A DNA stretch of 64,000 nt from Oscillospiraceae bacterium (GTDB taxonomy: Bacteria; Bacillota; Clostridia; Oscillospirales; UBA929), in the NCBI GenBank assembly GCA_009782215.1, contig WRKO01000003.1, positions 66,514 to 130,513 of the forward strand, given 5' to 3'. Positions 1-64,000 of the stretch are shown in pieces. How positions within the stretch are numbered: the stretch's first letter is position 1; every line of letters starts with the position of its first letter. The notes below the pieces were generated by a model. It did not search any database. It was not told the origin of the DNA and worked only from the letters and a program-made list of their open reading frames with translations. The position numbers and the translations under genes were made by a program.

Positions 1-19
1 CGGCTTCGCAGGACGCGGA

Positions 20-691
20 TTACAGAGCCTGCGCGTCGCTGAAATAACCGGCCGCCCTGTCCCAATCGACAATGTGAAGCCAGTCTTGTATGTAGTCTGG
101 GCGTTTGTTGTAATGCTTCAGGTAATACGCGTGTTCCCAGACGTCGATGCAGACGAGGGGACACAGGTTCCGCGTCAGCGGGGTGTCTTGGTTGGCGGTT
201 TTGAGGATGGTGAGCTTTCCCTCCGGCATGACCGCCAGCCACGCGTACCCGGAGCCGAAGACGCCCGCCGCCGCCGCGGAAAACGCCTTGATAAAACCTT
301 CAACCCCGCTGAAATCCCGTTCAAGCGCGGTTAGCAGCGTTCCGGCCGGCATGGCCGACTTGTCCCCGCGCGGCGCGTCGGGGTCGCCGCGCCCGGCGGG
401 GGGCGACATCCCGTTGAAGAAAAAGATATGGTTATACACGCCACCAGCGTTGTTTTTCACCGGCGTGCGCAGCGCGTCCGGCAGCCAGCCGGCTTGTGTA
501 ATCAGCCGCTCAAGGCTCCAGCTTTGATACTCTGGAAAGCCCTTGAGCGCGGCGTTGAGGTTATCGACATAGGTTTTCAGGTGGCGGTCGTGGTGAAGCT
601 CCATTGTCAGTGTGTCGATGTACGGCTCCAGCGCGCCGTACGCATACGGCAGCGGCGGCAGTTCAAATGGGTAATGGCGCATAGATAACAC
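20..691 (-). CDS. sodA: Fe/Mn-family superoxide dismutase
   Basis: 223-aa ORF. FELPPLPY..LEPYID..TMELHHDRH near the N-terminus and DVWEHAYYL..YNKRPDY near the C-terminus are the diagnostic Fe/Mn-SOD metal-ligand motifs. Confidence 0.95.
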   Translation of the reverse strand: MLSMRHYPFELPPLPYAYGALEPYIDTLTMELHHDRHLKTYVDNLNAALKGFPEYQSWSLERLITQAGWLPDALRTPVKNNAGGVYNHIFFFNGMSPPAGRGDPDAPRGDKSAMPAGTLLTALERDFSGVEGFIKAFSAAAAGVFGSGYAWLAVMPEGKLTILKTANQDTPLTRNLCPLVCIDVWEHAYYLKHYNKRPDYIQDWLHIVDWDRAAGYFSDAQAL

Positions 692-707
692 TCCTTCCGA
701 GTATAGT

Positions 708-3393
<2,686 letters not shown>

Positions 3394-3430
3394 ACCGCAC
3401 CGCCTCCAGACGAATCGTTTGTACAGAGTT

Positions 3431-3459
3431 ACTCTACCACAGCCGCGAGGGCTTGTCAA
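3431..3459 (-). promoter_or_regulatory. sigma-A-type promoter for the membrane-protein/ligA unit
   Basis: Reverse strand reads TTGACA, 17 nt, TAGAGT, with TGn immediately upstream of the -10. Confidence 0.4.
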
Positions 3460-3484
3460 ATGGAAATTTGTTATTATTTCCCAT

Positions 3485-4225
3485 TTACTGTACCGCTCTG
3501 AACAAATCCTCCACCTGAAAGTAGCTGTCCGGCACCGCGCCGACGATGACCGTCTCCGCGATGGAAACCTGCGTGCCGACCTGTGTGCCGATGCTGTAGC
3601 CCGGCAGCAGGACATGGACGTCAACGGTGATATCCATCATAATCTGATGGCGGGTCTGGTTGATGCCGGCGGCGGAAAACTGATTGGAAAACCCGGCGCT
3701 CACCGTGCCGAGGGGGACGATTTTCAAGGGAATCCTCGGCCCCCGCCCGCTGAAGATATCGCTGTTGATGAGGTTGCCCGCCGGGATGGACAATCCGGCG
3801 GTGTCAATCCGCTCAAGGGAGAGCAGGACTTCCTCGGTGATATCGGCGCGGAGGCGGTTGACCGAGATGATATCGGTCTTGAGGGCGGTGATTTGGCCGT
3901 ATATATCCTTTTCAAAGAAAACAAGGCTGCCGTAGGTCACATTGTCGTCGGTAATCCGCCTGACAATGGCCTGATTGATGACGCGGGACGCCAGACGATC
4001 CACCTCCACCCGCGCCATCTGCGTCATAATGGGACGCAAATGGTTGCCGATGTAATAATTGCCGAGGAAAAACACCGCCAGACCGGCGGCAATCGCTGCC
4101 AGCAACGGAAAACGCCGGATACGCCCCGGCGCGGCCCTGCGGCGGCGGAGACGGAATCGGACAGGAAGCCCGCGCGCCCGCGCGGCGCGGAGCCTGAGCG
4201 AAAAACGATGGCTGAAACGGCGCAT
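3485..4225 (-). CDS. yunB: sporulation protein YunB
   Basis: Basic N-terminus (MRRFSHRFSLRLR...), a single TM helix (FPLLAAIAAGLAVFFLG), then the YunB-type body (..IMMDITVDVHVLLPGY..IVGAVPDSYF). The longer ORF-track form (to 4360) runs through the 21-bp repeat into AT-rich island DNA and is rejected. Confidence 0.75.
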   Translation of the reverse strand: MRRFSHRFSLRLRAARARGLPVRFRLRRRRAAPGRIRRFPLLAAIAAGLAVFFLGNYYIGNHLRPIMTQMARVEVDRLASRVINQAIVRRITDDNVTYGSLVFFEKDIYGQITALKTDIISVNRLRADITEEVLLSLERIDTAGLSIPAGNLINSDIFSGRGPRIPLKIVPLGTVSAGFSNQFSAAGINQTRHQIMMDITVDVHVLLPGYSIGTQVGTQVSIAETVIVGAVPDSYFQVEDLFRAVQ

Positions 4226-4256
4226 GGCATGACCCCCCCACTGCAATCTATGCGGG

Positions 4257-4277
4257 GGCTGCGGGGGGTTATGCCCT
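4257..4277. repeat. left copy of a perfect 21-bp direct repeat GGCTGCGGGGGGTTATGCCCT
   Basis: Identical 21-mer recurs at 6969..6989. This copy lies about 30 nt upstream of the yunB start. Confidence 0.9.
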
Positions 4278-4504
4278 TTGTGGCGTTTTCTTTGCCTAAT
4301 TCTTGCGAGTATTTCTTTATATCCTTGTCGGTAGTTTGCAAATTCGCCAGTAGATTGCAATAAACTCCCAAACTGAACAAAGGTTTTTGGAGCGTTCTTA
4401 ATCAGGTGTGGCTATTTGTGTTCGCCACTGCGATGGTTGTGACATCGCCTAAGTGAGAGTTTAATTGATTGACGTCCCTCGCGCATATAATCATTACATA
4501 GCTC

Positions 4505-4534
4505 TTGACTTTAATTATAAGGTTGTGTTACAAT
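4505..4534 (+). promoter_or_regulatory. sigma-A-type promoter for island genes A and B
   Basis: TTGACT, 18 nt, TACAAT, with TGn extended -10. Confidence 0.5.
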
Positions 4535-4604
4535 ATAACGAGCAATGGGGGTAATAAAAATATATCCGCCCTCCAAAAGAGTATTACTACAGGAGGACAA
4601 GTTT

Positions 4605-4928
4605 ATGATGATGGTAAGTAAGATTATTGCAGGTAAATACGCTGGTTGTAAGATGCTCTATAGTAAAGTTTACGGTCACATAAAGATAGAATCTACTGGT
4701 GTTTATGTAGACAATAAGACCGTGGAATCTGTCGAATTCGGCGGTAGCGAAGACGACTTCAGAACGGGACAAGCTGTTGTCGGAGCCGCGTTGCTCGGCC
4801 CCATAGGATTGCTAGTTGGCGGAAACAACAAAAGGTATAGTGTTATACTTAACTGGAGAGATGGCGAGAGGTCACTTTGTGACCTAAACAAACAGGAATA
4901 CGAAGCGATACAAATGCGGTTTTTTTAG
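4605..4928 (+). CDS. small hypothetical protein (107 aa) with a Gly-zipper-like hydrophobic segment
   Basis: ATG at 4605 preceded by AGGAGG. The sequence contains GQAVVGAALLGPIGLLVGG followed by a short beta-like segment (YSVILNWRDGERSL). No family recognised. Confidence 0.55.
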   Translation: MMMVSKIIAGKYAGCKMLYSKVYGHIKIESTGVYVDNKTVESVEFGGSEDDFRTGQAVVGAALLGPIGLLVGGNNKRYSVILNWRDGERSLCDLNKQEYEAIQMRFF

Positions 4929-4963
4929 AGTGAGTCACAGCAATACTAGGTGGAAAGAAAGGG

Positions 4964-5494
4964 TTGGTTTTCGTGGCTCTTATTAATTGCCCTGAATGTC
5001 AAAAAGAAATATCAGACAAATCCCCGGCGTGCGTTGGATGCGGTTTCCCGATTGTACAACCCGTTGATGAACTATATAAGCTAACACTAGACCATAGAGA
5101 GATTCGCCCTTCGGTGGCGGCTGAGTTTGACCGATACCTCATGGATGTTATGGGTGTTTGGGAGAACGACGATGCGTACTCTAAACTCTATAGTATGTTA
5201 GTTGCTTTAGACGACTTCCCTCAAGTTATTCTCGAAAATATCTCTTACGAAGACGCTATAGCAACACAAAGCAAAATCGAATCATTCGGTGGTAGAACAT
5301 CAATCTACCGCATGAGTGAGCGTGTCGTAAAGAAGGATATCGCCGGCGTCGCAAAATGCCCCACCTGTAGCTCCACCAAATTAAAACAAATCGGAGCAGC
5401 CAACAAAGTAGGAGCCGCAGCGCTGTTCGGGGTTCTAACTGTTAGTCATGTGGGGAAGACGTTCAAGTGTGGGGACTGTGGGTATAGTTGGTGA
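4964..5494 (+). CDS. double zinc-ribbon protein, unknown function
   Basis: N-terminal CPECQ...CVGCG ribbon. C-terminal CPTC...(hydrophobic VGAAALFGVLTV)...CGDCG is a split ribbon with a LITAF-like arrangement. The middle segment FPQVILENISYEDAIATQSKIESFGG loosely resembles the L7/L12 C-terminal fold. The start may instead be GTG at 4973. Confidence 0.6.
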   Translation: MVFVALINCPECQKEISDKSPACVGCGFPIVQPVDELYKLTLDHREIRPSVAAEFDRYLMDVMGVWENDDAYSKLYSMLVALDDFPQVILENISYEDAIATQSKIESFGGRTSIYRMSERVVKKDIAGVAKCPTCSSTKLKQIGAANKVGAAALFGVLTVSHVGKTFKCGDCGYSW

Positions 5495-5563
5495 GTGTGG
5501 GTTGTTGGCAAAGATGTGAGGCTGGCACTATTTCATTTGTTGCTGAAATAAGTAGTCGATTAG

Positions 5564-6673
5564 TTATAGTCCAAGCCTCTTTGCACTAGCAACGATTTCT
5601 CCGTAAATCTCATCATGAGTATCTAAATCAAAGTCGGCTAAAAAACCAAGATCGGCTTCCCAGATAGGTATAGAGTGATAGTGTCTAGGGTTATTTTTGT
5701 TACGCCACAACAAGTAGTTTAGATGCTTAGATATTTCATATTTTTTCATTTGCTTACAAGAAAGAATAGTGGCAAGCCTTGTACGCCTAGTATCTTCAGA
5801 AATTTTTGTATTATATCCAAGTATATTCAATAGAGAACGCTCACTACCTTCAGAAATAAGGTAATATCCTTTGTGTTCATTGTAATAGATTTTCCCGTCT
5901 TCAGAAAATACTTTCACAAGAAGATTATGATGCCTTTCTTGATATATTTGAAATATGTTATCTTCAACAAAATATTTATCACAGTGTAAACACCCATGTA
6001 CATATATATTTTCAACACTTACATTTCCCTTTGAATTACTACACAATACTTTGGCCTTGACCTCCTTAATATCGTGACCATTTCTATAACAGTGAACAAA
6101 CCCGAAACACAAACGGATTTCTTTGATAACATTTTGCAAATCAAGACAGTTTATTTGATTATTGTCACGAGTAAAAATATGATTCTTTGCGTAAAAATCA
6201 AACCTACTTTTCAGAGAGATATAAGCGTCTTCGACAGATATATTTCTCCCGCAATTTTGGGCTACATGAATTATGTGGGAAATAACACAAAAATCGAGTT
6301 CTCTCAGATAGACATCAAACGAGACAATACGCGGAACAAATGATGCGCTATCAATACTATATGTGAACATATTAAAGAGATGACTCTTCTTAATAACAGA
6401 ATAATTAATATAGATAGAGTATTCTTCAGAAAATAACACCTTGTGTTCTTTTAAGAACTTACTCAGCGGCGGTTTGAAGCAAACTATCGCGGAATAAGGA
6501 TTTAGCATTTTATCATCGCCTTGTATTGATGCAGAACATTTCTGAAGATATTTTATGTATTTTTCAGAAGATGTGCAATATACGTTATATAGTTCATCAT
6601 AGAGTCCAAGAGCGATTAACTTTTTTGTCGTAACAACCCTCTCGTTATTATTAAGGTAATTTCTGACACTCAC
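5564..6673 (-). CDS. hypothetical protein (about 369 aa), no recognisable family
   Basis: AT-rich codon usage typical of the island. ORF-track start 6694 (TTG) lies only about 10 nt from the predicted TSS. GTG at 6673 follows GAGGGAGAGAG and is preferred. Contains a possible Zn site (HC...CLHC) and a basic C-terminal segment. Confidence 0.55.
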   Translation of the reverse strand: MSVRNYLNNNERVVTTKKLIALGLYDELYNVYCTSSEKYIKYLQKCSASIQGDDKMLNPYSAIVCFKPPLSKFLKEHKVLFSEEYSIYINYSVIKKSHLFNMFTYSIDSASFVPRIVSFDVYLRELDFCVISHIIHVAQNCGRNISVEDAYISLKSRFDFYAKNHIFTRDNNQINCLDLQNVIKEIRLCFGFVHCYRNGHDIKEVKAKVLCSNSKGNVSVENIYVHGCLHCDKYFVEDNIFQIYQERHHNLLVKVFSEDGKIYYNEHKGYYLISEGSERSLLNILGYNTKISEDTRRTRLATILSCKQMKKYEISKHLNYLLWRNKNNPRHYHSIPIWEADLGFLADFDLDTHDEIYGEIVASAKRLGL

Positions 6674-6703
6674 ACTAACTCTCTCCCTCAGCAATTTGCA
6701 ACA

Positions 6704-6732
6704 ATATTATCACAGAAGAGAGTACGTGTCAA
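6704..6732 (-). promoter_or_regulatory. sigma-A-type promoter for the 369-aa island gene
   Basis: Reverse strand reads TTGACA, 17 nt, TAATAT, with TGn. Confidence 0.5.
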
Positions 6733-6771
6733 CCATCACAACCCCAATCCACACCAATCAATACATCTATA

Positions 6772-6870
6772 CCAGACCAAATTAGAGAACTGGCAAAGCT
6801 GAAAGACGAAGGGTTGTTGACGGAGGAAGAGTTTGAGATTAAGAAGAGTGAGCTTCTGGCGAAGATGTAA
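6772..6870 (+). pseudogene. start-less SHOCT-domain remnant
   Basis: Frame translates to PDQIRELAKLKDEGLLTEEEFEIKKSELLAKM*, a classical SHOCT (short C-terminal domain) sequence. The open frame (from 6679) has no ATG/GTG/TTG, and its upstream part is occupied by the opposite-strand promoter. Not in the ORF track. Confidence 0.5.
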
Positions 6871-6871
6871 A

Positions 6872-6900
6872 AATCCCGCCCATAGGCAGGATTCTTTATT
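6872..6900 (+). terminator. rho-independent terminator after the SHOCT remnant
   Basis: AATCCCGCC / GGCAGGATT stem (one mismatch), 4-nt loop, followed by CTTTATT. Confidence 0.55.
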
Positions 6901-6968
6901 GAAACCATATGGCTTCCACACCACCCCACTCGTGCGCAGCCCATTTATGTTGTCAATGGGTATTTTAC

Positions 6969-6989
6969 GGCTGCGGGGGGTTATGCCCT
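6969..6989. repeat. right copy of the perfect 21-bp direct repeat
   Basis: Identical to 4257..4277. On the reverse strand it supplies the last two codons and stop of yggS (AGG GCA TAA) plus 12 nt of 3' flank. Confidence 0.9.
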
Positions 6990-7625
6990 CGCGCCGAACA
7001 GGGCGGAGCCGACGCGGATCATGTTGGCTCCGGCGCGGATGGCCGCCTCGTAGTCGTCGCTCATGCCCATTGACAGGATTTCAAGCCCATACGCCCGATA
7101 GAGGTCAAACAGCCGCCGCATCTGCTCAAAATACCGCGTTTCACCCGGCGGGGGGATGCACATCAGCCCCCGTACGCGGAGGTTCTTCAGCGCGGACATG
7201 GTGTTCAGCGCGGACGGCAGGCTATCCGGCGCGAAACCGCCCTTTGTTTCCTCCAGAGCGATGTTCACCTGCGCCAGCACGGGCTGGACAACCCGCAGCT
7301 TCCCGGCGCAGTTGTCGATTGTCTCCGCCAGCGCCATTGAGTCCACCGAATGGATGAGCGATACCCTTCCGACGACCTTGGCTGCCTTGTTTTTTTGCAA
7401 GCGGCCTATAAAATGCAGCGGCACGCCCCCGTAGGCGCCCAGCGCGTCTTTTTCCACAAGTTCCTGCACACGGTTCTCCCCCGCCGCGTCCACTCCGGCG
7501 GCAACCGCTTGGCGCACGGCTTCCGCCGTCTGGGCTTTGCACGCCGCCACCAGCGTGACGTTTCCGCCGCCGCCCGCCTGCTCGGCACGCCGCCGTATCT
7601 CTTTTATGTTTTGGGCGATGTTCAA
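6981..7625 (-). CDS. yggS: YggS-family pyridoxal-phosphate homeostasis protein
   Basis: 214 aa. Matching segments: VTLVAACKAQ (PLP lysine region), GENRVQEL, HFIGRLQKNKAAKVV, IHSVDS, LSMGMSDDYE.AI..GA..IRVGSALFG. Confidence 0.9.
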   Translation of the reverse strand: MNIAQNIKEIRRRAEQAGGGGNVTLVAACKAQTAEAVRQAVAAGVDAAGENRVQELVEKDALGAYGGVPLHFIGRLQKNKAAKVVGRVSLIHSVDSMALAETIDNCAGKLRVVQPVLAQVNIALEETKGGFAPDSLPSALNTMSALKNLRVRGLMCIPPPGETRYFEQMRRLFDLYRAYGLEILSMGMSDDYEAAIRAGANMIRVGSALFGARA

Positions 7626-7641
7626 TCAGGCCACTCCCCAC

Positions 7642-7670
7642 TTGAAATATTCCGGTGTTTATACTATTAT
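7642..7670 (+). promoter_or_regulatory. candidate promoter for pncA-nadV
   Basis: TTGAAA, 17 nt, TATTAT. Confidence 0.4.
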
Positions 7671-7701
7671 TATATTATCTGATACGCGGAGGCATTGCAA
7701 G

Positions 7702-8247
7702 ATGAAAAAGGCGCTCATTGTCATTGATATGCAAAACGATTTTATCACCGGAGCCCTCGGCTCTCCGCAGGCGCGGGAGGTCGTGCCGAAAATCGCGGAC
7801 AAAATACGGAAGCATCTTCACGGCGGTGGGGACGTCTTCTTCACGCGGGACACGCATGGCGAGAATTATTTAGAGACGGCGGAGGGCAGGCATTTACCCG
7901 TGCCGCATTGCCTCAAGGACAGCGAGGGATGGCAGATTTCCGCCGCGCTGACCGACGCTTTGGGGGACGCCCCTGTCCATATATTTGACAAGACGACGTT
8001 CGGCAGCTTGGATTTGGCGCGCTTTTTAAGCGGAGAGGGGTACGGCGAAATAGAGCTTGCCGGTCTGGTGGCGTCTATTTGCGTTGTTTCAAACGCCTTA
8101 ATCCTCAAGGCGCATCTGCCGGAGACGGCGATTACCGTGGACGCCGCCTGCACCGCCGGGGTCGGCGACGAAGACTATCTGGCGAGCCTGTGCGTGATGA
8201 GGATGTGCCACATCGGCGTTATCAGCGGGGACGAAACCCATGACTGA
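7702..8247 (+). CDS. pncA: isochorismatase-family cysteine hydrolase, probable nicotinamidase
   Basis: ORF trimmed to the ATG at 7702 (GGAGG upstream). IVIDMQNDF (Asp), FDKTTF (Lys) and ASICV (Cys) form the triad pattern. TRDTH...H..PHC resembles the PncA metal site. Confidence 0.7.
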   Translation: MKKALIVIDMQNDFITGALGSPQAREVVPKIADKIRKHLHGGGDVFFTRDTHGENYLETAEGRHLPVPHCLKDSEGWQISAALTDALGDAPVHIFDKTTFGSLDLARFLSGEGYGEIELAGLVASICVVSNALILKAHLPETAITVDAACTAGVGDEDYLASLCVMRMCHIGVISGDETHD

Positions 8248-9718
8248 CGTCAACCCGCTGCTGCTGCTTGATTTCTACAAAACAACCCACCACGAGCAAT
8301 ACCCCAAGGGGCTGACCAAGCTCGTATCCTATTTCACGCCCAGAGAATCGCGGATACCGGGGACGGATACGCTGATTATGTTTGGTTTGCAGGGGTTTAT
8401 CAAGACTTACCTGATTCAGTCGTTTGACAAAAACTTTTTCGCCCGTCCGCGGCAAGCCGTCACGGACGCGTACGCGAGGGTTTTGGATTACACGCTTGGA
8501 CGCGGCATTGTTGATTACGGCAAAATTGCCGCGCTCCACCGCTTAGGGTATCTGCCCCTTCAAATCAAGGCGCTGGACGAGGGACTGCGCGTCCCGATGC
8601 GGACGCCGATGTTTGAGGTGACAAACACGCACCCCGATTTCGCATGGCTGGTCAATACGGTGGAATCCTTGATGAGCTGTTCGCTGTGGCACGCTATGGT
8701 CGCCGCCAACGTCGGGTATGCCTACAGACAGCTTGTCAACCGCTATTTTGACATAAGCGTTGACGCCGATGTTCCGCGTAGCCGCGCGCTGGGCGATTTC
8801 AGTATGCGCGGACAGGAAAGCCGCGAGAGCGCCGTCACCACCAGCGCGGCGTTTTGTCTCTCCTTTGTCAACACGGCCACCGTCCCCGCAATCCTTTACC
8901 TCGAGGAAAATTACAACTGCGACTGCGCCCTTGAGCCGGTGGCTTACGGCGCGGTCTCCACCGAACACTCGGTGATGAGCAGCAATTTCGCCGCGGACGG
9001 GGACGAGATTTCCTTGGTCAGGCGGCTGCTGACCGAGATATACCCCGACACGAGCTTCAGCATGGTGAGCGACAGCTACGACTACTGGAACTTGGTGGAG
9101 AACATTCTGCCGCAATGCCGCGCGGAGATTCTGAGCCACAACGGCTTTCTCGGCGTCCGGGGCGACAGCGGCGACCCTGTGGAGATTTCCGTCCAAACGG
9201 TTTTCAAGCTCTGGGAATTGTTCGGCGGCACAACCAATTCCAAGGGATACAAGCTCCTCGACCCGCATTTGAAGGTGATTTACGGCGACGGCATCACCCT
9301 CCATAGAACCGAGGAGATTTACAAACGACTGATTGCGGGCGGCTTTGCCTGCGACAACGTCCTCTTGGCGTCGGGCAGCCATTCGATGCAGGTTCTGGCC
9401 GCGCCCGGTGTTTTGGAGCCGTTCACGCGGGACACCTTCGGCATCGCCGTCAAATCTACGTACGGCGAAATCAACGGAAAGCCTATTTTTATCTACAAAG
9501 ACCCCAAAACCGACGAGCGTCACATAAAAAGGTCGCACAAAGGGTGCTGCGCCGTTACGGCCCGCGGCGGCGGCCTTGTCTGCGCGGACGGGCTGACCTT
9601 CCGCGAGGCCGAAGCCTATCCAGACAACCTTCTCAAGCCGGTCTTCCGCGACGGAAGGATGCTGCGCGAGCAAAGCCTGCGGGAGATACGAAACTTGTTG
9701 CATGAGGGAAATTTTTAA
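8240..9718 (+). CDS. nadV: nicotinamide phosphoribosyltransferase-family enzyme
   Basis: 492 aa. The N-terminus NPLLLLDFYKTTHHEQYPKGLTKLVSYFTPRES matches the NAMPT/NadV signature. The start overlaps the pncA stop (ATGACTGA). Confidence 0.8.
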   Translation: MTDVNPLLLLDFYKTTHHEQYPKGLTKLVSYFTPRESRIPGTDTLIMFGLQGFIKTYLIQSFDKNFFARPRQAVTDAYARVLDYTLGRGIVDYGKIAALHRLGYLPLQIKALDEGLRVPMRTPMFEVTNTHPDFAWLVNTVESLMSCSLWHAMVAANVGYAYRQLVNRYFDISVDADVPRSRALGDFSMRGQESRESAVTTSAAFCLSFVNTATVPAILYLEENYNCDCALEPVAYGAVSTEHSVMSSNFAADGDEISLVRRLLTEIYPDTSFSMVSDSYDYWNLVENILPQCRAEILSHNGFLGVRGDSGDPVEISVQTVFKLWELFGGTTNSKGYKLLDPHLKVIYGDGITLHRTEEIYKRLIAGGFACDNVLLASGSHSMQVLAAPGVLEPFTRDTFGIAVKSTYGEINGKPIFIYKDPKTDERHIKRSHKGCCAVTARGGGLVCADGLTFREAEAYPDNLLKPVFRDGRMLREQSLREIRNLLHEGNF

Positions 9719-9747
9719 TAGTTTTTTAATATTTTGGGCGAAAGTCC

Positions 9748-9776
9748 TTGACAGAATTGCGGAGGTATGTTATCGT
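9748..9776 (+). promoter_or_regulatory. candidate promoter of the glycan-utilisation operon
   Basis: TTGACA, 17 nt, TATCGT. Confidence 0.45.
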
Positions 9777-9857
9777 ATCCGCATGGCAGTGTGCTTTGTT
9801 GATAATGGAGCGCGCTGTGAAATTTTGGTGAAACCACACAAACAAGGAGGAAAACTC

Positions 9858-11066
9858 ATGAAAAAATCAACGAAAAAAACCATGCTTGCGTTCGCGCTCA
9901 CCTTTGTATTGCTTGCCGTGTTCCTGCCCGTTTTCCCGGCGATGGCCGCCGACTACACCGCGACCCTGATGGGCCAGCTTGACGCCGACGTCAGTACATC
10001 CGTGGACGAATGGGGTCTCGGAGACCTTCCCAGCGCCTCGGTGAGCTTCAGTCTCGGCGCGGAAGCCACCATTGTCATGGAATTTGACGAGCCGATTAAG
10101 TTCACCGGAAACTGGACGGGCATCTCGACCGACATTCCCGTGGCGGACGACGCCGAAGCCGAAGCCTTTTTGGGCGGCATCATTTCTTTCAAGGTTGACG
10201 GCGTGGAGCTGGGTTCCAGAGAAGTGCCTATGGTTAACCGCGACGGCGGCGGGTTCCTGACCATTGACGTCGCCCGTCAGTGGGGCGGAAATTATGACGC
10301 CTACGATCTCGCCGGCATGGCGCCGTTTTCCAAGCTGGAAATCACCTTCCTGCTGGGCGACGAGGTCAACTTTGACGCCGACGGCGGCAGCGCCGCGCCC
10401 CCGGCAGCCGTTACCGGCGGCTACGCTTGGATTGGCGGGACATTTTTGACCGAGGAAGGCGACTTTGACTGGGTTCCCTTCGAGGATCAAAAGGTCGCTT
10501 TTGAGCTTGGCGTGCCGTTTACCGTGACGCTTGATTTCGGCAGCGGGACGAACACCCACGGCGAGGCAAGCTGGGGCTACATCACTGTTGTGCAGACCGA
10601 CATGATGGCAAGCGCCTCCGAATTCTCGGCGTACATTGACAGCATCATTGTAGACGGCAGAAGCATTAACTTCTATGAAGAAAACATTGAAGTCGGGTTT
10701 GACGGCGGCGTGAGGATTTCGCTGACCAACGCTTGGTCGGACGACCCCGTGGTCGCGTCCCCCGCCATCATCGGTGAATTTTCTAAAATGGAAGTCACCA
10801 TGGCCTTTATGGCCTCTGACGCGGACGCGCCCATATTCCCCGCCGCGCCGCCGCCTGTAGACGTAGACCCGGAGCCCGGAGCCGACACGGATAACGTGGC
10901 CGGCCGTGATGATACTGCGGCTCTCGAGATTGCCCCCGACGTTTCGTTCCGCGAAGAACCGGATAGCGGCGGATTGCCGGGCTGGCTGATTGCCCTGATT
11001 ATCGCGGGCGGCGCAGTCATCATCGCTGTAGTGGTCGTCGTTGTGATGAAAGGCAAAAAGAAATAA
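9858..11066 (+). CDS. secreted, C-terminally membrane-anchored protein with two CBM-like modules
   Basis: ATG at 9858 after AAGGAGG. Signal peptide MKKSTKKTMLAFALTFVLLAVFLPVFPAMA. Two similar beta-rich modules. C-terminal TM helix plus KGKKK. A related module forms the C-terminus of the adjacent GH5. Confidence 0.7.
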   Translation: MKKSTKKTMLAFALTFVLLAVFLPVFPAMAADYTATLMGQLDADVSTSVDEWGLGDLPSASVSFSLGAEATIVMEFDEPIKFTGNWTGISTDIPVADDAEAEAFLGGIISFKVDGVELGSREVPMVNRDGGGFLTIDVARQWGGNYDAYDLAGMAPFSKLEITFLLGDEVNFDADGGSAAPPAAVTGGYAWIGGTFLTEEGDFDWVPFEDQKVAFELGVPFTVTLDFGSGTNTHGEASWGYITVVQTDMMASASEFSAYIDSIIVDGRSINFYEENIEVGFDGGVRISLTNAWSDDPVVASPAIIGEFSKMEVTMAFMASDADAPIFPAAPPPVDVDPEPGADTDNVAGRDDTAALEIAPDVSFREEPDSGGLPGWLIALIIAGGAVIIAVVVVVVMKGKKK

Positions 11067-11114
11067 TCTGACACGCGCTCCCCCTCGCGGCAACTCCGCC
11101 GGGGGGAGCGCTGC

Positions 11115-12989
11115 ATGAAAGTGGAGGACTTCAAAATGGCGTTATCCCGCAGAATTTTAGCTATGGTGATTGTACTTATGATGATACTTGCCTCGCTCGC
11201 CTCCTGCGCGGAGCCGGAGGCTCCGTTCTCCGACGCCCCTTCCGCTGACGAAGGGCCGTCCGAATCCCCTGCCGGACCCGGACCCGTGGATCCGCCGGAG
11301 GGCGTGACCTCCTTGGAGATGGCCCGGCTGATGGGCTACGGCATCAATCTCGGCAACACCATGGAAGCGTGTGACGCCAGAAACCGCATCCCCAACCGCG
11401 CCCCCTCCGTATACGAGCAGATGTGGGGCAACCCCATCACCACGCAGGAAATGGTCACCGGCATGAGAGACGCCGGGTTCAAAACCCTGCGCGTCCCGGT
11501 GGCGTGGAGCAACGCTATGGCGTTCGCGGTCAACAACGAGCAGGACTACGAAAACTGGGACTATACCATCGACCAAGCGTACCTTGACCGCGTGGAGGAG
11601 ATTGTCAACTACGCGCTGAACGAGGATATGTTTGTCATCATCAACGCCCACTGGGATCACGGCTGGTGGAGCATGTTCGGGCACCCGGAGCAAGAGGCGC
11701 GCGACGTCGCGATGGAGATTTTCACCTCGATGTGGACGCAGATTGCCGGACACTTTGAGGGTTACGACGAGCGCTTGATTTTTGAGCCTTCCAACGAGGA
11801 ATGGGGGAACCGTTTCAACGACACGACGCCGTTCAGCCCGACCGGCGGCGTTTTGAACATGAACGAGCGCTATGAGCTGCTGACCGAGCTGTCGCAGGTG
11901 TTTGTTGACCTAATCCGCTCAAGCGGCGGCCATAACCCTGATCGCTTCCTGCTGATGAAGGGCTTCAACACCGACGTGGAACGAACGGTGGACAGCCGTT
12001 TCAGAATGCCCGAAGACCCGAGGAGCAGGCTGATGCTCTCGGTGCATTACTACACGCCGTGGAGCTACTGCGGCGACACCTCGGGCGTGGGGACTTGGGG
12101 CAGGACGGGCGAGGTGGAGGAAATGAACCGCCTTCTCGGCTCGCTGACCCAGTTCACCGACATGGGTTACGGCGTCGTTTTGGGTGAATGGGGCGTTCTC
12201 GACAACGAGGGCGACGACCGGCTGAACTTTTTCACCAATTTTTTAGACAACTGCGACCTCTACGGATTCGCGCCCATTCTCTGGGATACGGGATATGACC
12301 CCATACACGGCCGCCTGTTTAACAGGCGCGCGGGGGAGGTTCACACCATCGTCGCGCCGGAGCTTTTGGCGCTGTTTCAAAGCAGGGACGTGAGCGTCCG
12401 CGCCGGACTGTCGGCGGAGGACATCATGGCCGCGGCGCGGGACAACATGGCGGTGACGATGGAAATGGCCATCAACCGGCCCGAAACCGTCATCTCCGCC
12501 GACGAGGCGTTTGCGTGGATTATGTTCACAGGCGGCAACTGGTTCCCGCAATACAGCGCCGGAGACAGATACCAGCCGGAAAATATCTCGGCGGGGCTGG
12601 TTCCCACCGACGTTGAGATTACCGGCCCGGGAACGTATACGGTAGCGCTTGATTTCACCGGGCTGCCGACCGGCTACTCCAACGGCTTTGAATTCGCCGC
12701 CATCGGCATCATTAACGGTGAGATTCTCTTCCCCGGCTACTACATACACATCACCTCCCTGCTGATTAACGGCGAGGAGGCGGAGTTTGCCGGCCTTCCG
12801 TACACGACCAACGACAACCCGGTCACCACGCGGGTCAACCTCTACAACGATTGGGTCGGAGGCGCCGCGCCGCCGGACGCGAGGGTCTACAACGGAACCG
12901 CCGCCGAAGCGTCGCCCACCTTTCTGGAGAACTACAGGCTTACACGCATTGCAACCTTGGAGATAACCTTTGAGTATATAGCGCCCTAA
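11115..12989 (+). CDS. glycoside hydrolase family 5 lipoprotein
   Basis: Lipobox LASLASC. GH5 motifs GINLGNTMEA, LRVPVAW, IINAHWD, FEPSNEE (acid/base Glu), HYYTPW, GEWG (nucleophile Glu). Alternative start at 11136. Confidence 0.85.
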   Translation: MKVEDFKMALSRRILAMVIVLMMILASLASCAEPEAPFSDAPSADEGPSESPAGPGPVDPPEGVTSLEMARLMGYGINLGNTMEACDARNRIPNRAPSVYEQMWGNPITTQEMVTGMRDAGFKTLRVPVAWSNAMAFAVNNEQDYENWDYTIDQAYLDRVEEIVNYALNEDMFVIINAHWDHGWWSMFGHPEQEARDVAMEIFTSMWTQIAGHFEGYDERLIFEPSNEEWGNRFNDTTPFSPTGGVLNMNERYELLTELSQVFVDLIRSSGGHNPDRFLLMKGFNTDVERTVDSRFRMPEDPRSRLMLSVHYYTPWSYCGDTSGVGTWGRTGEVEEMNRLLGSLTQFTDMGYGVVLGEWGVLDNEGDDRLNFFTNFLDNCDLYGFAPILWDTGYDPIHGRLFNRRAGEVHTIVAPELLALFQSRDVSVRAGLSAEDIMAAARDNMAVTMEMAINRPETVISADEAFAWIMFTGGNWFPQYSAGDRYQPENISAGLVPTDVEITGPGTYTVALDFTGLPTGYSNGFEFAAIGIINGEILFPGYYIHITSLLINGEEAEFAGLPYTTNDNPVTTRVNLYNDWVGGAAPPDARVYNGTAAEASPTFLENYRLTRIATLEITFEYIAP

Positions 12990-13009
12990 TTTGATTGGGA
13001 GTGTGTAAA

Positions 13010-14455
13010 GTGCTAAAACGGTTTCCCCGCGACAGGGTGGCGATGATTGCCCTGCGGGTATGCATTGTCGTTACATTCACCGCGGCGTTTGTCCCCAGCG
13101 TCAATCCGGCGCGGGTCGCGGGGCTTATCAACAAAAACGTCTCGCTGTTCACCAACATGATTTCCACCGCCTCCATCACCTCCGGCTTCGGGCGGGCGTT
13201 GAATCAGGGGTGGGTGGAGCCGACCACGCTGGGGCTGATTTTCATCGGCGCGCTCGTCTGCGGACTGGGCATCGCGTTGCTGGGCGCGGCGTTCTGCCTG
13301 AGTCTCGGAAACATGAAATTGCAGCGGCTGGGGCTGATGTTTGTCCTCGGCGCGGCGCTGGCCGGATTCACCGGAACCACAATCCTCCGCTCGGCCTACA
13401 GCCTGCTCTATGATTCGCCGCGCGTTGACATGATTCAGCCCATGATGCCGGTGGGGAACATGGTTTTCTACATCCTGTTCTCCGTGACGCTGCTGGCCGC
13501 GGCCGCGGCTTGGTTCGTCCTGCCCAAACCGAAGCCGGGCGAAAAGTATTCGATTGCCCCTAAATACAGGCTGTTCCTTATGATTCTCCCCTTCTTGGTG
13601 CTGGTGGGGCTGTTTGCCTATCTGCCGCTGTGGGGATGGCGTTATGCCTTTTTTGATTACCGTCCGGGCTTTGACCTGACGATGGATGATTTTGTGGGCT
13701 TCCAGTGGCTGCGTTACCTCTTTGAAAACCCCGCCACCCGCCGCCACATCGGCAAAGTCTTGACCAACACCCTAGCGATGAGCGGCATCGGCATCGCCAC
13801 ATCATGGCTGCCGATGGTGTTTGCCATTTTCCTCTCCGAAATGCGTTCCGGCTCGTTTAAGAGGAGCGTCCAGACGCTGACCACCGTTCCGAACTTTATA
13901 AGCTGGGTGCTGGTATACAGCGTGGCGTTCGCCATCTTCTCCACCGAAGGGTTTCTCAACTGGATGCTGGTGGGCATCGGCGTGATTGAGGAGGGCACCA
14001 ACTGGCTGATGAGCGGCTCGAACATCTGGCTGAAGATGTGGGCATGGGGGACATGGAAGGGTCTCGGCTGGGGCGCCATCATTTACATCGCCGCCATCTC
14101 CAGCATCGACCAGCAGCTTTATGAGGCGGCGACGGTGGACGGCGCGGGGCGGTTTAAGCGGATGTGGCATGTCACCGTGCCGGGGCTGCTCAGCACCTAT
14201 TTTGTTCTGCTGCTGCTCGGCATCGCCAACATCCTCAGCAACGGCTTGGAGCAGTATTTGGTCTTTTATAATCCCAGAACCGCCGCCAGCATTGAGGTGC
14301 TGGATTTATTCGTCTATCATTTGGGACTGACGCGGGACGGCGGCAACATTCCTCTGGCAACGCTGATTGGCGTGCTGAAATCCGTCATCAGCGTGACTCT
14401 GCTGTTCTGCGCGAACAGAGCGTCAAAGTGGTTAAGGGGTGAAAGCATTGTATAA
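13010..14455 (+). CDS. carbohydrate ABC transporter permease (LplB/MalF-like) with an extra N-terminal membrane domain
   Basis: The canonical permease core starts near KYRLFLMILPFLVLVGLFAYLPLWGW and includes the EAA-type loop (YEAATVDGAGRFKRMWHVTVP). About 180 additional N-terminal residues carry four hydrophobic helices. Start GTG 13010 (GGGAG upstream) or TTG 12995. Confidence 0.8.
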   Translation: MLKRFPRDRVAMIALRVCIVVTFTAAFVPSVNPARVAGLINKNVSLFTNMISTASITSGFGRALNQGWVEPTTLGLIFIGALVCGLGIALLGAAFCLSLGNMKLQRLGLMFVLGAALAGFTGTTILRSAYSLLYDSPRVDMIQPMMPVGNMVFYILFSVTLLAAAAAWFVLPKPKPGEKYSIAPKYRLFLMILPFLVLVGLFAYLPLWGWRYAFFDYRPGFDLTMDDFVGFQWLRYLFENPATRRHIGKVLTNTLAMSGIGIATSWLPMVFAIFLSEMRSGSFKRSVQTLTTVPNFISWVLVYSVAFAIFSTEGFLNWMLVGIGVIEEGTNWLMSGSNIWLKMWAWGTWKGLGWGAIIYIAAISSIDQQLYEAATVDGAGRFKRMWHVTVPGLLSTYFVLLLLGIANILSNGLEQYLVFYNPRTAASIEVLDLFVYHLGLTRDGGNIPLATLIGVLKSVISVTLLFCANRASKWLRGESIV

Positions 14456-15371
14456 AGAGGGACGAATTTTGAAGCATATGCACAAACAGACCTTCGGCGA
14501 CCATCTGTTTCATTTTCTCAACAGCGTGTTTTTCACCCTGTTCACCCTGCTATGCGTTTTCCCGTTTTACTATCTCTTCATCAACACCATCAGCGACAAC
14601 AGGCTGGTGGGGGCCGGACAAATCAACTTTTTGCCGCAGGGAATCCACCTTGACAACTATTTGAGGGTTTTCAACGTCCCCGACATGGGCCAGTCGCTTT
14701 TCATCACCACCGCGCGGACTCTTCTCGGAACCGTTTTGATGGTGCTGGCGTCCGGCTTGGTGGGCTATTTGGTCACGCAGAAGAATATGTACGGGCGGAA
14801 AATCATCTATCGCTTCATCATCATCACCATGTATTTCAACGCGGGGCTGATTCCGTGGTTTCTCAACATGACCATGCTGGGGCTGACCAACAGCTTTTGG
14901 GGATACATCATCCCCGCCGTTGTGCAGCCGTTCAACATCATTCTGACCAAGACCTACATTGAGTCCATCCCGGGGGAGCTGGAGGAAAGCGCCTTTATTG
15001 ACGGCGCGGGGTATCTGACCGTTTTCAGCAGAATCATTTTGCCGCTGTCCAAGCCGATTTTGGCGACCATCGCCGTGTTCGGCGCGGTGGGACACTGGAA
15101 TTCGCTGATGGACTCGATGATTCTGATGCTGAGCGAGCCTAAGCTGTATACCTTGCAGCACCGCCTTTGGATTTACCTGAACACCAGCTCCGACATCCAA
15201 AAGGTCATGGATCAGGGAAGGGTTACCGCCAGTGACTTATCCCGGCTGCTCAACAACCGCGTCATCTCGCTGACCGTCGCTATGGTCAGCATCATCCCCA
15301 TTTTACTGGTTTACCCGTTCATGCAGCGGTATTTCCAAAAGGGCCTTATGCTCGGAGCGGTCAAAGGCTAA
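14439..15371 (+). CDS. carbohydrate ABC transporter permease (LplC/MalG-like)
   Basis: 310 aa with six TM segments and the EAA loop ESAFIDGAGYLTVFSRIILPLSKP. Overlaps the upstream permease gene. Confidence 0.85.
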   Translation: MKALYKEGRILKHMHKQTFGDHLFHFLNSVFFTLFTLLCVFPFYYLFINTISDNRLVGAGQINFLPQGIHLDNYLRVFNVPDMGQSLFITTARTLLGTVLMVLASGLVGYLVTQKNMYGRKIIYRFIIITMYFNAGLIPWFLNMTMLGLTNSFWGYIIPAVVQPFNIILTKTYIESIPGELEESAFIDGAGYLTVFSRIILPLSKPILATIAVFGAVGHWNSLMDSMILMLSEPKLYTLQHRLWIYLNTSSDIQKVMDQGRVTASDLSRLLNNRVISLTVAMVSIIPILLVYPFMQRYFQKGLMLGAVKG

Positions 15372-15412
15372 GGGCATTTACGCATACTCAAATCAAAACA
15401 GGAGGTTTCATT

Positions 15413-17167
15413 ATGAGCATCAAAAAGTGGTTCGCGTTATTCTTGGCAGCCGTTCTGCTCATCGCCCTTTCATCGGCGTGCGCGCTGGGCGGCGGAGGTG
15501 GAGGCGGCGGAGGCGACCCCGGCGGAGCCGACCCCAGCGGCGACCCCGGAGGCTCTCCCGGCGGTTCGGGCGGCCCCGTCGATTTGGTCATCTACTCGCA
15601 GCTTGCCAACTTTTCCGGCGTGCAAGCCGGATGGGCGGCTCAGATTCTCAAGGAGAAATTCAATGTCACCGTTTCCATCATCCCCGAGGCGGACGGCGCT
15701 TTCGCGACGCGCATGGAAGCCGGGTTCTTGGGCGACATCATTCTCTTTGGCGGCAGCGGGCGGCAGTACCGCGACGCTGTGAACGCCGGGATGCTGTTTG
15801 ACTGGGAAGAGGACGGCTTGGTGCAGACCCACGGACCGTATATCTGGGAGCATATGCAGTTCGCGCTGGGCAAAAACCGCGATTTGAACGACGGCAAGCT
15901 ATACGGCTTCGGGCATAATGTGGCCGGCAGCGCGGACGACCATCAGGATTTCTTCTATTACCCCTACCTCCGCTGGGATTTGTATCAGCAGTTGGGCTAT
16001 CCCCGAATCCAAACACTGGAGGACTACATCCCCGTAATCGAAGCTATGGTGGCGCTGGAGCCGCAGAACCAGTTCGGCAACAGAGTCTACGGCGTCTCTT
16101 TCTTCCCCCAATGGGACGGAGACATGGTGATGATGGTCAAATCCACCGGGGCGCTGTATGGCTACGATGAATTCGGTTTCGGGCTGTATGACACCAGAAC
16201 GCAGACCTACCAGCCGATTTTTGAGGACGGCAGCATGTATCTCCGCGCACTCAGTTTTTACAACCAGCTCTTCCAGCGGGGTCTTGTGGATCCCGACTCG
16301 ATGACGCAGACCTTTGACGACATGAGGGAAAAATACCTCAACGGGCAGGCCATGTTCAACATCTTTAGCTGGATGGCCGACCCCTTCAACACCGAGGAGA
16401 ATATGGCGGCCGGCAAGGCCATGATGTGCGTGGCGGCCGAAGATCAGGAAAACATCGTCTACGGCCTGAACCCGTTCGGAGGCAACCGCGTGTGGGCCAT
16501 CGGCGCGCAGACGGCCTATCCCGAGCTGTGCATGGAAATCATCAACTGGCTCTGCACCCCCGAGGGCGTTCTGTCGTATAACTACGGGCCGCAAGGCGTT
16601 ACATGGGACTACGACGAAAACGGCGACACCTACATGACCGAGGCGGGGCTGTCCGCCCAAGAGGACGGCGACAACACGATGATTCAATACCTCGGCTACT
16701 CCGGCAGCTACAGGGACGGCGAGTTCCAGCACAACAACACCACATGGGTCAGGGAAGCCATCAACCCCGATTCCGCGTCCGGCGAGAGCTTCAACTGGGA
16801 AGTTTGGCAAAGCACGCTGGAAAACAGGTTCATCCACCCCATTGAGCAGTCTTGGCGCGACCACTTCGACGCTCTGCGCGCCGACGATTACCTTATCAGC
16901 AGAGGCCACCGCTCCATAGCCATCGGCTCAACCTTTGAAATGGAAAGCCGCAGTTCCGAGCTTGACGTCACTTGGCAGCAGGTATCCCTCACGATTAAAA
17001 ACGGCTCATGGGACGCCATATACGCCGCGACCGACGAGGAGTTCGACGCCATTGTCACCAAGATGATTGACGACGCCATCGCGTTCGGATATGCCGAATG
17101 TGTTGAATGGGTCGCCGGGCAGGCCCTGCTCCGCAAACAGGCGGAAGACGAAGCGATGGGACGGTAA
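15413..17167 (+). CDS. extracellular solute-binding lipoprotein (LplA-like) of the ABC importer
   Basis: Lipobox LSSAC followed by a Gly/Pro linker. The 584-aa size and sequence are typical of family-1 large sugar-binding proteins. Confidence 0.85.
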   Translation: MSIKKWFALFLAAVLLIALSSACALGGGGGGGGGDPGGADPSGDPGGSPGGSGGPVDLVIYSQLANFSGVQAGWAAQILKEKFNVTVSIIPEADGAFATRMEAGFLGDIILFGGSGRQYRDAVNAGMLFDWEEDGLVQTHGPYIWEHMQFALGKNRDLNDGKLYGFGHNVAGSADDHQDFFYYPYLRWDLYQQLGYPRIQTLEDYIPVIEAMVALEPQNQFGNRVYGVSFFPQWDGDMVMMVKSTGALYGYDEFGFGLYDTRTQTYQPIFEDGSMYLRALSFYNQLFQRGLVDPDSMTQTFDDMREKYLNGQAMFNIFSWMADPFNTEENMAAGKAMMCVAAEDQENIVYGLNPFGGNRVWAIGAQTAYPELCMEIINWLCTPEGVLSYNYGPQGVTWDYDENGDTYMTEAGLSAQEDGDNTMIQYLGYSGSYRDGEFQHNNTTWVREAINPDSASGESFNWEVWQSTLENRFIHPIEQSWRDHFDALRADDYLISRGHRSIAIGSTFEMESRSSELDVTWQQVSLTIKNGSWDAIYAATDEEFDAIVTKMIDDAIAFGYAECVEWVAGQALLRKQAEDEAMGR

Positions 17168-17172
17168 CTACT

Positions 17173-17874
17173 ATGTACAGAACACAATCTCAACGGGAGG
17201 ACATTCTCAACCTCTATGACAAGCTGCGCGTTACCGATACGCGGGACGGGCTGGACTGGATTGGCTACCACCATTACGGCAGCATGAGTCCCGATATGCG
17301 GCCGCTCTGGCGGACACGCGCCGTCGGGTTTGCCAAAACGGCCCGGTACATCCCCTATGACAAGCCCGCCCCCAATCTGACCGGGAACGCCTACACCGAA
17401 TGGTCGGGCTGGTATTACGGCAACGTCTGCATTTACCCGTGGATGACGGAGATTGAAAAGTACGATTTCCCCGTCATTGACATGTCCAACCTCGCCGTGG
17501 GGCTGATGGGCTCCAACAACACGATGGAGGGCGTCCGCGACGGCGCCGTGGGTTATGTGGCGTTCGGCGGCGTTCGGGACACCGACGAGATTATCCTGCA
17601 AAGCATCCCGTTCTGGTCAACAAAGATTGCCCAGCCGATGGATCAAGCCCGCATCCAATACGAAAGCCACAACACCAACATCAACTGCGACGGCGTCTGC
17701 GTCTGCCCCGGCGACCTCATTGTCGCCGACGGAGACGGGGTGGTGGTCGTCCCCGCCGAGCTGGCGGAAGACGTGGGCAAATGGGCGGCAAAAGAAATGA
17801 ACGCAGACCGCGCCGCGCGCCGCAGGCTGTATGTCGATTTGGGCATGGCGCTGGACGATTCGGTGCGGGATTAA
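17173..17874 (+). CDS. RraA-family protein (RraA / HMG-CHA aldolase-like)
   Basis: ATG at 17173. GGVRDTDEI and GDLIVADGDGVVVVPAELAEDV match the RraA-fold signature. Confidence 0.75.
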   Translation: MYRTQSQREDILNLYDKLRVTDTRDGLDWIGYHHYGSMSPDMRPLWRTRAVGFAKTARYIPYDKPAPNLTGNAYTEWSGWYYGNVCIYPWMTEIEKYDFPVIDMSNLAVGLMGSNNTMEGVRDGAVGYVAFGGVRDTDEIILQSIPFWSTKIAQPMDQARIQYESHNTNINCDGVCVCPGDLIVADGDGVVVVPAELAEDVGKWAAKEMNADRAARRRLYVDLGMALDDSVRD

Positions 17875-17890
17875 CGAATCAAACACAAAA

Positions 17891-17915
17891 AACAGGGCTT
17901 TCGCCCTGTTTTTTG
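17891..17915 (+). terminator. rho-independent terminator of the glycan operon
   Basis: AACAGGGC-TTTC-GCCCTGTT followed by TTTTT. Confidence 0.85.
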
Positions 17916-17918
17916 CTC

Positions 17919-17948
17919 TTGACAATAATCGTCATTATATGCTATAAT
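17919..17948 (+). promoter_or_regulatory. consensus sigma-A promoter (plus strand) firing toward the pilus operon 3' end
   Basis: TTGACA, 18 nt, TATAAT, with TGn extended -10. GAAGAACCC begins 8 nt downstream of the -10. Confidence 0.6.
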
Positions 17949-18035
17949 TTTCCTGTGAAGAACCCCTGCCGGGGCGAGCCTGCTGCCTTCTTCGTATTCT
18001 GTATCGCCGGAGCCGATGAGAGGAGGTGGATAGTT

Positions 18036-18149
18036 GTGAGTTTTGGGCAAACGGTGAAAGAGCTTCGATTACTTATAGCCGAGTTTCGGAAAATCGTTGT
18101 CATATTAGCCAACCGCCGCAAAATGAGTAGCGAAAAGCCCTCCCGATAG
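18036..18149 (+). CDS. candidate 37-codon sORF (MSFGQTVKELRLLIAEFRKIVVILANRRKMSSEKPSR)
   Basis: GTG start 5 nt after GAGAGGAGGTGGA. It lies about 80 nt downstream of the predicted TSS. Its 3' end is covered by the convergent antisense transcript. Confidence 0.3.
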   Translation: MSFGQTVKELRLLIAEFRKIVVILANRRKMSSEKPSR

Positions 18150-18217
18150 CCGCAAACTGACGGAGGGCTTACGCTTATTCGTTAGGTAGTGGGCCGCCTT
18201 TAGGCGGTGGGTTCTTC
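18131..18217 (-). ncRNA. candidate ~87-nt cis-antisense sRNA
   Basis: Own promoter (18225..18253). The 5' end is GAAGAACCC, followed by the hairpin CCGCC-TAAA-GGCGG, then the terminator AAGCCCTCC-N18-GGAGGGCTT plus TTTCG. Complementary to the 3' end of the plus-strand sORF transcript. Confidence 0.4.
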
Positions 18218-18224
18218 CATTTGT

Positions 18225-18253
18225 ATTTTACCATGTTGTGCGGGGGGTGTCAA
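18225..18253 (-). promoter_or_regulatory. near-consensus sigma-A promoter (minus strand)
   Basis: Reverse strand reads TTGACA, 17 nt, TAAAAT, with TGn. GAAGAACCC begins 7 nt downstream of the -10. Confidence 0.55.
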
Positions 18254-18270
18254 GGGGAATTTTTGTTTTT

Positions 18271-18747
18271 TTATGGAACCCCCTGCATCCCCACTGGGCG
18301 TGCGGCGTAGGTTCTCGTCACTCCAAGGATGGTCAGGGTAACGGCAGATATGCCCGCAGCTTCCTCCGCATACCCTATTTGAACCGTTTTGCCTTTGTAA
18401 TACTCTCCGGCAAACACCGGCGTTCCGTTTCGCAGGAGCAGGCCGGCGGCGGCGCCTGTCCCGATTGTATAGTGGATTTCTCTAGGGGCGCCGACGCGGG
18501 TAATGGTCAAGGTTCCGTCGTCGTCGTCCCAGTCGATATCCTCCGCGTCCTCAATGTCGTTCATTATCACCGACGACAGGGCGTTGAGCAGGTTGTTGAC
18601 CTCGGCCATGCTGTTGGCGTTGATGTAAGCGTTGTACATGGGCAGGAAGACCGCGGTGACGGCGAGCATGATGATACTCATCACCAGCATCGCCACAATC
18701 AGCTCGGTCAGCGTCACGCCTTTTTGGTTGTTCAGCCGTTTAAGCAT
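18271..18747 (-). CDS. type IV prepilin-type protein (158 aa)
   Basis: ATG at 18747 after GGAGG. Class III signal MLKRLNNQKG/VTLTELIVAMLVMSIIMLAV with Glu at +5. Confidence 0.8.
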   Translation of the reverse strand: MLKRLNNQKGVTLTELIVAMLVMSIIMLAVTAVFLPMYNAYINANSMAEVNNLLNALSSVIMNDIEDAEDIDWDDDDGTLTITRVGAPREIHYTIGTGAAAGLLLRNGTPVFAGEYYKGKTVQIGYAEEAAGISAVTLTILGVTRTYAARPVGMQGVP

Positions 18748-18757
18748 GAGGGGCCTC

Positions 18758-19123
18758 CTACGGGGTACAATCACACGGGGCGAACGCGGTAAAGCCTCCG
18801 ACATTCGCCTCTGCCACATTGACAGTAAACTCTAACTCTTCACCGCTTACCGTATCTTCAAAGGTGATGGTAACCGGCGTATGCGATGTCCCATCACATT
18901 CCGCCGCATCAGCGGAGCTTTTTCTCAGCGCTTCGTTGGCGGCGTTCTGCGTATCATTGGCTTCCTGCGTCGCGTGGCCGGTGACGCGCAGGGAGGCCAT
19001 GATAATCAGCGTGACGGCGGCCATCAGGATGGTGAAGACCATCATGCTGACGATGCCTTCCATCAGCGTCTCGCCCCGGCGGCTTTGAAGGAGCGTGAGG
19101 ATTTTTCTCATATCAGCATTCAC
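18758..19123 (-). CDS. type IV prepilin-type minor pilin (121 aa)
   Basis: ..LLQSRRG/ETLMEGIVSMMVFTILMAAVTLI. Gly-cleavage context with Glu at +5 and an unusual Glu at +1. GTG start after GGGGGAG. Confidence 0.65.
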   Translation of the reverse strand: MNADMRKILTLLQSRRGETLMEGIVSMMVFTILMAAVTLIIMASLRVTGHATQEANDTQNAANEALRKSSADAAECDGTSHTPVTITFEDTVSGEELEFTVNVAEANVGGFTAFAPCDCTP

Positions 19124-19164
19124 TCCCTATCTCCCCCGCCGAAGGCGGGGAAAAGGATAGAACA

Positions 19165-19749
19165 TCAGTCAATCCCATTCAGCAGGGTAACCACAAAGGT
19201 CACGGAAACCCGATCCGGCGTTTCCGCGTCAAACGCGGGGGAAAAGGAGAGACGGCTGACGTGGACGGCATTGCTGGCGTCCACCGTATCCAGCAGGCGT
19301 TTGACCGAGTCGTAGCCGCCGCTCACGGACATGGTGGTGGTGACGGTGGAAAACGCGCTGACGCTATGCGCCGCGCCGCCGGGGACGGAGAAAGCGGCCG
19401 GGGCGCCCAGCCCTTGGCTGACGATGTCGAGGTTGTTGTTTCTGCACAGCATAATCAGCATATTGCTCAAATCCGTCGTCGTGTCTGTGCGCACAAAGCG
19501 GTTCTCGATATCCCCATAGGCCGTTTTCGCCCGCAGATGCTCTCCGCGAACCCGTTCCTCCTCGTTCAGGCGCGCCCCGATAACCGCCCATTCGCCGTTC
19601 AGCTCCTCAAGCCGCTCGGTTTTCTCCTTGAATTCATTATACAGCGGGAGAAACCCGAACTGGAACGCCAGATAGAAGAGACCCAAAACGGCGGCGGTGG
19701 CCAAGAGCCGTTTTTCCTTGGGGGTAAGGTTTGTTTTTTCTTTCTGCAT
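19165..19749 (-). CDS. PilO-like pilus assembly protein
   Basis: 194 aa: N-terminal TM helix, then a coiled-coil (KEKTERLEELNGEW..) and an alpha/beta C-terminal domain. Start overlaps the upstream stop (TAATG). Confidence 0.55.
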   Translation of the reverse strand: MQKEKTNLTPKEKRLLATAAVLGLFYLAFQFGFLPLYNEFKEKTERLEELNGEWAVIGARLNEEERVRGEHLRAKTAYGDIENRFVRTDTTTDLSNMLIMLCRNNNLDIVSQGLGAPAAFSVPGGAAHSVSAFSTVTTTMSVSGGYDSVKRLLDTVDASNAVHVSRLSFSPAFDAETPDRVSVTFVVTLLNGID

Positions 19750-21182
19750 TATTCCGCCTCCTCCCCTGTGGCAGCCCTCACGGCCAGCGTAACCTCGATG
19801 TTGAACACCGTCTCGCCCTCGCTGTTTGTGTCAAAGCCCTGATAGCCGATGCTTGCCACCATATCGCTTCCGCTCAGGTTGTTGATATATAGGAGCATAC
19901 TGTCTGAGTCGGGGCTTCTCGCGCTGATTCGGACGCTGTTGCTCCTCTCGTCGTAGTCAAACTGCGTGATCTCCGCCAGACGCCGATGCCCGACGATAAA
20001 CAAGTCCAGCATATCGCTTGAAACTCTGGTCAGGCTTGCGTCCCAGCTTTCCAGCTCCCTGTACTGGCTGTTAATCCCGTTGTATACGCCCGTTTCGGTT
20101 TCGAGACTTTCCAGCTCCGCTTGAAGAACCTCATTGCCGGCGCTGTTTAACTGATGGCTGACGGCGCGTATCTCCTCGTCCAAGTTATACACCTGCCACC
20201 ACATATACCCAATCGGCAGCGCCAGAATCAGCAGGTACAGCAGCAGCAGGGGTAGCGCTTTGTTTCTGGTTTTTTTGCTCTTCACATGCTTATCCAGTTG
20301 CTTGCGCCCGGCAATAAGGTCGATGCAGCCGGCGGGCATCAGCGCGTTGAGGTAGGCGAAATGCGATTCCGGCGGCAGTGCGCCCGTCCCTTCCCCGAAC
20401 AGGTTCAGGAGGCTCATCTGGATGCCTGCGTAGGGGTTGAGCGCCTGAATGAGGCTGACGTCCGTTTCGTTGACGCCAAGGTAGTAGCATTGCGTTATCT
20501 CGGAGAATTTTTGCGAGCGGTTGAAGTTGACCAGACCGTTCAGGTTGTCTAGGATGTTTTGGAATATCTGCTCCTTTGTTTCCCCGTAGAGGCGGGCGCG
20601 TGACATGAAGACGTTGCTTCCGTTTTCAAAAATCATCGAAACCGCCGTAAACCCGTCGAGCAGGGTGAGGACAAACGACCCCTTGCTGAGGGCGGGCGAC
20701 GAATCAATCAGGTTCACGAGGGCTTCGGCGCCGACGCGGATGGAGGTGAGCTTGATTCCGGCGGCTCTGAACGCGTATATATACGCGTCCGCGAGTCCTT
20801 TATCGACGGCACACGCCAAAATCGCGTCTTCCGCCTGCGACTTCAGCTTGTAGTAGCCGCACACCAGTTGGCCGGAGTCGGTGGTCGCGTCGGCAAAGTC
20901 GTCCCGCACAAGCTGTAAATACCGCTTGTGGTTCAGCTTAGGCGTGACCAGCCTGCGGGAGAGGATGGCGCTCCCGTCTACAATGAGCGACGGGGATTTG
21001 AATAAATCGGGGTTTTCCGTGCGCATCGCGGCCAAGCACTCGGTCAGAAAGGAGGCTTCGGTAATCATGCCGTTAATCATTGTCCCCTCCGGGAGGGGAT
21101 ATGTGACATACCGCTTGACCGAACGGCCGGCATAGCCGACGACCTCAATTTTCTCCGCTGAAATATAGATGGAAGATTTCAT
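19749..21182 (-). CDS. PilM-like actin-fold ATPase fused to a PilN-like TM/coiled-coil segment
   Basis: 477 aa. The N-terminal ~300 aa resemble PilM, followed by the TM helix ALPLLLLYLLILALPIGYMWW and a coiled-coil/periplasmic-type domain as in PilN. Confidence 0.6.
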   Translation of the reverse strand: MKSSIYISAEKIEVVGYAGRSVKRYVTYPLPEGTMINGMITEASFLTECLAAMRTENPDLFKSPSLIVDGSAILSRRLVTPKLNHKRYLQLVRDDFADATTDSGQLVCGYYKLKSQAEDAILACAVDKGLADAYIYAFRAAGIKLTSIRVGAEALVNLIDSSPALSKGSFVLTLLDGFTAVSMIFENGSNVFMSRARLYGETKEQIFQNILDNLNGLVNFNRSQKFSEITQCYYLGVNETDVSLIQALNPYAGIQMSLLNLFGEGTGALPPESHFAYLNALMPAGCIDLIAGRKQLDKHVKSKKTRNKALPLLLLYLLILALPIGYMWWQVYNLDEEIRAVSHQLNSAGNEVLQAELESLETETGVYNGINSQYRELESWDASLTRVSSDMLDLFIVGHRRLAEITQFDYDERSNSVRISARSPDSDSMLLYINNLSGSDMVASIGYQGFDTNSEGETVFNIEVTLAVRAATGEEAE

Positions 21183-21196
21183 GTTAGCCCCCTATC

Positions 21197-22393
21197 CTAT
21201 CCTAACATTGACGGGTCTGAATACAGAGACATCATCGGCATTATGACCGACATCATCACAAGGACGATGGCCGCCGCCATGATGACCAGCATGACCGGCT
21301 GCACCAGCTCCACCAGACGCCCGGTGGCCTGCTCCGCCTCAAAGTCAAAGCTATCGGCGATGGATACCAGCATGGTCTCCAGCCGCCCGCTTTCTTCGCC
21401 GATGAGGATGGTGTTGGGCAGTTTATTGTCAAAGCCTTTAATCTTGCGTATGGAGGATGAAAGCGTCTCGCCGTTGCGGACATCCCTGATAACGCCGGAA
21501 AACTGCCCTTCGATGTATTTGTTGCCGATAATCGTCGAGGAAATCTCAAGCGCCTTAATCATCGAAACGCCGCTGGAATAGAGGGAGGAGAGCGTGCGGG
21601 CAAAACGCGCCGTGTAGATGATGTGCATGAGCTTGCCGACAACGGGCATTTTCAGCTTGGACTGGTCGAAGCGGTATCTGACGGACGGCACCCTCAGCAG
21701 ATAGACAATCAGCGAAAAAAGACCCAGCGCCACAAGAATCAGGACATACCATCTGTCCGTCATAAAGTTGCTCATGGCGATGATTCCCCTTGTCAGCGCG
21801 GGCAGTTCCATATCCGAAAGCGCGACAAAGAAATCGGGAAGGATGATGGTGAAGATGGCGATTATCGCCAGAACCATGAAGATGGCCATAATCTTCGGGT
21901 AGTTCATCGCCGATTTGACCTTGCCGTTCAGCCTGTTTTCTTTGTCATAATGGATGGCCATTTTATCGGTGACATTTTCCATCTGCCCGCTGGCTTCACC
22001 CGAGGCGAACATATTGACCAGCAATTCAGGGAAAGCGCGGCCCTGCGCCTTCATCGCCTCCGACATGGTCAGCCCCTGCTGCACGTCCTTGTGAAGGCTT
22101 TCGTAGGCGAGCTTGACTTTGGCTTTTTTGAAGTCGCGGTCTTTGATAATCTCCATCGCGCGCACCGCCGTGATGCCGCTGCTCAGCATACTGGACAACT
22201 GGCGGCAAAACTCGCTTACTTCGTTTGCCTTGAAACGGTATGACGACCTTTTTTCATCCATCGCCTTGAATTTCATCGGGACAAGGCTGCGGCTCCGCAG
22301 GATTCTCCGAAAATCGTCCTCATCCCGCGCGTCTACGGTTGAGGTGAGTTTTTTATTGTCGAGGCCGATTGCCGTGAAATGATACTTGGGCAC
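21197..22393 (-). CDS. pilC: type IV pilus platform protein PilC (GspF family)
   Basis: 398 aa with duplicated GspF-type domains (..FCRQLSSMLSSGITAVRAMEII.. and ..FARTLSSLYSSGVSMIKALEIS..) and three TM segments. Confidence 0.9.
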   Translation of the reverse strand: MPKYHFTAIGLDNKKLTSTVDARDEDDFRRILRSRSLVPMKFKAMDEKRSSYRFKANEVSEFCRQLSSMLSSGITAVRAMEIIKDRDFKKAKVKLAYESLHKDVQQGLTMSEAMKAQGRAFPELLVNMFASGEASGQMENVTDKMAIHYDKENRLNGKVKSAMNYPKIMAIFMVLAIIAIFTIILPDFFVALSDMELPALTRGIIAMSNFMTDRWYVLILVALGLFSLIVYLLRVPSVRYRFDQSKLKMPVVGKLMHIIYTARFARTLSSLYSSGVSMIKALEISSTIIGNKYIEGQFSGVIRDVRNGETLSSSIRKIKGFDNKLPNTILIGEESGRLETMLVSIADSFDFEAEQATGRLVELVQPVMLVIMAAAIVLVMMSVIMPMMSLYSDPSMLG

Positions 22394-22397
22394 CGTT

Positions 22398-23183
22398 TCA
22401 CCTCCCTATAAGCCAGTGTAAGCCAAATAGCCGTAAATATGCCGTTATGACGTTCTCACCGTAGAGCATTGCCGCCGCAACGCCGACGCAGAGAAACGGC
22501 CCGAAAGCGATATGCTCGCCTTTTTTCTTTTTCTTTTTGAGCATCAGATACAGCGCGTAGCTACCGCCGAGCAGAATCGCCGTGAAAAACGCGAACAGTA
22601 CGCTTTGCCAGCCCAGAAGGAACCCGCATACCGCCATTAGCTTGATATCCCCCATCCCGTATGCGCCCTCAATCATCAGCGCTAAAGCCAGCATTGGCAC
22701 ACTGATGGCGGCAAGCCCGATACTGCGGTGAAGAAGCGTAATCTCCGGTCTTGCCCACAGGGCGGCGGCGGCAAACGGAATGAGCGCAATAATCAGACCG
22801 TCGGGAATCTCCATTGTATCCATATCTATCAGCGTTATGGCCAGCAGAATGGCGCAGACGCCGAATGCCAGCGGGGTCATCCACGCAAAGCCGAAGCGGA
22901 GGAAGCAAAGCGCCGCCGCGAGGGCAAAGCCCAACTCCGTCAGCGGATAGCGCGGGGATATCCGCGCCGCGCATGTCCGGCATTTGCCCCGCAGGGCAAC
23001 GTAACTCAGCATCGGAATCAACTGATACCACCGCAGCGTTTCACCGCAGGCGGGACACCTTGACCGTCCTTTGAGGAAGGATTCTCCCGCGACGCTCCTG
23101 AGCGACGCGGCGTTGACAAAACTGCCGAAGCAAGCGCCCAGTACGGCACAGAGAACCGTCGCGGCTATGTCAGCAGACCGCAT
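22398..23183 (-). CDS. pilD: prepilin peptidase (A24 family)
   Basis: Start set at the ATG at 23183, directly after the pilT stop. N-terminal CPACG...CRTC Zn motif and a polytopic membrane body with GMGDIKLM. Confidence 0.9.
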   Translation of the reverse strand: MRSADIAATVLCAVLGACFGSFVNAASLRSVAGESFLKGRSRCPACGETLRWYQLIPMLSYVALRGKCRTCAARISPRYPLTELGFALAAALCFLRFGFAWMTPLAFGVCAILLAITLIDMDTMEIPDGLIIALIPFAAAALWARPEITLLHRSIGLAAISVPMLALALMIEGAYGMGDIKLMAVCGFLLGWQSVLFAFFTAILLGGSYALYLMLKKKKKKGEHIAFGPFLCVGVAAAMLYGENVITAYLRLFGLHWLIGR

Positions 23184-23184
23184 A

Positions 23185-24249
23185 TCACATCCGCCCCACG
23201 GCATTCAAAAATTCTGCCTTATCGCTAGCCTTTTCCATCGCGTCCTCACGCCGCACCACCCCGCGCTGCACCAGCATCGCGAGATAGGAGTCTAACAGAA
23301 CCATGCCCTGCCGCGCGCTGGTTTGGATGGTGGAATCAAGCTGGTGGCACTTGTTTTCACGAATGAGATTGAGAACCGCGTCGGTGCCCAGCATAATTTC
23401 AAACGCCGCCGCGCGTCCATTGCCCTCGGCTTTGGGCAGAAGGGTTTGTGTGATGACGCCCTTGAGGGTGGACGCCAACTGCGTGCGTATCTGTGCCTGA
23501 TTGTGCGGCGGGAACACGTCGATGATACGGTCGATGGTCTTGGCGGCGCCGGTTGTATGCAGGGTGGAGAGAACCAAATGGCCTGTTTCAGCGGCGGTGA
23601 TGGCGGCTGAAATCGTTTCGTAGTCACGCATTTCGCCGACGAGGATGACGTCCGGGTCTTCACGCATCGCGCTTCGCAGCGCCGCGCTGAAGGAGGTGAT
23701 GTCCACGCCGACGTCCCGCTGGTGAATGAGCGACTTCTTCTGGGTGTATACGTATTCGACCGGGTCTTCCACCGTGAGGATATGGCAGGCGCGGGTGGAA
23801 TTGATGTAATCAATCATCGCGGCTAGGGTGGTAGATTTGCCTGAGCCGGTCGGCCCCGTAACCAGCACCAGCCCGCGCGGTTCATCTGAAAGCTGCCGCA
23901 GGACGGGCGGCAGATTGAGTTCCTCGAAGGAGGGTGTTTGGTCGTTGATGATGCGGATGACGCTTGTGAGCTTCCTCTGCTGGCGGAAGATGTTGACGCG
24001 GTGGCGGAGGTTTCTTCCGTTCCCCTCGATGGTGTAGCACATATCCACGTCGTCGCCCGCGTCCAGCGCCTCGCGCTGGTTTTCATCCAGCATGGAGACG
24101 ATTACGGCGTATTTTTCCTCCGGCGAAAGCCTGAATTCGGTTTCCGTGAGCGCCCCGTCAATGCGGAAAACCGGATTGCGGGCGGCTGTGATATGAATAT
24201 CACTGGCACGGCGTTCACGCGCTGTGAGCATGAGCTGTTGAATGTCCAC
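23185..24249 (-). CDS. pilT: twitching-motility retraction ATPase PilT
   Basis: 354 aa. Motifs SDIHI, Walker A GPTGSGKSTT, the His box, and PilT-type AIRNLIRE-like LNLIRENK. Confidence 0.9.
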   Translation of the reverse strand: MDIQQLMLTARERRASDIHITAARNPVFRIDGALTETEFRLSPEEKYAVIVSMLDENQREALDAGDDVDMCYTIEGNGRNLRHRVNIFRQQRKLTSVIRIINDQTPSFEELNLPPVLRQLSDEPRGLVLVTGPTGSGKSTTLAAMIDYINSTRACHILTVEDPVEYVYTQKKSLIHQRDVGVDITSFSAALRSAMREDPDVILVGEMRDYETISAAITAAETGHLVLSTLHTTGAAKTIDRIIDVFPPHNQAQIRTQLASTLKGVITQTLLPKAEGNGRAAAFEIMLGTDAVLNLIRENKCHQLDSTIQTSARQGMVLLDSYLAMLVQRGVVRREDAMEKASDKAEFLNAVGRM

Positions 24250-24262
24250 AAAAACGTCTCCT

Positions 24263-25975
24263 TTATTCCACGAAGTAGGTCAGCCTTAGCAACTCGTCAA
24301 CTGACGTCTTTTTCTCTAAGACCAGCTTGCGCAGGCTGGTTTGCAGGCTTTTCAGCTTGTTGTTTTCTCTGACATAAGCGTAAATGTCGCCGGTGGGCGC
24401 GCCGGTGGTGATGCAGTCGCGGATTTTTCCGTCAATGCCGAGGATTTCGTGTACGGCGACCCGCCCCTTGAAGCCGGTGTTGTTGCAGTTGTGGCAGCCT
24501 TTCCCCCGGGCGAGCAGCAGCGGCGTGCCGCCGCGCATCCCAAGCGCGCGGAGGTCGCTTTCGGACGGCTCGTATTCCTCATAGCAGAACGTGCAGACCT
24601 TCTTGACCAGACGCTGCGCCACGATGCCGACGAGGGAGTTGGCCAGCAGATAGTCCTCGATGCCCATATCCAGCAGACGGACGATGGCGGATACGGAGTC
24701 GTTGGTGTGCAGGCTGCTCATAACAAGATGCCCGGTCAGCGCGGCGCGGACGGAAATGCTGGCCGTTTCCGCGTCACGCGTCTCCCCTATCATCACGATA
24801 TCGGGATCCTGACGCAGGATGGAGCGCAAGCCTGTTTCAAAGGTCAGGCCGGCAAGGGGGTTGATTTGCGTTTGGTTGATTCTCGCCAGCGTCCGCTCCA
24901 CCGGGTCTTCTATGGTGGAGATATTGACAAAACGCTTGGCGAGAAACTCCATAATCATATATAGCGTGGTGGTTTTGCCGCTTCCGGTCGGCCCGGTGAT
25001 GTAGATGATGCCGTGCGGCACTTGCAGCATGGCGATCATTTTATCGTAGTCGTCCCGCTCCATGCCGAAGGTGCCCGCGTGGTCGAGAACGGTGGACTGG
25101 CTCATAAAACGCATGACGATTTTTTCGCCGTAGACGGTGGGCAGGCTTGAAACGCGGACGTTGATTTCGATGTCTTGCAGTTTTGCGCGGAAATGGCCGT
25201 CCTGCGGGGCGCGTTTCTCCGCGATATCCAGATTGGCCAGTATCTTGATGCGGGCGATGATGGAATTATGCAGGGACGACGACAGGCTCAGATAGTCTAC
25301 AATCTGCCCGTCTACGCGTATGCGCACATAGGTGTTTTCCTCGAACGGCTCTACGTGGATGTCGCTCGCCCCGGCGCTGTGGGCTTTGTAGAGGGCGGAG
25401 TTAATCAGCGTGACGACCGGGGTGTCGTCCGCCGATTCGGAAATATCGACGTATGTGAACGCGCTGGCTTGCCCGGCCACCGCTTCGTTGGCGCCGGTCG
25501 CGGCCTTCTGCGTTTCAATTTCGGAGTAGTATTCGCTGATGGCTCTTGAGATGTCGTCGCGGTTGCATACCTGCACCTCAATCTGCATATGGGTGATGAG
25601 CTTGACGTCCTCGATGGCGTAATAGTTCAGCGGGTCGTTGATGTTGACGCGCAGAACCGGCCCGTTGGCGGCGATGGCAATCAGGCAGTGCTTGGACGCG
25701 ACGGCTTTGGGAATCTTTCTCACCGCTTCCAAGTCCACCGGCGCGTCGCTCATCGACACATACGGGATGCTTAGGCGTCTGGAGAGAGCTGTGTTGAGGC
25801 GGTCTTCCGTGATGATGTTGTTCTCAATCAAAGCCTCGCCCAAGCGTTTTTTGACGCCGGAGGCTTTTTGCAGGTTCATCACATGCTCAATTTGCTCTTC
25901 TGTGACATATCCCGCTTCTTTCAAGACGTCTCCGAGCCTTAATTGAGTCGGCATCGTCGCCATTTTCGCGTTCAA
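24263..25975 (-). CDS. pilB: type IV pilus assembly ATPase PilB (GspE family)
   Basis: 570 aa. N-terminal T2SSE_N-type domain (LGDVLKEAGYVTEEQI...), Walker A GPTGSGKTTT, and a tetra-Cys motif (C..C...C..C). Confidence 0.9.
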   Translation of the reverse strand: MNAKMATMPTQLRLGDVLKEAGYVTEEQIEHVMNLQKASGVKKRLGEALIENNIITEDRLNTALSRRLSIPYVSMSDAPVDLEAVRKIPKAVASKHCLIAIAANGPVLRVNINDPLNYYAIEDVKLITHMQIEVQVCNRDDISRAISEYYSEIETQKAATGANEAVAGQASAFTYVDISESADDTPVVTLINSALYKAHSAGASDIHVEPFEENTYVRIRVDGQIVDYLSLSSSLHNSIIARIKILANLDIAEKRAPQDGHFRAKLQDIEINVRVSSLPTVYGEKIVMRFMSQSTVLDHAGTFGMERDDYDKMIAMLQVPHGIIYITGPTGSGKTTTLYMIMEFLAKRFVNISTIEDPVERTLARINQTQINPLAGLTFETGLRSILRQDPDIVMIGETRDAETASISVRAALTGHLVMSSLHTNDSVSAIVRLLDMGIEDYLLANSLVGIVAQRLVKKVCTFCYEEYEPSESDLRALGMRGGTPLLLARGKGCHNCNNTGFKGRVAVHEILGIDGKIRDCITTGAPTGDIYAYVRENNKLKSLQTSLRKLVLEKKTSVDELLRLTYFVE

Positions 25976-26035
25976 CCCCCAACGCGGTCAAATTTTCCCG
26001 TCCCAACGCCTGCAACCGCCAAACAGACTTATATT

Positions 26036-26064
26036 ATTATACCAAAGGCATATCATTTTAGCAA
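26036..26064 (-). promoter_or_regulatory. candidate promoter of the pil operon
   Basis: Reverse strand reads TTGCTA, 17 nt, TATAAT, with TGn. Confidence 0.5.
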
Positions 26065-26103
26065 GCGTTTTTTATCGGGGGAGAAGTGGGGGTGCTTATT
26101 ATC

Positions 26104-26340
26104 TCATTTCTCAATTTCGATTCCACAGTATCTGCACCGATATACTTGACGAACGGATTGCCCAGAACTATGACCTTGCCATGTGTATGTTTTTGTGCCA
26201 ATATACTCCGTGTCGTTATGTATACATGAAAGTCTCTTTTCCTTTTCTTTCTTTGCATTTTTTATGATAAAATATATCGGCAATATACCCATCGACAGAA
26301 TAATTAACACGCCGATAATCCCAGTCGCAACCTCACCCAT
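26104..26340 (-). CDS. small membrane protein (78 aa) with a C-terminal Cys pair
   Basis: GAGGAGG SD. TM helix GIIGVLIILSMGILPIYFII, a basic linker, and C...CRYC. Has its own promoter. Confidence 0.5.
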   Translation of the reverse strand: MGEVATGIIGVLIILSMGILPIYFIIKNAKKEKEKRLSCIHNDTEYIGTKTYTWQGHSSGQSVRQVYRCRYCGIEIEK

Positions 26341-26413
26341 AATACACCTCCTCTATAAATTACTATATTCCACGCCCCACATCAACGCCGAGCGCGGAAA
26401 AGATTTCTTGGTC

Positions 26414-26442
26414 ATTTTAACACATTTTTATAGGAATGTCAA
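26414..26442 (-). promoter_or_regulatory. promoter of the 78-aa gene
   Basis: Reverse strand reads TTGACA, 17 nt, TAAAAT, with TGn. Confidence 0.5.
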
Positions 26443-26461
26443 ACAAAAAAAGAAGATTTAA

Positions 26462-26845
26462 TTAAAACACACATTGAACATCATACTTTTGGATGTCTTC
26501 ATCCGCGGTTATGAGCGTCATATTTTCGGCGAGGGCAGTTGCGATAATGAGCCTGTCGAACGGGTCGCGGTGGTGAAGCGGCAGGGTAAAAAGCCGTTCT
26601 ATGTGTTCGTCCCGTATGGGCAGGACGTTAAAGTAATTGTCGTTTATAAGTTGGCGCAGAGCTGAAAAACCGCCGAGAAATTTATATTTACCGATATTCA
26701 TTTTAAGCGCGACTTCCCATAACGAAACGACACTGACGAAGCATTGATTCGTAGGACTGAAAATATTTGATTTGGCTTTATCGGACAGCTTAATATCGTT
26801 TTCAAACAGCCAAAGCACTATTTGAGTATCAAGTAGACATTTCAT
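26462..26845 (-). CDS. vapC: PIN-domain toxin (VapC family)
   Basis: 127 aa. LLDTQI at the N-terminus, SLWEV, and DPFDRLIIATA..LITAD are typical PIN acidic-residue motifs. 4-nt overlap with the upstream antitoxin. Confidence 0.85.
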   Translation of the reverse strand: MKCLLDTQIVLWLFENDIKLSDKAKSNIFSPTNQCFVSVVSLWEVALKMNIGKYKFLGGFSALRQLINDNYFNVLPIRDEHIERLFTLPLHHRDPFDRLIIATALAENMTLITADEDIQKYDVQCVF

Positions 26846-27081
26846 TCCATATACTTCCTTAACTCTTCAAGGGGGGCGTTGAAGTCGTCGGCTGTCCATG
26901 TTTTACCTTTCATGCAGCCGAACAGAGCCTTTCGTCTTTCAACAATTTCTTCGGGTGTTATAGGGTTTGTCATAGGTTTAGGCTCTACCATAACCATGTC
27001 GCGCAGGAAAATGCTAACCGCCCTCAAAGTGTTTTCCGGCAGCAGTTCGATGTCTCTGTGCAGTTGTTGTCTGAGTTCCAT
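26842..27081 (-). CDS. type II antitoxin partner of VapC
   Basis: 79 aa, translationally coupled to the PIN gene. Its position and size are typical of an antitoxin. Confidence 0.65.
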   Translation of the reverse strand: MELRQQLHRDIELLPENTLRAVSIFLRDMVMVEPKPMTNPITPEEIVERRKALFGCMKGKTWTADDFNAPLEELRKYME

Positions 27082-27121
27082 ATCATCACCTCTTTCAGAC
27101 TGTTAAGGGATTTCCGCAGTA

Positions 27122-27150
27122 ATTATAACACAGATTTGCTGTTTTTTCAA
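27122..27150 (-). promoter_or_regulatory. promoter of the vapBC pair
   Basis: Reverse strand reads TTGAAA, 17 nt, TATAAT, with TGn. Confidence 0.55.
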
Positions 27151-27314
27151 GCCATCGAACCAATTTTTCGGTTTTTGAATGGAGAGGGCGGCCTGCTGGA
27201 TGCGTCTTAGCGGGAAAAAGCGACCTCTTGCGGGGGTGTTTCCACCTCTTGGGGGATGCGAATTGACAGCTATCGCGGCGTGTGATACCATGACTTCGAC
27301 AAGGGGGTATTCAT

Positions 27315-29138
27315 TTGGAACAGATAAAAGCTCCGCCTCGCGGCGGGACGCTCCGGGCTGGCGTCCGAGCCTCTCTTTCCATCTATTGGAGGGAGAAAAA
27401 AGCGCTCCTATTCATATGCGGCTTGGCCGTGATTGTGCGGGTGGCGCTGCCTTACCTCGGGATTCTAATGCCGAAGGCGGTATTGGACCAAATCGCGGCG
27501 CAGGCCGAGCCAAGGCAGTTTCTCTTTACCGTGGGCGGTTTGGCGCTGCTTCTGGTCGCCGTCAACTACCTCAAGGGTTTTACAGACACCGTCACAAATC
27601 GAACCATCGGCACCGCCGGTATCTTCGTGGCACTCGTTCGCCAAGCTGAGAAATGGATGCGGATGGACTTTGAGTTGATGGAAGACCCCGATTACAAAGA
27701 AGCGAATGATAAAGCGGAGAAGGCGGGGAACAGCAACCACTCCCCCGCGATGAACATCCCGCGCACATTGGTTGAACTGCTTTCCAACTGCTTCGGGTTC
27801 CTGCTCTACGCCGGGGTCATCGCCTTGATTCACCCGCTCATTCTGCTGGTTCTGCTCTTTACCGCCGCCGTCAACTGGCTGATGCTGCGCCGCGCCAGAA
27901 ATTACCTTGAAGCCACCCGGGACGAGCGGAGCAAGCTCTTCAAAAAGCTCGGCGCTTTATCCAAAACCCTGCGCGAGCCCGACGCCGCAAAGGATATTCG
28001 TTTATACGGAGCCTCCGGCTGGCTCCGCGGGCTGTACCGTGAGCAGTACGCTTCCTACCGCAAGGCCGAGCGCAGGATGCTGAGCAAAAATACGCACGCG
28101 CAGTTGACCGACGCGCTGATGATTTTGCTTCGCGACGGCGCGGCCTACGCCTTTTTGATATGGCTTGTGCTGAACGGGCGGATGACGCTGGGCGATTTTG
28201 TCTTCATCTTCGCCGCCATCGGCGCGCTGGCGGGCTGGGTTTCGGGTATTCTCACCGCCGCCAGCGACCTGAGCAAGGCCTGTATCGAAATGAACGACAT
28301 CCAAGCCATGCTGGACTACCCTGACCGGATGAATACCGGCCCCGGTATTCCGCTTCCCGGTCTTGACAAGCTTCCTCCGTCTCTTGAGCTTCGGGGCGTT
28401 GGATATACATATCCCAAGGCTGAAAAGCCGACCTTGCGTGATGTCAACCTCACCATCCGCGCCGGGGAGCGGATTGCCGTCGTCGGCGCCAACGGGGCGG
28501 GCAAGACAACGCTGGTCAAGCTGCTCTGCGGTCTGTACACGCCGACTGAGGGCGAGGTCTTGCTCAACGGGCATCCGGTGGGAGCGTATAACCGTGACGA
28601 GTATTACACTCTATTTTCCGCCGTTTTTCAAGACATTCATATGCTGTCCGCCTCCATCGCCGAAAATATCTCCCAGCAGCCGCCTGAATTAACAGACCGG
28701 GAGCGAGTGCGCCGGTGCCTTGAGCTGACAGGGTTTTCGGAGAAAACTAATAGCCTGCCGGAGAAGGAAGACACCCTGCTGGTGCGGGCCGTCCATCCCG
28801 ACGCCACGGAGCTTTCCGGCGGGGAGAAGCAGATGCTCGCCATGTCGCGCGCGCTGTATAAGGACGCGCCGGTCATCATCCTCGACGAGCCGACCGCCGC
28901 GCTCGACCCCATCGCTGAGAACGAGGTTTACTTGAAGTACGCCGGGCTGACCGAAAACAAGACGTCGGTCTACATCTCCCACCGTCTTGCCTCCACCCGT
29001 TTCTGCGACCGCATCCTTCTCATTGACGGCAGCGTCATCGCCGAGCAGGGCACGCATGACGAGCTGATGGCTCTGGGCGGGACGTACGCAAAAATGTTTG
29101 AGGTGCAGGCCAGCTACTATCAGGCGAACTCAAACTGA
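27315..29138 (+). CDS. ABC exporter, fused permease/ATPase (half-transporter 1)
   Basis: Six-TM domain, then Walker A GANGAGKTTL, signature LSGGEKQ and Walker B IILDEPT. TTG start. Confidence 0.85.
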   Translation: MEQIKAPPRGGTLRAGVRASLSIYWREKKALLFICGLAVIVRVALPYLGILMPKAVLDQIAAQAEPRQFLFTVGGLALLLVAVNYLKGFTDTVTNRTIGTAGIFVALVRQAEKWMRMDFELMEDPDYKEANDKAEKAGNSNHSPAMNIPRTLVELLSNCFGFLLYAGVIALIHPLILLVLLFTAAVNWLMLRRARNYLEATRDERSKLFKKLGALSKTLREPDAAKDIRLYGASGWLRGLYREQYASYRKAERRMLSKNTHAQLTDALMILLRDGAAYAFLIWLVLNGRMTLGDFVFIFAAIGALAGWVSGILTAASDLSKACIEMNDIQAMLDYPDRMNTGPGIPLPGLDKLPPSLELRGVGYTYPKAEKPTLRDVNLTIRAGERIAVVGANGAGKTTLVKLLCGLYTPTEGEVLLNGHPVGAYNRDEYYTLFSAVFQDIHMLSASIAENISQQPPELTDRERVRRCLELTGFSEKTNSLPEKEDTLLVRAVHPDATELSGGEKQMLAMSRALYKDAPVIILDEPTAALDPIAENEVYLKYAGLTENKTSVYISHRLASTRFCDRILLIDGSVIAEQGTHDELMALGGTYAKMFEVQASYYQANSN

Positions 29139-29152
29139 AAGGGTGAAACGGT

Positions 29153-30994
29153 ATGACAGACCAACAAACAAAGCTCAGTTTCCGAGAAATGATGAGCCTA
29201 TTGGGATACGGCTACAAACTGGCGGCCAAGCTGACCCCCGCCTATCTGCCCTTGATGCTGCTGAGGGCCTTGTCTACAGCGGCACAGCCTTTGCTGGTGC
29301 TATTCTTCTCAGCCCGCATCCTTAACGAGCTGGACGGGGCAAGGGACGTATCGGCCATCATCCTGTATGTGTCCGTCACCGTCGGCGCGACCTTTATTCT
29401 GTCTGTTTTGAGCGCTTATTTGACGCGCGAGGTGGAGACGGACTCGGCGTATGAACGCATTTATCAAAAAATACAAATGATGCAGGCGGAGCAGTTTGTC
29501 AAGATGGATTTCGCCCACACTGAGGATAGCAGCATCAGTGAGGTGCTTGCCCGCATGGACACGCAGGCGCGGGGCAACGGCTTGGGCTTGATGAATGTGT
29601 ATTTATGTTCCTCAGAAGCGGCAACAAGCTTGTTTTCCCTTGTCTTCGCTTTTCTGCTCCTGTTTGGCCCGCTCTCAGCCGACGTCCCACTGACCGGCTG
29701 GCCCGCCTTGGCATTGTACGCGTTTTTCGCATTTGGAATCGCCACGGGACTCTATTTACAGGCACGAACCCAGCGTTTATCGAAGGCGCTCTATGCGGAA
29801 AACGCCAAGGCCAACACCTCCGCCGATTACTATCACGAGTATCTCAAATCTGACAAAGCCGCCAAGGACATTCGTCTCTACGACCAAAGCCCGGCCCTTC
29901 TGACCATTATTAAGAGCAGCTTTAACATAAAGCCTTGGTTCCCGTTTTTCTTCTTCTTCGCGCGGGTACAGGGCTTCACGCTCGGATTGCTGGCGCTGCT
30001 CGGCGGCGGGTTTTACCTCATCGCCGGGTACGGCGCACTGGGCGGCACGGTAATCGTGGGCGGCATCGTCCAAAGCGTCGGCGCCGTGACGGCTTTTGCC
30101 TCCGCCACCGGAATGTTGGTTATGCTGCTGGGGCAGTTGGTCAGCAACGCGGCCTACCTCAAGCCGATGCAGGATTTTCTGTCACTACCCGATTTGCTTG
30201 TCAAAGGCGCGAAACACGTTCCGCCGCCGGAAGGGCACTGCTATGTATTTGAGTTTCGGAACGTCTCCTTCCGCTATCCGGGCGCGGACGAATACGCCCT
30301 CAAGAATCTCAGCCTTACGTTCAACGCGGGGCACCGGCTTGCTGTCGTGGGCTTGAACGGCAGCGGCAAGACGACGATGATTAAGCTCCTCTGCCGCCTG
30401 TACGACCCTACCGAAGGGGCCATTCTACTCGACGGCGTTGACATTAAGGAATACGACTACGCGCAGTACACCGCGCTGTTTTCCGTTGTATTTCAAGATT
30501 TTCAGCTTTTCCCGCTCCAGCTTGGCGCCAATGTCGCCGCCGGAGCCGACTATGACACAGACCGCGTCCGCGCGTCGCTCGAGGGCGCGGGGTTCTCCGA
30601 ACGCCTTGGCTCTATGCCGCGCGGGCTGGATACGATGCTGTATAAAGCCTTCGACGAGGACGGAACGCAGGTGTCGGGCGGTGAGGCGCAAAAAATAGCG
30701 CTCGCGCGAGCGCTTTACAGAAACGCGCCGTTTGTCATTCTTGACGAGCCGACCGCCGCGCTTGACCCCATCGCGGAATATGAGGTCTATTCCACCTTCG
30801 ACCAAACCATCGGCGGCAAATCGGCGGTCTTTATCTCCCACCGCTTATCCTCATGCCGCTTCTGCCACGACATCGCCGTCTTTGACAACGGACAGCTCGT
30901 CCAACGCGGCGAACACGACACACTGCTGACCGACGAAGACGGCCTATACCGCAAACTCTGGGACGCACAGGCGCAACACTACGTGGACAGCTAA
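29153..30994 (+). CDS. ABC exporter, fused permease/ATPase (half-transporter 2)
   Basis: Six-TM domain, then GLNGSGKTT, VSGGEAQK and VILDEPT. Probably forms a heterodimer with the upstream gene. Confidence 0.85.
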   Translation: MTDQQTKLSFREMMSLLGYGYKLAAKLTPAYLPLMLLRALSTAAQPLLVLFFSARILNELDGARDVSAIILYVSVTVGATFILSVLSAYLTREVETDSAYERIYQKIQMMQAEQFVKMDFAHTEDSSISEVLARMDTQARGNGLGLMNVYLCSSEAATSLFSLVFAFLLLFGPLSADVPLTGWPALALYAFFAFGIATGLYLQARTQRLSKALYAENAKANTSADYYHEYLKSDKAAKDIRLYDQSPALLTIIKSSFNIKPWFPFFFFFARVQGFTLGLLALLGGGFYLIAGYGALGGTVIVGGIVQSVGAVTAFASATGMLVMLLGQLVSNAAYLKPMQDFLSLPDLLVKGAKHVPPPEGHCYVFEFRNVSFRYPGADEYALKNLSLTFNAGHRLAVVGLNGSGKTTMIKLLCRLYDPTEGAILLDGVDIKEYDYAQYTALFSVVFQDFQLFPLQLGANVAAGADYDTDRVRASLEGAGFSERLGSMPRGLDTMLYKAFDEDGTQVSGGEAQKIALARALYRNAPFVILDEPTAALDPIAEYEVYSTFDQTIGGKSAVFISHRLSSCRFCHDIAVFDNGQLVQRGEHDTLLTDEDGLYRKLWDAQAQHYVDS

Positions 30995-31674
30995 AAACTA
31001 ACACGTTCATGGCGGCGGAATGTCCATGTGCCGAAGGCTAGTTCATATACCATTTCATCAAAACCAAGAGGATCAGTATGATTGTCGTCGGCTTCCAGCA
31101 ATTCTGCGCCACCGACAAGATGATAGGTTGTAACCGACACAACTGTTAGACCTCTGTACTCCGCTTCGACCGTAACCCACAGCTCACCGCCAGAATAGTA
31201 TTCTCGCTGGCTAATATGCGCTTTTGAAGGGCTTCCGGGATGTGTTATAATCTCCTCTCCGCTTTCTTCATCTAGTTCCTTTGTTGGCTCAACAGCCACC
31301 ACATACGGACTGCATGGGCGGGACGTATGCCCTCTCAATTCGCCACTCACAGTGATTTGAAATGTTACGCCGTCCCATCCATACTCTTCGTCAAGCTCCA
31401 TATTTATTGCGTGTCCGTCATCATCATTATACGCCATCCAAAAAAGTTGCGCTTTGAATTCATCCTGATTTATCAGTTCCCTCAGGGTTAGTTCCATGCT
31501 GTTGACGTAGAGGTTGAGCTGGTTTTCGGCGCGGGCGGAGGCGGCGGCGCCGAGGTTGGCGCCTGCGGCGGTAAGGGCGGAGACGCCTATAGCCATCAGC
31601 AGCAGCATCGCCGCCAACACAAACAGCATTGACGCGCCGCGCCTGTTCCGTATCACGGTTTTACCTCCCCGCAC
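30991..31674 (-). CDS. PilX-like minor pilin
   Basis: N-terminus NRRGASMLFVLAAMLLLMAIGVSALTAAG resembles the PilX/GspK-type N-terminal segment (no Glu at +5). The start overlaps the giant gene's stop by 14 nt. Confidence 0.6.
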   Translation of the reverse strand: MRGGKTVIRNRRGASMLFVLAAMLLLMAIGVSALTAAGANLGAAASARAENQLNLYVNSMELTLRELINQDEFKAQLFWMAYNDDDGHAINMELDEEYGWDGVTFQITVSGELRGHTSRPCSPYVVAVEPTKELDEESGEEIITHPGSPSKAHISQREYYSGGELWVTVEAEYRGLTVVSVTTYHLVGGAELLEADDNHTDPLGFDEMVYELAFGTWTFRRHERVSF

Positions 31675-34600
31675 AGCGTTTGGCTTTCCGGTTTTTGCTT
31701 AGTTTCCGTCTTTTTAACAGTTGCTGAATGGACAGACCCCCGGCAAGGACGACCGAATCGTAAGGGGACGGCGCGCCGCCGCAGGTGCATTCGCAGACGC
31801 ACCCGTCGTCACACGCGCAAGCGTCGAAGCAAGCGCAGGGTATCGCGGCGGCCATCATCTCAAAGCTCCGCCCGGCAACAGCCCCCAACTCCTTCGGTTT
31901 TGAAGCGTCAACCTCAACGTCGATTTTCATTATCTCCGAGGATAAGATTAACCCGGCGGCTTCAAGCTCAACGGAATAGTAGATGGTAAATTTGTCTGCC
32001 TCATATTCGTGCCAATCGGCTAGAGCGCTATCTATCGGCAGCAGCGTTATGACAAGCTGAACCGCGCTGCCATCGACGGCTTGCAGCAACTCGATGATAT
32101 GCACACGATTTGCCTCGGTTCCTCTTGCAATCCTGACCTCATAATTACCGTTTGCGTTTCTTGCCGCCTTAACCCCTTCTTCATTGTACAGCACAACCTC
32201 CGGCCTGACGGCATGACCGCCGTCACCTCTTATCTTTTCCAAAAGGTCGCCCAGCAAGTCAATAATGATACTGCCCGGCACGCCGAAAGGGCCCGGCGTT
32301 ATCTCTTCGGGGTCTATTTTAATGGATTTATTTTCAGCTTCAATCGGTATGCCCACAACCGTCCTCGGGAAATTCAGCCTTGCCGGAAGCAAGCCGTATC
32401 CCACCTGCGTAGCCAACTCAAACATATACCGATAATCCGCCGTCACGCTGTCGAAAATCACGCCGTGGTCGTCGCCGTCATAAGTCAAAGTATAAGAGCC
32501 GCTCCATGTATCAGGACTCAAAGCGGTAGACGCCTGCTCTAAATCCACCGATTTGGTCAAGCGGGTGAAGCCGTCCGTCGTACCCGGCTCTATTACCAAG
32601 CCGACTATGTTCGATACTGCAAACTCCGGCGGAATGACAACGGAAATGACGCCGTTCGTGCTGATTACGGCAGTGGTTTCCGCTGTCAGTGTGACCTCGA
32701 AAACGCCGCCACCCAAGTCCTCAACTTCCTTTTCCAGCTTCACCGGGTCGATGAACACCTGCACCGCGTCTCTATCCGAAGCGTTGTTCTTTGTGTTTGC
32801 ATTGTCGGTATACGGGGCAAGACGGCCGACATAACCATTCCCGAAAGCGCTGTCCCGATAACTTACCGTAGCTTGGTTCCTGATATAATAGTGCATCGTA
32901 TCCGCCGGAGTGGGGTCATCGCCACTACTATTTTGGATGTCAAATCTAATTTGGATGTCAAAGGTCACTGTAAGGACAGCGTTTGAAGCCAATGTGCCGA
33001 GACCGTCAATCGTCAGCTTTCCGCCGACAGGGGCGCCGCTCCGCGCCGAAGCATTTACTTTTACGCTTCCCGGCACAAAGTCATAGTATCGGTCAAAGGG
33101 AGCCAGTATGTCCTCGATGACAATATCGCCAACCGTCACCTCGCCGTGGTTCCTCACCGTCAGCTCCACCGTCAGCACATCGCCCGGCTTGACAAACTTG
33201 ACTTCCCTCCCGTCATCGTCCAGCACCCTCTTGTCAATCGACAAGAATCCGGGAGACTGGAAGGTGATACCGGCGAGGTAGTTGCCTTGTTTGGGGTCGT
33301 TCAGCGACGCGGATTCATACGCAAACTCTGTATAGTTCTGCCCCTCGGGAATGGTGTATAAGCCGTAATATTGCTTCCATTCACTGATACGCCCGGTATA
33401 CGTAGTAGGAGTAAGGCTTGGTCTGTAATAATCGGTTCTGACTAAAGCATTAGTGCTGTTATTATATATTTCAATACATAATTCCCTGCCGTTGCTCCAA
33501 GTGTTATAAGTGAACCTATATCTGTATGTGACTCCACCAGCGGTTGTTGTATAGCGCGTTCCATCCGTGTTGAGCAAATCAACATATGTGCCATCAGCAA
33601 CACTCAGTGTAAAGAGTGTGGTTAAGTTCGCATTTACAAAATCATTGCTTAACCTTCCTCCAGCTCCGGTTCCGCTTCCTGAGTTGTTGTACGCATAGGT
33701 TGTCATTTGGTATGTCGCTCCCGGCAGATACGCCACATCCCAATAGCCGATGATGTTCTTTTCTGCATCATCTCGGAGCGACGCCGGCAAATCGGATATG
33801 GTATTATAGTTATTGGTTAAGGTTGTAACCCCTTCCTCCGACCAGAACGTAATGCCAAGCCCCGGCCCGTTCAGCCAAACATCGTAAAGATACGCTGTTC
33901 TTTCATCTTCTATTACAGAATCATAAAAGCTCACTTCTCCGTACATGATGGTGTCCCTCGTCTGAGGCATACCCGTTGCAGAGCCTCTCTTTGTTGTGGC
34001 GGGACGAATGATCGTCTGCTTTCCGTCCACGTATTCCCATATCCCGTCATTGTTTGTCATGTCGGAAAGATAGAATTTCAGCGTGTCTGTGTTGTTGTTA
34101 AAACGGGCGGCATGGTAGAATGAGTAATACGTTTCCGTTCCGGGGAATGTATGGCTAATTTGATAGAGCGTTCCGGGAATTTCTGCGTTCAGCTCGGCGT
34201 AAACGCCTGTTGCCGTACCCATATAGTTCGTTCGGGCGCGTCCACTATCCGCCAAAGGATGCGGATTTTGGAACTCGATTGAATATATTTGGTCTAAAGT
34301 GGCATCACTAAGGGTTATGTCTGCGGCGGGACGCGTATTCCATCCCTGCACCCAGCTTTGATGGGCATATATCCACTGGTGAGACCAGTTTCCGCTATCT
34401 ACACGGGGGCCTGCCGGGAATATCAACCCCGGTGCATTGTTCACAAGATTGAACGCGCCCGAAGTAAACTGTGAAACGACCTCGTAAGACTGGTCTGGGT
34501 CGTTTGGGTTCATCAGCGGCATATCAAAGTCTCCGTTGATAAACCCTATGCTTCCGACGCTGTTGCTGCTTAGCGTCGGTTCCCACGCGGGGCCGTGCAA

Positions 34601-37600
34601 CAGGGGGTTGTCGTCGTCGATATCCGCCGCTCTGTCTGCGCGGTCAACTTGGTCTAGGCGCACCGGGCCGTTGGTTTCGGGCCAGTTTTGCGGGGCGGCC
34701 GCATTGTTCAGCAGCGGGTAGTGATACCCGGCGGGGGGCTGGTTCCATTTCGCCCATTCAGCGATTTCAAACTCACCGCTCTTTGCAATTAAGGGGAGGA
34801 AGTCAAGGTTCAGGAACGAGGCGTAGAGTCCTTGTCCGCCGCCCACAACATTTGCCGCCAACGGCGGGATGTTGTAATTCCCGGCAATCCAGTTTGCGGC
34901 AGGGCCTTGATTGCCCTCAACCGTATATTGCCTGCCGTAGATATAGAAAGCGTCGCTGACGTTGGGGACTGTGGCGTCATCGTCGTCGTCATCGTCTACC
35001 GCTCTGCCCTGTATGGGGAAGATGTTGATGGTATCCCCGCTCACTTTCGGCGCGGGCGCGAGGTAGAGGGCGCGGCTGACGGCGTTGCTCCCCGCGTCGC
35101 CGACGATGCCGCCGACGTTTTCGCTCCCGGTTATGGGGGATTCTGTTTCCGTGCTGAGGAAGAAAACATCTGAGATATCTCCTTCGGTTTTCCCGATAAG
35201 CCCGCCGACGTTGGTTTCGCCGGCGACTTTGACGTTTTCCGCATAGCTGTCGCTGACTTCGCCGCTGACATGGCCCGCCAAGCCCCCGACATTGGTTTCG
35301 CCGGTGACGCTCTTGCCGCGGACGTATGAGCCGAAGACGCTCGCCGCGCTGCCCGCCACGCCGCCGGCGTTGGCGCTGTTCGCATTAACGGTGACATTCA
35401 CCGCGAAACTGCCCATCACGACGTTGACTTTCCCCACTACGCCGCCGACATTGGTTCCACCGCTGACGCTGCTCGCGCCGCTGACGGAGGAGCCGGTAAC
35501 ACTCGCCGTGCTGCCCACTACGCCCCCGATGTCGTTGCCGCCGTTGACGGTCACGTCTACCGCATGGCTGTTGCTGACGCTCGCCGCGTTGCCCACCACG
35601 CCCCCGGCGTTGCTGCCGCCGGTGACGGTCACGTCTACCGCATGGCTGTTGCTGACGCTCGCCGCGCTGCCCACCACGCCCCCGGCGTTACTGCCGGTGG
35701 CGGTTACGGTGACATTGGCCGCAGTCATGCCGGATATCCCCGCACTATTATCCTCAAGGCCAATGATGCCGCCGACGTTGCTGCCGCCGCTGACAGTGTT
35801 GGCGCCGCGCAGCTCAACCCCGCTGACCGCCCCGCTGTTTGTCCCCGCCAGCCCGCCGACGTTATCGCCGCCGCTGACAGCGCCGTCGTACAGCTCAATC
35901 CCACTGACCGCCCCGCTGTTTGTCCCCACCAGCCCGCCGACGTTATCGCCGCCGCTGACAGCGCCGTCGTACAGCTCAATCTCTCTGATTGTCCCGCTGT
36001 TCGTCCCCGCCAGCCCGCCGACGTTATCGCCGGTGCCGGTAACCGCGTTGTTTCTGAGTATGAGATTTTCCACACGTCCGTCCGCGCCGATTTGCGAGAA
36101 GATACCAACATTGCCGCCGCCGTTGATTTTGCCTTGGTCGTTGGTGGCGGTTCCGATGTTTTTGATGGCTTTTGAATTGCCGTTGTATTGGCCGGTGAAG
36201 TTGCCTTGTACGACGGAAGCGGTGATGTTGATGTTGGTTCTGTCTGCGTTGATGAATCCGTTTGAACCTGAATCTGTCCCAGAAGTTGTAGTATTTGTTG
36301 GATTCTGATATCCGGTTGTTGTATTCAATCCGCTAAAATCAATATCAATCTCCTGCCTGTATTTACCGCTACGGGTACTGGAATCTTTTCCGATGTTATT
36401 CAGATGTCTCGGCGTCCGTATTGTATACTCGTAATTTGAAATATCGGGAACAGAGTTCAATGACCAAATCGCTTTTCCAAACAACGGATTGATATAACCG
36501 TCAAAATAATCGGCTTTTTCGGCGTTGCCCTGACCTATTGTGACCCGAATCGGTTCGATGCCGTTGTCGTCCGGCATATGGCTGATTAAGTCTTCCAGAT
36601 TGAACACAACATAAGATTCACCGCCAAGCGCCGGTATCTCTCCCGACTCGCCTGTCTTTCCTTCGTGGAGTACATCTCCGTTCATCTTTCTAACCATATA
36701 CGCACCGCTATTGCCGGGCATGGTTGTAAACGCTATATAGCCGTCTTCCAGCACCTTTTGGCTGTAATCCAACTTATCATCATTATATCCGGCCCAAAGC
36801 CCATATTTCTCTCCGGTTTTTTCATTCACATCTGGATAAATCTCATAATACGCGAATCTAAGCACCGTAGCGTCCGGCTCCGGCCAATGTGGTATTGCCT
36901 GTTCCGTCAATGCCGCCAAGCGCGGATATGGAATATTGTTGGAACCTTGCACCCAACGCCCGCTACTCGGCGTTACTCCGTTCAATGTTGCTCTCGCGTT
37001 TTTCAAATCGTCCACATTCGTGGCACGCCCTCTTCCCGCATCTACATTGACGTTATAGCCTGTTACTCGGAGATACAACACCGTGTTGTTCAATCCCCCC
37101 GGTGATGCTGTTCCGATTACGGGATTGAAGTCATCACCAAAATAGGCGGTGCTATACGCATTTGACAGGGTGCCGCCATCAATAATACCTACAAGTCCTC
37201 CGGTAGAAGCAGTCGTCCCGAACACAGACCGCTCCCAGTTATTTACCTGCGGCGAGTTGTTACCATAATTATAAAACACATTCTGAACCGAGCCGTCGCC
37301 TATATACCCGACCACACCGCCGACGTTCGTTGAACCATCCTTGCCAACCCTCGTAAAGTCCACATAGCAAATGCTAATGTTCCCCGAGGACTGCCCCGCG
37401 ATGCCGCCGACATAATTGTTGCCCACCACTTCATTGAAAGAGCTTCCGCTTCGCATCCCAGCAAACGACTGCGTAATCGTCCCCGCGTTCGTCCCAGCGA
37501 TGCCGCCGACGTTGCTCGTACCTTCAACCGTAACCCCAAGCACACGGCTCCCGGTAATCGTCCCTTCGTTCGTCCCCGCGAGGCTGCCGACGTTTTCGTT

Positions 37601-44670: not shown

Positions 44671-45495
44671 CTATGTCGGCCAAGCCGCCGGGATTTCGCG
44701 AATCAAGTCCGTGACCGTCATGCCCTCCATCAGCCGCTGTCCCGCCAGCCCGTGCCAATACACGCCGCAAACAGCGGCCTGCTCAAGGCTTAATCCCTGC
44801 GCCAGCAGCGCGGCTATCATTCCGGCCAGTGCGTCACCCATGCCGGCGCTTGCCATCGCGGGCGAGCCGGTCGGATTGACATAAGCCCCGCCGTCCGGCA
44901 CGGCGATAACGGTGCGATGTCCCTTTAAGACGGTCACAACGCCCTTTTCCGCCGCGTACCGCCGCGCCGCGCCGATACGGTCGCTCTGAATCTCGGCGGG
45001 CGAGACGCCGCATAGCCGCGCCATCTCGCCAGAGTGCGGCGTGATGACGCATCGCGCCGGATATGCCAAGCCTTCTGTCTCCGCAATCATGTTGAGCGCA
45101 TCCGCATCCCAAACCTGCGAAACCGGCGCACCGGCGGCGGTTTGAATCAGCGCCGCCGCCTCTGGGCGGCGGGAAAGCCCGGGGCCGACCACAAGGGCGT
45201 CATAACGCTCGGCGGCAACGTCTGTTTCCTCTGGAAACACAAACAGCGCTTCCGGTACGGAAACGGCTAAAATCGGGTAGTACTCCCGCGAAACCGCCAT
45301 CGTGACAAGCCCCGCCCCGGCGCGAAACGCGGCCTGCGCGGCAAACATTGCCGCGCCCATCATCCCCCGTGAGCCCGCAAGCGTCAGGACATGCCCCTGA
45401 CTGCCCTTATGCGCGTCAAGGGTACGGCGCGGCAGCCAAGCGCCAACGAGCGCGGCGTCTGTTTCACGCGGTTCGGCGGATGGGGACATAAGCAT
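44671..45495 (-). CDS. nnrD: ADP-dependent NAD(P)H-hydrate dehydratase (stand-alone YjeF C-terminal type)
   Basis: HKGSQGHVL.LAGSRGMMGAA.FAA.AA.RAGAGLV and GSPAMASAGMGDALAG motifs. Confidence 0.85.
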   Translation of the reverse strand: MLMSPSAEPRETDAALVGAWLPRRTLDAHKGSQGHVLTLAGSRGMMGAAMFAAQAAFRAGAGLVTMAVSREYYPILAVSVPEALFVFPEETDVAAERYDALVVGPGLSRRPEAAALIQTAAGAPVSQVWDADALNMIAETEGLAYPARCVITPHSGEMARLCGVSPAEIQSDRIGAARRYAAEKGVVTVLKGHRTVIAVPDGGAYVNPTGSPAMASAGMGDALAGMIAALLAQGLSLEQAAVCGVYWHGLAGQRLMEGMTVTDLIREIPAAWPT

Positions 45496-45507
45496 GAACG
45501 GTTCTCC

Positions 45508-46629
45508 TTACGTACACACGGAGGCGGCCCGTGGCGCGTCTCCCATAGGCGCGGGGCGTTCCGTCTCCGTCGTCAGACGGATAAACGCCGAGCTCTCATA
45601 AGACCGCTCAAACGCCGTGATTATCTCCAGCGCATGGGCGAGCAGCTCCCCCGAAGCGCGGAACGGCGTACCTTCCTCTAAATGCCGGGCCATATCATAA
45701 AGCCCCAGTCCCCGGCTGTTTTCGGAGTAACCGAACGCCGGCGGGACTTCCTCAAACCGGCCCGCGCCCGGCGCTTTTACGTCCGCCGTGTATAGCAGCA
45801 CCGGCCCGCCGAAGGTGTTCGGGTCGGGTACGCTCAATGTGCCTTTAGAGCCGTATATCTCTATCCTCGGCAACTGCGCCGCGAACACATCAAAGGTTGT
45901 GAGGATGACGCCCGCCGCGCCACAGGCAAAATCCATCAGCCCGGCGATGTGGGTCGGCGTCTCGACCTCGATAACCGTCCCGTTTTTCGGCTCGCTTGTA
46001 ATCGTCCTCTCTGGGAACGACGTCTTTGCTATACCGGCGGCGCTCTTCACCGGCCCGATTAAGCTGACAAGGGCGGTGATATAGTACGGCCCCATATCCA
46101 TCATCGGGCCGCCGCCCCGCTTATAGTAAAACTCCGGGGAGGGATGCCATGATTCATGCCCCCGGCAGACCATAAACGCCGTCGCGCCCACAATGTCGCC
46201 GATGACGCCGTCGTCAATCAGCTTGCGGCAGGTTTGCGCCCCCGCGCCGAGGAATGTGTCCGGCGCGCCGCCGAGCAGGCGGCCTTTCTCCTTTGCCAGC
46301 GCCATCAGCCTTTGCCCTTCCTCCCAGTCCGCGCCGAAGGTTTTTTCTGAATACACATGCTTCCCGGCGTTCAGAGCCGCCTCTGACGTTTTATAATGCT
46401 CGTTCGGCCGGGTGAGGTTGAGGACGATATCCACCGACGAATCGGCAAGCATTTCGCTCATATCCCCGTATATCTTCCCAATGCCAAACTCCCGCGCCCG
46501 GCCTTGCGCCTTTTCGGAAAGCAGGTCGCATATTCCCGCGATTTCCAGCCTGTCGGAAAACATCCCCTTCAGGTTTTTCATATAAATGCCGCTGATATCT
46601 CCGCACCCGAGAATCCCAACGCGTTTCAT
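45508..46629 (-). CDS. Gfo/Idh/MocA-family oxidoreductase
   Basis: The N-terminal Rossmann motif MKRVGILGCGDISG and the 373-aa size are typical. Confidence 0.85.
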   Translation of the reverse strand: MKRVGILGCGDISGIYMKNLKGMFSDRLEIAGICDLLSEKAQGRAREFGIGKIYGDMSEMLADSSVDIVLNLTRPNEHYKTSEAALNAGKHVYSEKTFGADWEEGQRLMALAKEKGRLLGGAPDTFLGAGAQTCRKLIDDGVIGDIVGATAFMVCRGHESWHPSPEFYYKRGGGPMMDMGPYYITALVSLIGPVKSAAGIAKTSFPERTITSEPKNGTVIEVETPTHIAGLMDFACGAAGVILTTFDVFAAQLPRIEIYGSKGTLSVPDPNTFGGPVLLYTADVKAPGAGRFEEVPPAFGYSENSRGLGLYDMARHLEEGTPFRASGELLAHALEIITAFERSYESSAFIRLTTETERPAPMGDAPRAASVCT

Positions 46630-46644
46630 TCCATTCCCTCCTGC

Positions 46645-47370
46645 CTAGTACATCTTTGCGGTGTTCTCAAACCGCTCCGTCGTCAAGCCATGCTTCACGG
46701 CATAGGCCTTGCCCGCCGCCGCCCAGAGCATCCCGTTTTTCATCAGCCGCGCCGCTTCGGGAAGGTCGAACACATCGTCGTGGTGGCCCAGCGAGGTGTA
46801 GAATACCCGCCCGTTGCCCCAATACTTCGTCCACGCCACCGGCATGGCGGACGGCTTGTTTGAAATATGGTAATACGGCACGCCGGGGGATGGAAACTGT
46901 GTCGTCGCCAAGACCTCCACAGCGGGGTCTATGTGCAGGTAATAATGCTCGCTCCTGACGGCAAAGTCCTCCAGACCCTCTGTAATCGGGCTGGAACCCC
47001 GGCAGATATTGACCGTATACTCCACGCCGTCTCCGCCCGGATGGCTGACCCACTGGCCGCCGGTGATAAACTGCCATTCGGTATTGCCCCGGAAGCTGTC
47101 GCACATACCGCCGTGGCAGCCGGCAAGCCCCACGCCCGCGCCCACGGCCTTGGAAATGTTCGTCACATACTCATTCTTGATCTCACCCATTGTCCAGCAT
47201 GAAACAATCAAATCCAGCTCCATCAAAGGCTCCGACTGAGCGAACGCGTCCAGCGTATCGCTAATCTCAGCCTCAAACCCTTCCTCCCGCAAATATCCCG
47301 CGAATCTCTCGCTGACCAGAAGCGGCTCGTGGCCGTCCCAGCCTCCCCGGACGATAAGCGCTTTTTTCAT
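46645..47370 (-). CDS. ThuA-domain protein
   Basis: MKKALIVRGGWDGHEP...LIVSCWTMG...GCHGG pattern of ThuA-like class I glutamine-amidotransferase-fold proteins. Confidence 0.75.
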   Translation of the reverse strand: MKKALIVRGGWDGHEPLLVSERFAGYLREEGFEAEISDTLDAFAQSEPLMELDLIVSCWTMGEIKNEYVTNISKAVGAGVGLAGCHGGMCDSFRGNTEWQFITGGQWVSHPGGDGVEYTVNICRGSSPITEGLEDFAVRSEHYYLHIDPAVEVLATTQFPSPGVPYYHISNKPSAMPVAWTKYWGNGRVFYTSLGHHDDVFDLPEAARLMKNGMLWAAAGKAYAVKHGLTTERFENTAKMY

Positions 47371-47500
47371 ACTGTCCTCCTACTTGTTCGCCCCGGTGTA
47401 TGCCAAGGCATAAAAGTGGCCAAAACGGCGGCTCCACCATACCATATTACTATTTTCCCCGAAATTTGTCAACCGGGCGGTGACGGCTTGTCCGAAGCGC

Positions 47501-47530
47501 CGCCCGGCTCCGCATACGCAGAGCCGGGCG
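47501..47530 (-). terminator. GC-rich hairpin downstream of the giant SLH gene
   Basis: CGCCCGGCTC-N10-GAGCCGGGCG. No clear U-tract. Confidence 0.4.
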
Positions 47531-47557
47531 GGTTGTCATTTTAGTATTGCGCTGTGC

Positions 47558-50500
47558 TTATTTGCCGAAGGCTTTCACGATGTTGGACATGATGGCCGCA
47601 ATCTGTCCGCGGTCAATCGTCATGTCGGGGCTGAAGCTGGCGCCGCCCGTGCCGCTCACGATGCCGTGGCCCGCGAGGAACTCAATCGCATCCACAACCG
47701 CCGCGTCCAGTCCGTCAATGTCGTCAAACTCCGCGCCGGCTTTGACGCTGACCTTCACGCCGCTCTTCACGATGAAGTTGTAGATGATAACCGCCATGTC
47801 GGCGCGGGTCACCGCTTCCGTATAATCCTCAATATCCAGCCCGGCGAAGATACCAAACTCCTCGCCCCATGTGATGTGGTCGCCGTCCGCCCAGACAAGC
47901 TCCGCGCCCAGTCCAAGGTAGTTGCTCAGGACAGCCGCCAGCGTCTGATAGGTAATCGGGGCTTCCGAGTTGAAGCGTCCCGCTTGGTCGCCCACAAAGA
48001 TGCCTCTCGCGCCCGCGAACACCGCGTGGCCGCTCGCCCACGTGGGAATCGTATCGGTGAACGTCACGGGGTTGTAGCCGATGACGAACTTCGAGAAGTG
48101 GTTCGTGACGAAGTACACGAAGCCGTCGTCATAGTAGCCTCTGATGACGTCCAGCTCGCCGTCCGCGTTGAGGTAGTACACCACAATCGCTTCGGCGTCT
48201 TCGCCGTCGCCCAGCTCGTACGGAATCGCGATGCTGATGGTGCCGCCGCCGAACTCCGTGACCGCCACGCCGTTGACCAGCACCGAGAAGTCATACACCG
48301 GCCGGTCTTCCACAAGCTCCGCCACGTCGTCGTCCAAGGTCTCAACGTCCACGGCCTCAACCACAAACTCAACCGTCACGCCCTCGCCGAAGATGGTCTC
48401 CAGCGCCTCGAGGTCGAGCGTAAACGTCGCCTCAATGTCGCCCTCCAGCTCAAACGTCAGCGTAAAGTCGTCGTCGCCGTTCTCAATCGCTTCCGCAATC
48501 TCTTCCAAAATCTCCGCAACCTCTTCCGCGCCAATCGTCAGGTCGCCCACTTCCGGCTCGCCGTCCGGCTCGGTCGGCTCCTCCGGGTCGGTCGGCGTGG
48601 TCGGCGGGATGAAAATGTCGCCGCCTTCGTCGCCGGTGTTGCCGCCCGCTGCTTCCTTAGCGGCAATCTCGGTAGCCAAATCGTCAAGCAGTTCTTCTTC
48701 TGCTTCTAGCAGCCCTTTAGAGGAGGTGTGCAGCAAGTTAAACGCTGTCTGCGCAACTGTCACAGCCGCTTTGTCGCTAATTTCGATGTTTGCAACCGTC
48801 TTGGCAAGGATGGTCGCGTGGGCATCTTGCCAGTCTTTCGCCGCTTTGGTATACCCTATGTTGTCAATCACGTCCTCTAGGTCAGAAAAGTCATCCAAGT
48901 CTTCCGCTAACTCCCTGCTCACGCTTTCGTAAGCGTCAATCGCAATGTTTATGCTCGCAAGGATTAGCAAGTAGTCATTAAGGCTCGCGATTGGCGGCGC
49001 CGAGTCTTTCAATCCCGACGTATTCGCCCACGAAATCCACAGCTTAACATTCTCTTCCAGCGCGGCAATAAGGCTGTCACGAGTGGCTGCAATGGTCACA
49101 GCCGTCACGCCCTCCAGCGCCAACAGAGCCTTCGCGCCATCACTCAGCCAGCCAAACTCCGTCAACGCTTCCGGCACGTAGGTAAAGTCATCCACAAGGG
49201 CTTGAACCTCCGCGTCGCTCAGTCTGCTACTCGGATTTGTCACAACCAATGTCAGCTCGTCCGCGTAGTCAAGCAAGAAGTCAACCATTTCGTCCACTGC
49301 GTCGTTCACGGCGTCAATCGCGTCTTGCAGTGTCCCAATGTCCGTGATATTGAACATGTCTTCGGTGACGATTAAGAGGAAGTAAGCCTCCATGTTGCCC
49401 ACGTCAAGGTTATCCAACCCGGCAGCGGCAACCTCTCCAATCAGGTTAAGCCTCACCCACAGCACACCAGCGTTGTCAGTAGAGCCAATCTCACCAATCC
49501 AAGCATTCACCGCCGCAAGGTTCACGCCGTCGATGACGCCCTTAATGGCGGCTACGAACAGCTCGAAGTCAGCTCGGGCGGGGGTGCCGTTAGTCACATA
49601 GTCATCCCAGTCGTCTGCGCCCAAACTGTCCGCCACGGCGTCAATCGCGTCTTTGAAGTCTTGCAGCGCGGCTATGTAGAAATCCCTCACGTCGAAGAAG
49701 AGGTTGGAATAGCTGTCGGTCGCGTAACCCAGCGCAATCAGGAGCCCTTCCGTGTCACCCGCCGTGTAATCGTACACCTCTACAATCAAGTCTGGCCAAA
49801 CGTCCCCAATAATCGCGTCATACAGGGCGTTCAGTTTATCTTCCGTTCCGGCGGACAAGTAGTCTTTAGCTTCAGCGCTCAATCCGTTGAAATCAACCCG
49901 CGCCCTGAGAATGTCGTTCGCCTCACTGTAGTTATCATCCAATGGATTCAGCAACAGCACATCGCTATAGGTATCCTCAAAGTTCAGCGCACTCCACTTC
50001 GCCAGCAGGTCGTCGTGGTGGTCTTTCACTGCCACCACTTCGGGTCTCGCTTTCAGCGCAGGTGACAACATATCATAAACGACGAGAGCGGCGGGAAGTT
50101 TACCGAGGTCGGACAATGCTATAGTGCCCGTTGTCAAATCCATTATCGCCACGATATTGGTGTCCGCCAAGAACGCATCGACAAATCCCAAAATCTCAAG
50201 CTCATCTTCCAAGGCTTCCAAGCGCGCAATGTCATCAGCCAGCGCGGTCAGCACCTTGTCGAAGCTCGCCCATTTGCCTGTGGTTCTAACGTCTGCCAGC
50301 GCGGCATTTACGAGCGCTGTGTCAGCAGTCAAGGTTGCAATCGCAAGCTCCTCAACCACCAGCTCCAGCGCGTCATCATGGTCGTCCCTAAAGATGGCAA
50401 CCGCAGCGTCAACCAAGTCAGTCTCAACGTCCAGCTCCGATTCCAAAAGTTCCTGAGCGACTTCGCTAAGGTCATAATAAGCACTCAGCGTATCTTGCAC

Positions 50501-53500
50501 ATCTCCCCAATCTGAGAAGTCTATTCCGTCAAGGACGTCGTTCAAGAAGTCGTCGATGTCCTCTTTCAAGTCAGCAAAGGCAATAATCTTATCCTCTACC
50601 CCAGCGGTCAGCTCGTTGATTACTTCTTGGGCTAAGTCGTTTTCATACTCATCCACCAGCAAATCCACAAGGCTGTCGCCGCTAACAACAAACAAGTCAT
50701 TCCAAGTAATGGTCGCCAGCGTCTTGGCAAGGATAGTCGCATGTTTCGCTTCAAACGCCAACGCTTTTTCCTCGTCTGTGGGCAGTATCTCCTCCACCGC
50801 AAACGACGCGAAATACCAAGCGTGTTCAAACACACCGTTGCCCGGCTGTACGCGCAGGGTTCTTCCGCTGAAGTCGAAAGTGTCGTCAAGCTCAATCGTA
50901 AGCGAAATCGTCGTCCAAGCGTCCGTTGCGACGGTGCCTATCCACGTCGAGCCGGTTATCACTTCAAGCCCGGTGGGAACCTGACCGTCGTCTTGGAAAG
51001 CAACCTGTATCGCCGTTGCGGCATCCGTACCGGGCAGATTCCCAGCAGGCAGGTAGTAGTCAACTTCAATCGTATACTTGCCCGGATATTCAATCCCAAG
51101 GTTAGCAAAGCTAACCCTCGCGCCCCAGCGCCAGTTATCAGCGCCGTTGCCAACAATCTTCAACGTATTGGTCAACCCGCCAATCGCGTCCGTTTCCATT
51201 TCAGCCGTGCCCGAACCAGCGGTAAAGTTGCTAGGCGCAAAGTCCTGACCCGTCGGCTCAAATATCGGCGCGACCGGGTCGCTCCCGTCAACAATGTTAA
51301 TCGTCAGTATCTTCACCGTTTCAGAGGTGTCATTAAACACGATATAGATGTAGAGAGGTTTCCCGACGCCTACGTCCAGAAGCCCATATTCTGTAACCTC
51401 ATCTTTAATCTCACTCGCGACAACGGAATAAGTGGAAGCCGTTTGGTCAGCAGCCAGCGAAACGAGGTCGGCAGCCGATGCGAAAGGCGCCGTCTTATCG
51501 TCTTTCGAACTCCAAAACACTTTATACGTAGTCGCTGCCAAGGCGCCCGAGCCGCGGTCAACATTGATAACCACGTCATCCGCTGCGGCATCGTCAATAT
51601 CAAACGTCACCTTCGTAATCGGCGTCACGCCATCCATGCCAAAGTTCGCGCTCGGCGCCACGCTCGGCGTCGTATCCGTAATCGTCAGCGGGGAAGACGT
51701 CACAACCGGATCCCCCTCATCGAACGTCACCCGAATGAGAACTTTGTCGTCTTTGGCGTAGCCATCTTCAAACACGCCGGAAATGATGGTAATCTCTCTC
51801 GCGGTCGTATTAACTGAGTAATCTGCCTCGACAGAAGCTAGCGTATACCAAGTACTCCCGTTGTCGGACGAAAGCGCAACCCCTTCAACTGCGGTCGTCT
51901 CAAAATATCCCGTCCCGTGGGTGTAGGTAACGACCACCGGAGCAGGGGCGTAAAGGTCAAACTCGGAGCCGACAAGCGTAACCGTCGGCCGGTTGCCTTG
52001 CGGCGCGTTGTCCTCAATCGCCAGCGTGAGAACTGCCCTCGTGTCCGCGTCATCGTCGAAGAGGATAACGATGTAGAGGTTGTCTGTCGCCTCCAACCCA
52101 AACTCGTCAATCGCCTCCTCAATCGTACTACCAAATATCGTGAGTACGCCCGCGCTGTATGTGAAATCATCCCCAATATCCAGCTCATCGCTGTGGACTC
52201 CGCTATTATCATCGGTGTCGGCCACCCACACTTCATCAATCCCGACCGCGCCCAACGTACCCCGGCCGAGGTCGATGAAAATAAGCACGTCGGCTGGGTC
52301 GAAAAGGTCGAACTCCATCGTCAGCTCCACGGCATCATCTTCAAACGACGCCGTCGGCGCCGTGCCATTATTCACAACCTCAATCGCCAAGGCGATATCA
52401 GCCACAACGTCGTCAAGGTTGATGTCGGTGTAGGGGCCGACGAGGCCAGCGGCCACGAAGTCAGCCCAATCATTGGCGCTATCAGCCAGCTCCGCGGCGT
52501 ATTCCAGCTCGAAGTCTTCGTCAATACTCCAGTCGCCCTCTTCCGCGACAAACCCTTCCAGCGCTTCCAGCGCGTCAATCAAGTCGCCCTCGTCTACATC
52601 CTCAAGGTCGGCCGACACGGCCTCCGCAACGTCTTCCAGATAACCAATCAGCAAGGCATTCACGACTTCAACCGCGTCAACAACATCGCCCACAACGGCT
52701 TCAAATGAAACCGCGCTATAGTCGCCGCTGCCGATAGCGGTGATAAAGGAAGCCCAATCCGTGTAGGTCGTACTCTTCTTCAGCTCCTCGGCATACAAGG
52801 CTTCCAAGACGACCCACGAATCAAGGTCTTCGCCGAAGAAGGCCGCAAAGGCTTCCAACGCGACAATCATGCCGTCGGCGTCCACGGCGTCCACGGCGGA
52901 CTTGACTCCTCCCAACGTCTCCGTAATCAGCTCGTAGTTCTCGCCAAGAATCGCAGAGTTAACTTCTAAGATGGCTTCGAGAATATCGGCGATAGTGGCA
53001 GTATCCCCGCCGAATTTCGCCAGATATACATTGTCGATGTGTTCCAGCGCGACTTTATACTTGGCCACCATGACATCCCAATTAACGAGGAGAAGCCCGT
53101 CGCTGTCAGCGTAAAAGAAAGGCGTGGTAAAGGCATTGTAGGCTTCCAGCGCGGCATACAAGCCGCTGCCGTCCCCGTCCAGCTCGGTCACAATGTTTTC
53201 CAGTATAGTAAAGATGTCTCCCAAAGCAATATTGGCAGCCTCAATCGCAGCGTCAATGATTCCCAGCGCTGCCTCGGCAAGAACGAATAGCCACTCAGTG
53301 GGAGACTCTTCAATCTCCCCGGCATTGAAAGCGGCAATGAAATCTTCCCACGTTTCAATGTTGACCGGGCCATCGGTTGTTAGCGTCGCAGCCTCAACCG
53401 CCGCGTCCAATAAAGCCGGCGCGAAAAAGCCATGCTCTGCGGCGATTTCATAGAATTCGTCGTTTTCGTCGTCGTAATTCGACTCTTCCCCCAAGAAAGC

Positions 53501-53986
53501 ATCAAACGCCGCCAAAGCCGCGACAATCGTGGTCTCGTCGGCCTCGTACACGTCGTCAACCAACGCAAACGCCGCAACCGAAAGGTCAATCATGCCGATG
53601 ACGCCTTGAATGGCCTCGACAACATCGTCAACGGACGCATAAGGATCCAAACCATCTTCAGCACCGGAAGCAAGTACATACTCTGCCCAGCCGTCGTAAG
53701 GATCGCCGCCATCATCGTCAATCGCCTTAGCCGCATCGTCAATCGCGCCTTTAATCTCGGCCGCAAACGCGAAATAGATGTCTTCGTTGTCGCCATCAAC
53801 TGTTAATCCGGTAACAGCTTCCAGCAGTGTTAAGTACGCATTAGCAGTAATACTGCCAATGTCCGCCGTAAACACGGCGTCTACTTCACCAGCGGTGTCA
53901 GCATTGTCCGCCAGAGTTCCCATAACCGGGAGCATACCGAGTATCATAGCCGCCGCCACGGCTAGGGAAAAGAGTCGCTTTTTCAT
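47558..53986 (-). CDS. giant (2,142-aa) acidic SLH-anchored surface protein
   Basis: Signal peptide MKKRLFSLAVAAAMILGMLPVMGTLA. A very long Asp/Glu/Ala/Val-rich body with a beta-rich central part. Three C-terminal SLH repeats (FTDTIPTWASGHAVFAGARGIFVG.., ..ITWGEEFGIFAG.., FDDIDGLDAAVVDAIEFLAGHGIVSG..). Confidence 0.85.
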   Translation of the reverse strand: MKKRLFSLAVAAAMILGMLPVMGTLADNADTAGEVDAVFTADIGSITANAYLTLLEAVTGLTVDGDNEDIYFAFAAEIKGAIDDAAKAIDDDGGDPYDGWAEYVLASGAEDGLDPYASVDDVVEAIQGVIGMIDLSVAAFALVDDVYEADETTIVAALAAFDAFLGEESNYDDENDEFYEIAAEHGFFAPALLDAAVEAATLTTDGPVNIETWEDFIAAFNAGEIEESPTEWLFVLAEAALGIIDAAIEAANIALGDIFTILENIVTELDGDGSGLYAALEAYNAFTTPFFYADSDGLLLVNWDVMVAKYKVALEHIDNVYLAKFGGDTATIADILEAILEVNSAILGENYELITETLGGVKSAVDAVDADGMIVALEAFAAFFGEDLDSWVVLEALYAEELKKSTTYTDWASFITAIGSGDYSAVSFEAVVGDVVDAVEVVNALLIGYLEDVAEAVSADLEDVDEGDLIDALEALEGFVAEEGDWSIDEDFELEYAAELADSANDWADFVAAGLVGPYTDINLDDVVADIALAIEVVNNGTAPTASFEDDAVELTMEFDLFDPADVLIFIDLGRGTLGAVGIDEVWVADTDDNSGVHSDELDIGDDFTYSAGVLTIFGSTIEEAIDEFGLEATDNLYIVILFDDDADTRAVLTLAIEDNAPQGNRPTVTLVGSEFDLYAPAPVVVTYTHGTGYFETTAVEGVALSSDNGSTWYTLASVEADYSVNTTAREITIISGVFEDGYAKDDKVLIRVTFDEGDPVVTSSPLTITDTTPSVAPSANFGMDGVTPITKVTFDIDDAAADDVVINVDRGSGALAATTYKVFWSSKDDKTAPFASAADLVSLAADQTASTYSVVASEIKDEVTEYGLLDVGVGKPLYIYIVFNDTSETVKILTINIVDGSDPVAPIFEPTGQDFAPSNFTAGSGTAEMETDAIGGLTNTLKIVGNGADNWRWGARVSFANLGIEYPGKYTIEVDYYLPAGNLPGTDAATAIQVAFQDDGQVPTGLEVITGSTWIGTVATDAWTTISLTIELDDTFDFSGRTLRVQPGNGVFEHAWYFASFAVEEILPTDEEKALAFEAKHATILAKTLATITWNDLFVVSGDSLVDLLVDEYENDLAQEVINELTAGVEDKIIAFADLKEDIDDFLNDVLDGIDFSDWGDVQDTLSAYYDLSEVAQELLESELDVETDLVDAAVAIFRDDHDDALELVVEELAIATLTADTALVNAALADVRTTGKWASFDKVLTALADDIARLEALEDELEILGFVDAFLADTNIVAIMDLTTGTIALSDLGKLPAALVVYDMLSPALKARPEVVAVKDHHDDLLAKWSALNFEDTYSDVLLLNPLDDNYSEANDILRARVDFNGLSAEAKDYLSAGTEDKLNALYDAIIGDVWPDLIVEVYDYTAGDTEGLLIALGYATDSYSNLFFDVRDFYIAALQDFKDAIDAVADSLGADDWDDYVTNGTPARADFELFVAAIKGVIDGVNLAAVNAWIGEIGSTDNAGVLWVRLNLIGEVAAAGLDNLDVGNMEAYFLLIVTEDMFNITDIGTLQDAIDAVNDAVDEMVDFLLDYADELTLVVTNPSSRLSDAEVQALVDDFTYVPEALTEFGWLSDGAKALLALEGVTAVTIAATRDSLIAALEENVKLWISWANTSGLKDSAPPIASLNDYLLILASINIAIDAYESVSRELAEDLDDFSDLEDVIDNIGYTKAAKDWQDAHATILAKTVANIEISDKAAVTVAQTAFNLLHTSSKGLLEAEEELLDDLATEIAAKEAAGGNTGDEGGDIFIPPTTPTDPEEPTEPDGEPEVGDLTIGAEEVAEILEEIAEAIENGDDDFTLTFELEGDIEATFTLDLEALETIFGEGVTVEFVVEAVDVETLDDDVAELVEDRPVYDFSVLVNGVAVTEFGGGTISIAIPYELGDGEDAEAIVVYYLNADGELDVIRGYYDDGFVYFVTNHFSKFVIGYNPVTFTDTIPTWASGHAVFAGARGIFVGDQAGRFNSEAPITYQTLAAVLSNYLGLGAELVWADGDHITWGEEFGIFAGLDIEDYTEAVTRADMAVIIYNFIVKSGVKVSVKAGAEFDDIDGLDAAVVDAIEFLAGHGIVSGTGGASFSPDMTIDRGQIAAIMSNIVKAFGK

Positions 53987-54034
53987 TTGTGAGTCTCTCC
54001 TTCATCATAAAAAAATAGGGCCGCGTTCGTGATA

Positions 54035-54063
54035 ATTATACACGAATGTGATTTGAATGTCAA
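54035..54063 (-). promoter_or_regulatory. consensus promoter of the giant SLH gene
   Basis: Reverse strand reads TTGACA, 17 nt, TATAAT. Confidence 0.6.
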
Positions 54064-54110
54064 GCGTTTTTTCAAAAAAAAAGATGAAATTGGCAAGAAG
54101 TTGCGCAGGC

Positions 54111-54137
54111 AAAAACGCAGCCTGTGCGGCTGCGTTT
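54111..54137 (-). terminator. rho-independent terminator of the fucosidase gene
   Basis: Reverse strand reads AAACGCAGCC-GCACA-GGCTGCGTTTTTG. Confidence 0.7.
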
Positions 54138-54158
54138 GGTTGCTTTGGGGTTGCCGTG

Positions 54159-55619
54159 TCAGGCGGTTTCGATTTCCAGCACGACGGGGAGGTCGGTTTG
54201 CACATTTTTGAATTCGGCGTAAAGGGCGCGGGCGTCCACCGTCCAAGTGAGGGGGCGGTCTTCGTACCCGAGCAGGCGCACGGCGCGGACGACGCCGCCG
54301 AAGGCGTGGCCGTCGCCGTTGAACCCGGCGAGGGCTTTGACGGCGACGCGGCCGGCGGCGGGGCATCGCATCACGGCGGCGTAGATTTTGCCGTTGCGGG
54401 CGGTGAAGCGGAGGTCTTCGTGCGAATAATCCGGGGCGTCCTCGCTGAAGCTCCCGCCGCTGACGTTGGCGCGGCCCTCCATCGCGATTTTCCACGGCGA
54501 CGCGCCGTATATGGCCTCGCCGTTGGCGTCCAGCCAGCGTCCGAGCCGGCGGAGGATGTCCCTGTCCTGTTCGGGCAGCGAGCCGTCGGCCTTGGGGCCG
54601 ACGTTGAGCAGCAGCACGCCGTTTTTGCTCACCACGTCAATGAGGTTGCGGATGATTTCGGCGGCGGGCTTGTAGACGTTCTGCTCGGTGTAGCACCAGC
54701 TATTGCGCGCCGTGGAGGTGCAGGACTGCCACAGATACGGCTTGGCGTCGGCGAAGCCGCCCCGCTCCATCTCGGGAATCCCGCAGCCGAACGGCAGGGC
54801 GTCGTCCTTAAAGGCGATGGCGGGCTGGAAGCCCCATTCGGCGGCGCGGTTGTAGTAATACGCGGCGAAGCGGCGCAGCATCGGCTTAAACGCGGCGTGC
54901 TTGACCCACCAATCGAAGTAAACCATCCTCGGCTTGGCCAGCTCGGTCATTTCCACGCACCGCGCGAACCAGTCCGCGACATACTCGCCCGACGGCGCGG
55001 GCTTGCTGTTGATGTCATGGTTGTGCGCCTCGGGCATAGACGGCCAGTAGAGGTCGTCCCTAGGCGGCTCGGCGGGGATATCGCTCTCAAATTCACGCCC
55101 GTGCCCCAAAAACCACCAATGCTCGGCGCGGTGATTGGACACGGCGCGAACCAGCCCGCGTTTTTCGCAGGCGTCCAGCACCTCGCGCAGCACGTCGCGC
55201 TTGGGACCCATTTCAAAGGCGTTCCAGCGCGACAGCGCGCTTTTGTACATCTGGAAGCCGTCGTGGTGTTCGGCCACCGGCACGACGTATTTCGCCCCCG
55301 CCCCGGCAAACGCCTCCGCCCAGTCCTCCGGGTCAAACCTCTCCGCCGTAAACATCGGGATGAAGTCTTTGTACCCAAAGTCCCTATGCGCCCCGTAGGT
55401 CTTGACATGATGCTCAAACTCATGCCCGCCCTGTATGTACATATTGCGCGGATACCATTCATGCGCGTACGCCGGCACGCTGTAAACGCCCCAATGAACA
55501 AAGACGCCCAGCTTCGCCTCCGACAGCCACGCCGGGGCCCTGAACCCCGCCAGCGACGCCCAGTCGTCCGCATACGGCCCGTTCGCGATGACGGCGTCCG
55601 CCATTTTAAGAAAATCCAT
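54159..55619 (-). CDS. alpha-L-fucosidase (GH29)
   Basis: KLGVFVHWGVYSVPAYAHEWYPRNMY and the downstream GH29 core. The ATG at 55619 has GGAGG at 9-nt spacing; the alternative ATG at 55628 abuts the SD. Confidence 0.85.
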   Translation of the reverse strand: MDFLKMADAVIANGPYADDWASLAGFRAPAWLSEAKLGVFVHWGVYSVPAYAHEWYPRNMYIQGGHEFEHHVKTYGAHRDFGYKDFIPMFTAERFDPEDWAEAFAGAGAKYVVPVAEHHDGFQMYKSALSRWNAFEMGPKRDVLREVLDACEKRGLVRAVSNHRAEHWWFLGHGREFESDIPAEPPRDDLYWPSMPEAHNHDINSKPAPSGEYVADWFARCVEMTELAKPRMVYFDWWVKHAAFKPMLRRFAAYYYNRAAEWGFQPAIAFKDDALPFGCGIPEMERGGFADAKPYLWQSCTSTARNSWCYTEQNVYKPAAEIIRNLIDVVSKNGVLLLNVGPKADGSLPEQDRDILRRLGRWLDANGEAIYGASPWKIAMEGRANVSGGSFSEDAPDYSHEDLRFTARNGKIYAAVMRCPAAGRVAVKALAGFNGDGHAFGGVVRAVRLLGYEDRPLTWTVDARALYAEFKNVQTDLPVVLEIETA

Positions 55620-55819
55620 CCGTATCATCCTCCCCCGCGGACAGTATAGCACAGCCGGCGCCAAATAGCCATACACTGAAACAGAGAAGCCGCGCACGGA
55701 GCCATGATTCAATCTTCGCTCAAAACGCGCTTTTCCCCCGCCCTCCGGCGGGGGAAAAGCAGACGGATTGAACAAAAATCGCACGGAGCGCGGCGAAGCA
55801 TGAAAGGGATGATTTTTGC

Positions 55820-56224
55820 ATGGACAATTACAACCCGATGGGCCTGACGGCCGATTACTCAGACAGGATGGAGCGGCTCTACCCCGAAACCGCCGCCATC
55901 ATCGCGCCCCACGCCCGCGACATGGTGGACGCTCTCAGCGACGACGCGCTGGAAGCCGTCAGCAGCACGGATATCAACCGCATGGCAGGCGAAGCGATGC
56001 GCCGGGGCGGCATGGAGGGCAATCTGCCCCACGGCCACAGCGCGGACTCTCTCGGCGACCTGACCAAGGCGCTGGTCGTCCGCGAGCTGATTGGCCGCCA
56101 TCAGCGCCGGGGATTCGGCGGGCGTTTCCCCTTCGTTTTCCCGTTTTTCCTCTTCCCCTTTGACGGCAGGTTCGACGGGCGCTCCCACGGCTTTGACCAC
56201 CGCGGCTTCGGCCGCCGCATCTAA
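55820..56224 (+). CDS. hypothetical protein with an aromatic/Gly-Arg-rich C-terminus
   Basis: 134-aa ORF with codon usage consistent with the host. C-terminus GFGGRFPFVFPFFLFPFDGRFDGRSHGFDHRGFGRR. No family recognised. Confidence 0.4.
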   Translation: MDNYNPMGLTADYSDRMERLYPETAAIIAPHARDMVDALSDDALEAVSSTDINRMAGEAMRRGGMEGNLPHGHSADSLGDLTKALVVRELIGRHQRRGFGGRFPFVFPFFLFPFDGRFDGRSHGFDHRGFGRRI

Positions 56225-56236
56225 GGCCCGGCAACG

Positions 56237-56268
56237 CCTCCCGTCCCCGCCTAGGCGGGGACGGGAGG
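56237..56268. terminator. perfect 15-bp GC hairpin between convergent genes
   Basis: CCTCCCGTCCCCGCC-TA-GGCGGGGACGGGAGG. No U-tract on either strand. Confidence 0.5.
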
Positions 56269-56288
56269 CTGCGTCATGCCGTAAACGG

Positions 56289-56882
56289 TCAGTGTACCAG
56301 CTCCCGCACCACCGACTCGACGACGCCCAGAACCTTGACCCCGGCGGCGGGAATGGGCTGATAGGCGGGGTTTTCGGCCAGCAGCCAAATCTCGCCGTTT
56401 TCCCTTCTCAGTCGCTTGACGGTGGCCTCCTCGTCCAGCAGCGCGACGACAATCTGCCCGCTGCGGGCGGTGGGCTGCCTGCGCACGACCACGTAGTCCC
56501 CCTCAAGGATGCCAACGCCGTCCATCGAGTCGCCGCGCACCTCCAAGGCGAAGAAATCGCCGTCGCGCGGGGGCTGATAGGCCAGTATCCCGCGGTCCTC
56601 CTCAAACGCGAGGATGGGCGACCCGGCCGTGACCTTCCCTACGATTGGGATGCCGTCGGCGGTAAGGTCGCGCCCCGGCAGGGTGAGCGCGCGGGTTTTG
56701 CGCTTGTCCTTCTGCAGGTAGCCCTTTTCCGTCAGGGCCGTGATATGCGCGTGAACGGTCGAGGGGCTTCGCAGCCCAACAGCCGCTCCAATCTCGCGCA
56801 CGCTGGGCGGATATTTGTGTTCCCGTGTGAATTGCTCGATAAAATCCAGTATTCGCTGCTGTTTTATGGACGCTTTTTTCAT
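56289..56882 (-). CDS. lexA: LexA repressor
   Basis: Trimmed to MKKASIKQQRILDFI... Winged-HTH (PSVREIGAAVGLRSPSTVHAHI) followed by the S24 peptidase (GDSM...VKRL). Confidence 0.9.
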   Translation of the reverse strand: MKKASIKQQRILDFIEQFTREHKYPPSVREIGAAVGLRSPSTVHAHITALTEKGYLQKDKRKTRALTLPGRDLTADGIPIVGKVTAGSPILAFEEDRGILAYQPPRDGDFFALEVRGDSMDGVGILEGDYVVVRRQPTARSGQIVVALLDEEATVKRLRRENGEIWLLAENPAYQPIPAAGVKVLGVVESVVRELVH

Positions 56883-56974
56883 ATCGGTCACTCCTTTTGT
56901 CAAGCGCGGAACCGCGGCAAACCGCGCCCCGTACGCCCTTCTCCCCTATTATAACACATTATTTTACAGTTTGC

Positions 56975-56986
56975 AAACACCTGTTC
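56975..56986. promoter_or_regulatory. candidate LexA (Cheo-type) operator
   Basis: Reverse strand reads GAACAGGTGTTT, one mismatch to GAAC-N4-GTTC. It overlaps the -35 of a TTTGCA, 18 nt, TATAAT promoter upstream of lexA. Confidence 0.5.
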
Positions 56987-57248
56987 AAAATATTTTTTCG
57001 CGCCCCGCCGCACGCATAAAACCCACCCCAATCCGGCAACCCTATCGGAAAGGAGCGTGCATCAAAATGGCGCAGCCGTCCAAAGGGAAAACCTCAAAAG
57101 ATCGGAGCATGAAGCACATCGACGAAGCCGGCGTCCACGTAGTGTCCGCCACCGACTACACCGGCGTCCGCCCCGCCAAACCCAAGGACGGGCGGGAAGC
57201 CTTCAGGAAAAAGTAGGGACGCGAATCCGTTGCTCTTCCCGGTTGAAT

Positions 57249-58544
57249 TCAATCGAGTTCTTTGTATATCGGATTTTTCAGACATATGAAACTGGCCATA
57301 CACCCAATAACGCCGACCATGAAAAACATGACCGCGATACCAGACCCTTTCCCTGCGCCGAAAGCCAATGATAACGCCCGTTGTATTGGCGATATGGTTG
57401 CCATGAAAGGCTCAAACACATGGTCGGCAAGCAGGCCGCCAAGCAGCAGCCCTATCGGGATGGTGCTGTATTGAATGGTATCTCTCGCCGAAAATACACG
57501 TCCCTGCATTTCCACAGGCACTTTTGTACGCATAATGGCCGTCAGGTTGGCGGCTAAAAAGGGTAAGGGCAAATTGCCCGCAAAAGCAAAAAACATCCAA
57601 AGCGGCAGTATTCGCTGAAAACTAAACAAAACGTCACCGAGCAAAAAGGACATCCCGCAAGTGAAAAATATGACCCTTGTCCGGCTTTTTGCCGGTTTTA
57701 TCAGCGTTACAACTACGCTTCCCACGAGCGTACCAATGCCGACCGCCGCTTCAACAAACCCAAGCGAAACTTGATTGCCGTCTGTACGGCCAAGTATCAG
57801 CGCGGGCAGTATGCCGTAACTGCCCATTTTGGCGATGAAATTGATAAACGCGAAAAACAGGATAACGCGAAGCAATGCTGAATGTTCTCTTAAAAAATGG
57901 ATACCTGCCAAACAGCTTTTTAAGAAAGATTCTTTTGCTTTTTCCGTTATCGCCGTAATCTTTGGGATTTTGATATACAAAAGCAGGATTGTGAACGCAA
58001 TCGCGAAAGCGGCGAGGTCAACAATCAAAACCATTTTCAATCCGCCAAACGCGAGAATCGCGCTCCCTAGCGCGGGGGCTAAAATGGTCACAGCAGAGCC
58101 GGAAAAAGCCTGTAAGCCGCTCACGCGGACATAGTGTTCTTCCGGCACCAGCAGAGTTGTCGCCACATAGGACGCAGGCCCTTGAAAAGCGTTCATGAAG
58201 CTGAGTAAAAAGTTTATGATGTACAGGTGCCAGATTTGCAGATTGTTCGTGAGATACAGCGCCAATATGGCCGCTGTTCCAAGTGCCGCCATCATGTCGG
58301 AAAGCAGCATAATCCGCTTCTTGTCCCAACGGTCGGCAAGCGTTCCCGCGATGAAGCTGAACATAATAGAGGGGACAAGTGAGCAGATGGACAACAGCGT
58401 AATGCTTGACGCCGTGCCTTTTTGAGTGTAGACCCAAACGATAAGCGCAAAACTTGTCATAGCCGTGCCAAGTCTTGATACAATTTGAGAACTCCAAAGA
58501 ATCAAAAAATCCCGAAGTCCAGAAAACATACTTGATTTATTCAT
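57249..58544 (-). CDS. MFS transporter (MFS_3 / macrolide-efflux-like)
   Basis: 431 aa with about 12 TM segments. The N-terminus FRDFLILWSSQIVSRLGTAMTSFAL is typical of the Mef/EntS-like subfamily. Confidence 0.85.
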   Translation of the reverse strand: MNKSSMFSGLRDFLILWSSQIVSRLGTAMTSFALIVWVYTQKGTASSITLLSICSLVPSIMFSFIAGTLADRWDKKRIMLLSDMMAALGTAAILALYLTNNLQIWHLYIINFLLSFMNAFQGPASYVATTLLVPEEHYVRVSGLQAFSGSAVTILAPALGSAILAFGGLKMVLIVDLAAFAIAFTILLLYIKIPKITAITEKAKESFLKSCLAGIHFLREHSALLRVILFFAFINFIAKMGSYGILPALILGRTDGNQVSLGFVEAAVGIGTLVGSVVVTLIKPAKSRTRVIFFTCGMSFLLGDVLFSFQRILPLWMFFAFAGNLPLPFLAANLTAIMRTKVPVEMQGRVFSARDTIQYSTIPIGLLLGGLLADHVFEPFMATISPIQRALSLAFGAGKGSGIAVMFFMVGVIGCMASFICLKNPIYKELD

Positions 58545-58639
58545 GGCTTTGCTCCTTTAATTCTTATTATGGAATCAAAATGCAAAGCCCGATTCGGACG
58601 GCAGTATCCGCTGCCGCTCCATGCAATCTCCGTCCGTTA

Positions 58640-58678
58640 TCAGACCCTGCATGGAGCATAAACAATGGCAAGAATCAC
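58640..58678 (-). other. candidate 12-codon leader ORF (MILAIVYAPCRV) upstream of the MFS gene
   Basis: GTG start 8 nt after GGAGGTGA. Double stop TGA TAA. Immediately followed by mutually exclusive hairpin arms. Confidence 0.3.
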
Positions 58679-58713
58679 AAAAGTCACCTCCAAAATGATG
58701 TGTTCCCACGTTG

Positions 58714-58733
58714 GGACGCCATATATGGCGTCC
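58714..58733. repeat. 20-bp perfect palindrome GGACGCCATATATGGCGTCC
   Basis: Shares the GGAC-N3-ATATAT-N3-GTCC architecture with 58768..58787. Confidence 0.8.
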
Positions 58734-58767
58734 GCAAAACGTAACCGTAAGCATACGTGTCCTATTC

Positions 58768-58787
58768 GGACACGATATATCGTGTCC
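58768..58787. repeat. 20-bp perfect palindrome GGACACGATATATCGTGTCC
   Basis: Begins 3 nt after the stop of the upstream gene. An extra CGTGTCC at 58756-58762 allows an alternative hairpin. Confidence 0.8.
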
Positions 58788-58790
58788 CTA

Positions 58791-59906
58791 CTAAAACCGG
58801 CTCCGGCCCACGGACGCGGTGGCGCGGGCGGCGTCTGCGGCTGTGATTTGGCCGATGGCGGTCAGATGGTCGAGGACGCGGACGCCGTTTTTATAGTGCG
58901 CGAACAGGCTGTAATAGGTCATATACATCATCGCGTCGCGGGTGAATTCCTCGCTTTGCAGGATATCCATTTCGCGTTGGGTAAATACGCCAAGCCTGAC
59001 CGCGTCGCTGACGGAGGTGGCGTATGTGACGTCGGTTCCGTCTTGATAGCCGAGCGCTTTAAGCAGGATAAAGGCCAACTGCTGCACCGAGCCGGGGTCG
59101 TCGGGGGAGAAGCGGTTGTTTCCGGTTCCGGCGGTGTGGTTGTTGTCGTAGAGGTAGGCAAGATATGAATCAAACCATTCGGGCGAGTCGGTGAACGGGT
59201 GGTTTCCGGCCGCCGAGGACGCCTCGTCCTTGACGCCGAGGATGGTGACGAAGATGATAAACATTTCTGTGCGCATGGTGACGCGGGACAGCTCATAGGT
59301 GTTGATGACGCCCATCGTCATCAACGCTTCGCACAAATCCGCGTACATCGGCACATACGGCAGCGTGACGCGGTAAGCGCCCTGAATGAGGACGGAAGCG
59401 TCCGCCGTCACTCGCACAGTGCTTTCCCCGCTCAGGCCAATGTAGCGTCTTCGTTCCCTCAACGCCCCGCCCGCCTCGGCTTCCTGTCCGGCAAAGCTGT
59501 CAATCAGCACGCCGCCCCGGTGCGCCGCGGAGCCGGAAAGCAGGGCGACGGACGCGCCCTGCCCCAGCGTCAGGGTCGTCCCTGCCGCCATTCTCACGGC
59601 GGTGTTTGTCCCGGTCTGATTGAGACGCGAGAGAAGCTTGCGCGTCAGGGCGTCTTCGTTGAGCGGCACGCCCCCGCCGCCGTCCAGCAGGGCGTATATG
59701 TCGGCAAGGACGCCGCTCATCCGCCGTTCGGCGGCAAGGGACGCCCGGAGCCGCACCGAGGGCAGAAATTCATCTTCAAGATAGCGGAGGGTGATGACCG
59801 GGTTTTCAGCCGTTCCGGGCGTCGCCCGCGCAGGCGAAGACGCCCCGCTCCCGCTGACAAGCAGCAGCGCCAGCGAAAGCAGCACGCACGACACCCGCGT
59901 TTTCAT
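58791..59906 (-). CDS. secreted protein with SLH-like C-terminal repeats
   Basis: Signal peptide MKTRVSCVLLSLALLLVSGSGASSPARA. C-terminal segments such as FTDSPEWFDSYLAYLYDNNHTAGTGNNRFSPDDPGSVQQLAFILLKALGY fit the SLH pattern loosely. Confidence 0.6.
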   Translation of the reverse strand: MKTRVSCVLLSLALLLVSGSGASSPARATPGTAENPVITLRYLEDEFLPSVRLRASLAAERRMSGVLADIYALLDGGGGVPLNEDALTRKLLSRLNQTGTNTAVRMAAGTTLTLGQGASVALLSGSAAHRGGVLIDSFAGQEAEAGGALRERRRYIGLSGESTVRVTADASVLIQGAYRVTLPYVPMYADLCEALMTMGVINTYELSRVTMRTEMFIIFVTILGVKDEASSAAGNHPFTDSPEWFDSYLAYLYDNNHTAGTGNNRFSPDDPGSVQQLAFILLKALGYQDGTDVTYATSVSDAVRLGVFTQREMDILQSEEFTRDAMMYMTYYSLFAHYKNGVRVLDHLTAIGQITAADAARATASVGRSRF

Positions 59907-61063
59907 TATATCCGCACCTTTTCAACCGTTTCCAGCACATACTCCGCAAACGCCGCCCCGGTACTGCCCGTGTCCCTCCCGGTGACGGTCACGCGGCGTT
60001 CTTCCAAGGCGCAGACGTCCAGCGCCCGCTCCAGCAGCTTGGCCTTCTCCGCCTGTCCGATATGCTCCAGCAGCAAAACCGAGGCCCGCAACAGCGAAGT
60101 CGGGTCGGCGTATTGCGCGCGCCCTTCCTCCACCATGCGCGGCGCGGAGCCGTGGATCGCCTCGAACATGGCGTAGCGCCCGCCGATGTTGGCGGAGCCG
60201 GCTGTGCCCACGCCGCCCTGCAATTCAGCGGCTTCGTCGGTGAGGATGTCGCCGTACAGGTTGGGCAGAACAAAAACGGAGAAGTCACGGCGGCGCTTTT
60301 CATCCAGCAGCTTTGCGGTCATAATGTCAATATACCAGTCGTCAAAGGCGATTCCGGGGTATTCCAGAGCGATTTCCTTGGCAATGGAGAGAAACTTGCC
60401 GTCGGTGGCCTTGATGACGTTGGCTTTGGTTACGGCGGTGACGCGCTTGCGCCCCGTCTTTTCGGCGTATTCAAACGCTTGGCGGACAATGCGCTCCGTA
60501 CCGCCGTTGGTGGTGACGGTGAAGTCCACCGCCAAATCGGGCGTGACATGGACGCCTTGGCTCCCGACCGCGTACGCGCCCTCAGTATTCTCGCGGAAAA
60601 ACACCCAGTCGATGCCCCGCTCGGGAACCTTGACCGGGCGGACGTTAGCGAAAAGATCCAGTTCCTTGCGCATGGCGACGTTGGCGGACTCGATGTTCGG
60701 CCACGGGTCGCCCGCGCGGGGGGTTGTGGTGGGGCCTTTGAGGATGACGTCACAGGCTTTTAGCTCCGCCAGCACATCGTCCGGTATGGCTTTGCCGCAA
60801 GCCGCCCGCCGCTCAATGGTCAACCCGCCTATATCGCGGAATTCAACCGCCTCGCCTTGCAAAAGGCTTTCCAGCACCGCGCGCGCCGCGCTTGTAATCG
60901 ACGGGCCGATACCGTCGCCGCCGCAGACGCCTATAACCGGCGTATGCGCCCCGGCGCGCCCGGCAAGCCTTTTCTGCGCCGCCATATCGTCTATTCGTTT
61001 CAACTGCCCTTCGAGCAGCGCGGCGAATCGCTCCGCCGCCGCTTGGATACGCGGATCCATCAC
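59906..61063 (-). CDS. isocitrate/isopropylmalate dehydrogenase-family enzyme
   Basis: VIGVCGGDGIGPSIT, NLYGDILTDEAAELQGGVG and related family motifs, with an N-terminal extension of about 40 aa. TAATG and ATGA overlaps with its neighbours. Confidence 0.8.
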   Translation of the reverse strand: MMDPRIQAAAERFAALLEGQLKRIDDMAAQKRLAGRAGAHTPVIGVCGGDGIGPSITSAARAVLESLLQGEAVEFRDIGGLTIERRAACGKAIPDDVLAELKACDVILKGPTTTPRAGDPWPNIESANVAMRKELDLFANVRPVKVPERGIDWVFFRENTEGAYAVGSQGVHVTPDLAVDFTVTTNGGTERIVRQAFEYAEKTGRKRVTAVTKANVIKATDGKFLSIAKEIALEYPGIAFDDWYIDIMTAKLLDEKRRRDFSVFVLPNLYGDILTDEAAELQGGVGTAGSANIGGRYAMFEAIHGSAPRMVEEGRAQYADPTSLLRASVLLLEHIGQAEKAKLLERALDVCALEERRVTVTGRDTGSTGAAFAEYVLETVEKVRI

Positions 61064-61563
61064 TTTGCCCTCCCCAGCGACAGCTTCTCGGCCAGCCCCG
61101 CCTTCTCCAGCGCGTATGTCAGCGGGACGCCCAAGCCGAAACAGACGGTCACCTGCCCTATGCCGACGGTCAGGACGCCGAAAGGAATATATGCCGCATT
61201 TTCAAACATCAGGCTGAGGTAAGCGCCGACGACAAGCGCGTTTATGGCTACCGGCGGCACGGCCGCCAGCCAGCGGTTTTTGATCCGCGACGTGAGAAGC
61301 GCGGCGGAAAGCGTCGCCAAAGAGCCGAATATCCAGTCAACCGGCCCCAGCCCCCCGAACAGCAGATTGCTCAAAAAGCATCCGGCAAACAAGCCCGGTA
61401 TCGCCGCCGGAAAGATAAACGGCAGTAGCGTCAGCGCTTCCGCCGCCCGGAACTGCAAAAGCCCGAACGACGTTGGAATGGTGACCGTCACCAAGGCGAT
61501 ATACATCGCGGCGACGAGTCCGGCAAACGCCGTTTTGCGGATAAATTGATTCTGTTGTTGCAT
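61060..61563 (-). CDS. queT: queuosine-precursor transporter QueT
   Basis: Trimmed to MQQQNQFIRKTAFAGLVAAMYIALV.. after AAGGAGG. LQFRAAEALTLLP and GSLATLSAALLT match the QueT family. Confidence 0.8.
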   Translation of the reverse strand: MQQQNQFIRKTAFAGLVAAMYIALVTVTIPTSFGLLQFRAAEALTLLPFIFPAAIPGLFAGCFLSNLLFGGLGPVDWIFGSLATLSAALLTSRIKNRWLAAVPPVAINALVVGAYLSLMFENAAYIPFGVLTVGIGQVTVCFGLGVPLTYALEKAGLAEKLSLGRAK

Positions 61564-61647
61564 AGGGAAAACCTCCTTGTTATTTTGATTGCTCAATGAT
61601 TGCGCCGTAGATGGGTCTTCGTATGCGCGGGAGTTCGCTTTGCGGAT

Positions 61648-61676
61648 ATTATACCATGCCCCCCGCCGGATATCAA
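61648..61676 (-). promoter_or_regulatory. promoter of the queT operon
   Basis: Reverse strand reads TTGATA, 17 nt, TATAAT, with TGn. This leaves a leader of about 78 nt. Confidence 0.55.
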
Positions 61677-61751
61677 CGCAAATATTTGTCCAACATCCCT
61701 CGTCCCGCGCTTTCAGTCCCTCCGCGATATCAAGCCTGCCGACTGAAAACG

Positions 61752-61773
61752 GCGGCGGGGTAAATCCCGCCGC
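61752..61773. terminator. bidirectional rho-independent terminator
   Basis: GCGGCGGG-GTAAAT-CCCGCCGC, flanked by a T-run on the plus side (GCTTTGTT) and TTTTCAG on the minus side. Confidence 0.6.
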
Positions 61774-61887
61774 GCTTTGTTGGTGATGTGGGGTTTGTTG
61801 TTAAGGGCGCAAAGGAATCGAACTCGAAGAACCTTAATCCCCAATTTTATTTAATCTTTCGTTCGCAGTAGGGTTAATAGCCTTGTA

Positions 61888-62487
61888 TTATTCCCATCTA
61901 AATTCGGGGTCATTCTTTTTCAAACCTTTTGGTATCTTGTCTGTTCCCTTTTTATATTGTGTTATTCCAATAATTAACCCTAATAGGGAAAAAGAAACGA
62001 GAATTGAAACGGGTAAATACTTTAAATATTCAATATCATTTGTAAAATAAGAAATTACAAGCATTAGCAAAAAGCCAAATACTAAACCGCCTGCCGACCA
62101 ATTTATTAATGTCTGTGTTGAGCGGCTATCCCATGATTGCTTTTTATTGCAAAACGGACATATCCCAAGAAGATTATTCCATATTTTCCCACCCGCGCCT
62201 TCTTCATATACCCCCGCCGCTTCTTTCATCATCGAAATATAATTTTTTACTTCAGCATATGATTTTATTTTCTCATAGCCTATTTGTAATTTTTTATTTG
62301 CTTCATCTTGTAAAGCCGTTGTTTCTTCGGGAGTTAATGATATGGTAGACGTGCTTTTCCTCAAACATGCTGAACGGGTAACCATTTCTGATTTCCAATC
62401 AGTTGTTTTTCCGCAATGTTCACAAATAAAACGATAATAAAAATTACGACTTGCGGAAACGGAAAACTCTTTATAATGGCTTGACAT
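61888..62487 (-). CDS. hypothetical Zn-ribbon membrane protein
   Basis: AT-rich ORF with CEHCG...CPFC Cys pairs and two C-terminal TM helices. Start at M6 of the ORF-track entry or at 62502. Confidence 0.5.
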   Translation of the reverse strand: MSSHYKEFSVSASRNFYYRFICEHCGKTTDWKSEMVTRSACLRKSTSTISLTPEETTALQDEANKKLQIGYEKIKSYAEVKNYISMMKEAAGVYEEGAGGKIWNNLLGICPFCNKKQSWDSRSTQTLINWSAGGLVFGFLLMLVISYFTNDIEYLKYLPVSILVSFSLLGLIIGITQYKKGTDKIPKGLKKNDPEFRWE

Positions 62488-62911
62488 ATATGCTCCTTTC
62501 AAAATTATCCAAATCTCTAAGATTTATATCATCATATTTTTTGAGCATTTCATTATTATAAAAAACCTCTATGTTCCCGGACGCATCTCCAAAATAATCA
62601 ACACCTCTATACGCCTTAAACGAATACCCTAATTTTATCCATTCTTCGTGGGGCAGAATACGAAACCATTTCCAAAAACCCAACGGCGGTATGCTTCTGA
62701 CTACAGCATTGGCGGAAGTAATAAACTTATCGTCTTTTGAAGTGCTTAAATCGCGCAATATGTTAAAATCAAGTTCCCTTTCATCTTCGTTTACATTGCT
62801 ATAACTTTCAGGCGAAATACTGCCGCACTCTTTACATCTGCTTCCCCTGTCCGAAGAATAAGCTCCATAGTGGCGACAGCCGCACTTACAAACCCAGTTC
62901 ATAATTTTCAC
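62471..62911 (-). CDS. hypothetical Zn-ribbon protein
   Basis: 146 aa. CKCGC...CKECG N-terminal Cys cluster. SD GAGGTG. Confidence 0.5.
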   Translation of the reverse strand: MKIMNWVCKCGCRHYGAYSSDRGSRCKECGSISPESYSNVNEDERELDFNILRDLSTSKDDKFITSANAVVRSIPPLGFWKWFRILPHEEWIKLGYSFKAYRGVDYFGDASGNIEVFYNNEMLKKYDDINLRDLDNFERSIYVKPL

Positions 62912-62975
62912 ACCTCAAATATAAATTTTCATACTCGCGCCCCTCATCACCGCAGAACGCTGATAACATTTCTAT

Positions 62976-63003
62976 ATTATAACACAGAAAACCGCTTTGT
63001 CAA
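62976..63003 (-). promoter_or_regulatory. promoter of the two Zn-ribbon genes
   Basis: Reverse strand reads TTGACA, 16 nt, TATAAT, with TGn. Confidence 0.5.
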
Positions 63004-63038
63004 TGCTTTTTGTAGGTTGTAAATGTGGGGAAACGTAC

Positions 63039-63458
63039 TTATTCCGCGTTATTGGGCAATCTATACATTTGTATATCGCCACAAATCTTAAATCCAAATT
63101 GCTCATACAAGCCCGATGCGTCTTTCGTGCCGAGCAGGCCGAGCAAGGATTCAAGTTGTTTATGTTTTGTTATAAAATCTATAAGTGCCTTTCCTATCTC
63201 TTGACCACGATACCTTTCATCAACGACAACATCTCCAAGCCAGTAAACAGCGGCATAATCGGTTATGACACGCGCAAACCCGATTAAAACATCATCTTTA
63301 TAGACTCCGAAGCAAAGAGAATTTTCAATTGTTTTATCAACAATTTCTTTTGAACGATTTTTTGCCCAATATGTTGTTTTCAAAAGCTCATATACACGGT
63401 CAATCTGAATCAATGATTTATCATCACTTATCAAAAAATCATTGTATCTTAATTCCAT
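63039..63458 (-). CDS. GNAT-family N-acetyltransferase
   Basis: 139 aa with the motif VVVDERYRGQEIGKALIDFI. Confidence 0.8.
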   Translation of the reverse strand: MELRYNDFLISDDKSLIQIDRVYELLKTTYWAKNRSKEIVDKTIENSLCFGVYKDDVLIGFARVITDYAAVYWLGDVVVDERYRGQEIGKALIDFITKHKQLESLLGLLGTKDASGLYEQFGFKICGDIQMYRLPNNAE

Positions 63459-63584
63459 TTGAAAACTCCTCTAAAACAAATTTTACTCGCAACCCTGCGA
63501 AAATCGGTTGATGGGTCTACTGTTTATTTGATTTAGTTGTTGTCTAAAATACCACTGCATCAAGGACGTTTATGACCGGCGGCG

Positions 63585-63612
63585 GGGAGGCGGGGATTTG
63601 ACCCCGCCTCCC
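63585..63612 (-). terminator. GC hairpin after the trpB-like gene
   Basis: GGGAGGCGGGG-ATTTGA-CCCCGCCTCCC. No U-tract. Confidence 0.45.
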
Positions 63613-63642
63613 TGCCCTTCCGGCCATGCATAAGTTTGTTTT

Positions 63643-64000
63643 TTACGCTTTCGGCAGTGTGGCGAAGGCTTTTTCCAAGTCCTCGTCGGTTGGGACATAA
63701 TCGGTCATTGAGCCGTCGAGGAAGGAGCTGTACGCCGTCATGTCGAAGTATCCGGTGCCGCTCAGGCCGAACAGGATGGTTTTGGTCTCCCCTGTTTTCT
63801 TGCACTCCAGCGCTTCGTCAATGGCCACGCGGATGGCGTGGGAGGATTCCGGCGCGGGCAGGATGGTTTCGACTTTGGCAAACAGCGCCGCCGCTTCAAA
63901 CACCGCCTTCTGCGGCACGGCGCGCGCGTCGATAACGCCGTCGTGGCGCAGCTTGGAGAGGATGGGGCTCATGCCGTGGAAACGCAGGCCACCCGCGTGG
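63643..64000 (-). CDS. TrpB-like PLP-dependent enzyme, 3' part (gene continues beyond the window)
   Basis: The frame stays open to the window edge (..HAGGLRFHGMSPILSKLRHDG..). The C-terminal region matches the tryptophan synthase beta-like (TrpB2) family. Confidence 0.7.
   Translation of the reverse strand, partial: HAGGLRFHGMSPILSKLRHDGVIDARAVPQKAVFEAAALFAKVETILPAPESSHAIRVAIDEALECKKTGETKTILFGLSGTGYFDMTAYSSFLDGSMTDYVPTDEDLEKAFATLPKA

Follow-up and report, generated by a model that had tools for sequence, protein, structure and literature searches.

Remnants of cryptic prophages and of other integrative elements may keep both attL and attR after internal deletion, and a repeat copy lying over a conserved gene's 3' end is the classic geometry of an integrase target site. 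Cis-mobilisable elements (CIMEs) derived from ICEs of the ICESt1/ICESt3 type were reportedly described in Streptococcus thermophilus by Pavlovic et al. in 2004, and chromosomal integration hotspots lying between conserved core genes are said to have been described by Oliveira et al. in Nat Commun in 2017. IMEX elements encode no recombinase and carry direct repeats at their flanks, these being dif-like sites of 28 bp with two inverted Xer-binding arms.

Here we describe a small low-GC island located between yggS and yunB in an uncultured, gut-type Oscillospiraceae bacterium, within a 64-kb window that comprises the whole stretch of DNA analysed (Table 1). The islet is real and of an ordinary kind. 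We read it as a non-autonomous leftover of an integrative element. The parent was most likely a temperate phage or a phage-like element, with the island corresponding to its att-distal accessory ('moron') end, and we give this reading a probability of roughly 0.6.

Table 1. Features of the yggS-yunB interval (coordinates are those of the 64-kb window).
Feature	Position	Strand	Remarks
yunB, left flanking host gene	3485..4225	-	Sporulation protein YunB; TIGR02832, 2e-44
Promoter-like motif CATA-N17-CATAGATT upstream of yunB	4245..4273	-	Sigma-E type; putative function
yunB-side 21-bp repeat copy (att-like core)	4257..4277		Minus strand bears GCATAA, the -35-like element of the putative yunB promoter
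Inserted low-GC island	4278..6968		2,691 bp; GC 0.391
Left non-coding part of island	4278..4604		GC 0.39
Promoter-like site TTGACT-18-TACAAT, for ORF A	4505-4534	+	Inside left non-coding part
ORF A	4605..4928	+	107 aa; full-length match to phrog_20920 (4e-11); weak PH_gly_zipper match
ORF B	4964..5494	+	176 aa; zinc ribbons at both ends; phrog_2546 (2e-5)
ORF C	5564..6673	-	369 aa; GC 0.33; alternative start 6694
SHOCT-domain gene fragment, 5'-truncated	6679..6870	+	PF09851, 1.8e-8; 63 codons, no start codon
Promoter-like site TTGACA-17-TAATAT upstream of ORF C	6704..6732	-	10/12, with TG
Hairpin followed by CTTTATT, terminator-like, at end of SHOCT gene	6867..6899	+	dG -10.9, z -3.4
yggS-side 21-bp repeat copy	6969..6989		Gives yggS AGG GCA, stop TAA and 12 nt of 3' flank
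yggS, right flanking host gene	6981..7625	-	PLP-binding YggS family, 214 aa; TIGR00044, 4e-50
Locus tags of island genes			FWG72_02290-02300

The island is bounded by the 21-mer GGCTGCGGGGGGTTATGCCCT, which occurs in two exact copies in the window. The count remained at two when three mismatches were tolerated, and none of 100 shuffles gave a match. Between positions 3500 and 7800 this direct repeat is the sole perfect repeat of at least 20 nt, and the identity between its copies ends sharply on both sides. The final 9 nt of yggS fall within the yggS-side copy, and the other copy ends 31 nt upstream of the yunB ATG at 4225. Composition changes at the same places: the flanks have GC contents of 0.62 and 0.58 versus 0.391 for the island, with steps located at most 50 bp from the inner repeat edges (from 0.64 to 0.36 on the left and from 0.50 to 0.74 on the right). 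These results agree with the initial annotation, which had placed the two copies at the same positions, recognised the right one as the last two codons and stop of yggS plus 12 nt, put the left one about 30 nt upstream of yunB and noted an abrupt switch to AT-rich DNA between them. Identical direct repeats at both ends, one of them over the end of a host gene, and a foreign interior bounded by these repeats are what is seen in site-specific integration.

Beyond the window, the 21-mer had no match in IMG/VR and none in the JGI metagenome contigs, and 596 Gb of genomes yielded a single one, within an unrelated Rrf2-like gene of a Rhodospirillaceae MAG, which is a chance match. The alternative that the 21-mer might be a dispersed repeat, raised earlier as a finding that would undo the insertion hypothesis, is thereby ruled out. 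As the source is a metagenome assembly and the contrast in composition is strong, the joining of a low-GC fragment from another organism into the MAG contig was also considered. Such an artefact is highly improbable: an assembly graph of k=141 (the contig name is k141_...) cannot be bridged by a 21-bp repeat, both junctions coincide exactly with the repeats, which restore a functional yggS end as well as the putative yunB promoter, and ORF A and ORF C also occur together on a separate JGI contig (3,791 bp).

Comparison with relatives supports an insertion. The collections held no conspecific genome; the best YggS relative among 5.8 billion proteins had 71% identity, and exact-protein look-ups with YggS, YunB and ORF C led back to the source assembly alone. 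In a relative with 68% YggS identity (L008), yggS is followed by a 53-nt spacer and then yunB, with no gene in between. For the locus under study, the reconstructed empty site reads ...CAATCTATGCGGG + 21-mer + CGCGCCGAAC..., and the predicted circular junction ...GGGTATTTTAC + 21-mer + TTGTGGCGTTTTC.... The L008 junction is colinear with the reconstructed empty site, in keeping with the proposal that the island entered a short yggS-yunB spacer; the 21-mer itself is not conserved at the distance of L008. In two further relatives this position is taken by low-GC cargo of other kinds (a 122-aa ORF, hicAB), which makes the site a small hotspot. As neither of these inserts has flanking repeats, insertions at the site need not all be mediated by an integrase. 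Two YggS relatives at a greater distance (P0005 and P0014) were uninformative, as yggS and yunB are not neighbours in them.

Use of yggS as a general prophage attB found no support. Scanning IMG/VR with a YggS profile gave two contigs; in one of them (L023, from a host of about 70% GC) the phage genes do not begin at the yggS 3' end, and in the other (L022) the remainder of the contig lies on the yggS 5' side. The viral, genome and metagenome collections yielded no cognate element, attP or integrase for the 21-mer; together with the lack of a conspecific empty site, this counts against our preferred reading.

The upstream region of yunB deserves separate comment, because the island had been thought to cut this gene off from its upstream signals. 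This proved wrong. The motif CATA-N16/17-CATAGATT is conserved directly upstream of yunB in the window and in relatives L006 and L008. It is unique in the window, where 0.04 occurrences would be expected, for a pattern that was drawn up after the sequences were seen. In the window the motif spans the repeat and the native spacer, and it matches a -35 ATA and a -10 CATAnnnT at consensus spacing, as in the sigma-E consensus reported along with the sigE dependence of yunB in C. difficile (PMC3789822). On this basis the motif is probably a conserved sigma-E-type promoter. As its -35-like part is inside the yunB-side repeat copy, the duplication keeps the yunB motif intact. An att-type duplication can in this manner save two overlapping host signals together, a stop codon and the -35 element of a sporulation promoter.

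The same overlap bears on a different origin of the repeats, namely a one-off illegitimate insertion, either by microhomology or end-joining capture of foreign DNA or into a pre-existing 21-bp tandem duplication, with the duplicated form surviving as the only one that spares the stop of yggS together with the promoter of yunB. As the repeat spans exactly the segment in which the yunB -35-like element overlaps the stop of yggS, selection would favour the duplication, and the repeat-free inserts of the relatives and the lack of a recombinase (see below) are compatible with such an event. The geometry of the repeats fits integrase att sites, however, and the cargo has phage affinity. Moreover, to our knowledge end joining or slippage does not normally give a perfect 21-bp duplication with foreign DNA exactly between the copies, as is found here. 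We consider this origin quite unlikely.

No recombinase or transposase family was found in the island with Pfam, NCBIfam, PHROGs or PADLOC, and its non-coding parts held no pseudogene fragment, including any of an integrase. Recombinases were likewise absent within about 10 kb on either side and among ten further ORFs of the window. The island ends carry neither terminal inverted repeats nor arm-type repeats, and no tRNA or Rfam RNA was found. The initial annotation, which had reported no recognisable recombinase and no terminal inverted repeat, is thus borne out. A transposon or insertion sequence was rejected, as there is no transposase, no inverted repeat at the ends, and a duplication of 21 bp versus 2-15 bp. 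With no integrase or other recombinase gene, the island is better described as a remnant than as an autonomous element.

An element without its own recombinase could still be functional if a CIME-like island with intact attL and attR were mobilised in cis or trans by an integrase whose gene lies at another locus of the genome or belongs to a related ICE or phage with the same yggS site as its target. The perfection of both repeat copies, the empty recombinase search inside the island and the varied cargo of the relatives, which suggests repeated use of the site, agree with this. Against it stand the missing cognate element, with the 21-mer absent from IMG/VR and the JGI contigs, the lack of a recombinase in the examined parts of the window, the relatives' inserts without flanking repeats, and the truncated SHOCT gene, which suggests decay rather than maintenance. 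This reading is therefore unlikely. Integration of an IMEX-type element by the host Xer recombinases at a dif-like site would also account for flanking direct repeats around an island without a recombinase. It has hardly any chance of being correct, as the 21-mer, judged by inspection only, is GC-rich, lies in the yggS 3' end and lacks two 11-bp inverted arms around a 6-bp centre, and the same junction in a relative is an ordinary gene spacer.

Most of the cargo points to phages. ORF A shares 32.5% identity with gp01 of the Geobacillus phage phiOH2. The phiOH2 record is ordered as a prophage, and this homologue comes last in it, behind the endolysin gene and at the far end from the integrase. 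Homologues of ORF B (31-33% identity) are situated in phage tail or accessory regions, and the SHOCT fragment matches phrog_2700 (331 positions) and phrog_888 (271 positions) solely at their C-terminal ends. From these matches, ORF A, ORF B and the SHOCT fragment appear to belong with phage accessory gene families. The promoter-like sites before ORF A and ORF C and the hairpin with a T-rich tract after the SHOCT gene agree with the earlier view that the island has its own promoters and terminator, and the SHOCT gene is, as had been proposed, a remnant.

The links of the island proteins to phages are remote (about 31-33% identity) and run to PHROG families of unknown function. Scans of IMG/VR with ORF A, ORF B and the SHOCT fragment turned up no relatives beyond an N-terminal zinc-ribbon match, and blastn of the island DNA against phage and plasmid records gave no match. 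The left non-coding part showed neither arm-type repeats nor any ORF fragment matching a family. Remote protein links, no DNA similarity to phage or plasmid records and no integrase pseudogene in the left part weigh against our preferred reading.

ORF C differs from the rest of the island. The island is a compositional mosaic, in which the left non-coding part, ORF A, ORF B and the SHOCT fragment have GC contents of 0.39-0.46 and ORF C one of 0.33. As its GC content is unlike that of its neighbours, ORF C is probably a later mosaic piece. Its promoter-like site overlaps the 5' part of the SHOCT fragment. Searches of Pfam, NCBIfam, PHROG and PADLOC assigned ORF C to no family, and neither tblastn against phage and plasmid records nor a protein-based scan of JGI contigs gave a match. 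Its C-terminal ~190 aa form an uncharacterised domain, composed of a CHCC zinc ribbon and a helical part with invariant Ser, Tyr, Arg and Asp positions, that is present in at least 414 protein clusters. In these the domain sits C-terminally behind many unrelated N-termini (Macro, LRR, Sel1, RNase III-like, PIN and MkoB-like). A profile of the domain gave only noise around the CxxC motif when searched against PDB sequences and Pfam. In a Foldseek search of the PDB with a model of the domain, the top matches were chains of large serine integrases, at non-significant values (E 0.04-0.5, probability ~0.2, TM 0.16).

ORF C is the sole candidate of sufficient size for an unrecognised recombinase, in which case the element would be autonomous; these matches, the invariant residues and the lack of any annotation speak for it. 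The resemblance is non-significant, though, and ORF C has no resolvase or recombinase domain of Pfam; a domain found behind many unrelated N-termini behaves like a binding module rather than a recombinase. Serine integrases are not known to leave 21-bp repeats, and the GC content of ORF C sets it apart as a probable later addition. An autonomous element is thus very improbable. Large serine recombinases combine a resolvase catalytic domain at the N-terminus with a recombinase domain and a zinc beta-ribbon domain; ORF C as such an enzyme was rejected (no Pfam family; best Foldseek E 0.04, TM 0.16), and an unrecognised recombinase in the island, one of the two options offered by the initial annotation, is unsupported, as no catalytic-domain match was obtained.

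A broader proposal would make the interval at the yggS 3' end a dedicated landing site of this Oscillospiraceae lineage, at which small recombinase-free cassettes are inserted and swapped by a recombinase acting in trans or by an unrecognised activity linked to the ORF C domain, with the 21-bp core doubling as gene end and promoter -35. We regard it as distinctly improbable.

Under our preferred reading, a remnant of a phage or phage-like element, the island would have arisen by site-specific integration, probably catalysed by a tyrosine integrase, between an attP and an attB sharing a segment of identity, the attB consisting of 9 nt at the end of yggS and the 12 nt that follow. As the attP would have contained the same 21 bp, integration would have duplicated them, and the insertion would have been harmless because the yggS stop and both the -35 and -10 elements of the putative yunB promoter were retained. 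Subsequently, an internal deletion may have taken out the bulk of the element together with its integrase side, which would have adjoined the yunB-side repeat. The left non-coding part would be the place of this deletion, and ORF A, ORF B and the SHOCT-domain gene, all pointing to the yggS-side repeat, its survivors. Finally, the more AT-rich ORF C, with its own promoter, would have taken the place of the 5' part of the SHOCT gene. Consistent with this last step, ORF C and its promoter abut a SHOCT fragment that has neither its 5' part nor a start codon, and ORF C stands apart in GC content (0.33 versus 0.43-0.46). The island would now not be self-mobile and could excise only with a cognate integrase supplied in trans.

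The locus has little significance past annotation, where it records a small islet gained by horizontal transfer and, downstream of yggS, a local hotspot of an uncultured lineage. The most reusable by-product is the domain family of ORF C, which is widespread and unannotated, may deserve a family description, and may merit testing for nucleic-acid binding or for a role in phage defence.

Among the known systems, the island most resembles cryptic prophage remnants, with which it shares an att-like core repeat having one copy at a host gene 3' end, a foreign composition, accessory genes with phage family matches and one truncated gene. The layout of phiOH2 (NC_021784) offers a parallel, as the ORF A homologue is there an att-proximal accessory gene opposite the integrase. 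Unlike prophage remnants, the island is just 2.7 kb long and has no integrase fragment, structural gene or phage DNA similarity. As in CIMEs, att-like repeats flank it at a housekeeping gene's 3' end and recombination and transfer modules are lacking, but its site has no known cognate ICE or integrase and its cargo is phage-like rather than ICE-like. Finally, as in the hotspots between core genes, the interval downstream of yggS is either empty or occupied by low-GC inserts, the 122-aa ORF, hicAB or the island, depending on the lineage; in contrast to those hotspots, one occupant here, the island, shows a clean 21-bp duplication, whereas the others have none.

The window contains exactly two copies of the 21-mer GGCTGCGGGGGGTTATGCCCT; no third copy was found with up to three mismatches, and 100 shuffles yielded no match to it. 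It is the only perfect repeat of at least 20 nt within 3500-7800, its identity stops abruptly at both ends, and the right copy, read on the minus strand, corresponds to AGG GCA TAA plus 12 nt, the end of yggS. Between the copies, GC content over 2,691 bp is 0.391, versus 0.62 on the left and 0.58 on the right, and the steps, from 0.64 to 0.36 on the left and from 0.50 to 0.74 on the right, fall no more than 50 bp from the inner edges of the repeats. The repeat positions, the overlap with yggS and the abrupt switch to AT-rich DNA described in the initial annotation were thus reproduced, and family matches confirmed its assignment of the flanking genes. No match to the 21-mer was detected in IMG/VR and JGI metagenome contigs, and 596 Gb of genomes contained a single one, a chance match within an Rrf2-type regulator gene that adjoins sufB in a Rhodospirillaceae MAG. 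The 21-mer is not a dispersed repeat.

Features of the island, its flanks and other stretches of the window
Feature	Position	Strand	Size	Characteristics
yunB	3485-4225	minus		TIGR02832 (2e-44); PF09560 (4e-30)
21-mer, left copy	4257-4277			ends 31 nt ahead of yunB ATG
ORF A	4605-4928		107 aa	phrog_20920, full length (4e-11); weak PH_gly_zipper match
ORF B	4964-5494		176 aa	zinc ribbons at both ends; phrog_2546 (2e-5)
ORF C	5564-6673	minus	369 aa	
ORF C C-terminal domain	5564-6133		~190 aa	CHCC zinc ribbon and helices
SHOCT fragment	frame ends 6870		63 codons	no start codon; PF09851 (1.8e-8)
21-mer, right copy	6969-6989			
yggS	6981-7625	minus		TIGR00044 (4e-50)
Low-GC islet	26000-27100			GC 0.41
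PIN-domain protein	26462-26845	minus		PF01850 (6e-21)
Large ORF	31661-40225	minus	2,854 aa	
Large ORF	47558-53986	minus	2,142 aa	
Low-GC stretch	61888-63458			GC 0.37 at 62-63 kb
Cysteine-rich ORF	61888-62502	minus		no known family
Cysteine-rich ORF	62471-62911	minus		no known family
GNAT acetyltransferase	63039-63458	minus		

The window comes from the MAG of an uncultured Oscillospiraceae bacterium, and the 132.6-kb NCBI contig that includes it exists also at ENA. Exact look-ups with YggS, YunB and ORF C retrieved the source assembly alone. We regard an assembly artefact as very unlikely. The nearest YggS among 5.8 billion proteins was 71% identical, and three of the nearest relatives, the loci L008, L006 and L005, were informative. 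L008 (68% YggS identity) shares the whole neighbourhood of the island (NAMPT-like gene, yggS, yunB, a 250-aa gene, ligA, sodA and a fucose isomerase gene), with a yggS-yunB gap of only 53 nt. Once the island and one repeat copy were removed, the window was colinear with this junction and 15 nt shorter, in agreement with the insertion into a short yggS-yunB spacer initially proposed. L006 (65% YggS identity) has the same synteny, with another insert, about 0.7 kb long, in the yggS-yunB interval, and the yggS-yunB adjacency is absent in more distant relatives. The short spacer of L008 and the other cargo in L006 and L005 (71% YggS identity) show the island to be an insertion, and in this lineage foreign cargo has a small hotspot immediately 3' of yggS.

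The L006 insert (6628-7330) is partly of low GC (0.42), has no flanking repeat, and contains a 122-aa ORF without known or Pfam family, a promoter-like site and a short signal-peptide-like ORF broken by a stop. In L005, the closest YggS relative, a hicA-hicB toxin-antitoxin pair (3292-3920, GC 0.44) begins 11 nt past the yggS stop, corresponding to the position of the island. Just downstream, the terminator-like hairpin AAGCCGCTTCCAACCGGAAGCGGCTTCTCT is directly repeated without mismatch over 30 nt (3943-3972 and 4092-4121) and with mismatches over about 47 nt; the two copies bracket some 100 bp of AT-rich sequence, possibly a further small scar of insertion or excision.

A block formed by xCATAx, 14-15 nt, CATAGATTG and then GGGGGGTCATGCCATGCG, otherwise rare in these diverged spacers, lies upstream of yunB in the window, L006 and L008 alike. 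The pattern CATA-N16/17-CATAnATT, set after viewing the sequences, occurs once in the window (4245-4273) versus 0.04 expected, and among 23 fetched loci it was found only at the equivalent place in L006 and L008 and in copies of the window locus. In mother-cell promoters of the sigma-E type, the -35 element is ATA and the -10 element resembles CATA, and yunB of C. difficile is down-regulated in a sigE mutant (PMC3789822). On these grounds we read the block as a putative yunB sporulation promoter followed by a ribosome-binding site. Its -35-like GCATAA in the window is the last codon and stop of yggS and lies within the 21-mer (4274-4269), so the duplication keeps the yggS end at one junction and the whole predicted yunB promoter at the other, contrary to the earlier claim that yunB has been cut off by the insertion from signals further upstream. 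A one-off illegitimate insertion, in which selection kept the duplication because both overlapping host signals were preserved, would also fit this arrangement, and we consider it unlikely beside site-specific integration.

The native yggS-yunB spacer (window 4226-4280, minus strand) could form a hairpin (dG -25.3; z -1.75, not significant) pairing the C-run just past the yggS stop with the G-run serving as the yunB ribosome-binding site. Speculatively, yggS read-through transcripts might mask this site, which transcripts from the sigma-E-like promoter would not.

Within the island, the SHOCT fragment aligns only with the last 50-55 positions of two phage families, phrog_888 (271 positions) and phrog_2700 (331 positions), and is therefore a 5'-truncated gene, the remnant first noted. 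It is followed by a hairpin and then a T-rich tract, and promoter-like sites lie upstream of ORF A and of ORF C, matching the promoters and terminators originally attributed to the island. As also reported there, integrase, transposase and relaxase genes and terminal inverted repeats are missing: searches of the island gave no match to any recombinase, transposase or relaxase family, and its ends carry neither inverted nor arm-type repeats. The non-coding parts held no recognisable gene fragment, the window contains no tRNA, and Rfam gave no match in 3000-8000. Recombinase genes were likewise absent from the gene tables of about 10 kb on each side and from ten further window ORFs. A CIME-like element that can still be mobilised by functions supplied in trans would be compatible with this absence and with the two perfect repeats, and is a possible but unlikely alternative; Xer-dependent integration is the least probable of all the readings.

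The island showed no DNA similarity to 50,697 phage and 72,556 plasmid records. At the protein level it has three connections with phages. Over 96% of its length, ORF A shares 32.5% identity with gp01 of Geobacillus phage phiOH2; homologues of ORF B (31-33% identity) occur among SPbeta-like tail genes in one MAG and, in other contigs, adjoin a 2,180-aa protein amid small unknown genes; and phrogs 2546 and 888 unite modules found apart in ORF B, ORF A and the SHOCT fragment. In the phiOH2 record, which is in prophage order, gp01 comes last after holin and endolysin, with the integrase gp60 at the opposite end. ORF A, ORF B and the SHOCT fragment read toward the yggS-side repeat, an orientation that att-distal accessory genes of a prophage would share, and hence the integrase would have been at the yunB-side repeat, now adjoined by 327 bp of non-coding DNA.

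ORF C matched no family in Pfam, NCBIfam, PHROGs or PADLOC, and a word-based search of the 5.8 billion proteins returned only ORF C itself. Exhaustive HMMER searching gave at least 414 cluster representatives at E <= 1e-3, mostly covering residues 175-365 only. The corresponding C-terminal domain (signature C-x4-H ... YCxxCxKYF ... ESxL...GYNV...LS...R..IL ... W..DL.F) has no Pfam family and no sequence relative among solved structures, and its alignment-based AlphaFold model, which is confident (pLDDT 87), shows a beta-rich zinc-ribbon part followed by helices. In relatives it stands C-terminal to many different N-termini, most of them unannotated and a few annotated as LRR_5, Macro, Sel1, RNase III-like, dsrm, PC4 or PIN; the closest relative has an MkoB-like N-terminus. 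Such variety is the behaviour of a binding module; this uncharacterised yet widespread domain perhaps binds nucleic acid, and perhaps serves in conflict systems. Foldseek searches against the PDB placed large serine integrase chains on top (E 0.04-0.5, probability ~0.2, TM 0.16) and MqsA-type zinc ribbons at lower ranks, with nothing significant in BFVD. These integrase matches are weak and give no evidence that ORF C is a recombinase, so the unrecognised recombinase allowed for in the initial annotation is very unlikely. ORF C is a later arrival in the island, since its GC content (0.33) is distinct from that of the left non-coding part, ORF A, ORF B and the SHOCT fragment (0.39-0.46).

Elsewhere in the window, a low-GC islet with a PIN-domain protein, which has genes for a type IV pilus ATPase and an ABC transporter on its two sides, shows no flanking direct repeat, and a low-GC stretch with two small cysteine-rich ORFs and a GNAT acetyltransferase has no convincing one. 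Two very large ORFs, whose nearby genes encode sortase, SLH and bacterial Ig domains, probably specify cell-surface proteins.

Since the identity left by serine integrases spans only 2 bp, and transposases produce short duplications beside inverted repeats, a tyrosine-type integrase is the likely agent. Site-specific integration would have joined an attB overlapping the yggS 3' end with an attP bearing the same 21 bp; most of the element, the integrase side included, would then have been lost in an internal deletion, and ORF C would later have taken the place of the 5' part of the SHOCT gene. We consider this whole history the most economical account, with a probability of 0.6. The core of the earlier proposal, a non-autonomous insertion with an att-type duplication, is supported by the repeats, the composition, the relatives and the recombinase searches. 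Decay of integrated elements is known to leave recombinase-less islets with flanking att repeats, and the island is probably a further example of this outcome.

Follow-up and report, generated by a model that had tools for sequence, protein, structure and literature searches.

The 64,000-nucleotide stretch of Oscillospiraceae DNA analyzed here, hereafter the window, poses the question of how three uncharacterised genes came to lie in AT-rich DNA between a yggS-like gene and yunB, and what these genes do there. The first part of the question has a clear answer: the insert is foreign, phage-type DNA flanked by a housekeeping gene on either side, and the genes that it carries are members of phage accessory ("moron") families. 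The second part is more demanding. The best explanation overall is a phage-derived, probably immobile islet whose genes act as a conflict-type accessory module. We hold the structural and evolutionary parts of this explanation with high confidence and the explanation as a whole with slightly less than even confidence, and a defence or exclusion function, suggested by genomic context, is plausible if tentative.

A probably immobile islet at a housekeeping locus

The insert body occupies positions 4278–6968 (2,691 bp) at 39.1% GC, compared with 64.7% and 64.3% in the 300 bp beyond each of the two direct repeats that bound it, in keeping with the foreign, AT-rich insert posited by a first-pass annotation of the same DNA. 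The repeats are perfect copies (21/21 bp) of an att-like core, GGCTGCGGGGGGTTATGCCCT. The left copy (4257–4277) lies 31 bp upstream of the yunB start (4225), and the right copy (6969–6989) takes in the final codons of the yggS-like gene (6981–7625, minus strand) together with its TAA stop; the identity of that gene derives from PF01168. With up to three mismatches allowed, these are the only two copies in 64 kb, where shuffled sequences predict none, and the GC step from 64% to 39% coincides exactly with them. Searched by blastn, the insert DNA has no similarity to GenBank phages or PLSDB plasmids, and an Rfam scan of 4000–7300 returned no match.

Foreign composition and direct repeats, one of which coincides with the 3′ end of a gene of the host, are both present, as expected of an integrative element. 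The tyrosine or serine recombinase of such an element is not encoded: Pfam, NCBIfam, and PHROGs assign none of the three genes, designated A, B, and C, to a recombinase family, and none of the other open reading frames of at least 40 aa between the repeats has such features. Given the missing integrase and a truncated SHOCT gene within the insert, the most fitting reading of the islet is that of an integrative, temperate-phage-type element reduced to a remnant that no longer moves. An AT-rich segment of 2.69 kb recombined in at the 21-bp core overlapping the yggS stop, leaving that core duplicated at both ends; the empty site before insertion would read ...ATGCGGG-GGCTGCGGGGGGTTATGCCCT-CGCGCCGAAC....

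Integrase-less remnants of integrative elements that remain flanked by att repeats are familiar from the streptococcal ICE/CIME literature as CIME-like elements. The islet resembles them in its perfect end repeats, one of which reaches into a conserved gene at the 3′ end, in its foreign composition, and in the lack of a recombinase. It differs in being very small (2.7 kb) and in that neither a cognate integrase or parent element nor an empty yggS–yunB site, which would date the insertion, was recovered. On exact look-up the yggS-like protein is found in this genome only, and the exact genes A, B, and C are likewise known from this genome alone.

Promoter-like sites, a hairpin, and a gene fragment

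Each transcription unit of the islet is preceded by a site of sigma-70 type. That of the A–B unit (4505–4534, plus strand) reads TTGACT, an 18-nt spacer, TG, and TACAAT, and that of gene C (6704–6732, minus strand) reads TTGACA, a 17-nt spacer, TG, and TAATAT, each with 10/12 matches. These are the two extended −10 promoters singled out previously, and they rank as the two best sigma-70-like sites in 4200–7100, a region whose total of 10 promoter-like sites is not above that of shuffled sequences (7.5 ± 2.7). The islet genes may be read as candidates for expression in the host from their own promoters.

The gene C site overlaps the 5′ end of a 3′ fragment of a SHOCT gene (6775–6870, plus strand; domain 6775–6858, stop 6868–6870). 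The fragment, also recognised earlier, scores 34.7 bits against PF09851, above the cutoff of 27 (E 1.4e-8). Its reading frame lacks a start codon, hence the conclusion that the gene is truncated, and it is not among the called open reading frames. Between the convergent stop codons of genes B and C lies an AT-rich hairpin with a 7-bp stem (5529–5550). The stem was correctly predicted, since it appears when the region is folded to minimum energy, although this fold is no more stable than those of shuffled sequences (z = −0.76 and −1.0), and a terminator scan does not report the hairpin. It is a possible weak, bidirectional terminator candidate, statistically undistinctive.

Gene A, a small glycine-zipper protein

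All three reading frames of the first-pass annotation exist. Gene A (4605–4928, plus strand), preceded by the ribosome-binding site AGGAGG, encodes a PH-like small protein of 107 aa with an inserted glycine zipper, GQAVVGAALLGPIGLLVGG, and its product is present in NCBI as the exact protein FWG72_02290. The zipper, already remarked upon from the letters, is borne out by a match to phrog_20920 at 3.8e-11 and by a precomputed match, graded weak, to PF27000 PH_gly_zipper. The segment reaches a hydropathy of 1.59 over 19 residues (Kyte–Doolittle). Gp01 of Geobacillus phage phiOH2 (PF27000/phrog_20920) is the sole annotated relative, with 32.5% identity over 96% of the length of gene A in an alignment that takes in the zipper. 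Gp01 is encoded directly after holin and endolysin. The record of gp01 as a "small-conductance mechanosensitive channel" gets no support for its MscS label from any result here. A search of the literature for PH_gly_zipper, or for a phage module of zinc ribbon and glycine zipper, found nothing.

Among the loci fetched, homologues of gene A stand beside neither B nor C; a neighbour of the B gene in locus L006, considered as an A-type protein, bears no similarity to gene A. The glycine-zipper segment does recur in B-type phage proteins, where it separates the two CxxC dyads. This shared segment is the only tie of gene A to the B-type proteins, and gene A lies outside the conserved module described below.

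Gene B, a split-ribbon protein of a common phage family

Gene B (4973–5494, plus strand) encodes 173 aa from a GTG at 4973. The start proposed earlier, TTG at 4964, is possible and would give 176 aa, but the GTG yields the family consensus N-terminus MALINCPEC; the end at 5494 stands. The protein is laid out as an N-terminal CPEC...CxxC zinc ribbon, a degenerate middle segment resembling the bL12 C-terminal domain, and a ribbon at the C-terminus that is split, CPTC-(22 aa, Gly/Ala-rich)-CGDC; the CPEC, C..C, CP.C, and C..C elements are invariant in the family alignment (A3). It matches phrog_2546 at 1.7e-5 and carries both ribbons of that type, [AM]LI[NK]CPEC...C..CG and CP.CGS...C..CGY.W. With 46 database homologues at 97–100% coverage and at least 470 relatives in IMG/VR, this is a common phage family of variable middle segment. 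It is because of these relatives and the phrog_2546 match of B, together with the phrog_20920 and phiOH2 gp01 matches of A, that the cargo is assigned a phage origin.

The proposed resemblance of the middle segment to L7/L12 is marginal in the window protein but genuine in its homologues. Against PF00542 Ribosomal_L12 the window protein scores 13.6 bits (E 0.086), under the gathering threshold of 25.9 bits, and L7/L12 membership was rejected on this score; phmmer with E. coli L7/L12 likewise finds no match in it. The homologue in L002 scores 59.8 bits, in some family members the bL12 C-terminal domain is bona fide (PF00542 at 3.2e-16), and E. coli L7/L12 matches B homologues by phmmer at 3e-13. 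The B proteins that are paired with C-type genes in L108 and L114 show no bL12 match. Proteins with a bL12 domain have been described from phages, with modulation of translation as their proposed role (Mizuno et al., 2019; PMC6375957). The B family shares with them a bL12 domain set within a larger phage protein and a distribution in which the domain occurs in some homologues and is missing from others. It differs in that the reported proteins come from Proteobacteria phages and lack the zinc-ribbon frame, and in that the window protein falls below the Pfam threshold.

The split ribbon shares with LITAF/SIMPLE proteins a layout of CxxC, ~22–25 Gly/Ala/Leu-rich residues, and CxxC, and B relatives in L070 and L074 have a clear glycine-zipper insert, GFSGGKALAGAVLVGGVGILAGTIG. 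In contrast, the inter-knuckle segment of the window protein, IGAANKVGAAALFGVLTVS, contains Asn and Lys and has a 19-residue hydropathy of 1.39, and the loop of the paired B protein of L114 is polar and non-hydrophobic. Pfam gives no zf-LITAF match in gene B at E ≤ 1, and the protein has no uninterrupted hydrophobic segment of ~20–25 residues. A membrane insertion of gene B to go with the LITAF-like arrangement noted at first is thus doubtful.

Gene C and a new zinc-ribbon domain

Gene C (5564–6673, minus strand; GTG start after GAGGGAG; database protein P0001) encodes 369 aa. Its N-terminal helical domain is common to about 16 representative clusters of ~340 aa, and its C-terminus forms a ~180-aa CHCC zinc-ribbon/three-helix domain with the motifs ES.L...GYN, R...L, and W..D, which recurs in 417 cluster representatives (50% identity) at E ≤ 1e-3. 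The HC...CLHC metal site suspected at the outset corresponds to a C/H/C/C set conserved over 150 representatives. The HTH-like C-terminus suggested alongside it corresponds to a conserved region of three helices and is at most a putative HTH. AF2 models reach a pLDDT of 73.5 for the full-length protein and 86.2 for the C-terminal domain.

Gene C has no family in Pfam, NCBIfam, PADLOC, or PHROGs. Profiles built from full-length and domain alignments retrieved C2H2-type noise only from PDB sequences, Foldseek found no significant fold match for the domain among PDB and BFVD structures, and tblastn of genes C and B against GenBank phages gave no match. The ~180-aa region is thus a new CHCC zinc-ribbon and helical domain, absent from Pfam, NCBIfam, PHROGs, and PADLOC. 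Proteins of this family measure 270–390 aa and have variable N-termini, with fusions to, among others, PIN_4, RNase III-like, dsrm, RMMBL, Macro, LRR_5, and Sel1 domains. On chromosomes, the closest homologue, P0002, follows a Type IIG RM gene (PADLOC 1.2e-52), and others adjoin AbiEi/AbiEii together with an HD protein, and a Type I methyltransferase.

A gene pair recurring in diverged phages

We define the B–C module as a B-type ribbon gene adjoining a gene that ends in the CHCC/GYN/W..D domain. Such genes are adjacent in five deeply diverged lineages, namely, the window (convergent), L002–L008 (18-bp gap), L108, L114, and L119/L120 (6-bp gap), with between-lineage identities of 28–33% for B and 22–31% for C. 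The first-pass annotation had grouped A, B, and C as one module and named co-localisation of homologues as its test; B and C pass this test, but A is not linked to them elsewhere. In the four other lineages, B lies directly upstream of C at gaps of 6–26 bp, and the cassette is opposite in strand to giant tail-type genes: the loci are flanked by minus-strand genes of 1,400–2,200 aa and, in L119, by a PhageMin_Tail gene.

B mostly occurs without C, which is found neither in the 80 best IMG/VR loci nor in L006 and L116–L118, and most C-domain loci lack B. The window genes are convergent rather than tandem and unequal in GC (46% for B vs. 33% for C), and therefore may have been secondarily brought together. 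Searches of PADLOC-DB v2.0.0 gave no matches for A or C and, for B, Cas12a at E 0.15 only, which is noise, in agreement with the earlier remark that no known defence domain is recognisable. B–C, a pair encountered repeatedly in phages that differ widely, is thus a real accessory module and not a recognisable defence system.

A possible conflict-type accessory module

Moron cassettes are independently transcribed genes amid phage late genes, often serving superinfection exclusion or defence. The B–C cassette resembles those of prophages in its orientation, which in four lineages of phage is against that of the tail genes beside it, and the islet resembles them in its own promoter-like sites, its small proteins of predicted membrane type, and its AT-richness relative to the host. 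It differs in that A, B, and C fall in no characterised exclusion or defence family.

B and C could conceivably constitute an undescribed two-gene conflict module of gut Firmicutes phages, built on the new CHCC domain, a suggestion that we put forward tentatively. In the same tentative reading, the window islet would be a domesticated chromosomal copy that protects its host from phages or kills infected cells. Superinfection exclusion or abortive infection would be the role of the islet genes; the split ribbon that ends B and the C-terminal domain of C, both constant, would pair with each other; A, and possibly B, may associate with the membrane through their Gly-rich hydrophobic segments; and the variable N-terminal half of C-family proteins, which in relatives contains RNases, Macro, or LRR domains, would be the effector or sensor. 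The location of chromosomal C homologues beside Type IIG RM, AbiE, and Type I methyltransferase genes was counted in favour of a conflict role, as were the N-terminal fusions of the C domain. Counted against the explanation were the blank PADLOC result, the prevalence of B without C and of C without B, the convergent order and unequal GC of the window pair, the unlinked position of A, and the failure to recover an empty site. Counted likewise was the synteny of C-domain genes in three Clostridium species, where their neighbours are ordinary genes and a non-defence role would fit.

If functional, B–C would add a new domain and a new two-gene architecture to the accessory or defence cassettes that phages carry in gut Clostridia, where tests have covered few systems. 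The C domain is widespread, modular, and unannotated, so that hundreds of protein clusters would gain an annotation from one functional assay. The islet itself indicates that phage cargo can persist at a housekeeping locus, intact and equipped with promoters, within an integrase-less fragment of 2.7 kb; if functionless, it is an ordinary prophage scar.

Alternative explanations

B–C and the related phage genes may instead serve the life cycle of the phage itself, through host takeover or translation modulation, the chromosomal copy being a leftover. This explanation, which we consider unlikely though deserving of attention, draws on the bona fide bL12 domain of some B-family members, the translational role proposed for phage bL12-domain proteins, the embedding of B–C in structural-gene regions of large phages, and the RNA-related fusions of the C domain (RNase III-like, dsrm, PIN, RMMBL). 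However, in none of the phage loci does the cassette share the strand of the late genes, which usually marks a moron with expression of its own; most paired B proteins, those of L108, L114, and the window among them, lack the bL12 domain or have a degenerate one; and chromosomal homologues adjoin RM and Abi genes.

The islet could also be functionally inert, a recently acquired, decaying fragment whose reading frames are intact for want of time. The missing integrase, the truncated SHOCT gene, a composition not shifted toward that of the host, and the occurrence of the exact genes in a single genome all fit such decay. Yet all three reading frames are full length relative to their families, every one has a good ribosome-binding site, and the promoters are near-consensus extended −10 sites, and we regard inertness as improbable.

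We give even less credence to a toxin–antitoxin-like addiction pair of C and B, the latter with or without A, where the membrane-active toxin would be B or A and C would be an MqsA-like protein of zinc ribbon and helices that serves as regulator or antitoxin. As in mqsR–mqsA, the phage pairs place a small gene closely upstream of a larger gene for a ribbon protein, and C shares with MqsA/YgiT antitoxins a ribbon of CxxC/H, β-hairpin, and CxxC followed by a helical domain. Foldseek matches the C ribbon locally with the N-terminal domain of MqsA (49 residues, rmsd 3.2–4.1 Å, probability 0.3–0.57), although with E-values above 1; hhalign sets the two in the same register, at a non-significant E of 0.071 and probability of 0.8%. 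One C-family member matches Pfam MqsA_antitoxin at 3.7e-6, and the upstream partner in L115 is a small multi-TM protein. Against this, neither HTH_XRE nor any other DNA-binding family was detected in C, and membership of C in MqsA/YgiT, defined by a YgiT ribbon with an XRE-type HTH, was rejected on this and the hhalign result. C proteins are, moreover, much larger than these antitoxins, their variable N-terminal halves themselves bear RNases, and the hydrophobic segment of B is under TM thresholds.

The notion that gene C mobilised the islet, whether as the unconventional recombinase considered in the first-pass annotation or as a homing enzyme, can practically be set aside. In its favour, C is the only large reading frame between the repeats, P0002 lies between the 3′ end of the Type IIG RM gene and its 73%-identical 99-nt duplicate, and the top Foldseek matches are large serine integrases, but these matches are non-significant (TM 0.07–0.18, rmsd > 20 Å, E 7e-3 to 0.2). 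Pfam, NCBIfam, and PHROGs place C in no family of recombinases, transposases, or nucleases, and neither sequence nor fold shows the catalytic domain of a site-specific recombinase; its conserved zinc site and GYN/R/W..D residues form no known catalytic set; its family occurs in many contexts that are fixed and not mobile, with N-terminal fusions of various kinds; the insertion targets are unrelated (yggS vs. a Type IIG RM gene), and the L001 duplicate lacks a perfect core and is explained equally by homologous recombination between RM loci.

Origin of the islet

The AT-rich islet that carries genes A, B, and C is bounded by a perfect 21-bp direct repeat, GGCTGCGGGGGGTTATGCCCT, whose left copy (4257-4277) lies 31 bp upstream of yunB (PF09560) and whose right copy (6969-6989) holds the last codons and TAA of a yggS-like gene (PF01168). 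Even allowing up to three mismatches, the 64 kb contain no further copy, and the chance expectation is zero. The GC content is 39.1% between the repeats versus 64.7% and 64.3% in the 300 bp beyond each, which bears out the first-pass annotation of the segment as foreign cargo. Deleting the insert and one repeat copy in silico leaves a compact yggS-yunB order with a 44-bp spacer. Borders of this kind are the mark of site-specific integration into a gene's 3′ end. Furthermore, gene C has a GC content of 33%, compared to 43% for A and 46% for B, suggesting a mosaic origin. ORF calling and family-library scans (including Pfam, PHROGs, and NCBIfam) revealed no recombinase among the islet ORFs, and a SHOCT gene is reduced to a 3′ fragment that lacks its start codon (6775-6870). 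From the integration signature without a recombinase, the SHOCT fragment, and the mixed composition, we conclude that the islet is what remains, no longer mobile, of an integrative element that was once larger. Prophage scars with moron genes are in themselves a well-known kind of object. A search for the empty site recovered none, the exact yggS-like protein being found only on contigs of the same genome, and islet DNA has no relative among GenBank phages and PLSDB plasmids (blastn). Between ligA and yunB, a gene of host-like GC content (2641-3390, minus strand) encodes a multi-pass membrane protein of ~250 aa with no Pfam family.

Genes A and B

All three genes predicted between 4200 and 7100 are present. 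Gene A (4605-4928, plus strand) encodes 107 aa and has AGGAGG ahead of its start. Gene B (plus strand, ending at 5494) could begin at TTG 4964, as first annotated, or at GTG 4973; the N-terminal consensus of the family, MALINCPEC, favors the latter. Proteins identical to A and B are deposited at NCBI as FWG72_02290 and FWG72_02295, from an Oscillospiraceae MAG.

The cargo is of phage provenance. A word-indexed search of 5.8 billion proteins returned no homologue of A besides A itself, which matches PF27000 (PH_gly_zipper) weakly in precomputed data and phrog_20920 at 3.8e-11. Its sole annotated relative, which Geobacillus (Thermus) phage phiOH2 carries as gp01 (32.5% identity, with 96% of the length aligned), is encoded at the genome end directly after the holin and endolysin, a classical place for accessory genes. 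For the A segment GQAVVGAALLGPIGLLVGG, Kyte-Doolittle hydropathy over 19 residues is 1.59, making predicted membrane insertion borderline.

Gene B has 46 database homologues, most of which cover 97-100% of its length at ~30% identity, and at least 470 relatives in IMG/VR. The family alignment retains an N-terminal ribbon and a C-terminal split ribbon, KCPTCGS...(~20 residues)...C.NCGY.W, around a variable middle. B matches phrog_2546, a family that matches both A and B-type proteins. A jackhmmer search from A reached three B-type phage proteins (L070:6004-6540, L074:4238-4762, and L087:6010-6552) via one segment only, a glycine zipper between two CxxC dyads (CPKCHS..GFSGGKALAGAVLVGGVGILAGTIG..CLKCGH); through this single segment, A and B-type proteins have a module in common. 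The three proteins combine an N-terminal ribbon, a split ribbon enclosing the 25-residue zipper, a bL12-like segment (L074: …MGIKEAKDYVDKL…), and a C-terminal TM helix, and their sequences mark them as a putative membrane-anchored variant of the B family. Their layout, a split ribbon around a glycine zipper, matches LITAF well. In contrast, window B resembles LITAF weakly: the anchor first proposed for it does not hold, as its insert contains Asn and Lys, has a hydropathy of 1.39, and gives no zf-LITAF match in a Pfam scan. The paired B protein of locus L114 has a polar loop where the hydrophobic insert would be.

Gene C and its C-terminal domain

Gene C (5564-6673, minus strand) encodes 369 aa from a GTG start behind GAGGGAG, and the exact protein is present in the JGI part of the protein collection. 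Word-indexed searching found a single relative, P0002 (47% identity over the C-terminal half), and exhaustive phmmer against 1.84 billion representatives gave 417 matches at E<=1e-3. Conservation is confined to the last ~180 residues, a domain that is nearly always C-terminal (median of 11 residues to the protein end). Its zinc site is the HC...CLHC metal site suspected at the outset, a nearly invariant C, H, C, C set, accompanied by the motifs ES.L...GYN, Arg-x3-Leu, and A..KW..D. AlphaFold2 models the domain as a beta-hairpin zinc ribbon, a helix, a small sheet, and a three-helix bundle, with a pLDDT of 86.2 (pTM 0.72) compared to 73.5 for full-length C. Foldseek gave no significant match in the PDB for either model, or in BFVD for the domain model, and none of Pfam, NCBIfam, PHROGs, and PADLOC contains the domain.

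The N-terminal domain of C is common to ~16 representatives, each of ~340 aa. Most of the 92 representatives with long N-terminal extensions have no recognisable domain there; those recognised are LRR_5 (4), Macro (3), DUF7479 (3), Sel1 (2), RNase III-like (2), PIN_4, dsrm, RMMBL, MqsA_antitoxin, and DUF6558.

Linkage of B and C

In five lineages, a B-type gene has a C-type gene as its immediate neighbour. The two are convergent in the window and tandem elsewhere, with gaps of 18 bp (L002-L008, encoding P0153/P0159), 26 bp (L108), 446 bp (L114), and 6 bp (L119/L120, encoding P0180). Between paired lineages, B proteins share 28-33% identity and C proteins 22-31%, the latter in the C-terminal domain only; thus the linkage is either ancient or formed repeatedly. 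In every phage case the flanking genes, of 1,400-2,200 aa, are on the other strand from the pair, and that of L119 is also flanked by a PhageMin_Tail gene. The first-pass annotation proposed a three-gene unit with co-localisation as its test: B accompanies C, but A accompanies neither, as no A homologue was found beside B or C at other loci. So far as libraries and literature searches show, the pair and the C-terminal domain are undescribed, and they constitute a well-defined, widespread module that is open to testing.

The association is asymmetric: no C-domain gene lies within 6 kb of B in any of the 80 best IMG/VR loci, and L006 and L116-L118 likewise lack one. Of the ~17 C-domain lineages sampled, 4 to 5 have B next to the C-domain gene. 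In a 176-kb phage from human faeces (MT835469.1), the C-domain gene (L115:5264-6513) follows a gene for a small multi-TM protein, not B, and precedes a DUF3800 protein gene on the other strand. A PemK-family toxin gene and a Spo0A_C-domain gene adjoin the cassette at L119:6853-7734 and L120:6064-6936.

Possible roles of the cassette

The cassette would be a conflict module expressed in the lysogen. The split ribbon of B would bind the C-terminal domain of C, an interaction proposed because these two features are constant in every pair; the N-terminal half, which varies among C-family proteins, would serve as effector or sensor, and A, possibly also B, would contact the membrane. A role in defence or exclusion is a tentative possibility, and the original interpretation as a whole is partly supported. 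As first noted, no known defence domain is recognisable (PADLOC scan). Chromosomal neighbours of C homologues include a Type IIG restriction-methyltransferase C-terminus (PADLOC 1.2e-52) upstream of P0002 in L001, AbiEi (2.3e-74), AbiEii (2.1e-83), and an HD protein in L094, and, in L090, a Type I methyltransferase along with a protein that contains a Cas5-like region. A UDG-superfamily gene (PF03167, 3.5e-8; L110:1302-2027) immediately follows a close C homologue with 55% identity to gene C in the domain. In three Clostridium species, a syntenic C-domain copy lies amid ordinary genes.

A role that benefits the phage itself, in translation or host takeover, is somewhat unlikely. The L7/L12 resemblance read into B is bona fide in the P0153/P0159 lineage, whose middle is a bL12 C-terminal domain (PF00542, 59.8 bits; phmmer against E. 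coli L7/L12, 3e-13 and 2.8e-11), but marginal in window B (E 0.086; hhalign probability 5%). The B family is in this respect like proteins of other phages, inside which the bL12 domain is now present, now missing (Mizuno et al., PMC6375957).

That the islet is an inert remnant we consider unlikely. The two promoters first proposed, TTGACT-18-TACAAT (4505-4534, plus strand) and TTGACA-17-TAATAT (6732-6704, minus strand), each with TG, are indeed the best sigma-70-like sites in 4200-7100; the total count of promoter-like sites there is not above chance. The proposed 7-bp hairpin (5529-5550) forms in the minimum-energy fold, but its region folds no more stably than shuffled sequence does, and a terminator scan does not report it.

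A toxin–antitoxin-like addiction pair is quite improbable. Local Foldseek matches of C to the MqsA N-terminal ribbon (49 residues, rmsd 3.2-4.1 Å) are suggestive only, and hhalign of C against MqsA is not significant. The earlier idea of C as a recombinase is scarcely credible, with no recombinase family matched and the top Foldseek matches, large serine integrases, not meaningful at TM 0.07-0.18 and rmsd >20 Å.

Additional observations

In L001, which holds the nearest relative of gene C, P0002 sits between the intact Type IIG RM 3′ end and a decayed duplicate of 99 nt, 73% identical with an in-frame stop (L001:378-476 and L001:1854-1952). The intact copy, at 59% GC, is richer than the rest of the contig, and the next gene has an ATPase-like beginning (…LRLVNFKCF…). 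The arrangement looks as if a cassette had been acquired through recombination inside the RM locus. L001 and L112/L113, a second assembly of the window's own locus, have neighbouring ENA assembly accessions (ERZ27257302 and ERZ27257348), and hence this rare C clade may be specific to one habitat.

The window has two other AT-rich pockets. One (61888-62911, minus strand, 36.5% GC) holds ORFs of 204 aa and 146 aa, both with CxxC pairs and the first also with two predicted TM helices; no Pfam family matches either, and by HMM search neither resembles B or C. The other, at 41% GC (26465-27081, minus strand, plus a small ORF at 26104-26340), carries genes for a PIN-domain toxin (PF01850, 5.7e-21) and a DUF2281 antitoxin-like protein, and adjoins a gene for a 78-aa TM plus CxxC protein.

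Follow-up and report, generated by a model that had tools for sequence, protein, structure and literature searches.

An insertion of 349 bp between the last pilin gene of a type IV pilus operon and an RraA-like gene was found to carry two near-consensus promoters that face each other and are each placed to begin an RNA with the same 9-mer, GAAGAACCC. It lies in a 64,000-nucleotide stretch of DNA, here called the window. Tentatively, and with a probability of about 0.4, we read this module as a self-contained, acquired cis-antisense small-gene cassette that would work like a 3'-overlapping type I toxin-antitoxin (TA) pair. The DNA itself shows the motifs, an arrangement of them that is not random, and the insertion. 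As the module is known from a single sequence, which allows neither covariation nor Ka/Ks analysis, we regard it as a clearly delimited candidate and not as a discovery.

Convergent promoters and a shared 9-mer

The promoter P(+) (TTGACA-18-TGcTATAAT, plus strand, 17919-17948) has its -35 element at 17919-17924 and its -10 element at 17940-17948 and agrees with the consensus at 12 of 12 positions, with an extended -10. It is faced by P(-) on the minus strand (TTGACA-17-TGgTAAAAT, 18225-18253; -35 at 18253-18248, -10 at 18233-18225), which matches at 11 of 12 positions and also carries the TG. An earlier note on this DNA had described two convergent near-consensus promoters, and their presence is well beyond chance: nine promoters with at least 11 of 12 matches were observed in the window, compared with 0.43 expected from Markov shuffles. 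The remaining seven are all situated upstream of genes, roughly 40-75 nt before the gene start, and one of these, at 42232, abuts its listed GTG. Both promoters of the module are therefore of a type that the genome really uses, and they are very probably genuine. As a convergent pair they represent the sole example in 245 kb of sequence (window plus related loci).

The 9-mer GAAGAACCC starts 8 nt past the -10 element of P(+) (17957-17965, plus strand) and 7 nt past that of P(-) (18209-18217, minus strand), where it forms the predicted 5' end of the plus-strand RNA and of a small antisense RNA (sRNA), respectively. The two copies constitute the left and right arms of the inverted repeat that had been reported at both predicted starts, which is perfect over 9 bp and extends to about 20 bp if imperfect pairs are included. 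The 9-mer is found three times in 64 kb, compared with 0.36 expected, and the chance that two given promoters share a common 9-mer at an equal offset (+/-1 nt) was estimated arithmetically at about 3e-5. The ends of the module are mirror-symmetric in their motifs, each exhibiting CyCTTGACA, TGnTAwAAT, GAAGAACCC and then a GC hairpin, whereas the spacers of P(+) and P(-) are unrelated to each other. A recent inverted duplication of a promoter-leader unit was ruled out on the basis of these unrelated spacers. Since the functional motifs alone have been kept, selection on both promoters is favored over recent duplication.

The insertion and its flanks

The whole module, both promoters included, is located within a lineage-specific insertion (17915-18263) whose GC content is 0.49, compared with 0.558 for the window. 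The insertion is evident from five syntenic relatives, in which the last pilin gene and the RraA-like gene are separated by 0-26 bp and only a terminator of about 25 bp is present; in the relatives L010, L033, and L034, the orthologous terminator CAGGGC-N4-GCCCTG makes up the entire intergenic region. The site of the element was found to be empty in the syntenic pilus-operon homologues, and RraA-like homologues in seven Oscillospiraceae MAGs were not syntenic and lacked the element. Gain and loss are not polarized by the tree, as the outgroup operons end in a different tail. Outside the insert, the window retains the ancestral bidirectional terminator (AAAAAACAGGGC-TTTC-GCCCTGTTTTTT, 17885-17916), a 14-pair stem with a T-run, which probably ends the RraA-like gene and would stop read-through on the minus strand, too.

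An 8-bp direct repeat, TGTTTTTT, flanks the insertion at 17907-17914 and 18264-18271, its right copy abutting the pilin stop codon (18271-18273). The first two nucleotides of the terminator stem, which read CA on the opposite strand, belong to the repeat and recur beside this stop codon. The pair is suggestive of a target-site duplication, and suggestive only because TGTTTTTT is of low complexity. The insertion itself begins with GCTCTTGACA and ends with TGTCAAGGGGAATTTT, and the CyCTTGACA motif common to its two ends has an offset of 1 nt at one of them and of 6 nt at the other. A cassette that is autonomous and moves horizontally would fit the insertion of the module as a whole, its absence from five relatives and the flanking 8-bp repeats, and a lineage-specific insertion is also what a selfish cassette would give.

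Predicted structure of the two RNAs

Folding of the 261-nt segment yielded -105.5 kcal/mol for the plus strand (z -3.76 against shuffles) and -79.4 kcal/mol for the minus strand (z -1.48); that the plus strand is much more structured than both the minus strand and the shuffles was counted for the cassette reading. Nucleotides 1-9 of the plus RNA are predicted to pair with nucleotides 253-261 with a probability of approximately 1, and the pairing extends to about 20 bp. The long-range 5'-3' pairing that had been proposed for the plus mRNA is thus reproduced in silico, for a transcript that reaches 18217. Downstream of this position, no convincing terminator was identified on the plus strand, including the stretch up to its entry into the pilin genes.

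In the leader of the plus RNA, a small 5' GC hairpin (CCCC-UGCC-GGGG, 17963-17974) is followed by a CU-rich stretch (17980-17995) with predicted anti-Shine-Dalgarno (anti-SD) pairing to the SD region GAGAGGAGGTGG (18018-18029). The GGAGG of the latter has a predicted probability of being unpaired of 0.05-0.19, with partners in nucleotides 20-39, and the SD of the plus mRNA is predicted to be occluded, by a leader fold that is no better than that of shuffles (z -0.08). Cis-acting elements that sequester the ribosome binding site are found in type I toxin mRNAs (PMC8309996).

The predicted antisense sRNA of about 87 nt (18131-18217, minus strand; -27.5 to -32.7 kcal/mol, z -1.4 to -2.4) exhibits the usual sRNA layout, in which single-stranded GAAGAACCCA is followed by a GC hairpin (CCGCC-TTTA-GGCGG, 18194-18207), a single-stranded linker of about 22 nt and a terminator-like hairpin. 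On the plus RNA, the sequence of the GC hairpin is part of the 20-bp closing helix. The terminator-like hairpin has a 9-bp stem, AAGCCCTCC/GGAGGGCTT (18135-18143/18162-18170), and is followed by UUUUCGCU on the minus strand; on the plus strand it is a poor terminator. Its loop of 18 nt and its run of only four consecutive U residues keep it from being a textbook terminator. At the sequence level, the minus unit nevertheless has the length of about 87 nt and the hairpin with U-run at its end that the earlier note had assigned to it.

Over 18131-18217 the sRNA and the plus RNA show perfect complementarity, and the sRNA covers the last 19 nt of a small open reading frame (sORF), which gives the extent of the 3' overlap that had been claimed. 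Pairing of the sRNA in trans with the translation initiation region was not better than that of shuffles (p ~0.07-0.13).

The 37-codon reading frame and its predicted peptide

The sORF comprises 37 codons (MSFGQTVKELRLLIAEFRKIVVILANRRKMSSEKPSR, 18036-18149, plus strand), with a GTG start and a TAG stop. A strong SD had been noted in front of it, and AGGAGGTG does end 7 nt before the GTG, with its GGAGG core at a distance of 9 nt. About two thirds of all sites in the window that combine AGGAGG, a start codon and an ORF are real gene starts. Of the six frames, that of the sORF obtains the best codon-usage score, a borderline value that corresponds to the 5th percentile of genuine coding windows.

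The peptide is predicted by AF2 to form a single helix (residues 3-32, pLDDT 91). Its GRAVY value is -0.19, its longest uncharged run is 7 residues and its best 19-residue Kyte-Doolittle mean is 1.26; with this value below 1.6 and six charged residues within the helix, no transmembrane segment was detected. The C-terminus is charged (...NRRKMSSEKPSR) and the net charge is +6. From the initial description of a partly hydrophobic helix with a basic tail, the helix (as a prediction) and the charged C-terminus can be retained; the predicted helix is cationic and amphipathic and does not span the membrane. No homologues were found in Pfam, NCBIfam or PHROGs, and there were 0 matches among 1.84 billion protein representatives. 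As even the peptide itself is missing from these representatives, the sORF has never been called as a gene by any pipeline.

Searches for known RNA classes and further copies

A search of the 64 kb against Rfam at the gathering threshold gave no match, and at E<10 the locus returned terminator look-alikes alone, all of them outside the element; ARAGORN gave no match either. Neither RNA matches an Rfam family, and 6S, SRP, tmRNA, RNase P, riboswitches and known antitoxin RNAs were ruled out by these results. Its absence from the relatives also shows that the element is not a housekeeping RNA.

Further copies were sought with blastn and nhmmer in all loci (35+ related) and none was found, nor was a second copy present in the same genome (the 64-kb window plus about 16 kb) or any similarity in phage and plasmid records. 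Twelve back-translated patterns tiling the element on both strands did not match JGI metagenome contigs or viral contigs. The pattern GAAGAACCC-N228-258-GGGTTCTTC matched 18 times in viral contigs, which is about the number estimated from pattern length and collection size, and none of these matches was similar to the element. An assembly artefact is unlikely, given the clean sequence and the coherent motifs. The identical ENA contig that was compared with the window is the window's own source and hence not an independent check.

A candidate cis-antisense cassette and its alternatives

We infer transcription, translation, RNA-RNA control and any toxicity of the module from these features as follows. 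The cassette would have entered the genome by inserting itself where the last pilin gene met the ancestral bidirectional terminator. P(+) would then drive an extensively structured RNA, at least 261 nt long, whose 5' GAAGAACCC closes on its own 3' GGGUUCUUC, while the strong SD and the 37-codon ORF would be masked by the upstream CU-rich stretch. P(-) would produce the sRNA of about 87 nt, which is the perfect complement of the plus RNA at its 3' end, namely the last 19 nt of the ORF and the 3' UTR, and whose target would include the 3' arm of the closing helix. As the sRNA and the 5' end of the mRNA carry the identical 9-mer, the two would compete for the same 3' site, and the sRNA-mRNA duplex of about 87 bp would be a substrate for RNase III. 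The module would thereby follow 3'-overlapping type I pairs such as txpA/RatA, bsrG/SR4 and C. difficile CD2517.1/RCd8, where an antisense RNA keeps a small protein in check and the mRNA of this protein silences itself in addition.

The likeness to type I TA that the earlier note had proposed holds in silico for the convergent promoters, the sRNA, the SD-preceded sORF, the 3' overlap and the 5'-3' pairing, but it does not extend to a transmembrane peptide or to matches with known families. Without a transmembrane segment, the peptide lacks a defining feature of classical type I toxins and, if toxic, may act otherwise than classical pore-forming or depolarizing toxins. The cassette reading is further weakened by the lack of homologues and of Rfam matches, by the borderline codon usage, by an SD-masking fold that does not surpass shuffles, by the lack of significant trans pairing between the sRNA and the translation initiation region, by the 18-nt loop and short U-run of the hairpin and by a plus RNA that has no clear terminator. 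A more far-reaching version, in which the module is a mobile minimal selfish cassette, flanked by a target duplication and limited to two convergent promoters, an antisense RNA and the gene of a non-membrane (cytosolic or cationic-helix) toxin, and represents a new type I-like TA family with mobility built in and control by the 9-mer, is considered improbable.

The same features might instead belong to a non-coding sense/antisense RNA pair with the pilus operon as its target and with a fortuitous sORF. Pilus transcripts would read through the P(-) region and have the sRNA sequence as part of their 3' UTR, the RNA from P(+) would run antisense into the two minor-pilin genes for want of a terminator, and expression at the 3' end of the operon would be adjusted by convergent transcription, through collision, duplex formation and RNase III. 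No terminator separates the pilin stop codon (18271) from P(-), whereas in the relatives the terminator follows directly after the stop, and the plus strand has no convincing terminator after 18217; antisense or collision effects on pil transcripts are for these reasons plausible. The significant structure of the plus RNA and an orphan peptide with a borderline codon score, never called as a gene, point in the same direction. However, a perfect AGGAGGTG 7 nt before the start of a 37-codon ORF and 88 nt past a consensus promoter is unexpected by chance, the relatives run the same operon without any such device, and position alone ties the sequence to the pilin mRNA. We consider this explanation rather doubtful on balance.

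Slightly less credence is given to a MITE-like or IS-derived remnant, a short, non-autonomous mobile element whose sub-terminal inverted repeats would include, or originate from, the promoter and leader of a transposase gene directed inward and whose transcripts would be by-products without cellular function. The flanking 8-bp repeat that takes in 2 nt of the terminator stem, the mirror symmetry of the two ends and a GC content below that of the genome are consistent with such an origin; the element locus was also not recovered in a JGI sample that contains a contig of the identical strain, which fits an assembly break at a repeat and low coverage equally well. Yet clean terminal inverted repeats are lacking (GCTCTT... 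versus ...GGAATTTT), the promoter spacers are unrelated and only the functional motifs are kept, no second copy was found in about 80 kb of the genome, in the 35+ related loci or in any collection searched, and plasmid or phage records show no similarity. Very improbable, finally, is an invertible DNA switch in which a site-specific recombinase would turn around the 243 bp enclosed by the 9-bp inverted repeats (17966-18208), exchanging the outside promoter that meets the one-directional, terminator-like hairpin and thereby deciding whether antisense transcription reads through into the pilus operon. The perfect 9-bp (about 20 bp imperfect) inverted repeat around a segment of about 250 bp beside a pilus operon, the U-run on only one strand of the internal hairpin and the precedents of fimS and C. 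difficile cwpV speak for it. Inversion would, however, merely exchange which promoter makes which RNA, and neither promoter has a sense gene downstream. Moreover, 9 bp is short for clostridial invertons, no recombinase was found among the neighboring ORFs checked, and a single orientation occurs in both assemblies, of which the ENA contig is the window's own source.

If the cis-antisense cassette is real, an uncultured Oscillospiraceae lineage of the termite-gut type would possess a type I TA-like module with a non-membrane peptide. At present the cytosolic class of type I toxins is limited to RalR and SymE (PMC8309996). For loci of this kind, the arrival of an entire promoter-to-promoter cassette in a single small insertion with a target-site-like duplication has seldom been documented. 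Here the landing site would have rewired a type IV pilus operon at its 3' end, where the immediate terminator is lost and a facing promoter gained, and the insertion could serve as a natural test case for the effects of convergent transcription.

Comparison with known systems

The invertible fimS element of E. coli has 9-bp inverted repeats and is 314 bp long; in C. difficile cwpV the promoter is external to the switch, and one of the two orientations allows a terminator to form. The module resembles both in being a segment of about 250-300 bp that is delimited by short inverted repeats and adjoins an operon for pili or surface proteins, but it is located at the 3' end of the operon, with promoters on both sides, no sense-controlled gene and neither a recombinase found nor a sign of two orientations. 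The Correia elements of Neisseria are short, promoter-bearing insertions with target duplication and mirror-symmetric ends, and their transcripts can fold into hairpins of the RNase III type. The module shares with them the short insertion with a target-like duplication, the mirror-symmetric ends and the promoters; it differs in its lack of clean terminal inverted repeats, the single copy seen, its larger size and an SD-preceded ORF.

In hok/sok of plasmid R1, the 5' end of the full-length mRNA pairs with its 3' end and the SD is occluded, and the antisense RNA is transcribed from a strong, constitutive-type promoter. Fold-back is predicted in silico for the plus RNA as well, as is pairing of its SD, in a leader fold that does not surpass shuffles. 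Unlike the sRNA described here, Sok overlaps the 5' leader and not the 3' end of its target; Hok is a membrane protein of about 50 amino acids from a Gram-negative family, and there is no homology. The par (fst) locus of Enterococcus pAD1, with RNA I and RNA II, has two promoters that converge over a distance of a few hundred bp, an ORF of 33 codons, a terminator hairpin common to both transcripts and short repeats at both 5' ends. Convergent promoters, a tiny ORF, a common hairpin and 5'-end repeats are likewise seen in the module. The 5' repeats of par are direct, so that its RNAs are complementary there, whereas those of the module are inverted and its RNAs identical; in addition, Fst is a transmembrane peptide and the peptide of the module is not.

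Type I pairs with a 3' overlap, as here, are known in Firmicutes from txpA/RatA and bsrG/SR4 of B. subtilis and from CD2517.1/RCd8, CD2907.1/RCd9, and CD0956.2/RCd10 of C. difficile. The module departs from these pairs in a peptide without a hydrophobic or transmembrane domain, in having no relation to a toxin or antitoxin RNA family, in a coding overlap of only 19 nt and in two RNAs that start with the same 9-mer. Type I TA loci of Clostridia consist of convergent, overlapping genes and encode a small protein with a charged C-terminus (PMC6563280). With the Firmicute pairs the module has in common the convergent overlap, an ORF of fewer than 60 codons, a charged C-terminal tail and an sRNA with a predicted promoter of its own, as well as the character of an unannotated, lineage-specific locus, which in these pairs is often island-borne (PMC6563280).

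Insertion Site and Genomic Context

The element occupies positions 17915-18263 and is absent from five related contigs, each coding for a homologue 61-67% identical to the PilM/N-like protein. In all five, as in the window, the pilus operon is followed by a convergent RraA-like gene, which in one contig (L010) is separated from the pilin gene by an HDOD-domain gene. Genes at this junction are 0-26 bp apart, and in four of the five relatives the gap is taken up by a terminator working in both directions (stem CAGGGC-N4-GCCCTG or one like it), while the genes of the fifth (L012) overlap. The window retains a strong bidirectional terminator (17885-17916) downstream of the RraA-like gene (17173-17874, plus strand), and the extra DNA, 349 bp in length, is located between this terminator and the stop codon (18271-18273, minus strand) of the last pilin gene of the type IV pilus operon. 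The insert has a GC content of 0.49 (genome, 0.558) and is flanked by the direct repeat TGTTTTTT (17907-17914 and 18264-18271), which covers the initial two bases of the terminator's stem and looks like an 8-bp target-site duplication. As both promoters lie inside the insert, the module would have arrived, or would exist, as one autonomous unit. Because the window lineage is sister to a clade of element-free relatives in the PilM/N tree and the outgroups exhibit a different operon tail, it is solely the direct repeat that would argue for gain rather than loss.

In the relatives (L010-L012, positions 9600-13400), a DUF1576 gene and a gene for a 113-aa protein are located between the RraA-like and sugar ABC-transporter genes; in the window (15413-17874), the RraA-like gene directly follows that of a 584-aa binding protein, which constitutes a second rearrangement in this neighborhood. 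A minus-strand gene pair coding for a PIN-domain protein (VapC-like, 127 aa) and a DUF2281 antitoxin-like protein (79 aa) is found at 26462-27150, in AT-rich DNA immediately upstream of the pilus operon, with its own near-consensus promoter (27150-27122). In the related locus L038, the pilus gene cluster itself includes a PIN gene and a gene for a 63-aa protein; the pilus locus thus seems to gather small addiction-type cassettes at both ends. A further gene (26104-26442, minus strand), preceded by a strong SD and a near-consensus promoter of its own (26442-26414), codes for a protein of 78 aa that has a transmembrane helix at the N-terminus, a CxxC pair at the C-terminus and no Pfam match. A 2854-aa protein (31661-40225, minus strand) starts with a prepilin N-terminal methylation motif and represents a giant pilin-like protein; in more distant relatives (L036-L038), this motif recurs in two proteins (1836 and 2831 aa) encoded directly at the pilus operon tail. 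Finally, an AT-rich stretch (61888-63003, minus strand) behind a 12/12 promoter (63003-62976) codes for two Cys-rich proteins without Pfam matches, one of 143 aa with CxC/CxxC motifs and one of 199 aa with CxxC and a C-terminal transmembrane region.

Convergent Promoters and the Predicted RNA Pair

The earlier note had described two convergent near-consensus promoters bounding an inverted 9-mer, and both features were recovered. The plus-strand promoter P(+) consists of TTGACA (17919-17924), an 18-nt spacer and TGcTATAAT (17940-17948) and matches the consensus at 12 of 12 positions; the minus-strand promoter P(-) consists of TTGACA (18253-18248), a 17-nt spacer and TGgTAAAAT (18233-18225) and matches at 11. 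Both carry the TG extension and are the top two sites of a consensus scan within 10 kb. The 9-mer GAAGAACCC begins 8 nt past the plus-strand -10 (17957-17965) and, as the complement of 18209-18217, 7 nt past that of the minus strand; it occurs three times in the 64-kb window (0.36 expected). By our estimate, a 9-bp inverted repeat is expected about 0.4 times anywhere in 450 bp and is unremarkable alone; the same 9-mer at a matching offset from two promoters is remarkable, with a calculated chance of about 3e-5.

Promoters with at least 11 of 12 matches to TTGACA-N16-18-TATAAT number nine in the window, compared to 0.43 expected from Markov shuffles, and seven of the nine have the TG extension. 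The seven besides P(+) and P(-) each precede a gene start by about 40-75 nt, and the one at 42232 abuts a listed GTG. This excess, the placement upstream of genes and the lack of any other convergent pair in 245 kb (window and related loci) suggest that P(+) and P(-) are both very probably functional. Sigma-A-type near-consensus promoters with an extended -10 are used by this genome (GC 0.558); the promoters of this organism appear unusually consensus-like, making their prediction reliable. We consider it likely that two real promoters yield an overlapping sense/antisense RNA pair.

The plus RNA (261 nt) folds at -105.5 kcal/mol (z -3.76; a value reached by no shuffle out of 200), compared to -79.4 kcal/mol (z -1.48) for the minus strand of the same segment, so the structure relies on G-U pairs and favors the plus strand. 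The long-range 5'-3' pairing noted previously is predicted with a probability of about 1 for nt 1-9 with nt 253-261, the helix imperfectly extending to about 20 bp. The SD AGGAGGTG ends 7 nt 5' of the GTG start of the 37-codon sORF (18036-18149, plus strand), both as originally read. In full-length and truncated RNA it is predicted to be mostly paired to a CU-rich stretch (nt 24-39; P(unpaired) 0.05-0.19), a leader fold whose stability does not exceed that of shuffles (z -0.08). No convincing terminator was found for the plus RNA, which would continue, in antisense orientation, into the pilin genes.

The minus RNA (18131-18217) has a predicted layout that is classic for sRNAs, comprising an unpaired 5' end, then a GC hairpin, a single-stranded linker of about 22 nt and the terminal hairpin already proposed (18135-18143/18162-18170), followed by UUUUCGCU. 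As this hairpin has an 18-nt loop and a short U-run, termination may be partial, and read-through would be stopped by the strong bidirectional terminator at 17885-17916.

The Predicted Peptide

The sORF would code for MSFGQTVKELRLLIAEFRKIVVILANRRKMSSEKPSR, predicted to form a single helix (residues 3-32, pLDDT 91). With a hydrophobic moment of 0.68 over 11 residues, the peptide is amphipathic; it has a net charge of +6 and six charged residues within the helix, and it is not hydrophobic (GRAVY -0.19; best 19-residue Kyte-Doolittle mean 1.26). Its frame scores best of six at -2.6 bits, a borderline value that falls at the 5th percentile among true coding windows and within the top 1.2% of off-frame ones, the more so in DNA that is possibly foreign. 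About two thirds of the sites in the window combining AGGAGG, a start codon and an ORF are real gene starts. The peptide matched no Pfam, NCBIfam or PHROG family and none of 1.84 billion protein representatives, itself included, and has consequently never been called as a gene by any pipeline.

Searches for Relatives

The Rfam scan proposed in the earlier note assigned the element to no known ncRNA family: the whole window gave no match at gathering thresholds, and none lay inside the element at E<10. tRNAs and tmRNA were not found. Neither blastn nor nhmmer detected a second copy elsewhere in the window, in a further 16 kb or so of this genome or in 35+ related loci; phage and plasmid records contained no match, and twelve back-translated patterns tiling both element halves retrieved no relative from JGI metagenome or viral contigs. 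One 1.7-kb JGI contig (L041; 3300002469) is 100% identical to 61777-63471, indicating the same strain in that sample; the element may be unmatched there because the assembly is fragmented, because it breaks at the element or because that population lacks the element. The locus is an orphan, which gives it value as a sharply defined experimental candidate.

Interpretation

The observation is confirmed and non-random. Its best-supported reading, to which we assign a probability of roughly 0.4, is that of a self-contained small-gene cassette of cis-antisense type that was acquired and is built, and probably works, in the manner of 3'-overlapping type I TA pairs. The sRNA would pair with the 3' end of the mRNA and occupy the 3' arm of the closing helix, in competition with the mRNA 5' end, whose 9-mer it shares; cleavage of the duplex would follow, and the SD would be held closed by cis structure. 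The tentative type I assignment is partly supported: the architecture of convergent promoters, sORF, overlap and 5'-3' pairing agrees with it, the predicted peptide has no transmembrane segment (GRAVY -0.19), and the function is putative.

The insertion removed the pilus operon's immediate terminator and put a facing promoter there, which would also suit non-coding antisense control of the operon's 3' end, a less probable reading. That the element is a promoter-bearing MITE-like remnant appears unlikely: the flanking direct repeat, mirror-symmetric ends and low GC are consistent with such an origin, but clean terminal repeats are absent, only one copy was found in the sequence searched and the promoter spacers are unrelated, the last implying selection on both promoters. 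The 9-bp repeats recall an invertible switch of the fimS type; however, inversion would merely swap the promoters, a sense gene downstream is absent and no recombinase was found among the neighboring ORFs checked, making this highly improbable.

By definition, a type I toxin is a small, hydrophobic protein that has a charged C-terminus and potentially spans the membrane (PMC6563280); RalR and SymE are the only cytosolic ones recognized (PMC8309996). In contrast to this definition, the predicted peptide, when tested for a transmembrane domain, has none and is not hydrophobic, and the element is not assignable to any type I family. On the cassette reading, the locus would add to these systems a type I TA-like cis-antisense module with a non-membrane peptide, carried on an insertion with an apparent flanking target duplication.
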